Source of the DNA: a virus
Reading direction: 5' to 3' (one strand)
Virus record (IMG/VR): IMGVR_UViG_3300025009_000054
Span: 1-64,000 of that record
Length of the DNA: 64,000 nucleotides
Within the stretch, counting starts at the first letter, position 1; each line of letters opens with the position of its first letter. The position numbers and the translations under genes were made by a program. This document shows positions 1 to 64,000 of the stretch, in pieces. The notes beneath the pieces are model-generated. The model saw nothing but the letters and a program-made list of their open reading frames with translations. It did no database searches and was not told the DNA's origin.

Positions 1-613
1 TTATTTTCTGACCCTTCAAATAGTTATGATCACGTACATAGTGTCTAATAAGATCAGCTATCTTATCGACATACTGTGAGTGCTGAGGGTGTACTGTAAT
101 ATCAAAATACTGTTCATTAAGACAAGTGGACAGTACATATTTTATTATGTTGCCATCAATACTCGCTGATGAGTGGTAATATGCACCAATCACCATAGTC
201 TCAAACTTCCTATATCTTACCTCGAATTCGGATTGTTGGTATGGAATTTCCCCACCAAATCTGTCCATTCGGTATGGTCCTGCAACCGCATTTGGCATGA
301 CCACAGCATCTATAGCCTTTGCGTAATGTGGGGTTAAATATGCGTCGTACGACACCGTTGATTCATACATGTCGCCATGTGTGCAACCAAGGTATTTTGC
401 CATCCTGATGATAGTGCCATCTGGTTCATCCTCATCATCTTGTGATATTGGTCTTGACATGATCTGTAGCAATTGTGTGAATGTCAGGGTACTCAATGGC
501 TGACTCATAAGATTGTTGATCTCGAACATCGTTTGCTCTTCAGCCTGTCCTATTACCGCAGTAGTAGTGCTCTCTACCGGTGTACATGGCGTTGTTTCAA
601 GTTGTTGCCCCAT
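1..613 (-). CDS. hypothetical protein, truncated at window edge
   Basis: My translation from ATG 613 (MGQQLETTPC...) stays open to base 2 and ends ...HNYLKGQKI. GGAGG at 619-623 and a promoter motif at 643-675 lie upstream. Not in the ORF track. Confidence 0.75.
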   Translation of the reverse strand, partial: MGQQLETTPCTPVESTTTAVIGQAEEQTMFEINNLMSQPLSTLTFTQLLQIMSRPISQDDEDEPDGTIIRMAKYLGCTHGDMYESTVSYDAYLTPHYAKAIDAVVMPNAVAGPYRMDRFGGEIPYQQSEFEVRYRKFETMVIGAYYHSSASIDGNIIKYVLSTCLNEQYFDITVHPQHSQYVDKIADLIRHYVRDHNYLKGQKI

Positions 614-642
614 TATATCCTCCAAGGCGAAGTGTCGCCAAA

Positions 643-675
643 AGTGTAGACGTCTACAGCGACCAAGATGTCGCC
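643..675 (-). promoter_or_regulatory. ECF-type promoter motif copy
   Basis: Plus strand AGTGTAGACG-N17-GTCGCC. Confidence 0.7.
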
Positions 676-679
676 AACT

Positions 680-1036
680 TTATTTCTCTTCATTTTCCAA
701 CATATGTTCCAGTATCGTTCCTTTATAGAAGTCCTCCACTGGTACCCAAAATTTATGCACCATTACGTGATACGATACACCACTAAACGCGTTATATAAT
801 TCTTCTATTTGATTATGAAGTGTGGAATAATGCTCATATAACATGTTCATACGAACGTCGTATGCTATATTATCATCATATATATTAAATGGTATAGGCG
901 CATCGATCATAGCTATAGACTTTTCGTCTATAGCGTTACGCATCCTTTCGCGGTAATTAAACACCTTATTATTACGCTCACTTACAATTATGGTCCATAT
1001 TATAGCAAGGACACACACTACCATGAGTATAGCCAT
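680..1036 (-). CDS. hypothetical protein with N-terminal TM helix
   Basis: ORF track; hydrophobic N-terminus. Confidence 0.7.
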   Translation of the reverse strand: MAILMVVCVLAIIWTIIVSERNNKVFNYRERMRNAIDEKSIAMIDAPIPFNIYDDNIAYDVRMNMLYEHYSTLHNQIEELYNAFSGVSYHVMVHKFWVPVEDFYKGTILEHMLENEEK

Positions 1037-1039
1037 TGT

Positions 1040-1645
1040 TTACCACCCCTTATCTAGACGCTCTTGTTGGGCATCATATATTTCTTGTATTATAATGTCA
1101 AGATTTGCTAGTGCTCCTATACCATCCGCGCCGCATGCAAGTTTTTTTCTCTGCGGTTCAACAACTGTCACAAACATTTCCTCAAGAGCCACTATATTAT
1201 GCATCGTGGGCTTACTATACCACATATTGGTATTCATGGCCGGAGCTACTACTAACGGTACACTCTGTGGCCTTGCGAGTACCACTGATGTCAGTAAATT
1301 ATCGGCGATACCGTTTACTATTTTGGCAATAGTATTTGCGGTTGCTGGTGCGATAACTATAACATCTGCCCATATCGCGAGTTCCACGTGCAACACTTTT
1401 TGATCTTTCACGTATTGATCTAAAATGACTCCATCATTACACCATTCTTCATACTCATGAAATAATCGAAAGTGCAGGTTGGTCTGAGATAGAACATGTA
1501 ACGCTGCCCTATCAGGCAAGAAGAAGTATTCAGCTTTCTCTGTGTAGACCATCTTTACGTCATGGCCTTCCTCAAGCAACATCTTTACAAATTTTAGCGT
1601 AAGGGTAGAGGCTACGCTACCAGTTACTCCAAGCAATATTTTCAT
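1040..1645 (-). CDS. coaC: phosphopantothenoylcysteine decarboxylase-like flavoprotein (HFCD family)
   Basis: KILLGVTGSVA, HVELAIWADVIVIAPATANTIAKIVNGIADNLLT, PAMNTNMW and LACGADGIG motifs. Confidence 0.9.
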   Translation of the reverse strand: MKILLGVTGSVASTLTLKFVKMLLEEGHDVKMVYTEKAEYFFLPDRAALHVLSQTNLHFRLFHEYEEWCNDGVILDQYVKDQKVLHVELAIWADVIVIAPATANTIAKIVNGIADNLLTSVVLARPQSVPLVVAPAMNTNMWYSKPTMHNIVALEEMFVTVVEPQRKKLACGADGIGALANLDIIIQEIYDAQQERLDKGW

Positions 1646-2301
1646 TTTAGATACTCCAACACTACCTTTCTAAGCATGAACGGCAGGTGATTTCGCTTCA
1701 CGTTCATGCAAGCGTCTTTATCGATTATGTACGCTCTCTGTGTGAACCACTCGAAGCAATTTGCAACGATTAGATCAGCATTAGAGTGTTCCATACTCTT
1801 CTTCGCGACGTCTATGAGCTGTTCATCAGTCATACCGGACTGCAACTTAAACTTCACGAGTACCCCTTTGAAGCCCCATCCGCGTATTCGATCGATAATC
1901 TTTGGTAGTTTTACCATAGTCATACGCATGGTATTAAAGTCCGAGCCTATCTTCGTAGATCGGTCTTGTTCTACCCATTCACCGTCCACAAGGGCTTCGA
2001 CAGTACTCACATCGTAGTCATTTACAGCCGCAGAATGAATTACTACGTCCGGTTGGTACTCCACGATACACTTCTTCATAAAGTCATGCAAATGTGTGAA
2101 AGTGTGAAACTTCATCACCTGCACTCCAGGCAAGCTCTCCCTCTTTACTCTATCGTCAGAAGTTAGTAGTATTACTTCATCGCCCTGCTCAGCGAAATAC
2201 TCAGCGATCTGAGTACCTGTCGACCCCCTGAATTTATTCTTAATCACACGAACAGTGTCTATCTCGGACTCTGTCGGTCCACCAGTTACTAGTACTAGCA
2301 T
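1642..2301 (-). CDS. coaB: phosphopantothenate-cysteine ligase-like protein (DFP domain)
   Basis: VLVTGGPTESEIDTVRVIKNKFRGSTG, IHSAAVNDY, VKFKL and ADLIVAN motifs; 4-nt overlap with coaC. Confidence 0.88.
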   Translation of the reverse strand: MLVLVTGGPTESEIDTVRVIKNKFRGSTGTQIAEYFAEQGDEVILLTSDDRVKRESLPGVQVMKFHTFTHLHDFMKKCIVEYQPDVVIHSAAVNDYDVSTVEALVDGEWVEQDRSTKIGSDFNTMRMTMVKLPKIIDRIRGWGFKGVLVKFKLQSGMTDEQLIDVAKKSMEHSNADLIVANCFEWFTQRAYIIDKDACMNVKRNHLPFMLRKVVLEYLK

Positions 2302-2747
2302 TTCTGTTCCTCCTCAGGTTTACGTGGTACAAAATTTGTTGGCCGATCACATTCAGTTATATCCCGTACGGTAACTTGACAGTTCGCACAGGGTCCGCTA
2401 CAATCTTGGAAGTGGGTATGTGCACATGCACATTCTACACAATACTTCACAGCCACTAGATAGGAGTGGGTCCCACCATGATCAATTACAACACGGTTTA
2501 AAACTTGCATACTTGCCTGACCGCCATCTACTGAAGCGACAGGCAAACCTGTAAGTTTTTCAACTACCGATATGAGCTGTAGTATCTCTGAATTAGCGTC
2601 AACTACATCACTTGCAAAATCTCCGGCGTATCCAGCCGCGTCTTCATGGGATATACCATCGGCCATGGCCTCATCATACTTTGAGACATCTTTTCTGCGT
2701 ACCTCTACATTGCGCCTAATATCGTCTAGATTAATCTGCTCTGGCAT
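2295..2747 (-). CDS. hypothetical protein, Cys-rich C-terminus
   Basis: ORF track; RBS upstream. Confidence 0.7.
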   Translation of the reverse strand: MPEQINLDDIRRNVEVRRKDVSKYDEAMADGISHEDAAGYAGDFASDVVDANSEILQLISVVEKLTGLPVASVDGGQASMQVLNRVVIDHGGTHSYLVAVKYCVECACAHTHFQDCSGPCANCQVTVRDITECDRPTNFVPRKPEEEQKC

Positions 2748-2758
2748 AATACCTCCTA

Positions 2759-3115
2759 CTACCTATTGTCGGACCAATACGCACATTTTATTCTCCACGT
2801 CTTACCGCGATGTGTACATGGACCATTAAAATTGACGTGGCATGTTTGGCATCCATGCATATCTGGATTATATTCGCAATCTTTCTGATGATCTTGCATA
2901 GATTCGATAGTCGAATGTGTGCTGTGGCAGTACGGGCATTCAAATTTATGTACGTCACTACTATACATAAATTTGCACACGCAATCTACCTGGGTCTGTG
3001 GCTTACATTTAGGTGGACACGTACTATTACGCATATTGCATGTGATTGCGCCAATACCAAAAGCTTTCCACAAGACCGAACGTTCCATATCTATTTTATT
3101 ATATTTATCTGGCAC
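2759..3115 (-). CDS. Cys-rich hypothetical protein (Zn-finger-like CPYC..H...C)
   Basis: ORF track. Confidence 0.65.
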   Translation of the reverse strand: MPDKYNKIDMERSVLWKAFGIGAITCNMRNSTCPPKCKPQTQVDCVCKFMYSSDVHKFECPYCHSTHSTIESMQDHQKDCEYNPDMHGCQTCHVNFNGPCTHRGKTWRIKCAYWSDNR

Positions 3116-3440
3116 TAGCTACAGCCTCCTCCCACGTCATAGCGGAACATGCGTACGCCCTACACGCATCAGTCATAGCACTAACACTCTTTATCGGTGG
3201 TACACCGTGGTCAATAGACCCTTTATGGGCATATGACGTGCCATCGCTGTACGCGTCTGAGTGTATCCGCACACTAAATTCGCAGCCCTTACACTTACAC
3301 TTAGCTTCCCACCTATTAGTATATATCCGCTTTCCAGCAGTACTTATTATTGTGAGATGTTTATAACTGCCGAGTTCATGCCCTTCCATTAGGAATTCAC
3401 GTAATTTTACATACCTCTTCTTAAGCTCTATTCGTTCCAT
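3105..3440 (-). CDS. hypothetical protein
   Basis: Start reassigned to MERIELKK, with GGAGG at 3449-3453. Confidence 0.65.
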   Translation of the reverse strand: MERIELKKRYVKLREFLMEGHELGSYKHLTIISTAGKRIYTNRWEAKCKCKGCEFSVRIHSDAYSDGTSYAHKGSIDHGVPPIKSVSAMTDACRAYACSAMTWEEAVASAR

Positions 3441-3444
3441 TATC

Positions 3445-3657
3445 TTATCCTCCAGGTCGTTTACATTGAACTGCTTTTGCGATAAAGTTATGGGTAAATA
3501 TCCTAAACTCTTCTGCCAATTCATTACTAACTGGACCTTGGTACCCATATGATCCTCCAATAGGGTTTTGCTCACTATTGTCAAATTGTATAGATACGAG
3601 CATGCGATTATCTTCCTTAGCGGCATTCCTCATATCTCTGGTATACGATATAGCCAT
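3445..3657 (-). CDS. hypothetical protein
   Basis: ORF track; packs between neighbouring genes. Confidence 0.6.
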   Translation of the reverse strand: MAISYTRDMRNAAKEDNRMLVSIQFDNSEQNPIGGSYGYQGPVSNELAEEFRIFTHNFIAKAVQCKRPGG

Positions 3658-3661
3658 TGTC

Positions 3662-4876
3662 CTATCCTTTCACTACTGCTAGTGGCCTGAGTTTAGTAAC
3701 AATACTAACTAAATCTTCCTGGTTAGCCATTACGGTATCTATATCTTTATATGCTGATGGAGCTTCATCTAACTTACTCTGATTGGTTAATGAATGCAGT
3801 ATACCACGCTTATTCAGGCTTTTAGTCTCATCTATAAGAGAAAGCTTCCGAATAGCCTCTTTTCTCCCCATGGTCCTCCCAGCGCCATGTGAACAAGACA
3901 TGAAAGACGCATCGTTCCCAAGGCCACTGACGATATAGCTGTTCGTACCTTGTGAACCTGGTATAATACCAAGCTCTCCAGTACGAGCTCTAGTCGCACC
4001 TTTTCTGTGCACCATAACATCCACACCATCATGATGTTCCATGGCGGCATAATTATGGTGTATATTAACTTCTTGCACAAAACAACACCCTATACTATCA
4101 GCTAGTATGCCCTTGACAACATCTATCATGAACTGTCTATTTGCTTTAGCAAACATTAAACAGTATTCCATTTCACGGATATATGACCGACCAATACCCT
4201 CATTCATAGGTAAAAACGCCAGCTCCCATTCTTTTGGTACCGTTGAATACCAAATTTTATTTAGGTCCATAGCGGCATCATTATAGTAATCGCACACTTT
4301 CTTACCTAGATTACGGGATCCGGAATGTAACATAATCCACAGATTATCTTCTTCATCTGCTTGCAATTCAATAAAGTGATTTCCACCACCAAGTGTACCG
4401 AGAGAGTATCTAGCTTTCTCATATTCTTGTGATACTATCGGATACAGTTCGTGATTTTTAACCATATCCGATTGTGTAAACCATTCAACTGTACGTGGCA
4501 TCAGTGAATGAGAACACGGCTTATCCATGTGGTTGAAGCCCACAGGAATCGTCGTCATTATCTTAGCTTTAATTAATTTAAGTGTTTCTATGTTTGGGAC
4601 CTTTGCATCAGTCTTAACAGCACCCATTCCGCACCCTATGTCTACCCCGACAGCGTTTGGTATGACATATTCACGTGCACCGATTATACCTCCGATTGGC
4701 ATACCGTATCCAGGATGGCCATCTGGTGTTAACGCTACCCGCCCATGAAGAAATGGCAACCTTGCTAGATTCTCGGTTTGCTTAACTAGTACATCATCAT
4801 TAAAATAAGCATGCCTATCCAACCAAACCGAGATAGGTATTTTATGCCCATCTTCCTTATCCATATATGTGAACAT
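3662..4876 (-). CDS. rtcB: RNA-splicing/repair ligase RtcB
   Basis: PDGHPGYGMPIGG, VGVDIGCG, LGTLGGGNHFIE, HSGSR, HHNYA, HRKGAT, SCSHGAGR and DEAPSAYKDI motifs. Confidence 0.97.
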   Translation of the reverse strand: MFTYMDKEDGHKIPISVWLDRHAYFNDDVLVKQTENLARLPFLHGRVALTPDGHPGYGMPIGGIIGAREYVIPNAVGVDIGCGMGAVKTDAKVPNIETLKLIKAKIMTTIPVGFNHMDKPCSHSLMPRTVEWFTQSDMVKNHELYPIVSQEYEKARYSLGTLGGGNHFIELQADEEDNLWIMLHSGSRNLGKKVCDYYNDAAMDLNKIWYSTVPKEWELAFLPMNEGIGRSYIREMEYCLMFAKANRQFMIDVVKGILADSIGCCFVQEVNIHHNYAAMEHHDGVDVMVHRKGATRARTGELGIIPGSQGTNSYIVSGLGNDASFMSCSHGAGRTMGRKEAIRKLSLIDETKSLNKRGILHSLTNQSKLDEAPSAYKDIDTVMANQEDLVSIVTKLRPLAVVKG

Positions 4877-4893
4877 CTTTGACTCCCCACTAC

Positions 4894-5130
4894 CTACGCA
4901 GCACTAGGCGTATCATCGCCGAATCCAAGACGTTTCAATTGATCTTTATCAGATACAAATGCGCCTTGCATATCGAGCCCAAGGCTATCGGTAAATGCTA
5001 CTATCTGTTTGAGCGTCATTTCAGAATCTACCATAGCCTGTGCTAGCTGGTCCGACGTAATAGTTATCGGACCTCTATCATTTGTCAATTCTTCCGGTTT
5101 TACCCACGTAAGCCCCATTACTACCTCCAC
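4894..5130 (-). CDS. hypothetical protein
   Basis: ORF track. Confidence 0.6.
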   Translation of the reverse strand: MEVVMGLTWVKPEELTNDRGPITITSDQLAQAMVDSEMTLKQIVAFTDSLGLDMQGAFVSDKDQLKRLGFGDDTPSAA

Positions 5131-5586
5131 CTATAGCATTTTACTCATTCTAGCCACGAGATTTTGTAACCAAGGGATGTGATGACTCTGATTTGCATTG
5201 ATCAATGACGTATATGCCTTGGTTAATACCTCCTGATCGCTGAGAGGCCAGTCACCACAATCATTGACCGACCTTATTAGCACATACAGAATAAGATCAT
5301 CCCTCTCCTTTTCAGCCTTTTCAGCACGTTCCTGAGCTATTCTATGTCTATCATCTGATGCTATTGCAGCTTTTTCCCACTCGTCAGATCGTATTGTCTC
5401 CTCTTCAAGTTTAATTGTGAGGTTCGCTATTTGCTCTTTTAACTGCGGTATTTGGTTCATGCAGCATTCCGCACCGCCAGTCTCGTGTTTGATCGTGCGA
5501 CAAAAATTGGCACCAAAGTCACCCGTATTGCCTGTGCAATACTCCATTTTCGTCCCACACTTCGGGCATATTTCTTCATTTGCCAT
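5131..5586 (-). CDS. hypothetical protein, N-terminal CPKC Zn ribbon plus coiled coil
   Basis: ORF track. Confidence 0.7.
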   Translation of the reverse strand: MANEEICPKCGTKMEYCTGNTGDFGANFCRTIKHETGGAECCMNQIPQLKEQIANLTIKLEEETIRSDEWEKAAIASDDRHRIAQERAEKAEKERDDLILYVLIRSVNDCGDWPLSDQEVLTKAYTSLINANQSHHIPWLQNLVARMSKML

Positions 5587-6013
5587 TGTTTCTCCACCTC
5601 ATAAACTTCGTCAGGCACATTGCAACTGCTTCTACCTTTGATTCGCTTTCCGCGTCTATATTAAATATGCAGTTACATTCACTATTAAATATAGCTACTG
5701 AACACTCCCAGGTATTATCTTTATGTACGAAAATCGCGTCCATCACATCTTCCTTGAACGCATCGATCACGTCGTCTATCCTTGGTAGAAGGAATATTCC
5801 GGTGGGATTCGTAAACTCACCACCTGTTTTGTACCCGTTAGTATATATGGTAACGTAGTACTCCATATCTGTACGGGACACCCCAGTGATCATTCCTATA
5901 TCGTCCTGGTTAATCCAGTCGGCGTATATTATATCACCTATCTTCCATTTTCTACCAGTCCAGACACCAAGGTCATTAAGCTCCCTCGATTTCTCAATAC
6001 TCAGGTAGTCCAT
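5576..6013 (-). CDS. hypothetical phage protein
   Basis: ORF track; overlaps neighbours. Confidence 0.7.
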   Translation of the reverse strand: MDYLSIEKSRELNDLGVWTGRKWKIGDIIYADWINQDDIGMITGVSRTDMEYYVTIYTNGYKTGGEFTNPTGIFLLPRIDDVIDAFKEDVMDAIFVHKDNTWECSVAIFNSECNCIFNIDAESESKVEAVAMCLTKFMRWRNNGK

Positions 6014-6204
6014 TACCCCTCCCCACCAAGCTCTTTGTTTAGCTTTGCTATAATCGCATCGGACTTTTCTATGGACTTCTCAAGCCTATTTATATGCATT
6101 TGCAAGTGTGCGATAACGATCTTGCTAAGGTTAAATACGGTTATTATTGTTAGTATATGTACTACAAACGATATTGCCAGTAGTAAGAATATCACGTGGT
6201 TCAT
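6013..6204 (-). CDS. small membrane protein
   Basis: MNHVIFLLLAISFVV hydrophobic helix. Confidence 0.6.
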   Translation of the reverse strand: MNHVIFLLLAISFVVHILTIITVFNLSKIVIAHLQMHINRLEKSIEKSDAIIAKLNKELGGEG

Positions 6205-6389
6205 TTCTCTGTCACCACCTTCATCCAATTATCGGTACATTCGGTCACTCTACCTTCGCTAAACTTAAATCCACTTTTTATATCAGTGGCTCTAACGTAG
6301 TCACCGATATTCACTTCTTCCTGTTTTACTTCTACCCAAGTACCGTCAGGATTCCTCTTCTCCACTTTGAACACATTCTTCTTCCGCAT
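6201..6389 (-). CDS. hypothetical protein
   Basis: ORF track. Confidence 0.55.
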   Translation of the reverse strand: MRKKNVFKVEKRNPDGTWVEVKQEEVNIGDYVRATDIKSGFKFSEGRVTECTDNWMKVVTEK

Positions 6390-7026
6390 CTTCTTTACCT
6401 CTCATCTTGCATGGAAACAGCATCTCAGGATGTGTCAGAAGCTCATGCAACCTCTTCTTCTGCCACTCTTTATGCTCCGTTATATCATTTTCAAAATACA
6501 TACTATTCCTAGCACTTCTAACTACGTCGGTAAAGTCTTCTAGTTCGTTGTCATTACAACACGTGAGCCCTTCTATGAGGTAGTACACGGCATCTACTAT
6601 ATAGCTATTTGTATCTAGGCTGTCGATACGTTTTGTAAGGCTTTCTACCGGTCCATCGTATCTGCATAGTTCATCTATATCTATTTTCCCAAGTAGGTAT
6701 TCCTTACATGCATCAACGGCATCTTTGACGAGTTTTACGTCCTCTGCCGTACATTCACGATCACCAGTGCGCTCTTCAAAGTTCTCGTATACATGCTCTA
6801 CGCAGAGATACGCGAACGTTTTTAATATGCGATCGCGCTCCTCTTCCTGGCTTTCGTCTTTAATTTCCGATATTCCCCACATGGTATACTCGGCATCGAA
6901 TTCTAGTGCCTTTTCCACTGGTATAGGCGTATCGTAATCGTAGTTTTCGAGTATTGCGTCTATTGCATCCCTGCCACTATAACACGGCCCAGCATCAAGC
7001 AGCTCTCTCTTAGTTATGCTTAGCAT
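6346..7026 (-). CDS. acidic hypothetical protein, paralogue of 7010..7642
   Basis: Shared MLxITxxEL...PC..GR start and LHExLTHPEMLFPCK end. Confidence 0.8.
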   Translation of the reverse strand: MLSITKRELLDAGPCYSGRDAIDAILENYDYDTPIPVEKALEFDAEYTMWGISEIKDESQEEERDRILKTFAYLCVEHVYENFEERTGDRECTAEDVKLVKDAVDACKEYLLGKIDIDELCRYDGPVESLTKRIDSLDTNSYIVDAVYYLIEGLTCCNDNELEDFTDVVRSARNSMYFENDITEHKEWQKKRLHELLTHPEMLFPCKMRGKEDAEEECVQSGEEES

Positions 7027-7642
7027 CTTCGTCCTCCTTACATGGAAACAGCATTTCTGGGTGTGTTAATATCTCGTGTAGCTTGACCACCTGCCACTTA
7101 TCTTCCGCCTCTATGTCTTCCGCAGCAAGTCTAGCATAGTGCAGCGTACTGTAGAAATCTGTTGGTATACATGCGTAGTCTACGAGATCATCGACAAGGT
7201 GATATACAGAGCTTAGTATGTTACCGTCTATCCCATCAGGGCGACCCCCATATACCAGATCAGACATTATATCCCTCTGATCTACCATATCATCTGCTCT
7301 AGTCTTACCGAGCAGATGATCTTTGCACATCTCCATGGTACTCTTAACCGTTTCTATACACTCAAGTTCATCGCAATCATCAGTCTTCATTGCGATGAGA
7401 CTCGCGCATGCTCTATCCACGCAAAGGTATGCGTACGTCTTCAGGGTGCGGTCACTCTCTTCTTTCTGATCCCCACGGATCTCTGCTATACCCCATGCAG
7501 CCCACTCCGCAGGAAATCCGAGTATGTCATCTGGTGTGAGTACTCTGTCATCGTCATACCCCTCGAACAGTTTGTCCATCATTTCTCTGCCTTCTCTACA
7601 TGGACTGGCGCTGTATAGTTCTTTCACCGTAATTGTAAGCAT
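7010..7642 (-). CDS. acidic hypothetical protein, paralogue of 6346..7026
   Basis: Same shared motifs. Confidence 0.8.
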   Translation of the reverse strand: MLTITVKELYSASPCREGREMMDKLFEGYDDDRVLTPDDILGFPAEWAAWGIAEIRGDQKEESDRTLKTYAYLCVDRACASLIAMKTDDCDELECIETVKSTMEMCKDHLLGKTRADDMVDQRDIMSDLVYGGRPDGIDGNILSSVYHLVDDLVDYACIPTDFYSTLHYARLAAEDIEAEDKWQVVKLHEILTHPEMLFPCKEDEDAKHN

Positions 7643-8148
7643 TGTCTCTTTCCTTTCCTCTCTAGTACATTAATATTCCGGATATATCCGTATATCAATG
7701 GTATATATCCATATACCAATTCTGACTACGAGATCATAACTTCATCAAAGCTCTTTGCTACCTCCTCATTCGCTATTCCGACTATCTCCGGTGCTAGTAT
7801 GCCTATTTCTAGTACATGTATATTCCCAACTGGGTTCCAATACAAAAGCAGCCTAGTATACACTATACGTCATATGGGTCCCCGACACAGATTTTGCTGA
7901 ATAGTATATGTGGGGATTGTCGCTGGGTAGGGAGACGAAGCCCTACCCAGCGTGTGTTGGAGGATCACGACGCGTCAGTGGGATTTGATTCTACGATGCA
8001 CCTTCCATCGCATGAAAATTTGCCACAGTGGGAGCACTGGGGGAAGTGAGTTTCTGCCATCTGAATCATCTTTTCTTCGATAGTCATTTCGTTAGACATT
8101 AACATCTCCTCGTTTTAATTTACCCTAGTGCCCCCAACTTTTGACCGT

Positions 8149-8550
8149 CTACGCGGTCTTGTTTATTGAGTCCATGATTGATTGCGAAATTGCTGCTTCA
8201 TCAACTTTAGTCTTTGTTGCTATTTCTACTGAGTAGTCGCACAGTTCTAACATCACTGTCATAGCTGTCATCGTGGCTACTATGGGTGATGAGCCCATTA
8301 TCATAGCTAGTGCCATTGTTGCCGATACAGTCTCTGCGCATCTCCTGAGTCCAGGTCTATTTCCGTACAGAGACTCTTCGATTTTCTTCTGGTACTCTAT
8401 CATAGCCTCATCACCTTGTGCCATGACTTCCTGCAGTTTCTTTGTACGCTCTTCAGAATACTTTGTGAATTCGTCTAATGCTAAATCTGGTACTTTCACT
8501 ATTTCCTCCAACGCTATATTTGTGGGGTGAGCCTCGTCGACCCACCCCAA
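8149..8550 (-). CDS. hypothetical protein
   Basis: ORF track; start uncertain. Confidence 0.55.
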   Translation of the reverse strand: MGWVDEAHPTNIALEEIVKVPDLALDEFTKYSEERTKKLQEVMAQGDEAMIEYQKKIEESLYGNRPGLRRCAETVSATMALAMIMGSSPIVATMTAMTVMLELCDYSVEIATKTKVDEAAISQSIMDSINKTA

Positions 8551-8588
8551 GGATCGCTAACCCGTTGCCAAACGGGATCACGGCAACC

Positions 8589-8861
8589 CTAAATCGCTAT
8601 ATCTGCCGTGGCTACCGATATCGATTTCGCTACTGACTCTCTACATCTCAGTATCGCCATCCTATCGTGGGTCTGTGCGATAACTAGGTAATCATCGTAG
8701 TCTGCGGTGTTACGGTAGTAGCTAGCCCATGTACCGTAGTCCTTTAGTAGCTCTGGGCAGGTCTGTTCCCGCTCTTCGTCGGGTATTTGGATGAATGTAT
8801 CCTTTTCGAACATGATGAACTTGATATCTGGCTGTTCATTCTCTCTAAACAATCTGGTCAT
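8589..8861 (-). CDS. hypothetical protein
   Basis: ORF track; initiation region GGAGGACATAGACGATG. Confidence 0.7.
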   Translation of the reverse strand: MTRLFRENEQPDIKFIMFEKDTFIQIPDEEREQTCPELLKDYGTWASYYRNTADYDDYLVIAQTHDRMAILRCRESVAKSISVATADIAI

Positions 8862-8884
8862 CGTCTATGTCCTCCAACCATTCT

Positions 8885-9064
8885 CTAAACTTCCTTCTTC
8901 TCTTCTTCGGCCTTAATCTTTTCGACCACACTGTGCAGATCGTCCCTCAGTACCTGCTTTTCGTCTTCTGGCATACTCTTGAAAAAGGCGAATGCTGCTC
9001 TTTCGTTATTGCAGAGTAACTCTTGGAATGTCTGTATGTTCTGAATTCGTGTACTTACTGCCAT
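8885..9064 (-). CDS. hypothetical 59-aa protein (MAVSTRIQ...)
   Basis: My translation; initiation region identical to that of 8589..8861; downstream of promoter 9120. Confidence 0.65.
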   Translation of the reverse strand: MAVSTRIQNIQTFQELLCNNERAAFAFFKSMPEDEKQVLRDDLHSVVEKIKAEEEKKEV

Positions 9065-9119
9065 CGTCTATGTCCTCCAACTAGTGGTGTGCGAGACGAA
9101 AAGTGTTCTCGCCTCCAAG

Positions 9120-9152
9120 AGTGTAGACGGCTGGCACCCCCGAAGTGGTGCC
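9120..9152 (-). promoter_or_regulatory. ECF-type promoter motif copy
   Basis: AGTGTAGACG-N17-GGTGCC. Confidence 0.8.
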
Positions 9153-9165
9153 AGCCGCATGTGTC

Positions 9166-9483
9166 CTAGGCGGTCTGGGCTTCGGCTGCTCTCTTCTCTG
9201 CCAGCTTCGCGGCTCCCTTCGCCCCTGCCTCTTTGAATCTGGCCTTGAGTGCGTCGGATACCACGACTGCTGTGCCTAGCTCCAGCCCCGCTGCCTCTTC
9301 GTATGCGGTGAGGTCCATCGCGTGAACTGACTTGATGTGTGTCACCAGCGAATGTGCCTGATGGTCACAAAGTGCGCACTTCACCATCTCGCCATCCAGC
9401 GAGTATCCGCGCTGTGCGGCTCGTCGGGCTGATGCTCTCTTCTTTGCTCTGTCTTTCTGTTCCTGTGTTTGTTCTGTTGCCAT
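9166..9483 (-). CDS. Ros/MucR-like C2H2 zinc-finger protein (paralogue 1)
   Basis: CALCDHQAHSLVTHIKSVHAMDLTAYEEAAGL; start reassigned to MATEQ after GGAGG. Confidence 0.75.
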   Translation of the reverse strand: MATEQTQEQKDRAKKRASARRAAQRGYSLDGEMVKCALCDHQAHSLVTHIKSVHAMDLTAYEEAAGLELGTAVVVSDALKARFKEAGAKGAAKLAEKRAAEAQTA

Positions 9484-9532
9484 TGTTGCTATCCTCCATC
9501 GCTTGGTGCGGAACACTGTGTCCGCTCCCAAG

Positions 9533-9565
9533 AGTGTAGACGCCCACCGCCCACCGAGCGGTGCC
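9533..9565 (-). promoter_or_regulatory. ECF-type promoter motif copy
   Basis: AGTGTAGACG-N17-GGTGCC. Confidence 0.8.
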
Positions 9566-9621
9566 AACCCCATGTGTCCTGGGCTGTGACCGTCCGGTGT
9601 GGGATTCCGCCCACCTCCGAG

Positions 9622-9654
9622 AGTGTAGACGTCTACCACCGATGGAATGGGGCC
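9622..9654 (-). promoter_or_regulatory. ECF-type promoter motif copy (tandem with 9533)
   Basis: AGTGTAGACG-N17-GGGGCC. Confidence 0.78.
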
Positions 9655-9667
9655 AATATGGCATATC

Positions 9668-10432
9668 TTAATTCATTGTCCCACCAATGTCACTAAGCAT
9701 AGTTATGGTCGCGTCCATACGACTATATTCTTCGCCAAAGAAGGGTTCACCAGTAGCCCCATATTGTTCCAGTAGAGCTGCCATTTGATCATATCCATGG
9801 TCCTTTACAAATCCAAGGATCGCGCTACCAGCACCGAAGGCCGTATCAGGATTGCACCCATTCTTGAGCATTAGCTCTACCAGATCGTAGTTTAGCTTTA
9901 CGACTGCGGCATGGAATGAACTAATTCCGTCGTAGCGGCATTTATTGAAGTTGAACCCAGTTTCTACCAACCACTTAGCAATGTTCTTCCTATCCATGGC
10001 AGTTGCCAACATAAGAACGTTTGTACCATTCTCTTTTGTTAGATTGCGCAGATACGGCATAGTCTCAAACATCTTCTTGATTGTCTCGACATCATCATTG
10101 TGGAGAGCTTCGTCAAACACTCCTATTTCTGGTGTATCGCTTACAGTAGCATCAATGAAGTCGAATGCTGGCTTTTCACCAGTCTCATTGATCTGTTCGA
10201 CCATACGCGTACAGAAAGTGATAAGGTGTGCCTTATCATCGGGATTCTCAACCCGCTCCAATATCGGATTAATATCCTCCATTGTTATTGGACCGTCCTG
10301 TTTCACCCTTGCCATGACTTCTTGTAGAAGCGGTAGTGATTGAATATGCATTTTTACTACTGTGACGTTTTCCCCATCGACTGATGAGTTCTCTGTCTCT
10401 TTCTGTGATAGTTGAGGATTCTTTGATCCCAT
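9668..10432 (-). CDS. ankyrin-repeat protein
   Basis: NGTNVLMLATAMDRKNIAKWLVETG and DGISSFHAAVVKLNYDLVELMLKNGCNPD ankyrin-like repeats. Confidence 0.8.
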   Translation of the reverse strand: MGSKNPQLSQKETENSSVDGENVTVVKMHIQSLPLLQEVMARVKQDGPITMEDINPILERVENPDDKAHLITFCTRMVEQINETGEKPAFDFIDATVSDTPEIGVFDEALHNDDVETIKKMFETMPYLRNLTKENGTNVLMLATAMDRKNIAKWLVETGFNFNKCRYDGISSFHAAVVKLNYDLVELMLKNGCNPDTAFGAGSAILGFVKDHGYDQMAALLEQYGATGEPFFGEEYSRMDATITMLSDIGGTMN

Positions 10433-10665
10433 TACTCATGCCCTCCAGCTCATTATTTTCGCCAAAACTTACTATTACGTTACGCAAATAACCATACACA
10501 CGCACTATCGATTTCATAAATCTCACCGAGAGTGTATTTCTTTTGCTCATATCTATCTCCACACACAGAATTAGAGTGTAGACCCACATTGTGAAGAGGT
10601 GGGTCTTACACCGCTTCTCTCTGGAGGTAGAGACTTGTCAAACTTTTCTTCTCCAGAGACTGTAC

Positions 10666-11004
10666 CTAGTAGATTTCGCGCTTGTCAATGTCGGATTCCA
10701 TCGGTTCTTCACCAAGAATCGCCTTGACATCAATCATAGCACCATCTTCTAGCTCGTCAAAATGCTCCCTGATGTAGTCGTGAGCCGTGGTACGTGTTCG
10801 TGTATTGTCACCCCATTTGTAAGGATCATCTTGTACAGAGTTCATTTCCATGCAGATCATGTAGACTCCGCCATCACGACCCCATCCGGCTTTACCAAGG
10901 AGTTTATCTTCTCTACTCCCTAGTCTAGGATTAACCACCTTGATAGCCAATACTGGCATACAGGTCATATCATCCCTAACCTCAAAAATCTTTATCTCTT
11001 TCAT
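10666..11004 (-). CDS. hypothetical phage protein
   Basis: ORF track. Confidence 0.75.
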   Translation of the reverse strand: MKEIKIFEVRDDMTCMPVLAIKVVNPRLGSREDKLLGKAGWGRDGGVYMICMEMNSVQDDPYKWGDNTRTRTTAHDYIREHFDELEDGAMIDVKAILGEEPMESDIDKREIY

Positions 11005-11225
11005 TGGTTGTTGAACCCCAATTCCTTTGAGAGTCCAGGTGTCATACCGCCAAGAGATTTGAATTTCTCTTGAAAGTACTCATACAATCCCTCGTTCCTT
11101 GAATCGAAGATCGGGTGACCAATAGGAGCAAATCTCTGCAATCGACCCATATCATACTGAGTCATACCATCAATGCTCTTCTTATACTCCTCGATCTGCT
11201 CAGGCGTTAAAGGCTCTTTACTCAT
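11001..11225 (-). CDS. hypothetical phage protein
   Basis: ORF track; GGAGG RBS; first gene after promoter 11258. Confidence 0.75.
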   Translation of the reverse strand: MSKEPLTPEQIEEYKKSIDGMTQYDMGRLQRFAPIGHPIFDSRNEGLYEYFQEKFKSLGGMTPGLSKELGFNNQ

Positions 11226-11257
11226 TCTTACCTCCAGTAAGCGTGTTCGTTCCTAAG

Positions 11258-11290
11258 AGTGTAGACGCATAGCAAGAGCGAAACGGCGCT
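11258..11290 (-). promoter_or_regulatory. ECF-type promoter motif copy
   Basis: AGTGTAGACG-N17-GGCGCT. Confidence 0.72.
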
Positions 11291-11294
11291 CACT

Positions 11295-11615
11295 TTATAC
11301 GCGTTCCATTAGGACGGTGTACATGATAGTCTCGCTCTGTTTATTGATGAGGGTTGATGTGAATTTGCAGATGGAGTATCCGTCTTGCTTACTAGCCCAT
11401 TCTGCAAGAGCGTAGATATTTGATGTTTCATATCCTACGTACCTTGGAATAACTGGTGTTACTATTGTAGTAGCGGTCTTAGCTTTTGCATTACTGTACA
11501 TTCTACCATACCTTTCATGTATGTTTTTAGCCTTACCATCTTTAAAAACGATATCATGTCCTCTTAGTAGAGGAGTAGCCCCACTTTCGTGGGGCTTTAC
11601 CTTTTTGGTGGTCAC
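11295..11615 (-). CDS. hypothetical protein
   Basis: ORF track. Confidence 0.6.
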   Translation of the reverse strand: MTTKKVKPHESGATPLLRGHDIVFKDGKAKNIHERYGRMYSNAKAKTATTIVTPVIPRYVGYETSNIYALAEWASKQDGYSICKFTSTLINKQSETIMYTVLMERV

Positions 11616-11839
11616 TAGCAGCTACCATCACATTCATGCCCACAATCACCGCTACACTTATGAGGTTTGGCATCTGGATTGAGTTGTGGAATAGTCGTAC
11701 CAAACCAAATACCCAGTATCGATCCCATCATAAGGAGTGAACAACCATCATCTATTCGACCATGATTGCACCAGTACATTCCAAGACTGTCGGCCATTAT
11801 AGCCGCGAAGAAGATCATAAACCTATTTAATTTTTGCAT
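11615..11839 (-). CDS. small membrane protein with Cys/His tail
   Basis: Start MQKLNR directly after the promoter and GGAGG; two hydrophobic stretches. Confidence 0.65.
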   Translation of the reverse strand: MQKLNRFMIFFAAIMADSLGMYWCNHGRIDDGCSLLMMGSILGIWFGTTIPQLNPDAKPHKCSGDCGHECDGSC

Positions 11840-11852
11840 TTCCACCTCCAAG

Positions 11853-11885
11853 AGTGTAGACGTTCGGTTCAAGCCAGATGGTGCC
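11853..11885 (-). promoter_or_regulatory. ECF-type promoter motif copy
   Basis: Minus strand TTGGCACC-N17-CGTCTACACTCTTGGAGGTGGAAATG. Confidence 0.82.
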
Positions 11886-11899
11886 AATTCGCGTCACCA

Positions 11900-12091
11900 C
11901 TAGCGCGTGATGATGTCCAATTCGTAGTAATACGTGGCTAACCACCACATTGCTATTGGCCAGATAACTGCCATTGTACCCGATACACCTGCCATTGCCC
12001 ATCTTTTTCTTCGTACTCCGACGATCGCACACCATACCATGAAAATCAATACGGCTATCGATGCTACTGCAAAAACTATTGCTTTTGTCAT
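11900..12091 (-). CDS. small two-TM membrane protein
   Basis: Start MTKAIVF after GGAGG. Confidence 0.7.
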   Translation of the reverse strand: MTKAIVFAVASIAVLIFMVWCAIVGVRRKRWAMAGVSGTMAVIWPIAMWWLATYYYELDIITR

Positions 12092-12143
12092 TTCCTTTAC
12101 CTCCAAAATTGTAGGGGTGGCCGATGCCACCCCCATTTTCATT

Positions 12144-12371
12144 TTAGAACCTGCTGTGCCACATCTTGAGGATATCTCCCTTTTTGAGGTTGAGCACCTC
12201 GCCATCGCTCTCGTCAACGAAAGTGTGGTTTTCTTCAAGGACTACAGTACCAAGCTGGTTGATGTCCTTGCCTTCTCTCTTCGCGGCTTCGTGCATGCAA
12301 GCCGCGTGCCACAGTGACCATCTTAGTTCTAGTGGCTCTCCATCTCGTATGATTTGTGTTGATAACGGCAT
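12144..12371 (-). CDS. hypothetical protein
   Basis: Start MPLSTQ directly after the promoter and GGAGG. Confidence 0.7.
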   Translation of the reverse strand: MPLSTQIIRDGEPLELRWSLWHAACMHEAAKREGKDINQLGTVVLEENHTFVDESDGEVLNLKKGDILKMWHSRF

Positions 12372-12387
12372 TGTTTCCACCTCCAAG

Positions 12388-12420
12388 AGTGTAGACGTTC
12401 AGTTGGGGTCGAGTGGCGCC
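12388..12420 (-). promoter_or_regulatory. ECF-type promoter motif copy
   Basis: AGTGTAGACG-N17-GGCGCC. Confidence 0.8.
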
Positions 12421-12478
12421 AACTCTCTCCGCTTGGTTGCGGAGGGGGCCGCTGGTTCCGGCCCCCTCCCTTGGCTGT

Positions 12479-13090
12479 CTAGCCTGCTTGCTTGTGTGGA
12501 CAGTACCCGAATAGGCCAATTGAACAATTGCAATTCCAACACAATACCCTGAACTCCGATGGATACCCATTCTTTATTAGCCAACGATAGAATATCGCGC
12601 CACTTTTGCCACCAAAATCTTTATCTCTATGCGCTCTACCGCCACCGTTGGTATGGTCGATATTTAGAAATTCATGTCTACTCTCACCACAACACTCACA
12701 CCTACCACCGTAGTGGTCGATAACTTTCTGTTTTAAAGCTCTATATCTTAGTCTCTTCTTTTCTAAACACATTGAACACATACCAGACCCATGCTGAGCC
12801 GACCTAATCCTACAATAGGAGCAGAGATCGTTGTCCTTAGCATTGGAGGTTCTATTTCGTTCTATACTACGACACTCTGGGCACCATATTCCAGGTATGT
12901 TAACTGTAGTCTTTCCGCATTCAACGCAAAGAGACGTCGCTTTACGTTTCATTCGACGATTGGCATGATTTAGGCGTTCATTCTCCAAACATAAGCTACA
13001 CGATTTATGTTTGCCATCAGGAGCATTTTTCCCACATCTAACACAAACACCTAAAGCTATTCTATTATCGATAGTATTCTGACAAGGCAT
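12479..13090 (-). CDS. HNH endonuclease-like protein with repeated CxxC Zn motifs
   Basis: CECCGESRHEFLNIDH...LCWNCN; three N-terminal CxxC...CxxC units. Confidence 0.8.
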   Translation of the reverse strand: MPCQNTIDNRIALGVCVRCGKNAPDGKHKSCSLCLENERLNHANRRMKRKATSLCVECGKTTVNIPGIWCPECRSIERNRTSNAKDNDLCSYCRIRSAQHGSGMCSMCLEKKRLRYRALKQKVIDHYGGRCECCGESRHEFLNIDHTNGGGRAHRDKDFGGKSGAIFYRWLIKNGYPSEFRVLCWNCNCSIGLFGYCPHKQAG

Positions 13091-13132
13091 TATGCCCTCC
13101 TATGCGCCACGCTTACTCACATAGTAGAGCTG

Positions 13133-13170
13133 GAACACGGGGAGGAGCTGGTCTCATCCTCCCCGTGTTC
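13133..13170 (-). terminator. stem-loop downstream of MucR-like gene
   Basis: GAACACGGGGAGGA...TCCTCCCCGTGTTC inverted repeat. Confidence 0.55.
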
Positions 13171-13176
13171 AAAGGG

Positions 13177-13482
13177 CTAGCTAGCCCTTTTGCTTTCTCG
13201 CGTTGCCTCTCCGCCCTTCGCCCCTGCCTTGACGAAGCGTGCGCGGAGTGCCTCGCTGACGAGGTTCGCTGTGCCGAGCTCCAGCCCTGCGGCTTCCTCG
13301 TACCCTGCCGCGTCCAGCGCGTGGGCTGTGCGAAGGTGGCTGACGAGGCTGTGGGCTGTGTGACCGCACAGAGCGCACGAGACGCCCTCGCCCTCCAGCG
13401 TGTAGCCTCGCTTCGCGGCTCTCCTCGCGCTTGCTCTCGCTGCTGCTCTTGCCTTCTGCTCTACTGTCTGCTCTGTTACCAT
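13177..13482 (-). CDS. Ros/MucR-like zinc-finger protein (paralogue 2)
   Basis: CALCGHTAHSLVSHLRTAHALDAAGYEEAAGL; start MVTEQ after GGAGG. Confidence 0.75.
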   Translation of the reverse strand: MVTEQTVEQKARAAARASARRAAKRGYTLEGEGVSCALCGHTAHSLVSHLRTAHALDAAGYEEAAGLELGTANLVSEALRARFVKAGAKGGEATRESKRAS

Positions 13483-13526
13483 TGGTCGTGTCCTCCTGCT
13501 TCGTTTTGGGCGTTTCCGCCTCCAAG

Positions 13527-13559
13527 AGTGTAGACGTCCTGCGCTCCCCACGTGGTGCC
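13527..13559 (-). promoter_or_regulatory. ECF-type promoter motif copy
   Basis: AGTGTAGACG-N17-GGTGCC. Confidence 0.8.
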
Positions 13560-13608
13560 AATCGCGGCGCATCCTCCGTGGTGGTCGCTTGCTCCGTCCA
13601 CCTCCAAG

Positions 13609-13641
13609 AGTGTAGACGTCTGCCGATATCTAGGTGGTGCC
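13609..13641 (-). promoter_or_regulatory. ECF-type promoter motif copy (tandem with 13527)
   Basis: AGTGTAGACG-N17-GGTGCC. Confidence 0.8.
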
Positions 13642-13886
13642 AATATCCGAGGGGTACTCCAGATATACCCCTATGGGAATATATACTAATAGTATAGACG
13701 TATGGTATATCCCGAATGGGGATAATATGGGTATATAGGGATATCTGACGACTTTTCAGTCGTCATGTCGTCATATACGTCATATATGGGATATACTATA
13801 TGGTGGGATGTGCTTAAGGTATGTGGGGTAGCTATTTGTTGGAGTGGGCGGGGTGGTTAGCCCCGCCCGATTCGCTGTGTGGTTGA

Positions 13887-14216
13887 CTATCCGTTGGCTG
13901 ATTGGGCTGCTTTCTTCTCGGCTAGCTTGGCTGCTCCCTTGGCCCCTGCCTCCTTGAATCTCGCCTGGAGTGACGGGCTGATCACAACTGCCGTACCTAG
14001 CGCGAGTCCTGCAGCTTCTTCATATGCTGTTAGGTCCATTGCGTGCGCACTCTTGATGTGCGTTACTAGACTGTGTGCTTCGTATTCGCAAAGTGCGCAC
14101 TTGATCGTATCTGCTCCGAGCTGGTAGCCTCGCTGGGCTGCTCTGCGTGCTGCTGCTCTGGTCTTGCTTCGCTGTTCCTGTGCGATCTGCTCTGCTGTCT
14201 TTGTTGTGTTTGCCAT
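13887..14216 (-). CDS. Ros/MucR-like zinc-finger protein (paralogue 3)
   Basis: CALCEYEAHSLVTHIKSAHAMDLTAYEEAAGL. Confidence 0.75.
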   Translation of the reverse strand: MANTTKTAEQIAQEQRSKTRAAARRAAQRGYQLGADTIKCALCEYEAHSLVTHIKSAHAMDLTAYEEAAGLALGTAVVISPSLQARFKEAGAKGAAKLAEKKAAQSANG

Positions 14217-14281
14217 TTTCGTGTTCCTCCACTTTCTTATTTGCCTAGGTACGGGTCGCGCTGTGCGCTCCCGCCCACAAG

Positions 14282-14314
14282 AGTGTAGACGCCTGGCCCC
14301 GGTTGGGCGGTGCC
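14282..14314 (-). promoter_or_regulatory. ECF-type promoter motif copy
   Basis: AGTGTAGACG-N17-GGTGCC. Confidence 0.8.
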
Positions 14315-14322
14315 GATTCCAG

Positions 14323-14529
14323 CTATATCAGAGTTTCGATCTCAAGCTGGAGATTATATAGCAATGATCCAATCTCCTCCAGCCTCTTTATCTGTCTATC
14401 CATCTTATTTTTATCACAGACTGCCCGATCTAGTCCTCGATTTAGTGCACGTACCAATCCTTCTGCCTGTGCTGTCGCTGTCTTAGCTGCATCTTCTAAT
14501 TCGTACGCGCACCTTATGTTTTTATCCAT
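14323..14529 (-). CDS. small coiled-coil protein
   Basis: ORF track; GGAGG RBS. Confidence 0.65.
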   Translation of the reverse strand: MDKNIRCAYELEDAAKTATAQAEGLVRALNRGLDRAVCDKNKMDRQIKRLEEIGSLLYNLQLEIETLI

Positions 14530-14580
14530 TTATACCTCCTCCACTACGCTTAATTTGATCGCACATTGTTCACCTCCAAG

Positions 14581-14613
14581 AGTGTAGACGTCTGGTGCCG
14601 GATAAACGGTGCT
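14581..14613 (-). promoter_or_regulatory. ECF-type promoter motif copy
   Basis: AGTGTAGACG-N17-GGTGCT. Confidence 0.78.
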
Positions 14614-14784
14614 AATATGGCATATCCTATATCGTTATATGGCATGACGGCTGGAAAGTCGTTATGTCACGTGACGACCAAACTATTAGGCTACGCTTAT
14701 ATATCTTAATTATTTATTATATGGGATGTAATTGGGGATAAAAGTGGGCTGGCTTTTGACCAGCCCTAGTGGAGGTTCGCGCTT

Positions 14785-15171
14785 TTAGGAATTTAATCTT
14801 TTAATGAAGAGATCGCGCAGTTTTTCTTCATCTGTACATTCTGCACCTTCATAGATAACAACTGCACCATGTGGTATGTCATCACCGTATGGTTCGATAT
14901 AGGCAGCGTGTCGACCAGGTTTAACCGCGTCAAATACAAGGCCACGAATTATTCTCACTAACATAGCGTGATCTTTAATACCCGCACCATCATTTATCCA
15001 ACCGACAAAGTCAATATCAATTTTACGGTTCTCACACTCGTCATTATGGCACGTCATAATGAACCTCTCATATATTGGATCGTTACTCTTATCTCTTCTA
15101 CTAGACATTTTATCACACATCATGCATGATCTTGGATCGCGCACCTCTTCTGGTAAAATATCCTTACTCAT
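14785..15171 (-). CDS. hypothetical protein, Zn-ribbon-like
   Basis: Start MSKDIL; CMMC...CHNDEC. Confidence 0.65.
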   Translation of the reverse strand: MSKDILPEEVRDPRSCMMCDKMSSRRDKSNDPIYERFIMTCHNDECENRKIDIDFVGWINDGAGIKDHAMLVRIIRGLVFDAVKPGRHAAYIEPYGDDIPHGAVVIYEGAECTDEEKLRDLFIKRLNS

Positions 15172-15662
15172 TTTGTCTCCTCCGGCCACAGTACCCAATA
15201 CGCATCCATCATCTTGATGATGAAATTACCTATCTCAACGACGGTTTTGAATCCGCGCCACCTACTGGTATTCTCACTCATCGCATCTTCTATATCGTTA
15301 TCAATAATCTTACCAAGCCACAACTTTAGAGCTAACTTATCACCATCTGTCAACCGATGGAACCATGTACCATCCTTATTGATTGTCCATTTAATACGAA
15401 TGATGTCAGGTGATGTGCTATCGTTAGAATAATTGGCATCGTTGATAACCTCTGCCAGAACGTGGATAGCCTGTTTCCTTTTCAAGGAATCAACGTCCTC
15501 TATCACTCCAGGCTCAGTATCGCATTCCAATAAAAGACCCCGTTCCTTGTACAACTCAGGATTTCTCTCAGCAGCGTCGATATAGCTGGTGAGCGGCACC
15601 CAGCTATGATCTTTATAGAATATGCCCCTCAATTCCCTTATTGAAACTATCAAACACTTCAT
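15168..15662 (-). CDS. hypothetical protein
   Basis: ORF track; GGAGG RBS. Confidence 0.7.
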   Translation of the reverse strand: MKCLIVSIRELRGIFYKDHSWVPLTSYIDAAERNPELYKERGLLLECDTEPGVIEDVDSLKRKQAIHVLAEVINDANYSNDSTSPDIIRIKWTINKDGTWFHRLTDGDKLALKLWLGKIIDNDIEDAMSENTSRWRGFKTVVEIGNFIIKMMDAYWVLWPEETK

Positions 15663-15707
15663 ATCCTACCTCCAAAATTGTTGTGGGAGCCGTTTTGCTC
15701 CTCCAAA

Positions 15708-15740
15708 AGTGTAGACGTACGGTGAAGCTAGAGCGGTGCC
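15708..15740 (-). promoter_or_regulatory. ECF-type promoter motif copy
   Basis: AGTGTAGACG-N17-GGTGCC. Confidence 0.8.
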
Positions 15741-15757
15741 AGTCTCGTTTTTACTAC

Positions 15758-16864
15758 CTACGCGGCATGTATGAAATCCGCCCTTATGTCCACACCGATT
15801 CCATTGCTAGGATGGTCAAGATGGATGGTCATCTTACTAAACTGTGTCGGATCCGCCCACGTAGTGAGACAAGGCTGTACAGTCTGTCCAAGTTTGAGAA
15901 ATCCCTTAGCTCTCCAGTATGGTATATTTGATTTTGATATGGACAGTGGTATCGCTCGGTAGTAAACACGGTTACTAGCAAACCCTTCCGGTATTCCAGG
16001 CACTTGTGGAGCAAAGTTCATCTGTACAAAATCTTTATCCATTCCCTTCGGGAGTATCACGAGCCCAACACGCTCTCTCGCAAGTGTCACACTGAAATAC
16101 ATGGCTATCAAGTCATTTATCCTAGACTGTGGAAAATCCGGGTAGATTCTCTCATATTTCCCTTTGTAGAAATCCCTCTGCTCTTTTGGTACGACTCCAA
16201 TCCAGCCCATCCTAAGGAGCTCTTGGTACGCATCGGAGTGATACGCTGAACCCACTCCATTTATATCTGTGTATCTGAGGTAATCCGCCATCACTGGAAA
16301 TATTTGGGCTACACAATTCATATACGCGCTCTCAGTGGTGACCATGCTCTCTCTTATCGGATGAATTATCTGCCCATAACCAAGCACATTGCACAAATTC
16401 TGGTAGTCTGAAATATACTTCTCAATGTCTTGCCTAATCTCTACTTCATGTGCTTCGAGCGCGTACCCTGTCAAATCTTCTAGTCTGACATAGAATTTGC
16501 ATCCTGGTGGGTAGACCTCAGACACTCTGTTGTGCATACACATCATCATGCGCATAGCATACAGTTCTGCAAGGTCTATCGATTCTCCACTATGCGGTTT
16601 CTTCGGTCCAGACGGTACAAGAATTGGTATAGGGCTGTTCTTTTGTACATTAGCGCGGACGATTCTGTGGAGACGATCAAATGTGGCCTCATTAGGTCTA
16701 GGACCAAATCTTACCTGACCAGTACCAATGAGTTCGTTAACTATGAGCGTATAGATAGAGCTACCAGTACTAGTGACTGGCAGTATTATCTCACTCTCGA
16801 TCTGAGCGATGATACCACTGTGATACTGTGGAATTTCGGTGTTGCATGTAGCGATTGTTGCCAT
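15758..16864 (-). CDS. Dit1/PvcA (isocyanide synthase)-like protein
   Basis: PIPILVPSGPKK...DLAELYAM...RVSEVYPPGCKFYVRLED resembles the PvcA pattern PI.FVLP.FP.K...D.AE..AL...I..IYPPGA. Confidence 0.55.
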   Translation of the reverse strand: MATIATCNTEIPQYHSGIIAQIESEIILPVTSTGSSIYTLIVNELIGTGQVRFGPRPNEATFDRLHRIVRANVQKNSPIPILVPSGPKKPHSGESIDLAELYAMRMMMCMHNRVSEVYPPGCKFYVRLEDLTGYALEAHEVEIRQDIEKYISDYQNLCNVLGYGQIIHPIRESMVTTESAYMNCVAQIFPVMADYLRYTDINGVGSAYHSDAYQELLRMGWIGVVPKEQRDFYKGKYERIYPDFPQSRINDLIAMYFSVTLARERVGLVILPKGMDKDFVQMNFAPQVPGIPEGFASNRVYYRAIPLSISKSNIPYWRAKGFLKLGQTVQPCLTTWADPTQFSKMTIHLDHPSNGIGVDIRADFIHAA

Positions 16865-16912
16865 CTTCGTACATACCTCCATGTAGGTCAAGAGCCGTTT
16901 GCTCTTGCTACG

Positions 16913-16945
16913 AGTGTAGACGTACGGTGAGAAACAAATGGTGTC
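16913..16945 (-). promoter_or_regulatory. ECF-type promoter motif copy
   Basis: AGTGTAGACG-N17-GGTGTC. Confidence 0.75.
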
Positions 16946-17009
16946 GACTTTGCCGAGAGGAGCTTTGGGGAGTGACGGGGGTCATTATCACTCCCCAACT
17001 AGCACTATC

Positions 17010-17408
17010 TTATGCCGCTTTAGTCGTAGTGCCTGGTTTGCCAGCGTTGTCGGGATCCTGTGCGGCTTCTTCCTCTGCAAGCTTCTCAAGTCGCTCCTTT
17101 TCCCTTTTCGCGGCCAATGCATCAGCACCACGCTTACCGGCCTCTTTGAATTTCACTTGAAGTGCGTCACTAACGAGCTTCGCCGAACCTACTGGAAGGT
17201 CCAATTCGTTTTCATATCCAGTGGCATCAAGTCCGTGTGCCTGCTTGATATGTGTTACTAGACTGTGTGCCTTAAATCTGCACAACCCGCACTCTACGGG
17301 TTCTCCATCAAGGATTCCACCACGCTTGGCCTGTCGGCGAATGCGTGCACGCTCGATCTTTCGAGCCTCTTCATCTGTAATTGTCTTACCGTTTACTTGA
17401 GCTGACAT
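17010..17408 (-). CDS. Ros/MucR-like zinc-finger protein (paralogue 4)
   Basis: CGLCRFKAHSLVTHIKQAHGLDATGYENELDL. Confidence 0.75.
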   Translation of the reverse strand: MSAQVNGKTITDEEARKIERARIRRQAKRGGILDGEPVECGLCRFKAHSLVTHIKQAHGLDATGYENELDLPVGSAKLVSDALQVKFKEAGKRGADALAAKREKERLEKLAEEEAAQDPDNAGKPGTTTKAA

Positions 17409-17479
17409 TGTTTTTCTCCCATTCTTTAGTTAAAGCGTTCTATTGGGGATGAAATACCCCATCCCCAACCATGAGCGGT

Positions 17480-18118
17480 CTACGCCGCTTTCCCATGATC
17501 TTTCCTTGCAGTCGTCCTTGCATCTTGGGGACCATGTCGGTCCTCATTCTCATGTACGCTGGGATCGTGGGGGCCACGCTCATGTTCGCGCTTCTCAGCT
17601 TCGTCAGCTATTTCTGCGCGGATAACTCCACCTTGATGCCCACTCTCTTTGAATTTTGGCATCAGGTCCGGAGTGACCATCCAAGATCCACCTGGCTCCA
17701 GGCCAAGTTCCTTCTCATATTCCTCTGCAGTCAAGCCGTGTGCCTGGTGAATGTGGGTACTAAGTGCTAGTCCCTTCCATCCGCATAAACCACACTTAAC
17801 TTCCTGCATACCACCCTGGGTTCCGGGTTCCTCATAGACACCACCAGCTTGCGGCTGTCGTCTGGATTCTCTTCTACGAACTCTAGTATTATCTCCAGCT
17901 ATTTCCGCATCGGTGGACCTTGAAATAACTCCACCCTCGACCGATCGGGCTTTCCCAGTCTCGTAGGGAGCAGTAGACTCTTCCTCAGCGTGTTCACGCG
18001 AGGCTTGCGCCATCTGTTCTCCCTGCTCTCGGAACGCTGCATCGCCACGTTTTACTGACTCTGCAGTAGCCGCTCGGAATCGCTGTTCCTCTTGTTCGTC
18101 GTACTTCTCGTTAGCCAT
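17480..18118 (-). CDS. Ros/MucR-like zinc-finger protein with long charged extensions (paralogue 5)
   Basis: CGLCGWKGLALSTHIHQAHGLTAEEYEKELGL. Confidence 0.75.
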   Translation of the reverse strand: MANEKYDEQEEQRFRAATAESVKRGDAAFREQGEQMAQASREHAEEESTAPYETGKARSVEGGVISRSTDAEIAGDNTRVRRRESRRQPQAGGVYEEPGTQGGMQEVKCGLCGWKGLALSTHIHQAHGLTAEEYEKELGLEPGGSWMVTPDLMPKFKESGHQGGVIRAEIADEAEKREHERGPHDPSVHENEDRHGPQDARTTARKDHGKAA

Positions 18119-18175
18119 GGCATTTCCTCCTTATGGTATTGCAACGGACCATAGGAGCCCACACCTGCTTCCAAG

Positions 18176-18208
18176 AGTGTAGACGCACGACACGCGACGA
18201 ACGCTGTT
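18176..18208 (-). promoter_or_regulatory. ECF-type promoter motif copy (degenerate -35)
   Basis: AGTGTAGACG-N17-GCTGTT. Confidence 0.65.
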
Positions 18209-18427
18209 AACGTTCATTCCAGCTAGAACTTGACTAGCTGGTATAGGACCACTGAGGCTGGTAATACCAGCAATGGCGTGTCCCAATGGTCCTATATCAG
18301 CCAGCTTTATCGTGGGCTGGTCATCTTTCAACAACCAGCCCACGTTCAGTGGAGGTTCGCGACAGATGGCAACTGTCGATTTCGCGCTGACACGCGAACT
18401 TGTTCCGCCCTCCACATGCGGCAAACT

Positions 18428-18631
18428 TTACCCTTTTGGCTTCACACGATAGACGTTCAGGCCTACTTTGATTCCCTTGAGTCCTGGTATTGCTGCACCA
18501 GGAGTCTTAGCTATCATGTCGTTACCTGAGCTGGTCTTGCCAGCGTCGTTCGTAAGGTCTACCCTAAGGATAAGCTCATCGCCGTCAACTTCGGCGGTAA
18601 TTCCATCCGCGATTATCATTTTATCGGGCAT
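18428..18631 (-). CDS. small beta-rich hypothetical protein
   Basis: ELILRVDLT...KTSSG...KVGLNVY pattern. Confidence 0.7.
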   Translation of the reverse strand: MPDKMIIADGITAEVDGDELILRVDLTNDAGKTSSGNDMIAKTPGAAIPGLKGIKVGLNVYRVKPKG

Positions 18632-18638
18632 ATCTAAA

Positions 18639-19025
18639 TTATCCTTTCTGCGCTTGTACTATCGCTTCTGCGGAAACGGTGTATATGCGGCAGAGGTCGC
18701 GATGTAGCTTTATCTCCGCCATAAGGTCTGCTTCAAGAATCATAGACTCTCGCCTACTACGTACGAGCTCTTGATACTCTACGTGGTCTATCAGCTTCGA
18801 TTTGTAGAGAGCGTCTCTGGCTTTGTCATTTCCGCCCTCAGAGATTGCCTGGGCACGCATATCAAACTCGATCGGGCCCATAGCCTCTTCTGTACGGACA
18901 CGCTCAGCTATGAGTGCGTTGTATTTCTTAGTGCACTCGTATCGCTGTAGAGTTTCGTGTATCGATTGTAATAATATTGATTGCGTGTCGCCAGATACTA
19001 TCAATTGCTTAAGTTCTTCATTCAC
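18639..19025 (-). CDS. coiled-coil hypothetical protein
   Basis: ORF track; GGAGG RBS. Confidence 0.7.
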   Translation of the reverse strand: MNEELKQLIVSGDTQSILLQSIHETLQRYECTKKYNALIAERVRTEEAMGPIEFDMRAQAISEGGNDKARDALYKSKLIDHVEYQELVRSRRESMILEADLMAEIKLHRDLCRIYTVSAEAIVQAQKG

Positions 19026-19101
19026 TTGACGCTACCTCCACATAAAGTATGCGGTCGGGCTTCAGGTACTTACCACCTACCCGACCGCGCCAGGATCCAT
19101 A

Positions 19102-19461
19102 TTAATCCTGGTCTTCGTCTTCATCAGAATCGCTGACCTCGCCAGCTTCGAGTGCTCTCTTCTCGGCAAGTGCCTTGGCACCCTTGGCTCCCGATGCCGC
19201 AAACTTCTCTTTCAGCTTGTCCGAAACGATCTTGCCGGATCCGGGCTCGATACCCAGAGTCTCTTCATATGCCAGCGCATCCATCGCATGCTCTGTTCTC
19301 AGGTGAGTGACCAGGCTATTTGCCTTGTACTCTTTACCGTTCATCTTGCATATCTCGCACTCGATTGCGCCTTCGATGTCGCCTCGCTGTGCATTCCTAC
19401 GTGCACGAGCACGCTGTTTTCTTCGCTCTTCCTGATCGAGATCTTTTACTTTGTCTGCCAT
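19102..19461 (-). CDS. Ros/MucR-like zinc-finger protein (paralogue 6)
   Basis: CEICKMNGKEYKANSLVTHLRTEHAMDALAYEETLGI. Confidence 0.75.
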   Translation of the reverse strand: MADKVKDLDQEERRKQRARARRNAQRGDIEGAIECEICKMNGKEYKANSLVTHLRTEHAMDALAYEETLGIEPGSGKIVSDKLKEKFAASGAKGAKALAEKRALEAGEVSDSDEDEDQD

Positions 19462-19525
19462 TGTCGTTGGCCTCCTATGTTTTTAATTGAAGGTGCGGAG
19501 CGTCGATACCGTCCGCCCTCCCACG

Positions 19526-19558
19526 AGTGTAGACGTCTAGCAAGAAGTAGGCGGTGCC
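19526..19558 (-). promoter_or_regulatory. ECF-type promoter motif copy
   Basis: AGTGTAGACG-N17-GGTGCC. Confidence 0.8.
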
Positions 19559-19572
19559 GATTCCGGCTGGAT

Positions 19573-19773
19573 TCAGAATTTTCTCTTAAGATCTGATGGT
19601 ATTGGGCGATATACGGTGTTCCCATTTCCTAGCGTAAACCAAATACCCCTATTTCTCTTTCCGTAATCCCAGCTAACTACCTTGAGTTTTGGGTCCGACG
19701 GATCTACATCGCGTTGGATAACCCTACCAACAAACCTATTAGCCCAATTATCGATCTGTTCTCTAGTCATCAC
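19573..19773 (-). CDS. hypothetical protein
   Basis: ORF track. Confidence 0.6.
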   Translation of the reverse strand: MMTREQIDNWANRFVGRVIQRDVDPSDPKLKVVSWDYGKRNRGIWFTLGNGNTVYRPIPSDLKRKF

Positions 19774-20132
19774 TTTCTCCTCTCGCGAGAACGCATGCGA
19801 CGTCGTAAACGGGCACGTACGTCCTTGGCGTCTTCCTTCGCAAGAAGAATAGGCTCTTTATTGGGAACGGGTTCTTGGACATTCTCGACAAAAGGTACGT
19901 CTCTAAGCGGGTGAGTGTCTATATAGTGTTTAGCTGGAGAGATAGGATTATCTGTATCTACCATAACAGACACATCACCTTCCCAGCGTTTCTTGAGTTG
20001 ACAATCTGCAGGGTCTAGTAATACTACAGTCTCGCGTGTTCTCGGATCCATTCCTGTAAGTGGTACAGGATAAGCGCACTTCTTGGTTCGTACGCAGTAT
20101 TGGTGGGAGTGACAGCAACCAAATACAGCCAT
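19770..20132 (-). CDS. hypothetical protein, Cys-rich N-terminus
   Basis: FGCCHSHQYC...C motif; GGAGG RBS. Confidence 0.65.
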   Translation of the reverse strand: MAVFGCCHSHQYCVRTKKCAYPVPLTGMDPRTRETVVLLDPADCQLKKRWEGDVSVMVDTDNPISPAKHYIDTHPLRDVPFVENVQEPVPNKEPILLAKEDAKDVRARLRRRMRSRERRK

Positions 20133-20240
20133 CTGTAACCTCCTTTATATCGTATCGATAATCTGAGGCGACTCGTCGCCTGTTGGTTCTTCTTTCGTTT
20201 CCGAAGGAAACGTGGTTCTTCTTAAAATGGTTTTTCTTCG

Positions 20241-20308
20241 GTTCCGCCCGCGAAACACCTATGTTTCGCCCGCGAAACACCTATATGTTTCGCCCGCGAA
20301 ACACCTAT
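20241..20308. repeat. three 22-bp iteron-like direct repeats
   Basis: GTT(T/C)CGCCCGCGAAACACCTAT at 20241, 20263 and 20287. Confidence 0.85.
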
Positions 20309-20325
20309 GCTTCTTCTGAGAATAT

Positions 20326-20733
20326 CTATTTAGATTTCGATTTAGGCCTTTGAACGCGACTGTAAGTAAGTATCCGATATGTCGCGCTACGTTCAGCGTC
20401 GCCCTTATCGAGTATTTCAATGATACCTGCCTTCACCATTTCGTGTATGTGGATATTTATCCTGCCACGAGATGTGCCGACAATATCAGCGATAGTCTTA
20501 CATGATGGAAAACATGTGCAATTTTCACCCTCAAATGATTTTAGTACTATCCATATATGAACCCACGCGTGTTTCCATCCTTTGAACATACCCTTCTTTA
20601 CAGCGTCGTTATAGAGTGGATTGAAGCCATGGCTGGCGTCACACTCTTCGAGATTGACCGTATTTACCAGTGGTTCTGGTTTTATTGGTATCTCGTATTT
20701 CGTATTATCCTCCTTGAGGAGATAGGTCCGCAT
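20326..20733 (-). CDS. winged-HTH protein (replication-initiator-like N-terminal HTH)
   Basis: CFPSCKTIADIVGTSRGRINIHIHEMVKAGIIE. Confidence 0.7.
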   Translation of the reverse strand: MRTYLLKEDNTKYEIPIKPEPLVNTVNLEECDASHGFNPLYNDAVKKGMFKGWKHAWVHIWIVLKSFEGENCTCFPSCKTIADIVGTSRGRINIHIHEMVKAGIIEILDKGDAERSATYRILTYSRVQRPKSKSK

Positions 20734-20884
20734 CGTAAGCCTCCAAACATGAATGTGGCTCAAACTATTTTACCAGAACTTGGACAGCACAGGATTAGTT
20801 TGAGCCACACGATGTGAATGCTTATTAAGTTTTTGTCCTGACTGTCCACATCCTATATTAGTACGGGACAGTCGTGGGACCTAA

Positions 20885-21181
20885 CTACGCCTGGAAATTG
20901 AGATTTGCGGGATCGATCTGAACTACGTTATCTTCAGCAGGCTTTTCTGCCTTGTTTGATGCTACTTTAGCTGCCCCAGCCTTGCCAAAATCGCTAAACT
21001 TTTTGGTGAGCGATGCCGCTACAAATGGAGCGTTATACTTCTCTGCGTACTCCTTGGCCTTCATGCCATGCACTCTACCAAGGTGTGTGATGATTGACGC
21101 TGCCGTGTACGGTTCAGCGACTCCCTGCTCCACGCAAACCTGGCATACAACTGGATCATCTACTTCTAGTCTTTTCGCCAT
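20885..21181 (-). CDS. Ros/MucR-like zinc-finger protein (paralogue 7, divergent)
   Basis: CQVC...SIITHLGRVHGMKAKEYAEKYNAPFVAASL. Confidence 0.7.
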   Translation of the reverse strand: MAKRLEVDDPVVCQVCVEQGVAEPYTAASIITHLGRVHGMKAKEYAEKYNAPFVAASLTKKFSDFGKAGAAKVASNKAEKPAEDNVVQIDPANLNFQA

Positions 21182-21395
21182 AAGAATCACCTCCTTTCCA
21201 AACCAGATATGGTATAAGGTCGAAGGGAAGAGGGATTCTATCTATGCTTTATCTCAAATTCCCAGGTTCATAAGCTATCGCAAGATGAAACTCCGAAAGG
21301 ATCTATCTTTATATCATAGTTGCCGCTCGATTCGGCAGGTATGCTCCTTTCCAAGGGGACCCGGAATTGCCCCTCCGGGTCCCATCACATATTAA

Positions 21396-22424
21396 CTAGT
21401 AGGTGGTTGTTCCATGCTCTATTTCGTCAAGTATCTTTACAGGTTCACCAGGCTGCTGTTCAAAGACATCTTTCCCAAATTCCGCACCGTACTTTTCGGA
21501 CTCTTCAAGCTCTTTGCGCAGCTTCATATCCCGCTCGCGGTCGTTCTTCGGCACGTCTTTCCAAGCTTCGTTCCGGTTTTCTACCTTCGCGAATGCACAT
21601 GCCCAATCGCTTACGAGATCGTTCCATTTACTCTGGAGTCCAGCGGAATAGTCCGCGTTCTTGGACGCTTTAAGAGCTATCTTTACTTTGTCGATATCTA
21701 CCTGTTCCATGCGGTAGCTATACATCTGCTTATAGCTATTCAGCTCAAAATTGAGCGGTTCGAGTGCCTTATCACGTATGGTAGTAGCACGCTTAACTAT
21801 AGTCTCTAGCCGCTTTAACTGCACTGGATATGTGTCACCGTAAGTGCTGAAGTTCTTTCTAGCGATTGCCACCGTATGTTCGAACCTATCATTAGCCTTC
21901 TGAATTCCGGCGTATACGGTCGGATAGGCTGTCATCAGTCTCTCTTTGAGCTTCTCTTCCATGCTGGTGATTCGTACTTCCATGGCAATTCCAATTAGGT
22001 GCTCGACCTCCCATGGAGTATCTTCTACCATATCACATAGAGCTGAGAAGGACTCGATGCTTTTACGTATGGCCTTGACTTCATTGCTATCGGCATTATT
22101 GTCTAACATTACTTCTAATGAATCGTGGCAATGCATCCCACTGTTATGGAGCCAGTAGACAAGGCCATCTATCGTGCCGATTTTTTCATTATAGTATGCA
22201 TTGATGAGTTCTTTGTCTTCCGGTAACGGATCAAACGCCTTGGATTCGTAGTACCACTGTCTATCTTCCAGATCGAACTCGATCTTGTTACCGTCATCGC
22301 TCCTTAGCCCATGGGACCTGAGTATCGCGTCGTGGCTACTCTCATTCGGTTTTGTGATAATCGCGTCGTGACTACCGGCATATATGTCCCTTAACCTTAC
22401 AATGTTAAACTTATTACTACACAT
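21396..22424 (-). CDS. hypothetical phage protein
   Basis: 342-aa ORF. Confidence 0.75.
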   Translation of the reverse strand: MCSNKFNIVRLRDIYAGSHDAIITKPNESSHDAILRSHGLRSDDGNKIEFDLEDRQWYYESKAFDPLPEDKELINAYYNEKIGTIDGLVYWLHNSGMHCHDSLEVMLDNNADSNEVKAIRKSIESFSALCDMVEDTPWEVEHLIGIAMEVRITSMEEKLKERLMTAYPTVYAGIQKANDRFEHTVAIARKNFSTYGDTYPVQLKRLETIVKRATTIRDKALEPLNFELNSYKQMYSYRMEQVDIDKVKIALKASKNADYSAGLQSKWNDLVSDWACAFAKVENRNEAWKDVPKNDRERDMKLRKELEESEKYGAEFGKDVFEQQPGEPVKILDEIEHGTTTY

Positions 22425-22457
22425 TCTAGAATGCCCCCTGTACCTATGATAGGGTAG

Positions 22458-22892
22458 CTACGCTACCCTTAATGCCTGATGTACCGCTAACCAGAAATTG
22501 TATGTGGTGCAGTTGTTTGTACTAGCGATATCGATACCATCCTTCTGAAACTCTACATCGATGTCGTCTGCTTGAGTATCCCTGTCGTACGTGTCATCTA
22601 CCCAGAACGTAAACAGCAGTACGTAGTCGTTAGGTAAGTTTATATACAACTGCGCTCGATCATGCTTACCATCACGATCATTGATTTCTCCGTCCCACTC
22701 AAGTCCCAGGAATTCCATGATGTCGGCGACAACCGCTACTTCGAACTCTGTACAATGCGCACTAGCTGATATTGTGCCGAATCCTATACCGTTTTCCTTG
22801 GCTTCTTCAATGCTCACTCCGATCATACTTGCTTCTTCTCTGACCAGCTCTTCCCAGTTATCGTTAATGACCTTCTGTGTTCTATCTTTCAT
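22458..22892 (-). CDS. acidic hypothetical protein
   Basis: Start MKDRTQK after GGAGG. Confidence 0.7.
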   Translation of the reverse strand: MKDRTQKVINDNWEELVREEASMIGVSIEEAKENGIGFGTISASAHCTEFEVAVVADIMEFLGLEWDGEINDRDGKHDRAQLYINLPNDYVLLFTFWVDDTYDRDTQADDIDVEFQKDGIDIASTNNCTTYNFWLAVHQALRVA

Positions 22893-22894
22893 TG

Positions 22895-23320
22895 TTATCC
22901 TCCTAACTCTATATCGTCTGCTGCCTCGCGCAACATCTTTACCAGTTCCTCTGCTGGAAGCTCGTCGATGAACCCGTACATGCATGTTAGTAACTTGTCG
23001 GCCTTCTCAGCATAGCTCATCGTTGAGTACTGGTTTAGTACGTAGTCTATGCTTGCTCCTAGCGCATCACCCTTCACATCTTTGTTGGGTATGAAGTTAT
23101 TTAGGTAGTCCTGACCATACCCCACCTTATGGCCACAACAATGATATACCTCAAGTACGATCTCGTTGTAGTCAGGTGATTCTACAATTGCGGCCTCTAT
23201 TGGGCTGCTACCATTTTCCCCGATAATAATTGGAGCGTTATTCCCAATCGCTATCGTCTGCGCTACCAACGAGTCAGCAGTTATCTTCTGCTGACAATTC
23301 GGACATGTTAGTGTTTTCAT
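22895..23320 (-). CDS. hypothetical protein, Zn-ribbon-like
   Basis: CPNC...HCCG. Confidence 0.65.
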   Translation of the reverse strand: MKTLTCPNCQQKITADSLVAQTIAIGNNAPIIIGENGSSPIEAAIVESPDYNEIVLEVYHCCGHKVGYGQDYLNNFIPNKDVKGDALGASIDYVLNQYSTMSYAEKADKLLTCMYGFIDELPAEELVKMLREAADDIELGG

Positions 23321-23649
23321 ATTGCTACCCACTCCTCATTTGATGAATAGTATGCAGTCGCGTCACCACGTTCCCAGTATGGAACGTACCCACCACGGTC
23401 GGCTCCCTCTGGATGATCCTCAAGGTAGCCTTCACCAGAATAGTTGGTTACTACTTCTTCGTGATCCCACGTATCATCTTTGTAGAAGTTCTGTACTAGT
23501 GTTACTTTGCCACGCATAGTCGCTGGGCTGTAATGTCGCTCATTCATCTCTTTTGCCAAATCTTCACTTGTTATCTCCGGTTCGTCTACCGGACATATCG
23601 ATTGGTTCTCGCATTGCTCTGCCGGAACCGGACAATCTTCGCAGTTCAT
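23317..23649 (-). CDS. hypothetical protein, paralogue of the C-terminal module of 49159..50286
   Basis: Shares HPEGADRGGYVPYWE...AYYSSNEEW. Confidence 0.8.
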   Translation of the reverse strand: MNCEDCPVPAEQCENQSICPVDEPEITSEDLAKEMNERHYSPATMRGKVTLVQNFYKDDTWDHEEVVTNYSGEGYLEDHPEGADRGGYVPYWERGDATAYYSSNEEWVAI

Positions 23650-24141
23650 AATCTCCTCCACTATCTCCGCATCCCACTCTCCATCAGTTAAGCGAGATGC
23701 TTTTACTTTCGCCTTGATATCGTCTGATAGTGCGCCCCATGTCGGGATCCTGGTATTCTTCGGATTCTTTTCATAGTCATTGGCGGTAAATTCGCGGTAT
23801 ATGTCGGTATACGCATTTTGTATCTCGCCACTATCAACATCACTTTATATATCACTTGACCAGTACCCTCTACATTCAGTATAGAGGAATCCGTATGTAG
23901 CTACGGTTCCATCCTTAAATACGATCAAGTTTCCTATCGTATTGTCTACCTGTGGACCAATGAAAATGTGATAATCTATTTCACTCCTAAATTTTGTTAT
24001 CATCGCTATCCTCCACACGCATTACAGTACATGCTACTACTCCATCGACACGAACCATTAAGTCTGCAGCATCTCTGACTAAGTCAACTGCATTATGGCT
24101 ACTAATGACCTCAGTATCAAACTCAATCTCTAATTTAATTC

Positions 24142-24417
24142 TCATTTGACACCCTCCACCTTCTGTACAAAGATGCTATCGACTTTCAGTTCGGATGTGG
24201 TGAGTAGGTATTTCAGGTTGCTTAATCTCACCCAACCAATTGCCATCTGCTCAAGTCCATGCTCTATCGTATCTGACACTATCGGACCGTTTGGTCCATC
24301 TTCAGTCTCTACATCTAGGCCACACCATCCGGAGAGTTCGTGCCCTATGTATTCGCGTAACTGCTTTTCATCTGGGACATCTACTACCATCGATATCAGG
24401 TACAGATTCTTTGCCAT
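24142..24417 (-). CDS. hypothetical protein
   Basis: Start MAKNLY after GGAGG. Confidence 0.65.
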   Translation of the reverse strand: MAKNLYLISMVVDVPDEKQLREYIGHELSGWCGLDVETEDGPNGPIVSDTIEHGLEQMAIGWVRLSNLKYLLTTSELKVDSIFVQKVEGVK

Positions 24418-24430
24418 CTTGCTACCTCCA

Positions 24431-24658
24431 CTAATCTTCGTCTTCGGGGTATTCCTTATCAAGGTCGTGTATCTCGATTGTTGCTGGACGAACGATATAT
24501 CGGTGATTTATAGCATCGTTGTCAACGTCCGGTAGTCGGTGCAAGTTCTGATCTCCAGCCTCCTCACCAGCATCGCGTACATCGGTGTAGAACTTTGCCT
24601 CATCGAGGTTTATTTCACCATTTCGTTTCACTATTACTAAGTATCCATCTATTTTCAT
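24431..24658 (-). CDS. hypothetical protein
   Basis: First gene after promoter 24697; GGAGG RBS. Confidence 0.7.
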   Translation of the reverse strand: MKIDGYLVIVKRNGEINLDEAKFYTDVRDAGEEAGDQNLHRLPDVDNDAINHRYIVRPATIEIHDLDKEYPEDED

Positions 24659-24696
24659 TCGCTACCTCCATGTTGGACACACTCCAGCGTCCTACA

Positions 24697-24729
24697 AGTG
24701 TAGACGTTTGGTGCCCCGCAGATGGTGTT
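24697..24729 (-). promoter_or_regulatory. ECF-type promoter motif copy
   Basis: AGTGTAGACG-N17-GGTGTT. Confidence 0.72.
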
Positions 24730-25690
24730 CATTTTATCTCTGTGGGGTATATAGACAGCATATATAGGGTACATGGCGGAGATAAGGATAGGGGAAATAC
24801 TATATACATTGGTTCCACCATATCGTTACTGTCGTCATATACCTTGACGACTTTCTGGCCGTCACTATCGTCACTGTCGTATCTATCGTCATCTCCGTCC
24901 TGTCGTCATGGCCGTCACCTATATATGGGGTATTGGGATATACTATATGGGGGTATACCTATATATGCCTGGGCTTAAGGGATATATGGGTAGTATATGG
25001 TATATGGGGTATATACTCTATCTCTGGGTGATATCTCCTATATATGGGATATAGTATATACTCTATCTGGGAATCTAGGTCAGATATCGACATGAGATAT
25101 CAAATAGATATCGACATATATCAGATGGGATATCGGAGTATACTCAATGTGAGTCGGACTCACACAGTGGGTGATTCCTACCGGGACCGAGACAATCAAT
25201 GATAACTGCTCTACGCGTAAGCATGTGAGTCAGACTCACATCCGATAATTGGCTTTTATAAGCGTAAAGAGCGCCGTAGCCGATATCTGATGAGGGCAAT
25301 TGGAGGGTAGTACATGAGTAATTGGAAAGATAAACACAGGACGCAAGAGAACCGGTTCCGGTGCCTCTGTATGGGTAGTGGTGGGTAGTGGTGGGTAGTG
25401 GTGGATAGTTGTAGTAGCCGTAGTGGTATAATCCGGAGCATGAAGCGATGGCTGTAGTGAGAATCCGGTGTTTATCTAAAGGGGGTCTTTTACGCGTAGA
25501 CAATATCTCTTTTACGCTTGGGATAGTATATCTAACCATCTTCTGATATATACAATTTATGCGGGAACGGTGGGAGTGCTATACACTCTATCCTCACACT
25601 ACGTGAATACACCTTAGTAAGCAGCACTCCCGAATAAATTACTACCTCTAATACACGTTCTCTTACTAATCCTTTACACACTCATCAATC
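24730..25690. other. about 1 kb structured non-coding region
   Basis: No credible ORF; TATA/GGG runs, clustered CGTCA, palindromes and a tandem 10-mer. Confidence 0.65.
25148..25241. repeat. two copies of palindrome TGTGAGTC-N-GACTCACA
   Basis: At 25148-25164 and 25224-25240. Confidence 0.8.
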
Positions 25691-25697
25691 ACCATTA

Positions 25698-25916
25698 TTA
25701 CGTCTTCCTCTCCTTCCGAAGGATTGCGGACTCACATGACTTACAGTGGTTATAAGCATAACCCGCGTAGTCATCCTCGTATACCTTCCTCCCGCAATAT
25801 GTGGTCGCTGGTATAGGTAACGTTTCTCCCCACCCACCAGGCTCTTTAATAGCGTGCCTTATCTTTCCTACCTCGAAGTTCTTATTCCCACTTATAACGC
25901 ACGTCCATCTGATCAC
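25698..25916 (-). CDS. small Zn-binding hypothetical protein
   Basis: H...YCG...CKSC. Confidence 0.6.
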   Translation of the reverse strand: MIRWTCVISGNKNFEVGKIRHAIKEPGGWGETLPIPATTYCGRKVYEDDYAGYAYNHCKSCESAILRKERKT

Positions 25917-26293
25917 TGGTTCTTTCCTTCCGCATATATAATGACCTTATGGACATCTTTCCTTACCGCAATATCAATAAGTAATTCCCACCAAGGCTCT
26001 CCACCGCCCATATCGGCTGTTACCTCCGGAATATGGACTATTCCATGCATAAAAATGTCACATGAGTCCTCGAACGGCAGAGTGAAGACGTAACCTGAGT
26101 CCTCAGCTATGATATCAGGTTCACCTTCTGGGGACTTCCACTGTACTGTAACTTTTGCTCCAGGCATAGGGTTATTACCAACAATCATAATCTTAGATTC
26201 ATCGTATTCCACCTCCAGATCACACGCAGCCAGCTTCTTTACTCTATTTAGTAGTTTAGAGAACTTATCACCCTCAGTAATGCCGTATATCAT
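25913..26293 (-). CDS. hypothetical protein
   Basis: ORF track. Confidence 0.65.
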   Translation of the reverse strand: MIYGITEGDKFSKLLNRVKKLAACDLEVEYDESKIMIVGNNPMPGAKVTVQWKSPEGEPDIIAEDSGYVFTLPFEDSCDIFMHGIVHIPEVTADMGGGEPWWELLIDIAVRKDVHKVIIYAEGKNQ

Positions 26294-26303
26294 AATAATG
26301 CTC

Positions 26304-26642
26304 CTATTCCTTTCTTTCTAGAACTACCTCGAACTTCTGATGAAATCTAGTGGGTGTGTATACCTCTCGCTCTCTTGTTGGTAGAGTTACGATATAATCT
26401 CCAATACGCACATTACGGATAATTCTGTTACCATACTCACGCTCTGTGGTCAGTATAACTGCAGTAATTTGTACGGGTGATGGTAAACTATTACTCATGG
26501 CCTGTTCTATATCGTATCCTGGAGAATCACTCCTTATGACATCGTGTGTAAATCCATATAACGCTGGTGAGTACCGATAACCATCTTCCATTCCTAACTC
26601 AAAAATGACTGCCGTGAGTTCTTCCTTACACCTTACCTTCAT
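26304..26642 (-). CDS. hypothetical protein, paralogue of 26645..27025
   Basis: MKVR...FExGMEDGYRYSP...GDYI. Confidence 0.75.
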   Translation of the reverse strand: MKVRCKEELTAVIFELGMEDGYRYSPALYGFTHDVIRSDSPGYDIEQAMSNSLPSPVQITAVILTTEREYGNRIIRNVRIGDYIVTLPTREREVYTPTRFHQKFEVVLERKE

Positions 26643-26644
26643 AG

Positions 26645-27025
26645 TTAATCCTCCAACAAATGGCGCATGTGCATCGCACTATCACAGCCACCATCGTAAT
26701 AGTGTTCAGGCTTCTCGTCGATTACTTCAAATAACAGATCGAACCTTTCATTCGGCACAACTGACTTAACACCCTCTTCATCTGTTATGATATAATCACC
26801 TTCGTGGATATCTAGAAATGGCAACATGTCACTAATTACTAAAACTGGCCTCACCTCTATGGGAGGTGTACACATCTTTATAGCTATTTGTGGATTATAT
26901 CCTACTGAATCCTTAGTGATGATATCTGATGTGAACCCACCAATCGGTGGTGAGTACCGATAGCCGTCTTCCATGCCCCACTCAAACTTCTGTGCATCAA
27001 ACCTCATATTGAGTCTTACTTTCAC
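26645..27025 (-). CDS. hypothetical protein, paralogue of 26304..26642
   Basis: Same shared motifs. Confidence 0.75.
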   Translation of the reverse strand: MKVRLNMRFDAQKFEWGMEDGYRYSPPIGGFTSDIITKDSVGYNPQIAIKMCTPPIEVRPVLVISDMLPFLDIHEGDYIITDEEGVKSVVPNERFDLLFEVIDEKPEHYYDGGCDSAMHMRHLLED

Positions 27026-27294
27026 TTTATCTCCTCTCGGAACTTTTCTATATCGGCATTACATATCCTGACCTTCCCAAACCAGAATGGGTATACGAAC
27101 CATACCCATATCTTTTCCATTATAGGTCCACCTGTCAATCGTAGTTCTTTACAATTAATACAGTACACACCTTTAAATGGCCAGAACCATATGTAGACAT
27201 CGACTAACTCTGCATTACAGCAGCATACCTTGTTACCTATTATAGCGAGGTTCATTTTAGATTCCTTTTGATAATATCGATAGTCAGTACCCAC
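27022..27294 (-). CDS. hypothetical protein
   Basis: ORF track; start uncertain. Confidence 0.5.
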   Translation of the reverse strand: MGTDYRYYQKESKMNLAIIGNKVCCCNAELVDVYIWFWPFKGVYCINCKELRLTGGPIMEKIWVWFVYPFWFGKVRICNADIEKFREEIK

Positions 27295-27399
27295 AGTAAC
27301 AGCACTAGGATTAATACTACCTTAGTCCTATTTGTATCTGGAGCAACTAGACCCGATACAAATCCAATAATGCTCGTACCTACCCATATTCTCCAATCA

Positions 27400-28233
27400 C
27401 TAATCACTTAACATTTCCTCCTCAAAATCGGTCACTTTTAGATTCATCATGTCTGCGATTTCGTCTGCAGTAGTACCGGTTCCGATCCATTCCAATAATG
27501 TCTTGAAAATCCTTCTCCACTCACTATTTAGATTATCATGCGTAGATAAATGATCTAGGTACATCTTAACTTCTGTTAAGGTATCACCAAACTTATCACC
27601 ACTATATCGTATTTTATACGACAAGTGGTGCAATACCTCATTAAGATGGCTATCCGGCATATCGTCTGAGTTAGCACCACAATTTGAGCAGACATATACT
27701 TCGTGGTATGCTCCAGTAGCCTCGTCCTTGACATGGGTTACGTTTTTGATTGATCTTCTACACATTCCTGAACATGCGTTACTACCATCAGTGCAATGGC
27801 AGTCGAAGTACAATTCGGTTGTTAGAGGGTGCACAAGTTTCTTGCTAGGAGCAAATATCTTATTAACTATGTCTATACCTTTTTCAGTAGGGCACACAAG
27901 TCCACTACACATAGTTACTAACCCTTTGGTCACCAAACTTTTATATATGTCTATTGTCTTAGGTGTTGATCTGCAACTACAATTCTTTAAAACAGCTTTT
28001 CTTAACGCGTACTCTTCGTCGATAGATAGTGGTATATTACTAATAATCTTTCTCAGTTTGATAACCTCAGTAAGCAGAGTATCTCTATCTTCCTCAGCCT
28101 CGGTCATATTATAATCACATGTGTAACACGGAGTAGTCTTATCAGTACAACCATTACAGTACCTGGTGCGCATGATATTCCTATCAATAATAAGGATTAA
28201 CTCTGAATCTGTAAACTCTCTAGGTATTCTCAT
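27400..28233 (-). CDS. Cys-rich hypothetical protein
   Basis: Start MRIPRE after GGAGG. Confidence 0.7.
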   Translation of the reverse strand: MRIPREFTDSELILIIDRNIMRTRYCNGCTDKTTPCYTCDYNMTEAEEDRDTLLTEVIKLRKIISNIPLSIDEEYALRKAVLKNCSCRSTPKTIDIYKSLVTKGLVTMCSGLVCPTEKGIDIVNKIFAPSKKLVHPLTTELYFDCHCTDGSNACSGMCRRSIKNVTHVKDEATGAYHEVYVCSNCGANSDDMPDSHLNEVLHHLSYKIRYSGDKFGDTLTEVKMYLDHLSTHDNLNSEWRRIFKTLLEWIGTGTTADEIADMMNLKVTDFEEEMLSD

Positions 28234-28441
28234 TTTCCACCTCCGAATTGAGTATCTCATTAATAATGCATCTAGCTATATCGATAGACCTAGCTGCTAT
28301 TTGAGTATTGCTATTATTGCCACCAAGATGTACCGCGAGTGGGCCCGCCATACGCGAGGCCATTTTCGCACAGATCATTGGTCCGTTAACGTCTATGGCG
28401 TCTATGAAGTCCGCCATAGAGTGTGCACTAAATTTACTCAT
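28220..28441 (-). CDS. hypothetical protein
   Basis: Start MSKFSAH after GGAGG. Confidence 0.55.
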   Translation of the reverse strand: MSKFSAHSMADFIDAIDVNGPMICAKMASRMAGPLAVHLGGNNSNTQIAARSIDIARCIINEILNSEVENENT

Positions 28442-28835
28442 TTTCTCCTCCACCGTACATGGCGTCTTCTTCTGGTGAGCCATTCTTTGTTATTACTGAT
28501 ACTTCTTCACATCTAGATATCAGACCCTTAACCGGATTATTCTTGAGTATGAAGTTAATCTGGTCTATGATATTTGACATAACACCAGGGATCGATGTTA
28601 CTACAATCTCCATTCTGTAATTCTTAGTCTCATCACTTATCTTGAGTAGACACTCCATGCATGTCTCGGTAAGTGGTATGTGAACCTTCACTGATTGAAA
28701 CGACTTTGCACATTCTGGACACACAACTGTGCTACACGCTGAGCAGGTTGCCTCGGTATTCATTGCGATTCCACCAACTCTACCATGAGTGGTACGAGTA
28801 GTGTCACTAGATAATGGTGTTCCACTAGACATCAT
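28434..28835 (-). CDS. Cys-rich hypothetical protein
   Basis: ORF track; start uncertain. Confidence 0.55.
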   Translation of the reverse strand: MMSSGTPLSSDTTRTTHGRVGGIAMNTEATCSACSTVVCPECAKSFQSVKVHIPLTETCMECLLKISDETKNYRMEIVVTSIPGVMSNIIDQINFILKNNPVKGLISRCEEVSVITKNGSPEEDAMYGGGENE

Positions 28836-29245
28836 TTACCTCTATTCATAGCTATTTGTACCGCCATCAAAAATATATCATCATCTGACATGTTATTAGC
28901 CGTATCTACTAGAAATTTTATGCTAGTGTCGACATGTAACCACACCTGATCAATTATATCCCCTCGCTGTCGGGTACGTTTTACCGCCAGATCTCCACTA
29001 TCGTCCATTCCCCATTCTTCGCCCATAGAGTTAAATGTGCCACCGATAAGAAGATGTTCAAGTAATATAACCGCCTTGGGTCGACCACGCCATTTGGGCT
29101 CTACTACCTCAACTTGCTGCTGTATAGCAGGTTTAGTGGTCGTACTACACTCTTCTCTGCAGTTATCACACATCTCGTACTGTTCAGTCTGACCATTCGA
29201 TACCTGATCAAATAATTTACCACATCGTGGGCATATCAGTATCAT
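28832..29245 (-). CDS. hypothetical protein, N-terminal Zn ribbon
   Basis: CPRC...CDNC. Confidence 0.7.
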   Translation of the reverse strand: MILICPRCGKLFDQVSNGQTEQYEMCDNCREECSTTTKPAIQQQVEVVEPKWRGRPKAVILLEHLLIGGTFNSMGEEWGMDDSGDLAVKRTRQRGDIIDQVWLHVDTSIKFLVDTANNMSDDDIFLMAVQIAMNRGK

Positions 29246-29691
29246 TACTGCACCTCCACCAATGACCCATTAACAATGATAAGAGCGCGTTCATAACGCT
29301 GTCTCAATTTTGGATCAATTTTGTAATTTCCTGGTCGATCGTTTGATAAATTATCTCTCAGGTCTTCTCTTTTAATCTTTGCGGCATTGCGATCTTCGCA
29401 ACACCTAAAGATATAGTCAAAGTACTCTTCATCTTTTCTGCGTGTAAGATGAATGAGTATTACTATATTGGCTACTGGCATTCCCCACTTTTCTAATTCT
29501 TCAAATGTTGTCTTCTCATCCTCTATAGCATCATGTAATAGTGCTACTGTTTGTAGGAACACATCATCTAGTGATAAGGCCACTCTGACTAGGTGATATA
29601 TATAAGGTTGCCCAGCCTTATCAACTTGTCCATTGTGGAGCCGTGCCGCTACGTTAAAATAGCTAGTTATTGAATCTAATTCTATCTCCAT
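29245..29691 (-). CDS. HD-domain small alarmone hydrolase-like protein (RelA/SpoT HD family)
   Basis: AARLHNGQVDKAGQPYIYHLVRVA...ALLHDAIED...KIKREDLRDN. Confidence 0.82.
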   Translation of the reverse strand: MEIELDSITSYFNVAARLHNGQVDKAGQPYIYHLVRVALSLDDVFLQTVALLHDAIEDEKTTFEELEKWGMPVANIVILIHLTRRKDEEYFDYIFRCCEDRNAAKIKREDLRDNLSNDRPGNYKIDPKLRQRYERALIIVNGSLVEVQ

Positions 29692-29711
29692 ATTACACCC
29701 CTACGATATTT

Positions 29712-29796
29712 TGGTGGGGCTAGAGGGGGTCGAACCCTCATGAGTTTCCTCGACAGATTTTAAATCTGTTGTGTATGCCAGTTCCACCATAGCCCC
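29712..29796 (-). tRNA. tRNA-Leu (anticodon UAA)
   Basis: Minus strand GGGGCTA acceptor stem, ACAGA-TTTAAAA-TCTGT anticodon arm, long variable arm, GGTTCGA T-loop, encoded CCA. Confidence 0.93.
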
Positions 29797-30000
29797 TCAT
29801 TTCTATTCAACCACGATCTGCGCATATCCTACTGTATTGCCATTTATATCCATCAGATGATCAGCGCGATATTCACACCCACTTCTAAGGTTATATGCGT
29901 AACTCTCAAGAATACGCGCAATTTCATCTTTATTGAGCATCGCATCATCTTCGAAGTTTAGATTAATCTTTAGTTTTCTCACTACCTACCTCCTGTTTTA

Positions 30001-30040
30001 TTTGGAGAGTACGGAGTATAACAGCTCCGTACTCTCCAAA
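30001..30040 (-). terminator. intrinsic terminator-like hairpin
   Basis: TTTGGAGAGTACGGAG...CTCCGTACTCTCCAAA perfect 16-bp stem just after 30045..30440. Confidence 0.7.
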
Positions 30041-30044
30041 TAGT

Positions 30045-30440
30045 TTACTCGCTTAGTTCAGCAATCCTAGCCTGAAGCTCTTCCACCGAAGCACCCTCAA
30101 GTACTTCACGTTCCTTACGAGCTATGATGCTCTGCAGGTGCTGTATTTCATCTTTACGTGCTTTGGCTTGTAGTGCATCATCTCGCTCTTTCTTCTTGAC
30201 ATCAATGACATACTTCACAATGTCAAATTGTAGTTGAAGCACTGAGTTTGTTTTAGTATCACCATCCACGAAGTCCGGAGTCTCACTATCCTGGAGCTTT
30301 ACATATAGATCTTTTGCGATGTCGTTCAGGTTGGCTCCACCTCTATCAGAAGTAAGTGGAAGATCCCACAAATCCTCAGTACTAACAATACCCTTACTAA
30401 CATTAAACCTGAGCTTAATACGGCTTGCTTTAATAAACAC
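30045..30440 (-). CDS. conserved-type phage coiled-coil protein
   Basis: KLRF..KG..STEDLWDLPL; adjacent to the 678-aa gene. Confidence 0.8.
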   Translation of the reverse strand: MFIKASRIKLRFNVSKGIVSTEDLWDLPLTSDRGGANLNDIAKDLYVKLQDSETPDFVDGDTKTNSVLQLQFDIVKYVIDVKKKERDDALQAKARKDEIQHLQSIIARKEREVLEGASVEELQARIAELSE

Positions 30441-30451
30441 GCTATTCCTCC

Positions 30452-32488
30452 TCAGAACGTTATTTTGATGATTCGGGAGAAACTCCCGCTGACTTTGCAG
30501 AGTATCTTATTTCTCTGCGTAGACGAAAACCCGATGCCGCTTAATTGCTCGGCGGACTCAGGTATCGTAAGTTTAGCTCCGACCATTTCGAAGACTTTTC
30601 CATGTGGTGCTAGTGCACCACTAAGGAATTCATTAAATATTCCTCGTGGCTGGCTATCATTTTTGCAGCCATCTAACATGAAGAAGTAGTGCTTATTGCC
30701 CACTCCATCACCATCCCAGTAATTCGGGGATAGCAGCATGACATTTACTTTGTGGAACGTCTGTGTTTTAAGTCCCCAAATCTCTTTGCCTGACTGCGCT
30801 GAAGGCAGGGACTCCAGGAATACTATACCATTCGCCTTGCTATACTGGAACTTAGCGACTATCACCTTGTCATTTGTATTCATCACTTTTGGATACGCGT
30901 ACCTTGTTACACTACCTTTGAAATCGATCTCGACTTCAAATCCGAAGTCCTTCTGATTTCGCTTTGTATATTGGTGCACGTAAAGGGTGTACACTCCCTC
31001 TTTCATGCTAAATTCATTCTGGTAATAGATATTCTCTGATGGATCAGTCCTATTACCATCACAACCATTGGCATCTAGGTCTAGTATCCCACCACACGCA
31101 GATCTTTGCCTTCTATTCGAGTAGTAGATGTGATATCCATCCGGTTCAATCATGTGCAAATCTAGATCGTCTGTGTTATCCCACGATAGGCGACAGCACA
31201 AGTCGCCAGTTACATTTCCTCCAGCCTTCTTTACCCGTTCCTTAATCGAGTCAGCTAGCTGTCCACTATAGGACCAGCTAAAATTGTTAGACCACTTAAA
31301 TAACTGTCCTGCTGTTGGATCCGCTGGAGCTATCAGACTAACTAGGTTTCCAGCATGTGCATCTTCCAGCATTATCTCTATAGAGTCTACCTTTGGAAGG
31401 ATATCTTCGATAAACTTCTCTATAGTGACTTCTTGAACATTATCAAGCTTTTTCGTATTGACGGGTGCAGATGTAGCAAGGTCGTCGAATACACTACCTT
31501 CCATAATGCTTCTAGTCGTTCGATCGACAAACAGTACATTATTTACCGTTATGTCTGTGAGAGTTGCATATCGTCTATCAAGTGCAGATGTAAGCCCAAG
31601 CCCTTCAATTGTCTGTTTGGCATTTTCCACCATCTTCGGAGTGACTAAAGAAGTTGGACGCTGATAGTTTGTTGGAGCAACTTTCGCCTCAAATGAAGCT
31701 ACAGCTCTCTCAAGGTCTACACCATCCGACAAATCGACGAGTAGTGTTCCTATCACGTCGTTTCTAACCTTACATGCAAACTTATACGGACCGTCAAGCT
31801 GTGCCCATACGTAGAGATCTCTATCGGCATTATCTACACGATCATAATCAGCCTTCATATGCTGGAGTGCTTCTACGAGATTCTTCTTCTCCACGCCTCG
31901 ATACAGCGCATTCTGAGCTATTAGCTCTAGCACCGTATCGATGGAGTCATTAGTTATCTCTTCTAGGCTACGTTTTAATACATCATGTTGGGCACGAGCC
32001 TCTGACAACGCCGGACCAATATCTTTACTCGCTTTATAGAAACATCTGGTGCCACGTGCGCCACTCGGTATGTGCACGAAGAAATGTTCCCACGTCTGCA
32101 TACCAGATGTGAGCTGTGAGAAATTCTTATCTATTCCAGCTACCTTTTCGGAATGCAAAAATATATTTTCTATTGGTTTGGATTTTACTAATGCGGACAT
32201 TGCATTAGCAACGACCTGATATGTATCATCACCAAGCGCGATATCCCAGATGCTCACAAGCTTACCGTCTATAATCGCGACAGTATCACCAACAGTCCGA
32301 ATGAATTGCTTACAAGCCGTACAGTCGTACTCCGCACGTTCCTTGTATATAGGATTCGTACCTTCAGGAAAACTACTTAGGTACGTATCCCATAGGACAT
32401 CCTTATCTACATCAGTTCTTAACATGTTGTACTGCGCCATAAGACTAAACTGTTTTGCTATAGCATCTTTGAAAATCTTGAATTGCAT
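30452..32488 (-). CDS. large conserved-type phage protein with YfaP/DUF2135-like domain
   Basis: YDCTACKQF; LSWDNTDDLDLHMIEPDG...LDLDAN...ENIYY. Confidence 0.75.
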   Translation of the reverse strand: MQFKIFKDAIAKQFSLMAQYNMLRTDVDKDVLWDTYLSSFPEGTNPIYKERAEYDCTACKQFIRTVGDTVAIIDGKLVSIWDIALGDDTYQVVANAMSALVKSKPIENIFLHSEKVAGIDKNFSQLTSGMQTWEHFFVHIPSGARGTRCFYKASKDIGPALSEARAQHDVLKRSLEEITNDSIDTVLELIAQNALYRGVEKKNLVEALQHMKADYDRVDNADRDLYVWAQLDGPYKFACKVRNDVIGTLLVDLSDGVDLERAVASFEAKVAPTNYQRPTSLVTPKMVENAKQTIEGLGLTSALDRRYATLTDITVNNVLFVDRTTRSIMEGSVFDDLATSAPVNTKKLDNVQEVTIEKFIEDILPKVDSIEIMLEDAHAGNLVSLIAPADPTAGQLFKWSNNFSWSYSGQLADSIKERVKKAGGNVTGDLCCRLSWDNTDDLDLHMIEPDGYHIYYSNRRQRSACGGILDLDANGCDGNRTDPSENIYYQNEFSMKEGVYTLYVHQYTKRNQKDFGFEVEIDFKGSVTRYAYPKVMNTNDKVIVAKFQYSKANGIVFLESLPSAQSGKEIWGLKTQTFHKVNVMLLSPNYWDGDGVGNKHYFFMLDGCKNDSQPRGIFNEFLSGALAPHGKVFEMVGAKLTIPESAEQLSGIGFSSTQRNKILCKVSGSFSRIIKITF

Positions 32489-32530
32489 GTGATTACCTTT
32501 CTTAATATTATTTACGTTTTACTAAATATT

Positions 32531-32833
32531 CTATTTCCCGCCAATCTTTATAACCGCGTTGCATGCTGTACAATCCCAATCGCTACTACGTGGGTACTGC
32601 AGCATCGGCTTACCACATATAGAGCATCGAATAGCAGACACCACAACATATTCTACTACGCGTTGTGCGAATTGCACAGTAATCTTCTCCATGTCTGGAG
32701 TCTTTTCTACGATTTGATGGTGAAGAGGTAGTCGTATCTTAAACTCTTCATCGCTGAATAATTCAGTATTTACAATTCTACCATCAACGCCCTTATGCCG
32801 TACACTAAACATTCTATTTGAAATTTCCATCAT
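32531..32833 (-). CDS. hypothetical protein, C-terminal Zn ribbon
   Basis: CSIC...CTAC. Confidence 0.6.
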   Translation of the reverse strand: MMEISNRMFSVRHKGVDGRIVNTELFSDEEFKIRLPLHHQIVEKTPDMEKITVQFAQRVVEYVVVSAIRCSICGKPMLQYPRSSDWDCTACNAVIKIGGK

Positions 32834-32917
32834 TCATCACCATATTCACTAGTAATGTTTATAGCTACAGCAATTAACTCTTGTCTTGCTTTATTCTCAC
32901 TATCTGATAGATCTTCA

Positions 32918-33205
32918 TCATCCAGGTGCCTGACGCAATCCTTCAGGTCGTTCAATGTGTTCTCGAATCTGCAGTAGCCCATGTTCCCCATAGCCTTTTC
33001 TCCCTTCCAGTAATTGTTCTAAAGTCCATGTACCAGGTATTCGATCAGCCCGTATATCGCCACAATCTCTACACTTCTTTAATATTATTGTATACCTCTC
33101 TATCGGCTGATCTAAAATATTTTTCCTTATTTCTTGCTGTGAATCGATGATCTTCCAACTATGTTTATGTAACCACATTAGTAATCTCATTCCCATCTTT
33201 ATCAA
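32918..33205 (-). CDS. hypothetical protein
   Basis: ORF track; start uncertain. Confidence 0.5.
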   Translation of the reverse strand: MIKMGMRLLMWLHKHSWKIIDSQQEIRKNILDQPIERYTIILKKCRDCGDIRADRIPGTWTLEQLLEGRKGYGEHGLLQIREHIERPEGLRQAPG

Positions 33206-33761
33206 GCTCTATATCGATACCAATGCCAAATCGATTCTCAATTATTCTTGGATCCGAAATGCCATTTTGTTTATCGTACCAGGTATTGAATGCCAGATCG
33301 TCTGGTGCTAATACCCATTTAATGAGGTGATCTGTTTCATCTGTATCACCATTGAATCCATCACCAGTCACCTCATAGCAGACTGGCAATTCTTGACCTT
33401 TCGGTAGTTCCTGATTAATACTCATTACCTGTGGCACTATAGTCTCGATATAACCTGCCGCATCCTCAGTCATATTTGATATGCGATATCCGCCATCCGG
33501 CATGAAGTATGCGACTGTATCTCTTCTACTAAATTCCTTTATACTAGCGGCTAGACTACTCAACATTAGCGCGATGCTGTTAACTTCATCACGGAAACCT
33601 CTAATTTCAGCCTCAGCCATTATCTGGTGTCTCTCCTCGGACGTGGGTATAGGTTTGAGATTTCTAGAGAAGCACTCTTTACAGATCGTATCTACGCTAG
33701 AATTTGGGCATCCGCACTTGAGACATTCCATTAATCTATCCACTAGTAGCCATCCTCCCAT
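33165..33761 (-). CDS. hypothetical protein
   Basis: ORF track; start uncertain. Confidence 0.65.
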   Translation of the reverse strand: MGGWLLVDRLMECLKCGCPNSSVDTICKECFSRNLKPIPTSEERHQIMAEAEIRGFRDEVNSIALMLSSLAASIKEFSRRDTVAYFMPDGGYRISNMTEDAAGYIETIVPQVMSINQELPKGQELPVCYEVTGDGFNGDTDETDHLIKWVLAPDDLAFNTWYDKQNGISDPRIIENRFGIGIDIELDKDGNEITNVVT

Positions 33762-33982
33762 CTTTCCCCAGCATATGTGGGGTCAAAGTCTGAGGGAGCA
33801 TTCACCGGATATTTGGTACGCTGTTCCTCATCAAACTTACATCGCTCTTTCCAGTGGTTCTCACAGTACGGGTAGCTTCTATAGCCACTGACCGATGTTG
33901 CACTTTCTACCATTTGATACGTTACAGGACCACTACAATTTCCTCTGTGGTCTTCTCTACATACAAGTGCCTCTTCTCCCAC
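33743..33982 (-). CDS. hypothetical phage protein
   Basis: APSDFDPTYAGERW C-terminus. Confidence 0.65.
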   Translation of the reverse strand: MGEEALVCREDHRGNCSGPVTYQMVESATSVSGYRSYPYCENHWKERCKFDEEQRTKYPVNAPSDFDPTYAGERWEDGY

Positions 33983-34258
33983 TTATTCCTCCATATCTGG
34001 TAAGTCTACCACCATGTTAGCCATAGCATGACCACAATCAGAAAGAAATTTAATCTTACCATCAGTAATATATGAATGGCAATGTACGTCTTGTGGTGTA
34101 TTTGCATTGACATTTATTGATGGCTGAAATGTTGGTTTTTCATAGTCACCATTGAACGTCCATCTATCATCAACCATATGCCATGTGTTACATGCTGGAC
34201 ATTGGATGGCATAGCCAACATGTTTGCCATCCTCTATCATATTTAATACTTTAGACAT
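33983..34258 (-). CDS. DUF6527-like protein
   Basis: CPAC...WTFNGDYEKPTFQPSI...CHSYITDGKIKFLSDCGH. Confidence 0.75.
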   Translation of the reverse strand: MSKVLNMIEDGKHVGYAIQCPACNTWHMVDDRWTFNGDYEKPTFQPSINVNANTPQDVHCHSYITDGKIKFLSDCGHAMANMVVDLPDMEE

Positions 34259-34266
34259 CTGGCCTC

Positions 34267-34476
34267 CTAATTATCAGATTTTGTACGCTCAAGACCCCAG
34301 AAGTATCTACCCCAGTGTCTATCTAGGGTCTGCGTTAATACCTCGTCTGGTACAGAACATTCTTCAAAGCATTTGTTTGCGGTGTTGTAGGAGTCCGTGA
34401 CTACCGATACTCCTAGTGATTCTAGGTGCGGTCCATCAATATCGGGGTCTTGTGAGTAGATCCAGCCTTTGAACAT
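34267..34476 (-). CDS. hypothetical protein
   Basis: ORF track; GGAGG RBS. Confidence 0.65.
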   Translation of the reverse strand: MFKGWIYSQDPDIDGPHLESLGVSVVTDSYNTANKCFEECSVPDEVLTQTLDRHWGRYFWGLERTKSDN

Positions 34477-34484
34477 CGCGCCTC

Positions 34485-35054
34485 CTATGTCGTTTTATTT
34501 ATCTCCGCTGCTATGGCACCCAATCTTTTCTCTACGCCTATGTTGATACGTCTCTGCACCGATAGCTCAATGGCAGCATTAATCATATTATCAAGATCTA
34601 GGCTATCAATCTTCTCTTCGATACGCTTATTGAGTTCGGTGTATTTAGCGGATACTGTCGCATTAAGTTTATCTGGCGAAAACTCAGCATATATATCCTG
34701 CATTTCTGATTTTAGACACTCATTGAACATCTTGATAGCTTCGGCCTTTAGCGTTCTATTCCACGAGTTAGATCTACTTTTTTCGTAGTACAGGCTATCT
34801 ACGTACATCTTAGCTGCATCTGCGGCATTCTGTACCATCTTCGTATTTGCGACACCCTTTAGATATCTTGATGCGAACGATTGTACGATATTGTCTCTGA
34901 GTTCTACTTCCGCCTGTGAATCACCGCCAATGAGATCTACTAAATCCTGGTATCCAAGTTGAATGATAATTTTGGTGCGTCCACGTGGATCTCTTTCATT
35001 TTCTTCCATTAATTTACCCTCCGCGCTATATATATATGGTTCCTGAGATGTCAC
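34485..35054 (-). CDS. hypothetical phage protein
   Basis: ORF track; real start probably MEENE. Confidence 0.7.
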   Translation of the reverse strand: MTSQEPYIYSAEGKLMEENERDPRGRTKIIIQLGYQDLVDLIGGDSQAEVELRDNIVQSFASRYLKGVANTKMVQNAADAAKMYVDSLYYEKSRSNSWNRTLKAEAIKMFNECLKSEMQDIYAEFSPDKLNATVSAKYTELNKRIEEKIDSLDLDNMINAAIELSVQRRINIGVEKRLGAIAAEINKTT

Positions 35055-35265
35055 CGCTTTTATCGTACTTATCGAATATGCGGGTTTTACCGTTCTGTAT
35101 TATCGTTATGGTCTGAGTTCCTTTATCACCATCCGTAAATTCTTTCATTACAATCACTGTCTTTCCATCAGACCCAACGCACTTAGTTTCACGACTGTAA
35201 TCATCACAGCCACCTATAGCAATTAGTGTAAGTATGACAACTATGACAACTATGACACGCTTCAT
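35026..35265 (-). CDS. putative lipoprotein
   Basis: MKRVIVVIVVILTLIAIGGC lipobox-like signal. Confidence 0.6.
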   Translation of the reverse strand: MKRVIVVIVVILTLIAIGGCDDYSRETKCVGSDGKTVIVMKEFTDGDKGTQTITIIQNGKTRIFDKYDKSGDISGTIYI

Positions 35266-35510
35266 GGTTCCTTCTCCAATCCGGCGACAAATTCCTTCAT
35301 AGCCTTCCTAGTATGTGGAATGCCGATCCTCTTACATGTTCTCCTAATAGCTACACTGTATAAATTCGCCGTTCCAGCTATCATAGCATCTACCATTTTC
35401 GCCGCTACTATCGGCATATTTTCTACTGGCCACGCATATTTATCAGGCAGTTCTATTACTACACGTTTCAGCTCTTCCTGGTATATCTGCAGAAATTCCT
35501 GCTTTGTCAT
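35262..35510 (-). CDS. hypothetical phage protein
   Basis: ORF track. Confidence 0.7.
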   Translation of the reverse strand: MTKQEFLQIYQEELKRVVIELPDKYAWPVENMPIVAAKMVDAMIAGTANLYSVAIRRTCKRIGIPHTRKAMKEFVAGLEKEP

Positions 35511-35925
35511 TTAGCCACCTCTACAATCTAGCTATGGCATATTCCTATACCAATTAGTACCGTAAGCCCTCTTATTGACTTCATATTTTAAAATGCCAAT
35601 CAGTACCAATACTGCAACGCAAACGATGATATGGGTAGTTAGATAGTCGCCCATATCAATGATTTTATTTACAATTATACTCATTTAGCCACCTCTACGT
35701 ACAAACCATCAGGCCATGACAGGAATTCACGATTTCTATCTTTATTCCTGAGAACCCTCATGTTGATATTGACCACTTCAAATGGACCGTAATAGTACGG
35801 TTTTAGGTGGTCATTTTTATCACGTCTTTTACCAAGCTCATAAACTTGATCACCCTCACTTAATTCGCACCAAATCTTCGTTTCCATAGTACCAAGTTCT
35901 TCTGGCCAGGGCATTGTCATTCTCC

Positions 35926-36858
35926 TTACGCACGTAATACGCCAAATCCATGGCAATGTGGGCAATCTTCTAGTGGTTCGTTAATATCCACCATGAGATC
36001 GTGTAGGTATGACTCAATCTTTTGCTCTAGATCTCTGTAGTTATCACCTTGGAATATCGGGCACGCTGGATAGCCCTTGTATAGACCATCTCTATTTCTA
36101 ATCGGGGCCATTCTGCACACTTCTATATCTCGATGTGTACGATACTGCGTTTGTTTTCTAGACTTTTTGCCAACTATGACTTCCGTTGTGTATGGTTCGG
36201 GTGAATCCAATCTTATATTCTTGGTCACCGTGAGACAGAAATCATAGTCATTCATCCTGGCGTGATGGCCATCGATATTTTCCCTGATATGATGCCTAAT
36301 GATGGCGTATGACTCCTCTGATGTAAGTTTACATGGCCTAGTCGCCAGCAATATATCTGGGAACAAGACTCGATCAATCACTTGATGAATAGCCGTATTA
36401 TCAGTTATTGTCTTTTTGATATTGCGTTCACCGTAGTCGTTATTTTTTGTAATGCTAAACGAGTATCCACGCAGGTCATCTACACTATCAACTTCCGCTA
36501 TTACAGAGATTGATAGCTGTTCATTGACATACTGTTCGGGAACCACGTCATATACCCTATAATACAAAGCAGATACATTATCATCTGGTGAATCTGATTC
36601 CATTGGTAGTATGTCTGTTGGAACGTAACCTTCTCTAAGACGCCATCCATGGTAATCTCTACTCTCTGGAATAACCAACTGACACGTTTCTGGCATCCCA
36701 TCAAGCGCAAACCACAGTTTATGGAATGTTGGCTGTGGTTTCTTACCATCAAACAAAAATGATGATATTACCGACTTATTGCTAACATAGGTTGCGGTAA
36801 CTTCTGATGTAGACGCGACGAGAACACTGGTTCCCATCTTGATACCAAGTAATTCCAT
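35926..36858 (-). CDS. hypothetical phage protein, C-terminal CPHC motif
   Basis: 310-aa ORF. Confidence 0.75.
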   Translation of the reverse strand: MELLGIKMGTSVLVASTSEVTATYVSNKSVISSFLFDGKKPQPTFHKLWFALDGMPETCQLVIPESRDYHGWRLREGYVPTDILPMESDSPDDNVSALYYRVYDVVPEQYVNEQLSISVIAEVDSVDDLRGYSFSITKNNDYGERNIKKTITDNTAIHQVIDRVLFPDILLATRPCKLTSEESYAIIRHHIRENIDGHHARMNDYDFCLTVTKNIRLDSPEPYTTEVIVGKKSRKQTQYRTHRDIEVCRMAPIRNRDGLYKGYPACPIFQGDNYRDLEQKIESYLHDLMVDINEPLEDCPHCHGFGVLRA

Positions 36859-36870
36859 TCCATGCCCCTC

Positions 36871-37332
36871 TTAGATTCTTCTATGCTTATTTCCAAACTC
36901 AAACCACTGTACTACTGGCTCATCTGGCTGCTCGTCTAATCCCCGTTTCGCAAGCTTATCTGCCATTTCATTTAACAGATTGCCAGAATGTCCCGCAGTC
37001 CATTTAAAATGTGGGTATACATTAAGCTTTTTAAACTCCTTGACATAGCCCTTAGCGCATACCTTGTTCGCTTTCCATTTTCCACTAGCCCAATGCGCAA
37101 CTCCGTTGTAGTCGTGCAAAATTGTGATATTATCACCGGTCACCATTTTAAGTGCTTCTATAACGGCAGTACACTCAGCCGCTACATTCGCGGATTCTGC
37201 CCATGACTGCCTGGTAAGTTTACACCCATAGCACGTGCCGATAATACTGCCATCATCACGTGCTACTACGAATGACCAACCGAACTTACCTTTATAGCTG
37301 CTACCATCAGTCGCTACTGTTATTCCCATCAA
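36871..37332 (-). CDS. rnhA: ribonuclease HI
   Basis: TDGS...NVAAE...HDYNG...KWTAGHSGNLLNEMADKLAK. Confidence 0.88.
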   Translation of the reverse strand: MMGITVATDGSSYKGKFGWSFVVARDDGSIIGTCYGCKLTRQSWAESANVAAECTAVIEALKMVTGDNITILHDYNGVAHWASGKWKANKVCAKGYVKEFKKLNVYPHFKWTAGHSGNLLNEMADKLAKRGLDEQPDEPVVQWFEFGNKHRRI

Positions 37333-37513
37333 TATCCTCGTCGCTCTTTACATTAATATGTAAACGCGAAGCGTACATGGTATTCCAGCAAACTTCCAAT
37401 TGAAGTAGACTCTTTAGTATTTTCTCCTTAATCATTTCATCCTGGCCGTCGATCTTGTTATCGATAGTCATTTCAACATGGATTACTTGTTTCACGAGTT
37501 TCACCTCCAGCAT
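37307..37513 (-). CDS. hypothetical protein
   Basis: ORF track. Confidence 0.5.
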   Translation of the reverse strand: MLEVKLVKQVIHVEMTIDNKIDGQDEMIKEKILKSLLQLEVCWNTMYASRLHINVKSDEDIDGNNSSD

Positions 37514-37688
37514 TCATTAGTCCGCGTATCTTGTCCCACGCTTCTACTATGTCACCGCGATCTTCGGAATCTGGTGGCATTACCATAAGTATAGACCCAA
37601 TAGCGCGGAGCGCGGTCGCCAACGTCTTTCCATCTATGGTGTAGTCAACTGCACTCTGGTCTAGGGGTGATTCACATATATTCGTCAA
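37473..37688 (-). CDS. hypothetical protein
   Basis: ORF track. Confidence 0.55.
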   Translation of the reverse strand: MTNICESPLDQSAVDYTIDGKTLATALRAIGSILMVMPPDSEDRGDIVEAWDKIRGLMNAGGETRETSNPC

Positions 37689-37984
37689 CTGTCTATATCC
37701 TTCCTATGATACTCAAACTCAACCTGTGGGTCACGTGGAATGTTATTTACAACAATCCATGATATTACACAGTGTGCCTCGCGGTATGTCTTCATACCCG
37801 CAATAGCGTCCATTTTACCAGCATATTGTCGGCTAAGTCTTTTGGAGAAATCAGGATTAGTTAATCCTGCTTTATCGTGTATGGTATATACTCTATGCAT
37901 TTTGTTATTCTCACTTTCAAATAATGCCGGTACTACGGAGCAATCATTGGTTTGCTGTTGTATTTTTGGTTGTGTGTTTATCAT
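37685..37984 (-). CDS. hypothetical protein
   Basis: ORF track. Confidence 0.55.
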   Translation of the reverse strand: MINTQPKIQQQTNDCSVVPALFESENNKMHRVYTIHDKAGLTNPDFSKRLSRQYAGKMDAIAGMKTYREAHCVISWIVVNNIPRDPQVEFEYHRKDIDS

Positions 37985-38075
37985 GGTACAGCGTACTTCT
38001 CAAACGCATGCCACGATTTTAATTATGCCAATGTTACCATCCACATTTGACCTTTCAGCCAGTACCGGCAAACTG

Positions 38076-38270
38076 TTAATTACCGCATCTTACACTAATT
38101 GCATCACCACTTACCTTATTTAGTGTGCTTATACGTATAATCATGCCACACTTCCTACATGTTGATGTCCTACCACCAATAACGCACGATAGTGCGCCAA
38201 ATCTCGACATATCATGACCCAGACTTTTTGCTTGATCACGCGCATTACGAGATATTTTCTCATAAGTCAT
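38076..38270 (-). CDS. small Zn-binding protein
   Basis: LGH...CRKCG...C. Confidence 0.6.
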   Translation of the reverse strand: MTYEKISRNARDQAKSLGHDMSRFGALSCVIGGRTSTCRKCGMIIRISTLNKVSGDAISVRCGN

Positions 38271-38481
38271 GTATAACTCCTATCTGAGTATGTATGGAAT
38301 TAGTCTCGACATAGTACCCATTACCACACCCATTATGATCCCGTAGAGCAGATGAATAAAGAGTACTATGATCCGTTGCTTCCATTTATTCTTCTTATAC
38401 CATTCTCTAACTGTGATACTATCCTCATTTAGAGAACGTTGATGATCATTGCCTCTGCATAGTCCACGCGACCATCCTGAC

Positions 38482-39051
38482 TTAATTGGTCGGGGTTGGG
38501 AACGTGATTGTTGGGTCACGCGTGAGTGTGAATTCTGCTCTACCATGGAACTGGTAGCCTCCCAGCATTTCTATTGCTACTGCAGCGTCATCTGATGTCA
38601 TACCAGTATTGCAATCAACTCTTATTAACTCTGGCATGTCAAGCGGAAGGTCATCTAGTACCACAAACATAGAATCCTTTTCGCATAAACTCATGTGCTG
38701 ACGTATTTCATTAACACGCTCTACAAGCCCAACTTCATACAAATTCTTGCATTGTTCTAACTGTTCATCAGATACGTCTACGTCCTCGTCCGAAATAGTA
38801 TAGCCGTGAATCCTACCCTCACAATTTACTCCGCATATGAGTAACATGTGTTCAAATCCAAGTATTGTCATAGATTTTCGTAGTACCATATATCGCCACG
38901 CTGATGATATTACTATTTTCACATCAGGCACCGCATCAATTATCGCATTGAGGTTATCAACACATTCCTTTTTGATACCGGAATAACCGTTAGCATGTGA
39001 TATGTGATCGTTTAATACTCCATCTATATCTAAAAATATATATCTATCCAT
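38482..39051 (-). CDS. HAD-family protein (Swiss-Army-knife RNA-repair-like HAD)
   Basis: IFLDIDGVLN...KIVISSAWR...FVVLDD. Confidence 0.82.
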   Translation of the reverse strand: MDRYIFLDIDGVLNDHISHANGYSGIKKECVDNLNAIIDAVPDVKIVISSAWRYMVLRKSMTILGFEHMLLICGVNCEGRIHGYTISDEDVDVSDEQLEQCKNLYEVGLVERVNEIRQHMSLCEKDSMFVVLDDLPLDMPELIRVDCNTGMTSDDAAVAIEMLGGYQFHGRAEFTLTRDPTITFPTPTN

Positions 39052-39495
39052 TTACATCTCCATACCGATGAGGTTATGCTTCACTATATATTCCCTGAAT
39101 TCGCGCTGCAGTTTCATCATTTCTTTGCCAACTTCTTCTAATGCTACCTCAGCATTATCAATTGCCCCTTGATAATGCGAGATTTGATAACGTGATAGTC
39201 TAGTCTGTGATATCATCTTGCTGAGATCCTGTATGTCGTTAAGTATTGTACGATATTTAGCGCGGACTTCATCGCGCTTCATAGCCATCTTCTTTGCTAC
39301 TTCTGGTGGTGATTCGACATCAGGCTCCGTGACTGTCACATTCTTATTTAGTATATTTATAGCACGAGCTATGCCGTCATGGTGACCTCTATAATACGTG
39401 TGGAGTCCATTGCCACTTGTATCCCGCTTATATCTTGCATGATCTTTTATACCCTGAAGCGCAATTATGATAGTGTCGTACTCCTGCTGTGTCAT
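39052..39495 (-). CDS. coiled-coil hypothetical protein
   Basis: ORF track. Confidence 0.65.
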   Translation of the reverse strand: MTQQEYDTIIIALQGIKDHARYKRDTSGNGLHTYYRGHHDGIARAINILNKNVTVTEPDVESPPEVAKKMAMKRDEVRAKYRTILNDIQDLSKMISQTRLSRYQISHYQGAIDNAEVALEEVGKEMMKLQREFREYIVKHNLIGMEM

Positions 39496-39515
39496 CTAAT
39501 GCCCCCCTATAGTCG

Positions 39516-40025
39516 CTATGATTGCATCGGAGCATCATATTTGTAGGCTCCGATTGCTATTAATATTGCTGCCGTTGTGAGCAGTCTTGGATCTCCAGTT
39601 GTGCATATGGCTCGTACGTAGTCGCCCATATCGTTTAAGGCTATGCCATTTGATGCCGAGTTTATTTCCGTGATATGCAATGCTGCATCGCGGGTTTCAG
39701 CATCCGATAGGATTGTGCGGACCGTATCGCGTGATACCGGTTGTCCAGACTCCGCTAATCTCCCCAAATAGTACGCCACCATGCATGGTCTACAACAAAA
39801 ACTGTGTTCTTCTTCATTATCAATTACAGAGAGCCATCCATCGGGTATGTTTACGTTCTCTACTGGCTGTTCTACATCTAATCCGCAATGATTACAAAAG
39901 TATTCCTCTACTTTTGTATCATCAGACTGTCCTCCATGCAGTACACGGAATATTTGATCAGCCATATTTACACCCCCGACAGCATCTTTACCGATCTTCG
40001 TATCCAGAGTTGGATACTGTGTCAT
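39516..40025 (-). CDS. hypothetical protein with CNHC...FCC..C motif
   Basis: First gene after promoter 40073; GGAGG RBS. Confidence 0.7.
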   Translation of the reverse strand: MTQYPTLDTKIGKDAVGGVNMADQIFRVLHGGQSDDTKVEEYFCNHCGLDVEQPVENVNIPDGWLSVIDNEEEHSFCCRPCMVAYYLGRLAESGQPVSRDTVRTILSDAETRDAALHITEINSASNGIALNDMGDYVRAICTTGDPRLLTTAAILIAIGAYKYDAPMQS

Positions 40026-40072
40026 ACAATTACCTCCGTAAGTTTCAAGGGATGCACACCGCGCCCTCTAAG

Positions 40073-40105
40073 AGTGTAGACGTACAGCAAGGAGCGAATG
40101 GGGCC
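40073..40105 (-). promoter_or_regulatory. ECF-type promoter motif copy
   Basis: AGTGTAGACG-N17-GGGGCC. Confidence 0.78.
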
Positions 40106-40160
40106 AATTTCGGTTCATGTCTGTTACGGCCAGGTCGGACTTCCGTATGTTCTTGAGGAT

Positions 40161-40196
40161 CGTGACGGGAGACCTGACGATGATACTCCCGTCACG
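40161..40196. terminator. hairpin upstream of promoter 40073
   Basis: CGTGACGGGAG...CTCCCGTCACG inverted repeat. Confidence 0.5.
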
Positions 40197-40242
40197 AAGG
40201 ATACAGCTTTTTTATCAAAAAGGACTCTTGAGGTCTTAAGGT

Positions 40243-40707
40243 TTATTGGACATCGTCCTTGCCTTCTTTGAAAAGAGACTCGAAGCTCTTGATATGCAAT
40301 GAACGACTACCCATCGCAAATCCTATGATCCAAGCAAGTGTAACCATATTAAGAGCTACTGCCTCCTCAGATGCCTGTTTATATCCATTCATATCACGCA
40401 TAATTCTTAGTATGAAGTCTAACATCGCGCTAGCATCGGTTCTGTCCATTTTACTACCGTATATTGGAGATGCTATATCAAGTAAATTAGCTGTAGCCTT
40501 ACGACCCTCATTATTAATTATCATCCGATCTGTACCGGTGACCACAGATCGGATGAATGCCACTAACATATCGCGCATAAACACTGTTGGTGGCATTCCT
40601 GTGATATTACTCAAGTGTAATATATACTTATCCATCATTGAACATTTTTCACAGTGGCCTTCGCACATACTACATGATTTGTTTATAGAGTCGAATGTGA
40701 ATGGCAT
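40243..40707 (-). CDS. hypothetical protein
   Basis: Start tentatively MPFTFDS to avoid overlap with the upstream gene. Confidence 0.55.
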   Translation of the reverse strand: MPFTFDSINKSCSMCEGHCEKCSMMDKYILHLSNITGMPPTVFMRDMLVAFIRSVVTGTDRMIINNEGRKATANLLDIASPIYGSKMDRTDASAMLDFILRIMRDMNGYKQASEEAVALNMVTLAWIIGFAMGSRSLHIKSFESLFKEGKDDVQ

Positions 40708-40717
40708 ATCCGCGTCA

Positions 40718-41014
40718 TCAATACTGGTGAATGGCGAACCGTACTCCAGCTTCTCCCTGTAGATTTTCGATTTCTTCATCAGTAAACACATTACTCTTAA
40801 CGATTGCTTCCATCGTGGCAATGGGTTCACTTTCAATCTCGTCGTGGCTTAAGTCAATGCGGTGATTCTTGCGTAGGTATGCATCCTTGTAGATTTGCGC
40901 CATGCATTCTTTTACATCAGAGATTGATGGCTTCCTATTGCCACCGTTATCAATCTCACTTTTATCCATGGATTGCTGCCCTAAATTTTTAAATTCCTGG
41001 GTGTTCTCGGTCAT
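40718..41014 (-). CDS. hypothetical protein
   Basis: Start MTENTQ after GGAGG. Confidence 0.6.
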   Translation of the reverse strand: MTENTQEFKNLGQQSMDKSEIDNGGNRKPSISDVKECMAQIYKDAYLRKNHRIDLSHDEIESEPIATMEAIVKSNVFTDEEIENLQGEAGVRFAIHQY

Positions 41015-41088
41015 TGGACCCCTCCTAAAATTATTCTGGGTGATATATAAGACCGAGAACACCTAAAATGCCAATTCTTTAGAGGTCA

Positions 41089-41514
41089 TCAATGTATAAT
41101 GTGGTATCTACACATAAGAGTTGCATCGTCTACACCTGGTACGGTTGGTATAGAGGCTTCGCTACTCCAAAACTCGGTTTCTGCTTTATATGCTTCACTA
41201 CGCGTATGAAATCTATATGACCTTAATATTTTCACTATGATAGGCAATACAATTCTGCTATTATCAATAAGTGTTATCTCCATTATCGATGTACCAAGTT
41301 TATTATTACTATCGATAGGGTATATTGGAGTAGTTATTTCTAACATGTTTCTAGGATCCACATACCCTAAATAGCTAGAATACGCTTGATGATCCCATTT
41401 TGTGGGCAATGGTTCTTCCATCCCGTTAGGGAATAATACTTCCATCAACATTCTACTCCAGTCTATAATATTTACCATCTTTACATCTGAAGTATCATCG
41501 TCATTATATAGCAT
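41089..41514 (-). CDS. hypothetical protein
   Basis: First gene after promoter 41579. Confidence 0.65.
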   Translation of the reverse strand: MLYNDDDTSDVKMVNIIDWSRMLMEVLFPNGMEEPLPTKWDHQAYSSYLGYVDPRNMLEITTPIYPIDSNNKLGTSIMEITLIDNSRIVLPIIVKILRSYRFHTRSEAYKAETEFWSSEASIPTVPGVDDATLMCRYHIIH

Positions 41515-41578
41515 GATGGACTCCTTACAGTCACTTTAATGTTATTATCAACAAAGTGAACACGTTTTCGTTCCTATC

Positions 41579-41611
41579 AGTGTAGACGTACGGGGAGCAC
41601 TAGACGTCGTT
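41579..41611 (-). promoter_or_regulatory. ECF-type promoter motif copy (degenerate -35)
   Basis: AGTGTAGACG-N17-GTCGTT. Confidence 0.6.
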
Positions 41612-41637
41612 AATTCTATTTCCGCTATCCAAATAAT

Positions 41638-41674
41638 GATAATGGCTAAGTCCGATGTAGACTTAGCCATTATC
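41638..41674 (-). terminator. hairpin ending the cargo/sigma gene run
   Basis: GATAATGGCTAAGTC...GACTTAGCCATTATC 15-bp stem. Confidence 0.65.
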
Positions 41675-41699
41675 AGTGAACAAACCACGAGAAATAAGA

Positions 41700-41966
41700 T
41701 CAAGTCGCGGTTCCTATCTTTTGTTTCTTCGATTCTCGTATTGCCTTTTGTACAAACTCAATCGCTATATAGATAACTCCCCAATATATAGCAATCTTCT
41801 CGTTAGTATTGATTGCGCTATGCAACCAAGTAATCCAATTATCAGAGCAATAAGTCAGCAACGCTGACCCAGCAATAGTGGCAAACCTTCTGAGTATTGC
41901 CCCAGCCGCGATCGCCCACGGCTTCCAGTTTTCCTCACTTTTGAGTAGCTGTACCAACCAGTTCAT
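41700..41966 (-). CDS. small membrane protein, holin-like
   Basis: Two hydrophobic helices and a basic C-terminus. Confidence 0.5.
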   Translation of the reverse strand: MNWLVQLLKSEENWKPWAIAAGAILRRFATIAGSALLTYCSDNWITWLHSAINTNEKIAIYWGVIYIAIEFVQKAIRESKKQKIGTAT

Positions 41967-41981
41967 GGTTGATCACCTCCC

Positions 41982-44444
41982 TTACACCTTCGTTATCTCC
42001 ATAATAGGGAAATTGACAGCATACTCGCCATTTTTCTTCTTCATTTCATCGATACGCTTAGCCCAAGGCGAACTACGTGGTGCTACTCTATCAACTAGGA
42101 CGAGTGCAGTCTCTGTATCTGGGTTAATATTATCGACTATACCACGCAACTGGTATGTAGAACCAGTCTGCGGATCACGTCTATTAATAGCGACTTCATC
42201 ACCAATTTTGAATGGTATACTAGTCTCAGGTTTCGCATTAGGGTCGTACAGATACTGCAACGGTGCCATCTGGTTATTAACGATGTTATTACCCTTACCA
42301 ACAGCATCCTTAACGCGCTCAACTTTCCTCTTATACTCAGTAGAACCTGGCTCTAGTCCATCAGTCATTCCAAGTGCGTCCGCTACCATCTCTCTATTCC
42401 ATGGGTGTGTTGTGCTACTTGGAAAAGTATGATACATAAGCCACGCATCGCGATGATGTTCTGGCATGTTACTAATTGCATCAGATATTGGAGCTATCGT
42501 ATCTTCCCACTCCATCTGTTCCTGCATCTTGTGTGGTGATCTAATAGCATTTGGTCCATTTGCTTCAAATGAATCATTGCCATCATCACCTGGATCACCT
42601 TCGCTACTGTTTCCATGAGGCGCATCAAGTGATATCTGGTTATCTTCGCGTAACTTCTGTTTACGCAGGTAATCCTTTTTCTGATTATGGGCTATCATAA
42701 ATAGCCATGTCTTAAAACTAGAATTGCCCTTGAACGTATCAATCTTTGCGTATGCGTTAACAAACGTTGACTGAGCAACATCATGTGCCATTTCTTGATT
42801 GCAACCTTCACTCACCATTAGGCCGACCACATTATTATAATTCTTAGATATTAGCTCATCCCACGCACCCTGATTACCTTGGCGTGCTGCATCTACCAGT
42901 GCAAGTTCCTTAGGGTCAACGTTGCGGTAGGTCGGGCGTAGACCCTTCTTACCTTTCTTTGCCGTAAGCACGTACACTTCTTGTGCTATCGCATCAACAT
43001 CACCCTTACTAAGTTTAACACCACTAGACCTGATTTCATCGATGAATATACGGAATGCATCGTTAAAATCCTTAACTTCATTCTCATCATACTCTTCGTA
43101 TATTCGATCCTCCTCTGCTAGGAAGTCCTGTGCGAATTCTTCTACTTGGTCGATTGACAGAGTACGATTTACCAGGCTCTTATTTTTAGTACCCTGATCT
43201 TTAGGACGGGGTATACTTCTATCGAATGTATCGCGTTTCCTTATATCCCCATCATGCTGTCTCTGGAATAATTGCTGCAATATGGGATCTTCTTGTATAT
43301 CATCATCGTCTGATTCAACGCTCTCTGGTAGAAGTCTATCATCTTCACCAGTATATGAATCAGTTTGTATATCCGGAGTCTTGCTAGCATCAATATCATC
43401 GACTACAGGAGCTGTCTTACGACGCTTTACACGACGTCTAACGTCAGCTCTGCTCTCGTCACTATCTGTTTCTTTTGTTTTTGGTGTAGATGTTACGCCC
43501 TTTGGCTTCATATCCCAAGTCATAAGTCCAGCATATGACTCCAACTGGTCCATAGCATCCGAGTCACCAATAACATTCTCAAACCGACTTTTATCAGCAT
43601 TATATGATCGACGTGACAGATGAAATCCCATATCTTCTAGGAGCCCTATATTTTCACGTGTAGTCTGTACCCATCCAACATACTTATCGGCCTTGACTCT
43701 TTCGCCATCTTCTTGCGATACTATTGGCCGACCATAGTGGTCTATAGCTACCACTGACTTAGGTTTTTCATTAGGCGCTATATATCCACATTGTACTGTC
43801 GTGACGAATACACCGTAAAATTGGCCACCAGGTATACCAACTTTAGATTTTTGTTCATATTGGTGCATGATCTCTCCTTCATACACCGGTATCTGATCAC
43901 CATACTCATCGAGTTTAGGTTCACCTTTTTTATATTTAATATACTCTCTTCCGTCTTCATCGGTATCCATAACATTTTCATTATATCGCTCATACTTGGG
44001 CTGTTCGGATTCCTGCATTGTGGATGGTGCACTTCCCATCATCCTTGGTGCAGTAGCGGATGGGTCTAATGTGTGTCCAAGTCCTTGATAATACTTGCAC
44101 CTTACACCAGGAATTACTCCAGTTGTCTCATCCCACCGCTCTTCGTCCCATACTAGCACCGATGTTGGTGCCGCCGATATATCAGGTGCCCCACGACATA
44201 TCTTTACGAAATGTCTGTCACGAAGTAACGGGCATTTCACCATCCCAGGATATTGTATTATACGGTCGACGTATGGCTCAATATGATAGCCAGCATCATC
44301 AGCAATACGCTTGAGTTCCGCTACAGTAACTCCAAGAGTTTTAGCCATCTGTACATCATCTGATCTAAGTAGAGTTTTTGATGCACGTTTGGTAAGATAT
44401 GTTCCCATTTCTGGATATCTATGAAGCAATTCACACAATTCCAT
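41982..44444 (-). CDS. 820-aa multidomain protein containing an ECF sigma factor and a C-terminal KOW/SH3-like domain
   Basis: Sigma2: ELALVDAARQGNQGAWDELI...AHDVAQSTFVNAY...FKGNSSFKTWLFMIAHN...DYLRK. Sigma4: ISDAISNMPEHHRDAW...REMVADALGM. Confidence 0.85.
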   Translation of the reverse strand: MELCELLHRYPEMGTYLTKRASKTLLRSDDVQMAKTLGVTVAELKRIADDAGYHIEPYVDRIIQYPGMVKCPLLRDRHFVKICRGAPDISAAPTSVLVWDEERWDETTGVIPGVRCKYYQGLGHTLDPSATAPRMMGSAPSTMQESEQPKYERYNENVMDTDEDGREYIKYKKGEPKLDEYGDQIPVYEGEIMHQYEQKSKVGIPGGQFYGVFVTTVQCGYIAPNEKPKSVVAIDHYGRPIVSQEDGERVKADKYVGWVQTTRENIGLLEDMGFHLSRRSYNADKSRFENVIGDSDAMDQLESYAGLMTWDMKPKGVTSTPKTKETDSDESRADVRRRVKRRKTAPVVDDIDASKTPDIQTDSYTGEDDRLLPESVESDDDDIQEDPILQQLFQRQHDGDIRKRDTFDRSIPRPKDQGTKNKSLVNRTLSIDQVEEFAQDFLAEEDRIYEEYDENEVKDFNDAFRIFIDEIRSSGVKLSKGDVDAIAQEVYVLTAKKGKKGLRPTYRNVDPKELALVDAARQGNQGAWDELISKNYNNVVGLMVSEGCNQEMAHDVAQSTFVNAYAKIDTFKGNSSFKTWLFMIAHNQKKDYLRKQKLREDNQISLDAPHGNSSEGDPGDDGNDSFEANGPNAIRSPHKMQEQMEWEDTIAPISDAISNMPEHHRDAWLMYHTFPSSTTHPWNREMVADALGMTDGLEPGSTEYKRKVERVKDAVGKGNNIVNNQMAPLQYLYDPNAKPETSIPFKIGDEVAINRRDPQTGSTYQLRGIVDNINPDTETALVLVDRVAPRSSPWAKRIDEMKKKNGEYAVNFPIMEITKV

Positions 44445-44481
44445 AGTTGATTTCCCCTTAGCTATAGATCGCGGTCTAATT

Positions 44482-45006
44482 TTATTCGGATTCGTAGCCT
44501 TCTGGTTCTGCTGAAAATACTAGGTTGACGATTAATTCGCCACTGTCTCCGATCCTTGGTACAGTAACAGATGAGAATGTCCAGTTATCACCATAGATAC
44601 CCACGGACCCGCTGATGCTATCGTAAACTTCTGACCATTTGATATAGTCGTTGGCGTTAAGCTCTTCTATTACTACGTCTTGCACTTCCTTCGCATTTGA
44701 AGGATCGTTAATTCCAGGTATCCCACTAAAGGCTAGCGATATATCACCTGTGATATACATCTTTGAGGGCTGATGTTGGGATAGACCAGATTGCGCTTCA
44801 CCATAACATTCGAGTACTGTCATGATATTGGGCAACTGTTCAGTATCTAGTTCAAATTCTTCTGCATTACCCTCCTGAGCACTATGTAAACTCGCATGTG
44901 ATACCATGCTAGTTAGCCATTCCATGTCTTGCCTCCAAAGGCTCAACGAACACGGGGCCGACGGTTCCACACTTCCATTATACCACGAAAAGCCCATTCT
45001 TGTCAA
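44482..45006 (-). CDS. acidic hypothetical protein
   Basis: ORF track; real start probably MEWLTS. Confidence 0.65.
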   Translation of the reverse strand: MTRMGFSWYNGSVEPSAPCSLSLWRQDMEWLTSMVSHASLHSAQEGNAEEFELDTEQLPNIMTVLECYGEAQSGLSQHQPSKMYITGDISLAFSGIPGINDPSNAKEVQDVVIEELNANDYIKWSEVYDSISGSVGIYGDNWTFSSVTVPRIGDSGELIVNLVFSAEPEGYESE

Positions 45007-45062
45007 TAGACGAATGGGTACTAAACAATCAGCCCCACGATCGATCGAGTCCTATTTGTTTA

Positions 45063-47963
45063 CTATACTTGACGTCTCGCAACTCGCTGCTCATATTCCA
45101 CTTCAGCCTCAGCCTGACTACGAGCAGCTATGTAGTCGTTCTCGTCAAATTGACCATCCTGTATATCGTATTTGCTGTAATTGAAGTCATCAATTAGGAT
45201 TTCCTCAGTACGGTCTACAATCTCCTGCGATGCAGTTCTCATAGCCGATGCAGAAAATGGCATTGGATCCTGACTAGGAATACCACTAGTTCCACCTACT
45301 GATGGTCCGCTAGTTTCCCATGGAAGATTTCCGGCACCAGGCTGCCTACCCATCTGCGTGTCGAAGTCATTAGTTTTCTGTTCTTTACTTTTAAGATCCT
45401 CAACACGTCTTTTCTTTTTATCTTCTACGATACTGAGAATCCTCGCGGCTTCATTTGTTGCGTGAGAAGCAAGCCTACTACTTACACCATTGGCAATATC
45501 ATAAGCCCTTACCCACCTATCATATGAGCTGCCACCCATTCTACGTGCCATTGACTCTAGCATAGCAATATATCGCTTGCCATCTTCACCAGCATTCTTA
45601 ATCGTAGTTATGGTAGAAGCTAGATCCTGTACTATATGATCATCACTTGAGCCACGATAATCTGCACCAAGATCATTATATGCTTTCATATAGGCACCCT
45701 CAAGATCGCCTATATATCTCAATTGTGCGGCTCTATCCTCAGCTAATGCCATCTGAGTATTTGCCGGTAATCCCCATCTAGAATCGTGATCACCCATGGG
45801 TTTACCAAGAGTAGTAATAGATTTTTGATGATCTCGACCAAATGGATCACTATCCTCAAGCCCAGCTTCATCTTTATTACTATTCATTTCGTTCATGATT
45901 TGATCGGCAGTTGGACCAGCTTCGTGTGGTCCAACTCCAACATCTTTAAGTGTCATCTTTAAAGCATCTTTAAGGCTATTAGATCTATTTCTATTTGCAA
46001 GCAGTTTATCCGTAAAACGAGTCTTACCACTAGACGACCCATCTACATTAATGGATGAACTTGTACTATGATTTACCGCATCACCAGTTGGTGTACTAAG
46101 TACATCCGACAATTCACCATCAGTCTGTGCGGTTCTCATTCCAGTATCGCCACTAACCTCATGCCAGCCATCACTGTCATATCTATTTTTTACTCTCTGA
46201 CACTCAGCGTCACCATAGCAATCAGTAAGCAATTTGCCAGTCTCGGCATCTATGAAATCAAACCACGCCTCTTCTCCATCATGACTATGATCACTCTTGA
46301 TCATATATCCATTACTTACGTCACCATCCATGTCGCGAGTGGCGTGGCCTTCCAATTGATCTTCATGCCTCTGATCAGCATGAATGTCATCGTATTTATT
46401 ATCGTCTTGTGCTGTACGTCTGCCAGGTGACGGGTCATCATTATCGTCACTATCATATATACCAGCGCACATATTCTGTGCAGCCTCTCTAGACAATCTC
46501 TTTTTATGCCCAGTCTTACCAACGCCACAGCTCATAAGGTGAGCAACATGCCCATCAAATCCGCCTTCAAATGAGCCATCTTCGTTCATATGTCTGCAAT
46601 AGTGCTTCTTCGCTTCTACCTTTACCAGTCTAGCGAATTTATCCATATTGCGGGCACCACTGAAAAATCCACTCTGTGGTATAGATATATGCCCATCCCC
46701 ACGGAATTCTTCATCACTACGTATACCTAACTGCGTATCGGTATCAAAGTCGCGATGCATAGCCGGACTATCGTACTGACTGCGTTCTCTATCCTCATGA
46801 TATCCACACGATACGCATTCCATCTTAGCCCAGTGTGGTCCACCACCAGGAATCTCTTCCATATCATTTCCACACTCTGGACAACTACCCATTTCAGAAG
46901 TATCAGCATGGTACTGACTAGTCTTAATTTTCTTAGATTTACCATCTACACCAGCAGTATCAATCTCTACTATATTGAAATCTTTTATGCTATCTTCATA
47001 TTTCTTATCAGTAGGATTACCAAGATGCTGATTATGAGGTTCGGACAGCTCTACTGGCATGGTAAACGGAAGTGCTTCTCTTCCTTTAGGTGCTGAGACA
47101 TCGAACCCAAGATTTGCAATCTCATCAATAACTTCTTCAACATCATCACTGGACATTGATGAATTCATCTTCATCATACCATTGAAAACAGTCTGTATGT
47201 CCTGTCTCGTTTTTTGAGCTACTCTGAGAACCTCTTCGGCCATTCTAGGTGCCGATAATGGTGCACCAGGGAATACTGGATTTCCCCAAGGTCCACCTTT
47301 AAACCCTGCAGCAGTCTTATTCATAGCTGTTAGCTGGTTATGTACTATACTTTCATCACCATTTGGTGAAATATCGGTGCGGTCTGACATCTTACGTGTA
47401 CCAGATTTAGCTATACCAAGATCAACAGCCATATCTTCAAGACTCGGCTTTTCAAGTTGATCTAGAGCGGATGCAACTACCTCATCAAACTGCTCCGGAT
47501 CCAAGTTTTCCTTGAAATAGGTCATAGCCTTATCACGGTGTGTCCTAAAGAACAGACCTATATCATCGATCAGCTCTGTTCTAGTAAGAGTGTCAGCATC
47601 TTTACCGGTATTAAACGTAGTTAGTGCTTTATTAGTGGTGTCTACCATGCTGTCATCATTAGGATCGTCTACTGCATATCGACCATTTGCATATGTCACT
47701 ACAACCGGCATCTTAGATTGGCCTGTCGGGTTAACATATACAACGTCAAACTGTAGTTTTGCTACCCTAACGTTGCCAACACCACACGCATTGATGTCTA
47801 CGTTGAGCATATCCATGCCAGTAAACGAAGCCTGAGCCCCATCCAGTTTCAGAGACTTACAGTATTCACTTACCTTCTTATATGCACATTCGACTAGTCG
47901 GTGACGCTCATCACTACCAATCGATCTATCACTATTCGTATTGAGCGCGGCTTGTATACGCAT
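45063..47963 (-). CDS. 966-aa acidic modular protein, putative virion internal/cargo polyprotein
   Basis: KTAA, RRTAQ, MRTAQ and MRTAS motifs; internal CPEC...CVSC Zn ribbon. Confidence 0.7.
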   Translation of the reverse strand: MRIQAALNTNSDRSIGSDERHRLVECAYKKVSEYCKSLKLDGAQASFTGMDMLNVDINACGVGNVRVAKLQFDVVYVNPTGQSKMPVVVTYANGRYAVDDPNDDSMVDTTNKALTTFNTGKDADTLTRTELIDDIGLFFRTHRDKAMTYFKENLDPEQFDEVVASALDQLEKPSLEDMAVDLGIAKSGTRKMSDRTDISPNGDESIVHNQLTAMNKTAAGFKGGPWGNPVFPGAPLSAPRMAEEVLRVAQKTRQDIQTVFNGMMKMNSSMSSDDVEEVIDEIANLGFDVSAPKGREALPFTMPVELSEPHNQHLGNPTDKKYEDSIKDFNIVEIDTAGVDGKSKKIKTSQYHADTSEMGSCPECGNDMEEIPGGGPHWAKMECVSCGYHEDRERSQYDSPAMHRDFDTDTQLGIRSDEEFRGDGHISIPQSGFFSGARNMDKFARLVKVEAKKHYCRHMNEDGSFEGGFDGHVAHLMSCGVGKTGHKKRLSREAAQNMCAGIYDSDDNDDPSPGRRTAQDDNKYDDIHADQRHEDQLEGHATRDMDGDVSNGYMIKSDHSHDGEEAWFDFIDAETGKLLTDCYGDAECQRVKNRYDSDGWHEVSGDTGMRTAQTDGELSDVLSTPTGDAVNHSTSSSINVDGSSSGKTRFTDKLLANRNRSNSLKDALKMTLKDVGVGPHEAGPTADQIMNEMNSNKDEAGLEDSDPFGRDHQKSITTLGKPMGDHDSRWGLPANTQMALAEDRAAQLRYIGDLEGAYMKAYNDLGADYRGSSDDHIVQDLASTITTIKNAGEDGKRYIAMLESMARRMGGSSYDRWVRAYDIANGVSSRLASHATNEAARILSIVEDKKKRRVEDLKSKEQKTNDFDTQMGRQPGAGNLPWETSGPSVGGTSGIPSQDPMPFSASAMRTASQEIVDRTEEILIDDFNYSKYDIQDGQFDENDYIAARSQAEAEVEYEQRVARRQV

Positions 47964-48030
47964 TTGTACTCAACCTCCATCCCAACGCGTGTTGGGTATC
48001 ATACTTACACTACCATTAGTATAGTAGAGC

Positions 48031-49140
48031 CTACGACCAGGAATCCACTATCGTAGCACCACCGGACATTGCATTAGCCATGTCCTGTTCCTCGGTATCA
48101 TATACTCTAACAGACGATGGCATCGATTTACGCCCATCATTATATGCAGCCTTGATTGCCATAGAATCTCCATCTTCTACATATGGAAGCCTATCGTAAT
48201 ACTCAGGCGTCTCATCTAGATGAGCAAGAGCTATTTTAGCCGTCTCGATATCATCGTCGTCTGTGATGTTATTTTTACCAGCCTTAGTCCCATGCTCCAG
48301 CTCCACGTTTAGCCCATCGCAGAAGTCTTCTACCGTGAACGGGTTTGTATCCCAATTTATGCCAAGCTTCTCACCGATCTTCTTGGCTTCATCAATAGAG
48401 AATTTAGAGCGATGTTCCTTTTGTGCCGATACAGTCTTACATCTTGGGCATTTCTTACCTGTAAACTTCATACCACACTGTTTACATCTTACTTCTTGCA
48501 CTTCTTCTTCATATGGACCATGAATGCCCTTGTCGTACCGTTCTCCGTTAACCCTAACTTCTCCACCAGGCCATATTGAGACAGCCTTTTCACCATAAGC
48601 ATTCATGAGATATCCGGTAACATCGTTGATCCTTTGATCTTCAGCATGCTCCGCTGCTTCTTCACGCTGCTTCTTCATCTTCATCATGTACCCAAGCCAG
48701 CGTTTATGCTTCTCCTGCTTCTCCTGGTCTGATAGTCCAGCTACTGCGGCCATGCCACTCCGCTCGTGTATGTCCTCTACAATCTCGTCCATTTCAGACT
48801 GTGGGATTTTAGAACGTACACCATGTGGTATGTCATGCTCATGTTTAACCGAAATAACATCGTCACGGTCAACATTCTCGTCAAATAGGTCAATAGCAGT
48901 ATGTATGGGATGCTCAACGTAGTTTGGCATGGATTCACCAGTTGGGTAAACGAACGTGTAGCCACTCCTACCCTTCTTAGTGACCACTACATTATCGTCA
49001 CCCATGACATATATACGAGTATCTCTATCTGGAAGATCGTACCTCTCGCGTACTACAATACCAGGTTCATTATCTGGTCCAAGTTCTGTTGCCCTCATTT
49101 GAGCTATTCTACCTGGACCAGTAAATCGAATACTATCCAT
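48031..49140 (-). CDS. modular protein with DUF5661-like domain
   Basis: GLNVELEHG...TDDD..TAKIALAHLDETPEYYDRL; CKQC..CPRC. Confidence 0.7.
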   Translation of the reverse strand: MDSIRFTGPGRIAQMRATELGPDNEPGIVVRERYDLPDRDTRIYVMGDDNVVVTKKGRSGYTFVYPTGESMPNYVEHPIHTAIDLFDENVDRDDVISVKHEHDIPHGVRSKIPQSEMDEIVEDIHERSGMAAVAGLSDQEKQEKHKRWLGYMMKMKKQREEAAEHAEDQRINDVTGYLMNAYGEKAVSIWPGGEVRVNGERYDKGIHGPYEEEVQEVRCKQCGMKFTGKKCPRCKTVSAQKEHRSKFSIDEAKKIGEKLGINWDTNPFTVEDFCDGLNVELEHGTKAGKNNITDDDDIETAKIALAHLDETPEYYDRLPYVEDGDSMAIKAAYNDGRKSMPSSVRVYDTEEQDMANAMSGGATIVDSWS

Positions 49141-49158
49141 TACTAACTCCAGTCAGCT

Positions 49159-50286
49159 CTATACGCTAGCCCATTCCTCATTAGACGAATAATACGCCTT
49201 AGCTCCATTGCATTCCCAATATGGAACATATCCTCCGCGATCTGCACCCTCTGGGTGGGCGTCAACATATCCAGTTCCAGGGCAGTCAATGGGCTTTTCA
49301 TCTATGCCCAGTATTTGAACCTTACCTTTATTTACATCTGGGAACGCAGACTTCTGATTCAGCTCTTCAGCTAACTCTTCATTAGTCATAGAATCACCGC
49401 CAGAACCTGACATATCGTACTGTGCAGTTCTTGGTTCAGAGTTATCAGAGTAGCCACCCTGCTGTAGGGCATTATCGAATTCTTTTCTATCCCAGGTATG
49501 CTGTTCATTATCTTCTGTGGGCCCACCTACACCATGAATAGCTAGCACTATCGCATTATAGGCATCGCCATCTTGAGATCCAGGCTCAACATCACTGATA
49601 AGACCATTAGGACCGGAGACTTCTATGCTGCCCCACTCTGAATCTGACTCATATGAGACTCCATTGATTAGCCACTCTTGGTGGAAGTTACCATCATTTT
49701 CATCAGTCGATACGAGCCGAATATTGATGGTACCACCCTGCTCTTGTGCGGTTCTTGGTTTACCACTGTTAAGTTCATCCTGATCTGCGGGAGCGGTAGT
49801 CATATCTTGATACTTCACTACATATTTTGGTTTTCCGGTAGTGGGATCAATTGTAGAGCTGTCGATAGTACCGGATTTACCATTATAATTCACCTGCTGG
49901 CCATTACTATAGGTCTGCTGTGCCGTTTTCGACATAGCAACCTTGGCCCCACCAAACGATAGTGGCTTTAGACCTTTCGCTTGCAAGTAGCCACGTACCA
50001 TGTCATCATCGTCATCTTGCGCTCTAACAAGCATTTCGCCATCAACCATCCATATAGCTCCAGTTGACGGATGCTGATATACGCCCTTACCGTGATCTAC
50101 TAGCTGCGCGGTTACAGACCTACTAAACGGCACACTATCCCTGCCCTCTAGAACTACAGAAGTAGGGTCAATTTTATTACTAGCCGTCCTCATGCTGGCT
50201 GTCCGGTTCTCAGCGATAGCATCGGATTCTAAGTCTGTAAGAAAACTTGGCAGTTCATCGTACTGCCGCGCTATTTTTCTAAACAT
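49159..50286 (-). CDS. modular putative virion cargo polyprotein
   Basis: RTASMRTAS, KTAQ and two PRTAQ; last module paralogous to 23317..23649. Confidence 0.75.
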   Translation of the reverse strand: MFRKIARQYDELPSFLTDLESDAIAENRTASMRTASNKIDPTSVVLEGRDSVPFSRSVTAQLVDHGKGVYQHPSTGAIWMVDGEMLVRAQDDDDDMVRGYLQAKGLKPLSFGGAKVAMSKTAQQTYSNGQQVNYNGKSGTIDSSTIDPTTGKPKYVVKYQDMTTAPADQDELNSGKPRTAQEQGGTINIRLVSTDENDGNFHQEWLINGVSYESDSEWGSIEVSGPNGLISDVEPGSQDGDAYNAIVLAIHGVGGPTEDNEQHTWDRKEFDNALQQGGYSDNSEPRTAQYDMSGSGGDSMTNEELAEELNQKSAFPDVNKGKVQILGIDEKPIDCPGTGYVDAHPEGADRGGYVPYWECNGAKAYYSSNEEWASV

Positions 50287-50352
50287 GTGACACCTCCAAA
50301 GTGTTTGCTAATCAATATAGTAGGGTATGAGATATTTACGGTGATGTTCAAA

Positions 50353-50385
50353 AGTGTAGACGCACAACGAGAGCTAGGTGGTGCC
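50353..50385 (-). promoter_or_regulatory. ECF-type promoter motif copy heading the run that includes the ECF sigma gene
   Basis: AGTGTAGACG-N17-GGTGCC. Confidence 0.8.
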
Positions 50386-50393
50386 AATAATAA

Positions 50394-52127
50394 CTACCTG
50401 TAACGACTTCTATTCATGGGCGCACCGCCACCTCCACCAGATAATCCTCTACCCATCGCAGGGGTTCTCGCCCTCTGTCCTCCACCGCCACGGATAACAC
50501 GCTTAATATGCATGAGTTTATCTGCTATATAGCATACCATGGCATCAGCACATGGGTGATCGTCGTGTTCACCATTTGGCGCACAAATCTTCTTATTAGG
50601 AGAGTTTAGCATGGTGTGTTTTTCTAGGTTTTCCCATTGTCTAACCGAATTCTGAAATGGCTTATGGCCACTACCACCATCATACCCATCAATAGCTGAC
50701 CTATCTGGATATTTAAATAGCCCACGGTCAACTTCCATAAGTATGTGGTCAAATATGGCATTTTTCCAGTTTTTGCCAGATTCTGGGTCTGTCCTACTGT
50801 ACATAATACCATATACGCCAATACCCTTCAAACTCTGCCTAGCAAAATCGAGTACAGGCTGTCCGCATCCGGTCATATCAATGATTAACGCTTTACATGG
50901 GAATCTTCCATCTTTTGATATCAGCGACCTAACCCACTCAAGCTGTACGGTGTAGTCAGTGCCGTACCTCTCATCGCTATGCACTTTAGTCTTTAGATCT
51001 TCCACTTTCCTAACAATACTGAGTGCAGACCAGTCATTTTTACCAGTACCATCAGAATCGGTTGATGAACCTCCAGCAGGATCCCATGATGCATAGTATT
51101 CGCCACCATCCCATGATGTGCTACCATGTATTATCGGACCACCACCAAGCATGCCCTCTACCTGCTCTTCACTAAAGAAGAGGTCTGCATCTACAAGCCA
51201 TTCAAGCATATACTGTGTTCGGAAGTCATCTGGTATCATATCTCCAGGTAGATCGTGTATCCTCATTGTACGTCCATCGACTATAACAATCGGGTTATGA
51301 GGATATGTCTCCTGCTTGATAGCTATCGGCATTCGATCAAGTACATATCTAGATGTCTGTGTTCCATCTACATCGATAGTACCAGATCTATTGAGGATCC
51401 CGCACATTTCCCATGGGAATATACACTTCGTATATGTCGGGTCTTTGAACGAGTGATGAAAGTGGTTACGTAGTCTTGGTGTGCCGGACTTTATAATTCT
51501 TGCTCCCCAAGCACCTCCCATTGGGAGGATTACTTCGGAGACGACCTTATCGCTTACTTTCTGCGACTCGTCAATCATTATCAATCCAGCACTAAAACCT
51601 TCGATATTTGCCATTTCACTAGCTGACGCCTGTGAAATCTGAATACCTGGTTCACGTGACCATTTAGTACCCTTATCCTTAAAGACGATTGTACCCTTGG
51701 TAGACGATTTCCAATCAACTATATCATCAAAGTATGGCCTATACCTAGCACGTTCATGTATACGGTTAAGTACTAATGCAGCTTGACCTTCTCTAGGACC
51801 AAATATGAGTATATTACCGTGTTCCTTCTTCGTGTACCTATCGCCAAGAATAAGGGATCCCTGCGCCAGAGAGTCGGTCTTTCCTGTCTGTCTTGTCATA
51901 AGTAGACAGACCTTAGCCAGAGCTCTATTTGCAATGGCGTTTACTGCGGCAATCTGGTTCTCATAGACAACGATGCCCATGTTCTTCTCAACATAGTACC
52001 TATTATCTAATTCAGCCGCAAAGATATTGCCGATATCAGTAGCTGTTATTCCATTATACGCTGGTTGCTGCGACAATTTCTTCACCTTTAGTCTTATAGA
52101 TATACTTCTCGGCGAGTTCATGTCCAA
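50394..52127 (-). CDS. terL: terminase large subunit
   Basis: Walker A MTRQTGKT, Walker B IMIDESQ, SGTP coupling motif, nuclease residues ASWDPAG...IDMTGCG...HDDHPCAD. Confidence 0.9.
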   Translation of the reverse strand: MDMNSPRSISIRLKVKKLSQQPAYNGITATDIGNIFAAELDNRYYVEKNMGIVVYENQIAAVNAIANRALAKVCLLMTRQTGKTDSLAQGSLILGDRYTKKEHGNILIFGPREGQAALVLNRIHERARYRPYFDDIVDWKSSTKGTIVFKDKGTKWSREPGIQISQASASEMANIEGFSAGLIMIDESQKVSDKVVSEVILPMGGAWGARIIKSGTPRLRNHFHHSFKDPTYTKCIFPWEMCGILNRSGTIDVDGTQTSRYVLDRMPIAIKQETYPHNPIVIVDGRTMRIHDLPGDMIPDDFRTQYMLEWLVDADLFFSEEQVEGMLGGGPIIHGSTSWDGGEYYASWDPAGGSSTDSDGTGKNDWSALSIVRKVEDLKTKVHSDERYGTDYTVQLEWVRSLISKDGRFPCKALIIDMTGCGQPVLDFARQSLKGIGVYGIMYSRTDPESGKNWKNAIFDHILMEVDRGLFKYPDRSAIDGYDGGSGHKPFQNSVRQWENLEKHTMLNSPNKKICAPNGEHDDHPCADAMVCYIADKLMHIKRVIRGGGGQRARTPAMGRGLSGGGGGAPMNRSRYR

Positions 52128-52434
52128 TAATACGTTCTGGCTTTACTCCAAGCTTTGCGGCACGTTCAATACCCTGCCCGACGCCTTCTTCCATTTCACC
52201 ATCTGAGAGTGGTCCTTCAGCTAGTGCCTCTGATACGACGTGTGCTTCCTTATTGGCACGATCATCATTACAATAAAATCCTGGTCCAATAAATCTTGTA
52301 GCTACACGACGTGATAGCTGTTTTTCTGTTTTAGTACCACAGGCACATTCCGGTCCATTATTCATTTCAGAAACAGATCTAAATACTTCCTGAGTATCTC
52401 CGCATTTTGTACACTTATATTCATAGAGTGGCAT
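52054..52434 (-). CDS. FmdB-family zinc-ribbon protein
   Basis: MPLYEYKCTKCG...CACG...FIGPGFYCND. Confidence 0.85.
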   Translation of the reverse strand: MPLYEYKCTKCGDTQEVFRSVSEMNNGPECACGTKTEKQLSRRVATRFIGPGFYCNDDRANKEAHVVSEALAEGPLSDGEMEEGVGQGIERAAKLGVKPERIIGHELAEKYIYKTKGEEIVAATSV

Positions 52435-54041
52435 TATCCACACCTCCTAAGGTTTCTTGCTTTTACTATAAATCTACGTGCGGCACCACGCCATTCCCTA
52501 GATGGATCATCATGGAAGTTGCGTGTAGTCTGATGGTTTATATCTTTATCCCACTGTCCGGTGTATTTACCATCAGATAGATCTAATAATTCTTCATTAA
52601 CATTAAATAGATCTGTGTTGGCGAAATTATCTCCATTTGGTGTGTACTCGATGATGGATCCGCCGTTATGGTGGACATGCACACCATAGCTTACTGCAGC
52701 GGCAAGTTGCCCATCATCTTTTGCATTTGTAATCATGTAGTACAGCGTGCTTATTCCAATGGCCGCATCATCGCTAACTGAGTTACCATCTTTACTCCTA
52801 CCTGGTAGCATCGCCGCTGAGTTCATTAAATTTGATATTATCATCATTCCAATAGAGTTGTTTAACAGCGATATCTCCGTAAACAACTCTGACATATACC
52901 ATATATCATCGATGTCACTTTTATATTCCTCAGGTATACGATTTATCGCCCTGTACACGACATCAGGATATTCTTTCTTCAATTGGTCGACGAATCCATG
53001 TACGACGCTCAATTTCCCATTTTGTCTAAGGGCAAATGATATCGATGATATATGGCCTACTGCCCATTCCATACATGCGTTTTCAAATTCATACGCCATA
53101 CGGCTAGTTACGTCCTTGAATTCCGACTGCAACTTATCATAGTCAGCCATAGCATTACCGCCGAACGACAACTTATATTCAAGCTCGTACCACCTTTTGA
53201 TGAGGTCTACATCTATTGAGATGCCATCGGCTTGTGCTGTTCTCATACTAATAGATTCACCTTGACTATCAACCAATATATCCCTAATCGTAGTACCTGT
53301 AGTAATCACAACTCCTGGATTAATATAATATGTCTTACTATTATCACTGTTACTAAACTTCCATATTGACTCAGCCTCATCACTACCGAAATATAATGCA
53401 CTCTCCCCTAATGATGCCTCCAATGCTATTGCTAGATCATCACCACGACCTGGATTATCACTAAAGTCTGGTCTGCCAGGGCATATATATCCAGCCATTA
53501 TATCGTACAGTGTTATAGCGCTATCCCTTGGCTCATCTAGAAAATCATATCCAATATTATGAAACCACTCCTGTATATCATCAAGGTTCGATCTTATCCA
53601 TTGATTAAACGGATCACTCTGTGCTGTTCTCATAGCTGTGGTATTAAACTGGCCAGGCACAGGTATTACTGGCTCTACTACAGGTTGATAATTTGGATTG
53701 TCACCACCGATGGATTCTTCCCACGTTTTCGGCTTATTCTTACCAAAGTATACTGCCGCAGCTAGCGCATGGCTACAGAACCTGTTGCGCAAGTGGAATC
53801 TCTGCATAATCTTGCACCACTGGCCCCACAAACAGTCACAGCTCCACCAGTTTACAGCCTCTGGGTTTGATCTACCACCAGGATATGCGAGTACTATATT
53901 GTATGTACCATGATGGCCATCAACTGTACCCTCAAATCGCTCTGGTGTCATCACACTTGGATGAACAGCACCACTATGGTATAGCTTAAATGCCTTACGC
54001 TTTACATCAGACCACGCGGCCTTACGTTCCATCTCATTCAT
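52434..54041 (-). CDS. SWIM zinc-finger modular protein, putative virion cargo
   Basis: WSCDCLWG...CSHALA; two MRTAQ; N-terminal ERKAA. Confidence 0.75.
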   Translation of the reverse strand: MNEMERKAAWSDVKRKAFKLYHSGAVHPSVMTPERFEGTVDGHHGTYNIVLAYPGGRSNPEAVNWWSCDCLWGQWCKIMQRFHLRNRFCSHALAAAVYFGKNKPKTWEESIGGDNPNYQPVVEPVIPVPGQFNTTAMRTAQSDPFNQWIRSNLDDIQEWFHNIGYDFLDEPRDSAITLYDIMAGYICPGRPDFSDNPGRGDDLAIALEASLGESALYFGSDEAESIWKFSNSDNSKTYYINPGVVITTGTTIRDILVDSQGESISMRTAQADGISIDVDLIKRWYELEYKLSFGGNAMADYDKLQSEFKDVTSRMAYEFENACMEWAVGHISSISFALRQNGKLSVVHGFVDQLKKEYPDVVYRAINRIPEEYKSDIDDIWYMSELFTEISLLNNSIGMMIISNLMNSAAMLPGRSKDGNSVSDDAAIGISTLYYMITNAKDDGQLAAAVSYGVHVHHNGGSIIEYTPNGDNFANTDLFNVNEELLDLSDGKYTGQWDKDINHQTTRNFHDDPSREWRGAARRFIVKARNLRRCG

Positions 54042-54060
54042 ATTATACTCCTATGTGGTA

Positions 54061-55044
54061 CTATCCTTTATTTCTAGTTTGCAACGTATTACGTTCTGGT
54101 ATCTTATAGTAATCGATACCCATATCATCATTATATGCAGACTCAAGTTGTGGCCTATCGATAACATATATCTGGCTATTATCGAACACTATATATGATT
54201 TCCCACCCTCATATTCGTTATCATAGATAATTCCATCATAACCCTTAGACTTAAGGACGCTCACAAAATCTTGTGGAGTTTTTATCGTACCATCAGTAAA
54301 CTCCTCAGATACTCGACTATCACTACCGAACGCATTTTTGAGATTCTGTACCTCGTCCCAATATAAGGGATCACGATTAGTGTACATAGGGTTATTTATA
54401 CGCAAATACGCACGAAATACGTATGGGTCGGTATCACTCTCGTATCTATCATATGACGACTCTACGGCACCAGTCATATTATCGAAAGTACCCTTATCTC
54501 CAAAGTGGAAACCAATATCACCGTGTTCAAAGGTAGTAAAATCCTTATCAGTTATGTGATACACCACCATCGGCTTTCCATTACCATCAACTACCTTTGA
54601 TCCATTAAACCACGCCTCTACATCTGTATCTGTAGTTTGTGATGCTCTCTGTCCTGGAAATCTATTGGTTACAGGTGATCCCACGGTGCTCGGCATGTAA
54701 CCACGTGTAGCATCATTGATTTCCATCCCGCCCATTACAGGACTAACATTAAATAACATTAATAGGTCTGGATTGTCCTTCGATTCTTCTACGATATTTC
54801 CAATAGCTGTTACTCGATCAGGATATGTGTCCGCATTATACAAATCTATAAATAGCGGCTTATACTTGTCTGCGGCCATAGCTGACTGCTCACTACTGTA
54901 GATGATATCGGCGTATCCTATGAGCTGATTATAGAGATCATCAACTAGTTTTGGGTCGAACCATCCTTGTGAATCATTTCTATATAATTCACCAAGCTCA
55001 ATGACGTTAATTTGTTGTGCCGAAGACTTCATTTGTTCCTCCAT
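54061..55044 (-). CDS. protein with ART-PolyVal-like ADP-ribosyltransferase-fold domain
   Basis: WFNGSKVVDGNGKPMVVYH...GFHFG...AYLRINNP...GYDGIIYDNEYEG..SYIVFD. Confidence 0.7.
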   Translation of the reverse strand: MEEQMKSSAQQINVIELGELYRNDSQGWFDPKLVDDLYNQLIGYADIIYSSEQSAMAADKYKPLFIDLYNADTYPDRVTAIGNIVEESKDNPDLLMLFNVSPVMGGMEINDATRGYMPSTVGSPVTNRFPGQRASQTTDTDVEAWFNGSKVVDGNGKPMVVYHITDKDFTTFEHGDIGFHFGDKGTFDNMTGAVESSYDRYESDTDPYVFRAYLRINNPMYTNRDPLYWDEVQNLKNAFGSDSRVSEEFTDGTIKTPQDFVSVLKSKGYDGIIYDNEYEGGKSYIVFDNSQIYVIDRPQLESAYNDDMGIDYYKIPERNTLQTRNKG

Positions 55045-56441
55045 TGCTGAATCCTACTCTCTATATACGCCTTAATCTTCTCGTATGTTGCACGATACAC
55101 TTGATGACCCTTCATATAGGTATTGTAGAATGGGTCACTCTCGTCTTCTTTAGGGCGCACTAGACCCATCTTTTCCATATCCTCAATCTCACCTTCCCAA
55201 GCGATATCGGCAGCGAGTTGTGCGTACTTATATGGGTCTTTAAGCACTCTCTTCGTTGCAGGTGAGTTATCGGTTAGCGCATTTCCAATGAGGTCAAATA
55301 CGTGCCTATCTTCTAGTCTTACAGCAACATCCCCAGGCGTACAATACGCAAAATCTCTACCTTGGGCTGTCATGATATATATCTGGCGTTCGGCATCCCA
55401 TGTTGCTGTATATGGATTCTCGAAATCACCTGGCTCGTACCAATCGTCGTTATCATCACCACCGTATCCACGATCTATATCTATCGGAGTACGCGGTGGT
55501 GCAGTCGTTATCCTTGATTGTGCCTCTCTCCATCCAAATATTTTTGACACATGAGAAAGCATTTCATTGGACATGCCATGCTTCCTTCTCTCTTCCTTCA
55601 ATGTAGATAGTACATGTATATACCCATATCTTTCAAGGATTTTGTATACAATATTGGCTGGTAGCCAATTTCTAGACATCTTAAATATCTCATCATCTGA
55701 TGCGTCCATTGGCATGTTGAAAGCGGATATTCTTTCTTGATGAATCTGTTCATATTGCTTAACCATGCGACGTATATCAGCATCAACCTCGGCCATAGCA
55801 CCAATAAGCCTAAACGTAAACCACTTATCGAGCTGACCATCAGCCTCTGATGCATATTCCCTAAGTAGTCTTAGATCGGTTAAGTCTCTACTAAGTTTGC
55901 CACCTTCAATATCAAACATTCGTGCGTAGTGGATGGCTTTCATCCATATAAAGTCCATTATGCCACGTGGGCTCCATGATATATCAAGATGCGGAGGCAT
56001 CTTTAGCCATACATTACCGTCAATACTGTATATGGCATCGGATTCAAGCTTATTATCAGTCCTCATATAATAATTAATGGGGTGATGTGTTCCTGGTATT
56101 ACTTCACCGTTAATGCCACGAATAATATGAAGTAATGTGGTCCACGCATCCTTCTCATCAGCATCAACCCCATTAGCCATTTCAAACTTATCCCTATCAA
56201 TAATTACAGTGACATCAATATCGCTGTCATTTGTCCACTGTTCAGTTGCTGAGCTACCGATAAGATATAGTAATGTCCACTGATTCGGGTCATTGAAGTA
56301 TCCGGATAAAGCATCGAATATGCGTAGAGTCACCATGCCCTTTATATCATCACGTAGTACTGGCACATCATCAGATGTGTTCCATATATCCGGCGACAGC
56401 TTATTGTGTGGAAGGTCGATAATCGACGCTTTTCTATCCAT
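55029..56441 (-). CDS. pol-beta-superfamily nucleotidyltransferase domain protein
   Basis: LIGSSATEQWTNDSDIDV...HPINYY. Confidence 0.78.
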   Translation of the reverse strand: MDRKASIIDLPHNKLSPDIWNTSDDVPVLRDDIKGMVTLRIFDALSGYFNDPNQWTLLYLIGSSATEQWTNDSDIDVTVIIDRDKFEMANGVDADEKDAWTTLLHIIRGINGEVIPGTHHPINYYMRTDNKLESDAIYSIDGNVWLKMPPHLDISWSPRGIMDFIWMKAIHYARMFDIEGGKLSRDLTDLRLLREYASEADGQLDKWFTFRLIGAMAEVDADIRRMVKQYEQIHQERISAFNMPMDASDDEIFKMSRNWLPANIVYKILERYGYIHVLSTLKEERRKHGMSNEMLSHVSKIFGWREAQSRITTAPPRTPIDIDRGYGGDDNDDWYEPGDFENPYTATWDAERQIYIMTAQGRDFAYCTPGDVAVRLEDRHVFDLIGNALTDNSPATKRVLKDPYKYAQLAADIAWEGEIEDMEKMGLVRPKEDESDPFYNTYMKGHQVYRATYEKIKAYIESRIQQWRNK

Positions 56442-56456
56442 ATCACTCTCCTATAA

Positions 56457-56744
56457 TTAATTCTTTATTCCATCTATCACTGAGGCTACTGCACAATCAA
56501 TCATGCCGCGCCAATCATGTGATTCTACCTGTTTCAAAAATCTCCTAATCGAGAAATCAGTCATATTTATCTTAATGCCGTGGATAGAAATACGTATAGT
56601 CTCAAATTTGCCAGTGAACGTTCCTAATATAAACGACTCAATATCTGTACTCGGCACTTTCGATACTATAGCATCCATCGTTTCTTGCATAAACATCTTA
56701 CCAAGTACTGGTGCTACAATTTTACTGATAAATGATAGATTCAT
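56457..56744 (-). CDS. hypothetical protein
   Basis: ORF track. Confidence 0.6.
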   Translation of the reverse strand: MNLSFISKIVAPVLGKMFMQETMDAIVSKVPSTDIESFILGTFTGKFETIRISIHGIKINMTDFSIRRFLKQVESHDWRGMIDCAVASVIDGIKN

Positions 56745-56757
56745 TTCATTCTTCTTT

Positions 56758-57111
56758 CTATACCCTAAGGTCTATCTCGTCGCCAACCACATAACCATTA
56801 GAGTTGAACCATCCAGCATTAGCCTCTACAGCCCAGCTAGATTCTGGTGGTGCCACGCTCGTGTCCACCTCTGGTCTTACAGTATCTATAGCTGTTATGA
56901 TATTGTCATCACGCACGTAGCAGATATCGATGGAGAAGCGGACGTTTCTCATGTGATATCCCGCGCCACCATGCGTAGGGAATAATAGCCCCTTATCACC
57001 ATCTAAGGAAGCTACGTGCTGTAGCCCACGCATCTGCTTCTCTCGTGTATCCATATACGAAAGATGCATAATGACATCTCCAAACTTATTAGCTATCAGT
57101 GGATTCACCAT
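56758..57111 (-). CDS. DUF192-family protein
   Basis: RGLQ...GLLF...HMRNVRFSIDI...AVEANAGWF...VGD. Confidence 0.85.
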   Translation of the reverse strand: MVNPLIANKFGDVIMHLSYMDTREKQMRGLQHVASLDGDKGLLFPTHGGAGYHMRNVRFSIDICYVRDDNIITAIDTVRPEVDTSVAPPESSWAVEANAGWFNSNGYVVGDEIDLRV

Positions 57112-57775
57112 CTATTATTCCATCCTCATCGTCATTATTGTGTGGTAAAATGTGTGATGTATCTATTATACTCGATTCGATGGATGCTAGTCTCTCCATT
57201 ACACGTCTGGCAAACTCCGGTTCCTGTCCAGGGAACATTTCCTTAACAACTGCGGCTACAGCCCTACTAAACGTGCTAATCTCCATGTTGATGATACTGA
57301 CGTTCATAACGTCTCCGCCAGTTCCGACGCCCTCTAGAGCTGCTAAGTCGCGTACCAGTCCTCGCGCTTCTCCGATATACCCTTGAATTGTTTTATGAGG
57401 CAACTGGTGTGGGGGAATATTCTCTAACATTTCGATAAAACCGATGACTTTGGACAATAGCATGTTCAGTGTAGAAGCCTTGTCGTTCATATCGAGCTTT
57501 CCTATTTTGTATAGCTCATTGATAGACTTCATTTCTGACGATACCATTATTTGATTCGCTACTGCTTCAGTTGTTACTTTTGCATCACCCATATGTTTTT
57601 TCTTATGGGCGTATAGTGCACGTAGATTATACTTAATCGTGAATCGTTCTAGTATCTCTCTTTGTATCTCAGGCATAGATTTATTCAGGAGTATCATACT
57701 CTCAATAAGGTTACGATGTCCTGAATTACATACACTACACGTTGGATTATGTTTTGACATTGCTTTAGTAGCCAT
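57089..57775 (-). CDS. putative terminase small subunit
   Basis: CSVC..H/HTH-like N-terminus, helical core, position upstream of terL; inferred. Confidence 0.5.
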   Translation of the reverse strand: MATKAMSKHNPTCSVCNSGHRNLIESMILLNKSMPEIQREILERFTIKYNLRALYAHKKKHMGDAKVTTEAVANQIMVSSEMKSINELYKIGKLDMNDKASTLNMLLSKVIGFIEMLENIPPHQLPHKTIQGYIGEARGLVRDLAALEGVGTGGDVMNVSIINMEISTFSRAVAAVVKEMFPGQEPEFARRVMERLASIESSIIDTSHILPHNNDDEDGIIDGESTDS

Positions 57776-57814
57776 ATGAAACTCCTATATTCTATTATAA
57801 ATAGTAGCTAGGGA

Positions 57815-58582
57815 TTATAGAACCATGTCGCCAAATACTAATCTCAGATCTTTTTTAATAGTACTAATGCGGTTGACAACACGTGTCTCACTAATACCAA
57901 ACATTGCGCTTATGGTCTTGTAGTTTTGTTCGGGGAGGAAGAAGTAAGCGTGGAATATATCGTAATCAAATTTTGTATAATTATTGAGTATGTGATCTAG
58001 CATTGTATCGACAAGTGACTTCGCATCTAACCTAGCGATTATAGCATCGGTATTGTCATCCACACATGGGCTTAAAGCATCTAAAACTGACGGATCCCCT
58101 ACCAGAACATTTCTATTCTGGTCGCGCATTAGTCGTTCTATTTTATCGAGAGCCCTAATGGACAACATCCTCTTTACAAATACATTATAATATGCAGGAC
58201 CACCAATAGTATAGTCATGTAATGTAAGCTTAGTAAATTCACTACGCGACCACACATATAACTCTTCCCACGATATTAAATTTGCATGACCTATGTAGTA
58301 TTTCTTAGTAACGCTAACAATAAGGGCTTCAAATTGTCTGAGTAGCCACTCCATAGACTCATTATCGCCATCCTGTGACAATGCTACGCGTCTATTTATT
58401 TCCGCTATTAGTGCTTTTTTACCACCGGTGCCGCCCTGTACATGACTAGGCGGCACCACTTCAATGCTATGCTCAGGCGATCTACACATATCGCATAGAC
58501 CCACATCATTATCTGAATCGATTAGATATCTAATTCCACATTCGGCACATGTGCCAAATATACCATCAGGTCCCATCACCAT
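57815..58582 (-). CDS. sigma-70-family RNA polymerase sigma factor with N-terminal Zn ribbon
   Basis: SQDGDNESMEWLLRQFEALIVS (region 2) and QNYKTISAMFGISETRVVNRISTIKKDLR (region 4). Confidence 0.75.
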   Translation of the reverse strand: MVMGPDGIFGTCAECGIRYLIDSDNDVGLCDMCRSPEHSIEVVPPSHVQGGTGGKKALIAEINRRVALSQDGDNESMEWLLRQFEALIVSVTKKYYIGHANLISWEELYVWSRSEFTKLTLHDYTIGGPAYYNVFVKRMLSIRALDKIERLMRDQNRNVLVGDPSVLDALSPCVDDNTDAIIARLDAKSLVDTMLDHILNNYTKFDYDIFHAYFFLPEQNYKTISAMFGISETRVVNRISTIKKDLRLVFGDMVL

Positions 58583-60305
58583 AGCTAACCATCCTCACCG
58601 TACTGGTACTGCCAGTATCGGACACTGTATAAACGTAGTCCATCTGATCGTGAATATCGTCCACATGACTAATTATAAAAACCTGATCGACTGCGCACAA
58701 TGGTGACCTAAATAACGATATCATCAGTTGTCTACGCTCACGGTCCAATGTACTTAATATCTCATCCATAAACATTGAGTGTATGCCCCTGCCAGAATAT
58801 TCGGACAGCACTCTAGATATAGCCAATCTTAGTGACATATTGAACACGTCTATCTCCCCACCGGAGAACGTCGACAGTGGGTGCAATCCATCGCCACTAT
58901 ATATCTGGATATTATAATTATCATCTACTACAACCTGATTATACTTGCCATCAGTCAAGTGAGTAGTGTATTGGCTAGCGTAGTATCCCAGTAATGGTAG
59001 GATTCTACTAGTCACCTCAGATCTAAAACCAGTTAAAAGACGCTCTAATTGTGTTAGTTTGTGTTTATCACATAGTAGCGCATCGACAGTATTTTTATGT
59101 GAGTCGTATTGCGATATAGTTGACGATATTATCACTATCCTATTCTCAATACGAGAGATGTCCTGGCGCAAGGCGGACTGCACCCCCATAGCATTATTAT
59201 ATTCCGCACTTACTTGTCTATAACGATTGGCATGTTCAGACATCATCGCATTAATTCTAGCGGTAATACCATCGGCAGCATCATTATGAGTGTTAACATT
59301 AGTATTGGCAGATTCCCAATCAGCCCTACGTCTATTTATATTCAAATCAAGCACACTATACTTCTCGCTAAGGTCTACTGATGTTTTATTATATTGTTCA
59401 CCCATAGTACCGAAACACGTCGGGCATACGCCATTGGGACCCAATGCATTAATGCCCTGAATCTGTTCATATATAACGTGTTGACGAGACGCTAGACCTG
59501 ATATCTCGTTCATTATGTCGTCACGTACACGCATCCAAGCATGGCATTCACCTTGTTCACGTGCAAGTTCTACCTTAATATCATCAATAAATTGCGGTTG
59601 ACTTGGAAATAGATCAATCTTATTCTTTAGGTCAGATACGACTTGATTACACTCGTCAATAAGTGTCTGATTATTTGTGAGCTGAGTATTTAAATCACTC
59701 AACTCATCTTTCATAGATGATACGTCCGATACTATATATGGCTGGTGTTCCCCAACACGCTGATCTATGGACCTAGATTTGGAACGTGTTTCCGTGATAG
59801 CCTTATCAACACGGTTTACTCCAAGCATCGACATGATGATCTCGCGTCTTTGTGCAGGTTGTAAACTACTTAGGGCATCTATCTCTTTCTGTTTACAAAA
59901 CATTGATACCATGAATGGCTTATATCCCATTCCAAGTATGCTAGCCATCGACTTACCTACAGCATCAACGCCATGTGCTATCTCTACTCCTCCGGTGATT
60001 ATTGATGCTGTTATGGTATCATTAGTACCCTTCATTTCACGCAGGACTGTATAATCAATTCCATCTATGGAGAATGTAATTGATACTGATACGGGTTGTT
60101 TAGATGTTGACCCTCTCTTACGTAAGGCTGACTTTACATCTTTACCACTCTGCTGGATACCATATAGTGCCCATGCTATTGCACCCATAAAATTACTTTT
60201 ACCACTACCATTAGGACCAGTTATGCCTATTAGTCCACATGGCACGTCCATGTCTACCTCAGTGAATTGACAAAAATTAGCAATTTGTATGTGTTTAATA
60301 ATCAC
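58566..60305 (-). CDS. sbcC: Rad50/SbcC-like SMC ATPase
   Basis: GPNGSGKS Walker A, CPTC Zn hook, FSGGE signature, MFMDE Walker B, ISH. Confidence 0.93.
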   Translation of the reverse strand: MIIKHIQIANFCQFTEVDMDVPCGLIGITGPNGSGKSNFMGAIAWALYGIQQSGKDVKSALRKRGSTSKQPVSVSITFSIDGIDYTVLREMKGTNDTITASIITGGVEIAHGVDAVGKSMASILGMGYKPFMVSMFCKQKEIDALSSLQPAQRREIIMSMLGVNRVDKAITETRSKSRSIDQRVGEHQPYIVSDVSSMKDELSDLNTQLTNNQTLIDECNQVVSDLKNKIDLFPSQPQFIDDIKVELAREQGECHAWMRVRDDIMNEISGLASRQHVIYEQIQGINALGPNGVCPTCFGTMGEQYNKTSVDLSEKYSVLDLNINRRRADWESANTNVNTHNDAADGITARINAMMSEHANRYRQVSAEYNNAMGVQSALRQDISRIENRIVIISSTISQYDSHKNTVDALLCDKHKLTQLERLLTGFRSEVTSRILPLLGYYASQYTTHLTDGKYNQVVVDDNYNIQIYSGDGLHPLSTFSGGEIDVFNMSLRLAISRVLSEYSGRGIHSMFMDEILSTLDRERRQLMISLFRSPLCAVDQVFIISHVDDIHDQMDYVYTVSDTGSTSTVRMVSYGDGT

Positions 60306-61432
60306 TTATCATCTTCCTCCATCATAGACGTTCCCATGTCAATTATTTCCTGAGGTTGACCAGCACTATATTCCATCCACATCGATACCAGATCAACTCT
60401 ACTGGATGTACCATTACCTATCATTTCCATGTCGATAGTCTTGATATTGAACTTGTAATACGGTGATCCCATCAATACACTCTTAATCTGGCCCCAGTTT
60501 ATTGAGGCATGTAAATCCTTTCGCATACCGATTATATTAATTCTAAGTAATAAATCTTTACTTGGCAAAGATTCTATATAATTGCATATGGAGTCGGTTG
60601 CCTCTGCGGGATTTAGGGTACTAAGATCTATCGGTGGTGAATCGATCATTGGACGTGTTGGTATTGGTATGGCGTCAATTGATATGCTATCCATAGCTGC
60701 ACTATACTTGATGTGATATGCATAACATGGTGCCGCCTCATCAAACCCACCACGCTCCGTACCACCTGGTATCAATACCAGCTTATCGGTGCCAGGATTC
60801 GGATATATGTAATGTTGATTATGATTATGTCCAACGATAGTAAGCCTTGCATTGTCCGGTATTTTATCCATGCGAAGTACGCATTGTGCACCACTTACAG
60901 GACAATCAGGAGTGGCTACATTAGTATGTGCTACGATTATATTATAGCACTCTTTTACTGTTACTATGGAATCCATATACTGATCGAACTGTTCCTGTGT
61001 ATCTACGTATGGAATAACGTGTACAACCACATCTATTGACGAGATCGGTATCACCCTCATATCACCATGAACAAATACCACGTTCTGTTGGAAATGGAAA
61101 GCTTCATCCATCACTGAGAATATGTGTCCAGTAGACGTAGTTTTCGGTGTACAATGGTTTCCAGCATCGACAATAACCATCTTCGCCACTTTTCCCATAA
61201 TTCTGTGCTGGTTTATGGCGAATGTTGTGGTACGTGAACTTGGTCTAACGCGCTCAAACAGATCGCCAGCATTTATGACAAAATCAGGCTTTAATTCCTG
61301 TACCTTCTGTGTACAGAATGCGAATGCATCCCTAAAGTCTAATTCCCTCATGTTAACGCCGTCTATGGTCTTATATCCCGCGCTATAATCTAGGTGCGGG
61401 TCTGAAAATACTATTGCCGTCCAATCTTTCAT
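60302..61432 (-). CDS. sbcD: Mre11/SbcD-like nuclease
   Basis: SDPH, AGDLFE, AGNH, VAH and GHNH metallophosphoesterase motifs. Confidence 0.9.
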   Translation of the reverse strand: MKDWTAIVFSDPHLDYSAGYKTIDGVNMRELDFRDAFAFCTQKVQELKPDFVINAGDLFERVRPSSRTTTFAINQHRIMGKVAKMVIVDAGNHCTPKTTSTGHIFSVMDEAFHFQQNVVFVHGDMRVIPISSIDVVVHVIPYVDTQEQFDQYMDSIVTVKECYNIIVAHTNVATPDCPVSGAQCVLRMDKIPDNARLTIVGHNHNQHYIYPNPGTDKLVLIPGGTERGGFDEAAPCYAYHIKYSAAMDSISIDAIPIPTRPMIDSPPIDLSTLNPAEATDSICNYIESLPSKDLLLRINIIGMRKDLHASINWGQIKSVLMGSPYYKFNIKTIDMEMIGNGTSSRVDLVSMWMEYSAGQPQEIIDMGTSMMEEDDK

Positions 61433-61442
61433 AATCTCCTCT

Positions 61443-62792
61443 TTAATCTATCCCATCGCAGTCGATATCATCCTGTATTGCACTAAACCTAGTGAACTTA
61501 TCGCCACCCTGAAACTTTTTATATGATTGCATCTGATCTACATAGCCCCTACTAGAGTCAAATAATGGGTCTGGATGGTAATATGTGATATCACCCTCAG
61601 GCTGAAGATGATTTTGTATATCCGGCATCGCATCCTGCATCTCCTCGGATATGATATTATATATATCAGTAATGCGTCCACTAAGGTTAATTATACGGTC
61701 TTCATATTCCTCTTTAAGAACATTATACTCTTTTCGTAGATCATCAAGCTCATCTTTATGAGAAGCAATTACCTCATTACGTGTCGATCGTAATTCATTT
61801 ACAAGATCGGTACGCGATTCCTCAGTATTACTCTCCAAGTTTTCATCTTGAAATTTAGCTACCCATGACCTAACCAACCTACGTAATACGCCAGGGTGTA
61901 ACGCCTCAAGTGCGTCGAGTTCTACAGCTCCAGTACCAAATTCTAGTTCAAATCTAGCTTTCCTACGTTCAGTTTCCTTTATAGGAATACGTGGCAGATG
62001 ATATTGCTGTATTTGCTCCTGCGTCAACATGATAGGAATAAGTTGTATGTCTTGATCTAATCCTCTATCTTTAATAAAGTACTCAAGCTTCCTCGACACT
62101 GATACTGGCATCGTCTGTCCTGCAGGGTCAAAATCACTTATGTACAAAATGCGAGTTGGTTTTCCTACATCTTCAATCCTCTTAACGGCATTTAATGTCG
62201 CTGTAAGGGATAACTCACCGAGCCCCGTCACAAGGTTAACACTACGACCCTGACAGATTGGTAATAGTATATCATTCATGGTGGATTTCTCACACCATAT
62301 CTCTATATTTATTGGCTGGATTGTGTCATAATCGTATATGGTATATCTTGGCATATCAGGAAACTGAGGGAGCGTTACATCGCTAAACCCATATGTATCA
62401 ACATTTATCGATGGTTCGGCTGGTGGATTACTATATATATGCGGATCCGGATTGCGCCTATCGACAAATGCACCTGGGTCTACTAATCCTAGATATCTAG
62501 CAGCTTTAGCGGCTTCACTAATAAATCCCCAACATTTCTCAGTGTTATGATATGGATCACCATTGGGCATCATTGGTGGTGGTGACTGACTGACGAGTTG
62601 ATAATGCACACGTCTAATGTGTACACCGTAATCATAACCATATTCATCCCACAAACCTTTAAACCATCTAGCTAACGTCTTGTCACTCTCTGTACCGACA
62701 TAGAATGGATCATTATTGGGCGATAATGCGACTAGATCGCCTACACGGCACCCAATATCCTTAGCCATTCTCTTGATATCATCGTAATTCAT
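61443..62792 (-). CDS. Toprim-domain protein (TopoVI-A/Spo11/JetD-like) with C-terminal coiled coil
   Basis: IRRVHYQL, EIWCEKST, ILYISDFDPAG and ELDAL motifs. Confidence 0.72.
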   Translation of the reverse strand: MNYDDIKRMAKDIGCRVGDLVALSPNNDPFYVGTESDKTLARWFKGLWDEYGYDYGVHIRRVHYQLVSQSPPPMMPNGDPYHNTEKCWGFISEAAKAARYLGLVDPGAFVDRRNPDPHIYSNPPAEPSINVDTYGFSDVTLPQFPDMPRYTIYDYDTIQPINIEIWCEKSTMNDILLPICQGRSVNLVTGLGELSLTATLNAVKRIEDVGKPTRILYISDFDPAGQTMPVSVSRKLEYFIKDRGLDQDIQLIPIMLTQEQIQQYHLPRIPIKETERRKARFELEFGTGAVELDALEALHPGVLRRLVRSWVAKFQDENLESNTEESRTDLVNELRSTRNEVIASHKDELDDLRKEYNVLKEEYEDRIINLSGRITDIYNIISEEMQDAMPDIQNHLQPEGDITYYHPDPLFDSSRGYVDQMQSYKKFQGGDKFTRFSAIQDDIDCDGID

Positions 62793-62807
62793 ATTATTTA
62801 ACCCTTT

Positions 62808-63026
62808 CTACTGATATCCATGCACATACATCGTAAACATGCTCTGTGTCCACTCATCGATACGAGCCCTACCAGCACTAAGTGGGCACGCACTGAATAG
62901 CGTGCCCTTCTTATGTGCGGTAAGCCATGCCTCATACTGCGCAGATTTCTTATTATACACTATTTCCAGTAGAGGCATTATTCCATCAACAGGACCACTC
63001 ATTCTAGTCCTACTATGACTAATCAT
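62808..63026 (-). CDS. hypothetical protein
   Basis: ORF track. Confidence 0.5.
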   Translation of the reverse strand: MISHSRTRMSGPVDGIMPLLEIVYNKKSAQYEAWLTAHKKGTLFSACPLSAGRARIDEWTQSMFTMYVHGYQ

Positions 63027-64000
63027 TATCCAGCACCCTCAATTAACGTAATATTGGACACTACCAGTTGTGGCTTATCCCTATTATTCGATACCTTACC
63101 TCGCATCATGCAAATAACACCGTTCTTAGCATATTCACCACAATTGATATATGCCTTGGGGAATATTACAAAGTCTAGTGTCTGTTCATCATCAGCAATA
63201 ACTCCCATACACATATCTTCTTTCTTCGCATGTGTCTTAACAATACGCGCCGATGAAATTCGCCCTAAGACGGTTAATTCACAGCCCTCATTGGCTAGGG
63301 CAGTATCCATGCTTACAGCTTCATGCGTGAGAACCTGGTATCTCTCTTTGTAATAGACGAGCGATGATACCGTTAGCTCATTACCGAGTAAACTACGCTC
63401 AGCATTTGCTATTTCTACATGTGACATGCCAGCCGCAATTCTACAACCTGGATTTACTACCTCAAATGCTCCAGCTTTAAATAGTGCTTCTCTCATCGCG
63501 GAGTTAACTATCTTGGCAGGCATCCTGGCCTTTAGATCATCGATTGAAGTGAATGGACCGTTGGCATCACGTTCCACTATGATTTTCTCTGCGCATCCAG
63601 ATATACCTCTAACTGACTGCAATCCTAGATATATAGACCCATCAGTTGGTGTATATTCACATAACGATGAATTGATATCCGGTGGCCTGAGATGGATTCC
63701 ACGTTTTCTACATTCCAGAATGAGTGTGGGCTTTCTATCTTCCTTCGCGTGATTGAGCATCGCCGCGAAGAACTGCGATGGGTATTTTGCTGATAGCCAT
63801 GCTGTCCAGCATGTAATTACTGCATAACTTGAAGCGTGTGCCCTATTGAATGAGTATCCTGCGAAGAGCTCTATGTTGTCCCATAGGGCAGTCGCCTTCT
63901 CCCTGGACATACCTCTCTCGACTGCTCCATTAGTAAACGCTTCCCTATAAGGCTGTATTATTTCTTTCTTTTTCTTCGATACAGCCTTAACGATCTTATA
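63026..64000 (-). CDS. dnaE: DNA polymerase III alpha subunit, C-terminal part (5' end outside window)
   Basis: FAGYSFNRAHASSY, PPDINSS, GLQSVRGI and OB fold; frame open to 64000. Confidence 0.93.
   Translation of the reverse strand, partial: YKIVKAVSKKKKEIIQPYREAFTNGAVERGMSREKATALWDNIELFAGYSFNRAHASSYAVITCWTAWLSAKYPSQFFAAMLNHAKEDRKPTLILECRKRGIHLRPPDINSSLCEYTPTDGSIYLGLQSVRGISGCAEKIIVERDANGPFTSIDDLKARMPAKIVNSAMREALFKAGAFEVVNPGCRIAAGMSHVEIANAERSLLGNELTVSSLVYYKERYQVLTHEAVSMDTALANEGCELTVLGRISSARIVKTHAKKEDMCMGVIADDEQTLDFVIFPKAYINCGEYAKNGVICMMRGKVSNNRDKPQLVVSNITLIEGAG

What the first reader, a model, noticed from the sequence alone, without database searches (positions are those of the whole stretch)
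49159..49434. The module after the last PRTAQ is a captured copy of the free-standing gene 23317..23649
Seen: the cargo tail MTNEELAEELNQ...KGKV...GTGYVDAHPEGADRGGYVPYWECNGAKAYYSSNEEWASV aligns with ITSEDLAKEMNE...RGKV...GEGYLEDHPEGADRGGYVPYWERGDATAYYSSNEEWVAI, including 15 identical consecutive residues, about 26 kb away. The module starts after RTAQ plus a GSGG linker with its own Met, preceded by an SD-like GGCGGTGA. Inference: this is direct evidence that RTAQ-delimited units are autonomous proteins, and that an effector was duplicated into a pre-made injectable form. Good candidate anti-defence or host-takeover factor.
Basis: partly seen in the sequence, partly recalled or inferred. Interest (0 to 1): 0.85.

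Follow-up and report, generated by a model that had tools for sequence, protein, structure and literature searches.

The report
Small phage protein fused onto cleavable carrier
In an uncultured groundwater phage, a small protein of unknown function exists as a separate gene and as the tail of a 375-residue protein next to the terminase, which probably loads it into the capsid; this is a familiar phage strategy using a new cutting motif and a new protein family.

Summary
Residues 300-375 of the 375-aa ORF 49159..50286(-) match the free-standing gene 23317..23649(-) at 46% identity (E 3e-22).

Both belong to an unnamed, virus-restricted family of about 80-aa proteins. It has 96 cluster representatives, and 76 of the 91 with a full domain are free-standing. 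It has no Pfam, PHROG, PDB or fold match, and a signature HPEGxDRGG loop.

The fused copy keeps the ancestral start Met (profile position 1) and a strong Shine-Dalgarno site, so it is a whole gene fused onto a carrier. The duplication is old: 59% nucleotide identity with saturated synonymous sites. The identical 15-residue run is the family signature, not recent copying.

RTA[Q/S] occurs 11 times against 0.87 expected. All copies lie in three terminase-flanking proteins and in the head-protease/scaffold protein, where a 50%-identical relative conserves them. It is therefore probably the maturation-protease site.

Best reading: a capsid-loaded, protease-released copy of the small protein, possibly also made from the internal start.

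[quoted passage not shown] is overstated. The other units are orphans and may be propeptide fragments. Function is unknown. The scan has noted similar cargo systems in other phages. Interest is moderate.

The parts
49159..50286 (-). 375-aa gene (P0001), the first gene after the terminase large subunit. It has its own GGAGGTG SD and an ECF-type promoter upstream.
   Evidence: The identical 375-aa product is called on 8 contigs, with 5 places from 5 different samples shown.
49162..49389 (-). C-terminal module M300-V375 (76 aa, 8.35 kDa), a complete member of the small HPEGxDRGG family.
   Evidence: The family HMM envelope covers residues 300-375, profile positions 1-83, E 2e-28. AF2 pLDDT is 93.6 alone and 97-98 within the full-length model.
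49393..49401 (-). SD-like GGCGGTGAT, 8 of 9 matches to GGAGGTGAT, with the core 7 nt before ATG 49389. It lies inside the codons of the Gly/Ser linker.
49390..49419 (-). 10-residue linker (Y290-S299) between the last PRTAQ and M300.
   Evidence: The low-pLDDT segment 273-289 ends just before it.
49420..49434 (-). Last PRTAQ (residues 285-289), a candidate maturation-protease site. Cutting after Q289 would release an 86-aa, 9.3-kDa fragment.
49744..49758 (-). Second PRTAQ (residues 177-181).
49918..49932 (-). SKTAQ (residues 119-123), a weaker variant of the motif.
50104..50118 (-). SVTAQ (residues 57-61), a weaker variant of the motif.
50179..50208 (-). Tandem NRTAS-MRTAS (residues 27-36) closing a short N-terminal peptide. 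The same NRTAS closes the N-terminal peptide of the protease protein.
23317..23649 (-). Free-standing paralogue (110 aa), with a 4-Cys N-terminal extension followed by the family domain. It sits in a run of small co-directional genes.
50353..50385 (-). ECF-type promoter copy (GGCACC-N17-CGTCTACACT on the - strand) heading the run that starts with the 375-aa gene.
24697..24729 (-). Copy of the same promoter class (2 mismatches), about 1 kb upstream of the free-standing paralogue in the same small-gene run.
50394..52127 (-). Terminase large subunit.
   Evidence: phrog_2, E 5e-21
52434..54041 (-). 535-aa protein with two MRTAQ sites (residues 137-141 and 266-270).
45063..47963 (-). 966-aa protein with RRTAQ, MRTAQ and MRTAS sites.

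Best explanation
The 375-aa gene is a fusion. A once free-standing gene of a small, jumbo-phage-restricted family (about 80 aa, signature HPEGxDRGG) was joined in frame to the end of an acidic carrier protein. That gene is a paralogue of 23317..23649.

The carrier holds an N-terminal peptide ending in NRTAS/MRTAS and further x-(R/K/V)-T-A-Q sites. These are most likely cut by the phage's own head-maturation protease, whose own polypeptide carries the same motif.

The likely sequence of events is as follows:
1. The precursor is taken into the prohead.
2. The carrier is cut, at or within the RTAQ sites, into small pieces.
3. The folded 9.3-kDa C-terminal fragment (Y290-V375) stays in the head and enters the cell with the DNA.
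4. The free-standing paralogue is made only by expression inside the infected cell.

Shown here: the homology, the family and its usual free-standing state, retention of the start codon and SD, and the enrichment, distribution and conservation of the motif.

Inferred: cleavage, packaging, injection and what the domain does.
For: - Paralogy: 46% identity, E 3e-22, and these are the only two copies in the 142.7-kb record.
- Family: a profile search of 1.84 billion representatives gave 96 hits at E<1e-3. Of 91 with a full domain, 76 are free-standing, 12 have an N-terminal extension and 3 a C-terminal one.
- M300 aligns with the initiator Met of most free-standing members and with profile position 1.
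- The internal SD is stronger than 87% of real starts and is matched by only 0.35% of internal ATGs.
- The two window copies group together in the family tree (with P0010; SH-aLRT 85).
- Both copies are under purifying selection: 59% nt identity, and 24 of 39 conserved residues use different codons.
- The module folds as an independent unit (pLDDT 94-98), while residues 1-289 are modelled poorly. Every candidate site lies in a low-pLDDT segment or at its edge.
- Motif: RTA[QS] occurs 11 times against 0.87 expected in 181 ORFs (Poisson P 2.6e-9). All copies are in P0001 (4), the 535-aa protein (2), the 966-aa protein (3) and the 1162-aa protein that carries the head-maturation protease domain (2).
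- In the protease protein the motif lies at residue 25, just before the protease domain, and again in the C-terminal tail. A 50%-identical relative keeps SNRTAS, RTAS and R-x-A-Q-S while the flanks differ.
- Context: the gene is adjacent to TerL, and its neighbours include an ART-PolyVal domain protein and an NTase-like protein (weak Pfam hits, only NTP_transf_2 just above its cut-off) with near-N-terminal basic-x-A-S/Q motifs.
- Precedent: T4 Alt and the internal proteins, and SPN3US/phiKZ ejection proteins, are loaded into proheads and cut by the prohead protease at a shared short motif. Their long N-terminal propeptides are cut several times (PMC10052503; PMC5512222).
Against: - There is no proteomic or biochemical evidence of cleavage, packaging or ejection. 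The phage is uncultured.
- The major capsid protein has no RTA[QS]. Only a loose SRAQ lies near its N-terminus.
- The similarity of the N-terminal peptide to that of the protease is weak (E 0.059).
- The protease domain rests on one PHROG hit (E 3.5e-13) with no Pfam hit. Its specificity is unknown.
- The position of the scissile bond (after Q/S, or between A and Q/S as in herpesvirus assemblin sites) cannot be told.
- Twelve homologues carry the domain behind other N-terminal sequences, and the 8 of these read show no such motif. Fusion therefore does not by itself imply release.
- The gene and the free paralogue lie behind the same promoter class, so a difference in timing is not evident.
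- The low pLDDT of residues 1-289 may only reflect the lack of homologues.
Confidence: 0.5

Rival explanations
1. This is an in-frame nested gene. The SD plus ATG at M300 is a working internal start, so the locus yields both the 375-aa protein and a free 76-aa (8.35-kDa) protein identical to its C-terminus. Lambda C/Nu3 and Mu I/Z do the same in head modules (from established knowledge). This can coexist with proteolytic release.
For: GGCGGTGAT lies at the optimal distance. Its duplex energy of -12.3 kcal/mol is stronger than 87% of real starts, and only 4 of 1155 internal ATGs match it. M300 coincides with the family's normal N-terminus. The phage's own strong SD is GGAGGTG.
Against: The SD-like string is made of Gly/Ser/Asp linker codons (GGT TCT GGC GGT GAT), which give G-rich DNA by themselves. 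It may equally be a fossil of the former ribosome-binding site with no present use. There are no expression data, and no separate promoter was found upstream of it.
Confidence: 0.3
2. This is an ordinary multi-domain protein that is never cut. The family domain works in cis as a C-terminal domain. RTA[Q/S] would then be a linker, docking or modification motif (for example for binding to portal or scaffold) rather than a cleavage site.
For: Twelve of 91 family representatives have the domain at the C-terminus of longer proteins of 116-296 aa, and the 8 of them read show no such motif. No cleavage has been shown.
Against: The motif lies just before the protease domain and repeatedly in the tail of the protease/scaffold protein, the usual places of auto-processing. 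It is conserved there against diverged flanks. It falls in or next to low-confidence linker segments. The 13-fold excess is confined to head-associated proteins.
Confidence: 0.2
3. This is an artefact or a very recent accident. Two adjacent genes would have been merged by an assembly error or by recent loss of a stop codon, without functional meaning.
For: The SD and Met are retained right after a plausible end of the upstream protein.
Against: The identical 375-aa ORF is present on 8 contigs, with 5 places from 5 different samples shown (ENA, JGI, Logan), and is always called as one gene. Synonymous divergence from the paralogue is saturated while the protein signature is intact, so the fused copy has been kept under selection for a long time.
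Confidence: 0.03

Closest known systems
T4 internal proteins IPI-III and Alt (capsid-targeting sequence, cut by prohead protease gp21)
   Same: Non-structural proteins are loaded into the prohead. They carry a short motif that the head protease also cuts in head proteins, and are delivered with the DNA. Alt is an ADP-ribosyltransferase, and here an ART-PolyVal protein lies two genes upstream, beyond the 535-aa protein and the terminase.
   Different: The motif here is (M/N/P/R)-R-T-A-(Q/S), not L/I-x-E. The carrier is about 290 residues with five or six candidate sites rather than a 10-20-residue leader. A shared leader is not demonstrated. Packaging is untested.
phiKZ / SPN3US ejection and inner-body proteins cut by gp175 / gp245 at (A/S/G)-x-E
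   Same: Many head proteins have long N-terminal propeptides that are cut several times, leaving a C-terminal mature part in the head. The protease cuts itself (PMC10052503).
   Different: The protease lineage differs: the nearest annotated relative is Bacillus phage G gp19 at 34%. The motif differs, and here the protease is fused to an approximately 900-residue scaffold-like tail.
Polyvalent proteins of phages and conjugative elements (Iyer et al. 2017, PMC5512222)
   Same: These are multi-module proteins encoded next to portal/terminase genes and predicted to be packaged. Their domains have solo versions in related genomes. An ART-PolyVal domain lies in a nearby gene.
   Different: P0001 has no domain from the described polyvalent repertoire and no embedded peptidase. 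Here the modules are spread over several medium-sized genes, and release would depend on the head protease.
In-frame nested head genes (lambda C/Nu3, Mu I/Z)
   Same: An internal SD plus in-frame start inside a head-module gene could give a short product identical to the C-terminus of the long one.
   Different: Here the short product would be a complete member of an independent gene family, not a scaffold. Use of the internal start is unproven.

Membership tests
Unnamed small-protein family (HPEGxDRGG signature, about 80 aa) | Significant full-length match to the family profile, including the invariant His, Arg and Trp | tested here: met
   P0001 300-375: E 2e-28, profile positions 1-83. P0002: E 3e-29. 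H, R and W are invariant.
Unnamed small-protein family (HPEGxDRGG signature, about 80 aa) | Free-standing gene of 70-120 aa | tested here: not met
   This holds for 23317..23649 (110 aa) but not for the module in P0001, which has a 299-residue N-terminal extension, the longest among 91 representatives.
Prohead-protease-processed capsid cargo (T4 IP/Alt, phiKZ/SPN3US type) | The phage encodes a head-maturation protease | tested here: met
   Residues 81-214 of the 1162-aa protein at G000 126854..130342 match phrog_18299, E 3.5e-13. The gene lies between portal and major head protein. It shares 34% identity with phage G gp19. There is no Pfam hit.
Prohead-protease-processed capsid cargo (T4 IP/Alt, phiKZ/SPN3US type) | The cargo shares a short motif with the processing sites of the protease or scaffold itself | tested here: met
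   RTA[QS] occurs 11 times against 0.87 expected, only in three TerL-flanking proteins and the protease protein. It is conserved in relative P0101. That these are processing sites is inferred.
Prohead-protease-processed capsid cargo (T4 IP/Alt, phiKZ/SPN3US type) | A shared N-terminal capsid-targeting peptide | tested here: inconclusive
   The N-termini of P0001 and the protease both end in NRTAS at residues 27-31 and 24-28, but the similarity is weak (E 0.059).
Prohead-protease-processed capsid cargo (T4 IP/Alt, phiKZ/SPN3US type) | Physical presence in the virion and cleavage at the motif | not testable with these tools
   The phage is uncultured, from groundwater metagenomes. This needs mass spectrometry or a co-expression assay.
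Polyvalent proteins (Iyer et al. 2017) | Two or more domains of the described effector repertoire in one polypeptide | tested here: not met
   P0001 has no Pfam or PHROG domain. ART-PolyVal is in a separate gene nearby, 54061..55044.
Polyvalent proteins (Iyer et al. 2017) | Encoded beside portal/terminase packaging genes | tested here: met
   It lies directly downstream of TerL.
In-frame nested gene (lambda C/Nu3 type) | An internal in-frame start with a ribosome-binding site | tested here: met
   GGCGGTGAT-N3-ATG, -12.3 kcal/mol, top 0.35% of internal ATGs.
In-frame nested gene (lambda C/Nu3 type) | A separate short product is made | not testable with these tools
   There are no expression or proteome data.

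The most novel reading that the evidence does not exclude
The phage keeps one effector in two delivery modes by design. One is a free gene. The other is a copy welded to a disposable, multiply cut carrier that loads it into the capsid, with the ancestral ribosome-binding site kept so that the same locus also makes the free form. The head protease would have a previously undescribed R-T-A-(Q/S) specificity that addresses a whole set of injected enzymes (ART, NTase, sigma factor). The HPEGxDRGG family would be a new, widespread jumbo-phage host-takeover or counter-defence protein with a new fold.
Probability: 0.15. Interest if true: 0.7.

Novelty: new member of a known kind. Interest (0 to 1): 0.45.

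Why it matters
If the reading holds, the pair gives a natural contrast for an unknown and strongly conserved jumbo-phage protein family. The same domain would be needed both at the instant of DNA entry (the packaged copy) and later (the expressed copy). This points to an early host-directed role and gives a clear candidate for screening.

The reading also defines a candidate cutting code, R-T-A-Q/S, for a head protease lineage related to phage G gp19. That code would allow the packaged proteome of related uncultured phages to be read from sequence. The principle itself, protease-processed capsid cargo and solo versus fused effector domains, is already established in T4, phiKZ/SPN3US and the polyvalent proteins.

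Tried and rejected
- Close relatives of the phage: blastn and tblastn against INPHARED phages found nothing for the region or for P0001. Scans of IMG/VR with TerL and with the major head protein found none. A near-length search of 5.8 billion proteins returned only P0001 itself. Conservation of the fusion therefore could not be tested.
- Other units of P0001: tblastn of segments 1-36, 37-61, 62-123, 124-181 and 182-289 against the genome, and a 'shorter proteins' search, gave no stand-alone homologues.
- Function of the domain: there was no Pfam, PHROG or PDB sequence hit.
- Fold searches gave nothing usable. Foldseek PDB best E was 0.48 and BFVD best E 0.12. VIA-align wide best Z was 3.1, and the ESM Atlas best TM was 0.49. 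This does not prove a new fold.
- Gene neighbourhoods of homologues are short contigs of small unannotated genes and gave no clue.
- Prokaryote genomes: one partial 20-residue match only.
- No sigma-70-type promoter lies in front of the module.
- No complex prediction was run, because no partner is known.
- No read-level check of the junction was made.

Full report
**Setting.** The window is the first 64 kb of a 142.7-kb IMG/VR virus record (CheckV completeness 82%, G+C 42%) with nearly all genes on the minus strand. The target is the C-terminus of a 375-aa ORF, 49159..50286(-), called P0001 here. It is the first gene after the terminase large subunit (50394..52127, phrog_2). It has its own GGAGGTG ribosome-binding site and an ECF-type promoter copy at 50353..50385. 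The same 375-aa product is called on eight contigs, with five places from five different samples shown, groundwater studies among them. The fused frame is therefore not an assembly accident.

**The observation.** BLASTP aligns P0001 residues 300-375 with residues 30-114 of the frame at 23317..23661(-): 46% identity, E 3e-22. No third copy exists in the record. The free gene starts at ATG 23649 behind GGAGGAG and encodes 110 aa. The last PRTAQ is residues 285-289. A 10-residue Gly/Ser-rich linker follows, then M300, which is preceded by GGCGGTGAT. The description is correct.

**What the module is.**
- A profile of the two copies, searched against 1.84 billion cluster representatives, found 96 proteins at E<1e-3.
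- Of the 91 with a full domain, 76 are free-standing proteins of about 70-120 aa. Twelve have an N-terminal extension over 30 aa and three a C-terminal one. P0001 has by far the longest extension.
- The family has a sharp signature, G-Y-V-D-x-H-P-E-G-x-D-R-G-G-Y-V-P, and a C-terminal E-W.
- It has no Pfam, PHROG or PDB sequence match.
- It is all but absent from one-genome-per-species prokaryote contigs.
- In IMG/VR it turns up in phage contigs of 307-436 kb, inside runs of small unannotated genes.
- AlphaFold2 models the module with pLDDT 93.6 as one helix plus seven strands. Foldseek (PDB, BFVD), VIA-align and the ESM Atlas gave no convincing match. This does not prove a new fold.
- Several members, including the free gene here, carry a small Cys-rich or zinc-ribbon-like N-terminal extension.

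**Evidence that the module is a fused whole gene.** M300 aligns with the initiator Met of most free-standing members and with profile position 1. The upstream GGCGGTGAT matches GGAGGTGAT at 8 of 9 positions, with its core 7 nt from the ATG. Its predicted pairing with the anti-SD (-12.3 kcal/mol) exceeds 87% of 146 real gene starts in this genome, and only 0.35% of 1155 internal in-frame ATGs match it. The simplest history is that a separate downstream gene, with its ribosome-binding site, was joined in frame to the preceding gene. On this view the "GSGG linker" is largely the translated former intergenic region.

**Relation between the two copies.** In a tree of 91 domains the two copies group together with one other sequence (SH-aLRT 85, quick tree). 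They are therefore most likely paralogues from a duplication within this lineage. The duplication is old: nucleotide identity is 59%, 24 of 39 conserved residues use different codons, and 9 of 15 codons differ in the identical block. The 15-residue run thus reflects the family signature under purifying selection in both copies. The direction of "capture" from this particular free gene cannot be established.

**The RTAQ motif.**
- Across 181 minus-strand ORFs (44,712 aa), RTA[QS] occurs 11 times against 0.87 expected (P 2.6e-9).
- All copies lie in four proteins: P0001 (4), the 535-aa protein upstream of TerL (2), the 966-aa protein two genes downstream of P0001 (3) and a 1162-aa protein outside the window at 126854..130342 (2).
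- The 1162-aa protein lies between the portal and the major head protein. It carries a head-maturation protease domain at residues 81-214 (phrog_18299, E 3.5e-13). Its nearest annotated relative is Bacillus phage G gp19.
- It has NRTAS at residues 24-28, just before the protease domain. RKAQ, RLAS, NRTAS, RSAS and RQAQ lie in the last 160 residues.
- Its only relative in 5.8 billion proteins (P0101, 50% identical overall) keeps SNRTAS, RTAS and R-x-A-Q-S while the flanking residues differ.
- These are the places where prohead proteases process themselves and scaffolds. The motif is therefore probably this protease's recognition site.
- Whether the bond cut is after Q/S, or between A and Q/S as in herpesvirus assemblin sites (established knowledge), cannot be said.
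- Looser basic-x-A-S/Q motifs lie within the first 22 residues of the neighbouring sigma-fusion, DUF5661, ART-PolyVal and NTase proteins.

**How P0001 probably works.** In the full-length AlphaFold2 model the module has pLDDT 97-98 and residues 1-289 are poorly modelled. Weak islands lie at about residues 59-80 and 126-160. Every candidate site lies in a low-confidence segment or at its edge: 27-36 and 57-61 (segment 1-58), 119-123 (105-125), 177-181 (161-195) and 285-289 (273-289). This is only weak evidence, because residues 1-289 have no homologues.

In SPN3US, phiKZ and T4 the prohead protease removes N-terminal propeptides, and long ones are cut several times. The pieces mostly leave the head, and the C-terminal part stays (PMC10052503).

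By that analogy, the most economical reading is this. Residues 1-289 are a disposable carrier that brings the precursor into the prohead. Residues 290-375 (9.3 kDa) are the mature cargo, delivered with the DNA. I give this whole chain about 0.5. Its parts I rate as fusion origin about 0.85, motif as protease site about 0.65, and packaging and delivery about 0.5.

**What is overstated.** The claim that the finding is direct evidence that all RTAQ-delimited units are autonomous proteins is overstated. None of the other segments has a paralogue or a short homologue.

**Rivals.**
- The internal SD and ATG may still work, giving a free 8.35-kDa product as in the nested lambda C/Nu3 and Mu I/Z genes. 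This is compatible with the main reading (0.3).
- The protein may never be cut, as could be the case for the twelve N-extended homologues; the 8 of them read lack the motif (0.2).
- An artefact is unlikely (0.03).

**Promoters.** Both copies lie behind the same ECF-type promoter class. The sequence therefore gives no sign that they differ in timing.

**Comparison and novelty.** The principle is known in three forms:
- T4 capsid-targeted internal proteins and Alt;
- phiKZ/SPN3US ejection proteins;
- the "polyvalent protein" theme, in which effector domains occur both solo and fused next to packaging genes (PMC5512222).

Three things are new here: the candidate motif, the protein family and the retained internal start. 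Earlier notes of this scan describe analogous tags and fused cargo in other phage genomes, including basic-x-A-S type motifs. The function of the domain is unknown, and "anti-defence" is a guess. I rate this a new member of a known kind, of moderate interest.

Noticed in passing
window 643..50385 (17 copies), e.g. 50353..50385 and 24697..24729: A private promoter-like class, GGCACC-N17-CGTCTACACT on the - strand, occurs 17 times at up to 2 mismatches against 0.01 expected. Its form resembles ECF-sigma promoters, and the phage encodes sigma-like proteins at 41982..44444 and 57815..58582.
   Followed up: partly
G000:C1:126854..130342 (outside the window; L006:2854-6342): A 1162-aa protein fuses a head-maturation protease domain (residues 81-214) to a long scaffold-like tail. 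The tail holds four repeats of about 45 residues (IPSA...GxKPGKSHSxxIP) and a Lys/Pro/Gly-rich stretch. The tail also carries the R-x-A-Q/S motifs.
   Followed up: partly
G000:C1:130572..133235 (outside the window; L006:6572-9235): The 887-aa portal protein seems to hold an intein. Residues of about 313-672 match LAGLIDADG_3 and PHROGs of intein-bearing enzymes, while residues 49-312 match portal families.
   Followed up: no
window 54061..55044 and 55029..56441: An ART-PolyVal ADP-ribosyltransferase domain protein and a nucleotidyltransferase-like protein (weak Pfam hits: NTP_transf_2 23.2 bits against a cut-off of 21, Polbeta below its cut-off) lie upstream of the terminase. Both have basic-x-A-S/Q motifs within their first 10 residues (KSSAQ, RKAS), reminiscent of packaged T4 Alt.
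   Followed up: partly
window 23563..23649 and 22895..23332; L008:6219-6575: The free-standing paralogue has a 4-Cys N-terminal extension and is followed by a gene with CxxC motifs. Family members P0007 and P0019 have N-terminal zinc-ribbon-like extensions, and the L008 homologue is followed by a multi-CxxC protein. This may be a recurrent association with zinc-ribbon modules.
   Followed up: partly
L009 / G001 (307-kb IMG/VR phage), e.g. G001:C1:119250-120491: A basic unit of about 40 residues (KFKAKKTKKYPTITFHKDNKSGNDKSAV) occurs six times in four ORFs. One of them is the 289-aa protein P0048, whose C-terminus is a member of the same small family.
   Followed up: partly
window 30452..32488: A 678-aa protein matches phrog_1735 (unknown function) end to end (E 3e-266). 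It is 53% identical to proteins of Caulobacter phiCbK-like phages and is present in 535 phage records.
   Followed up: no
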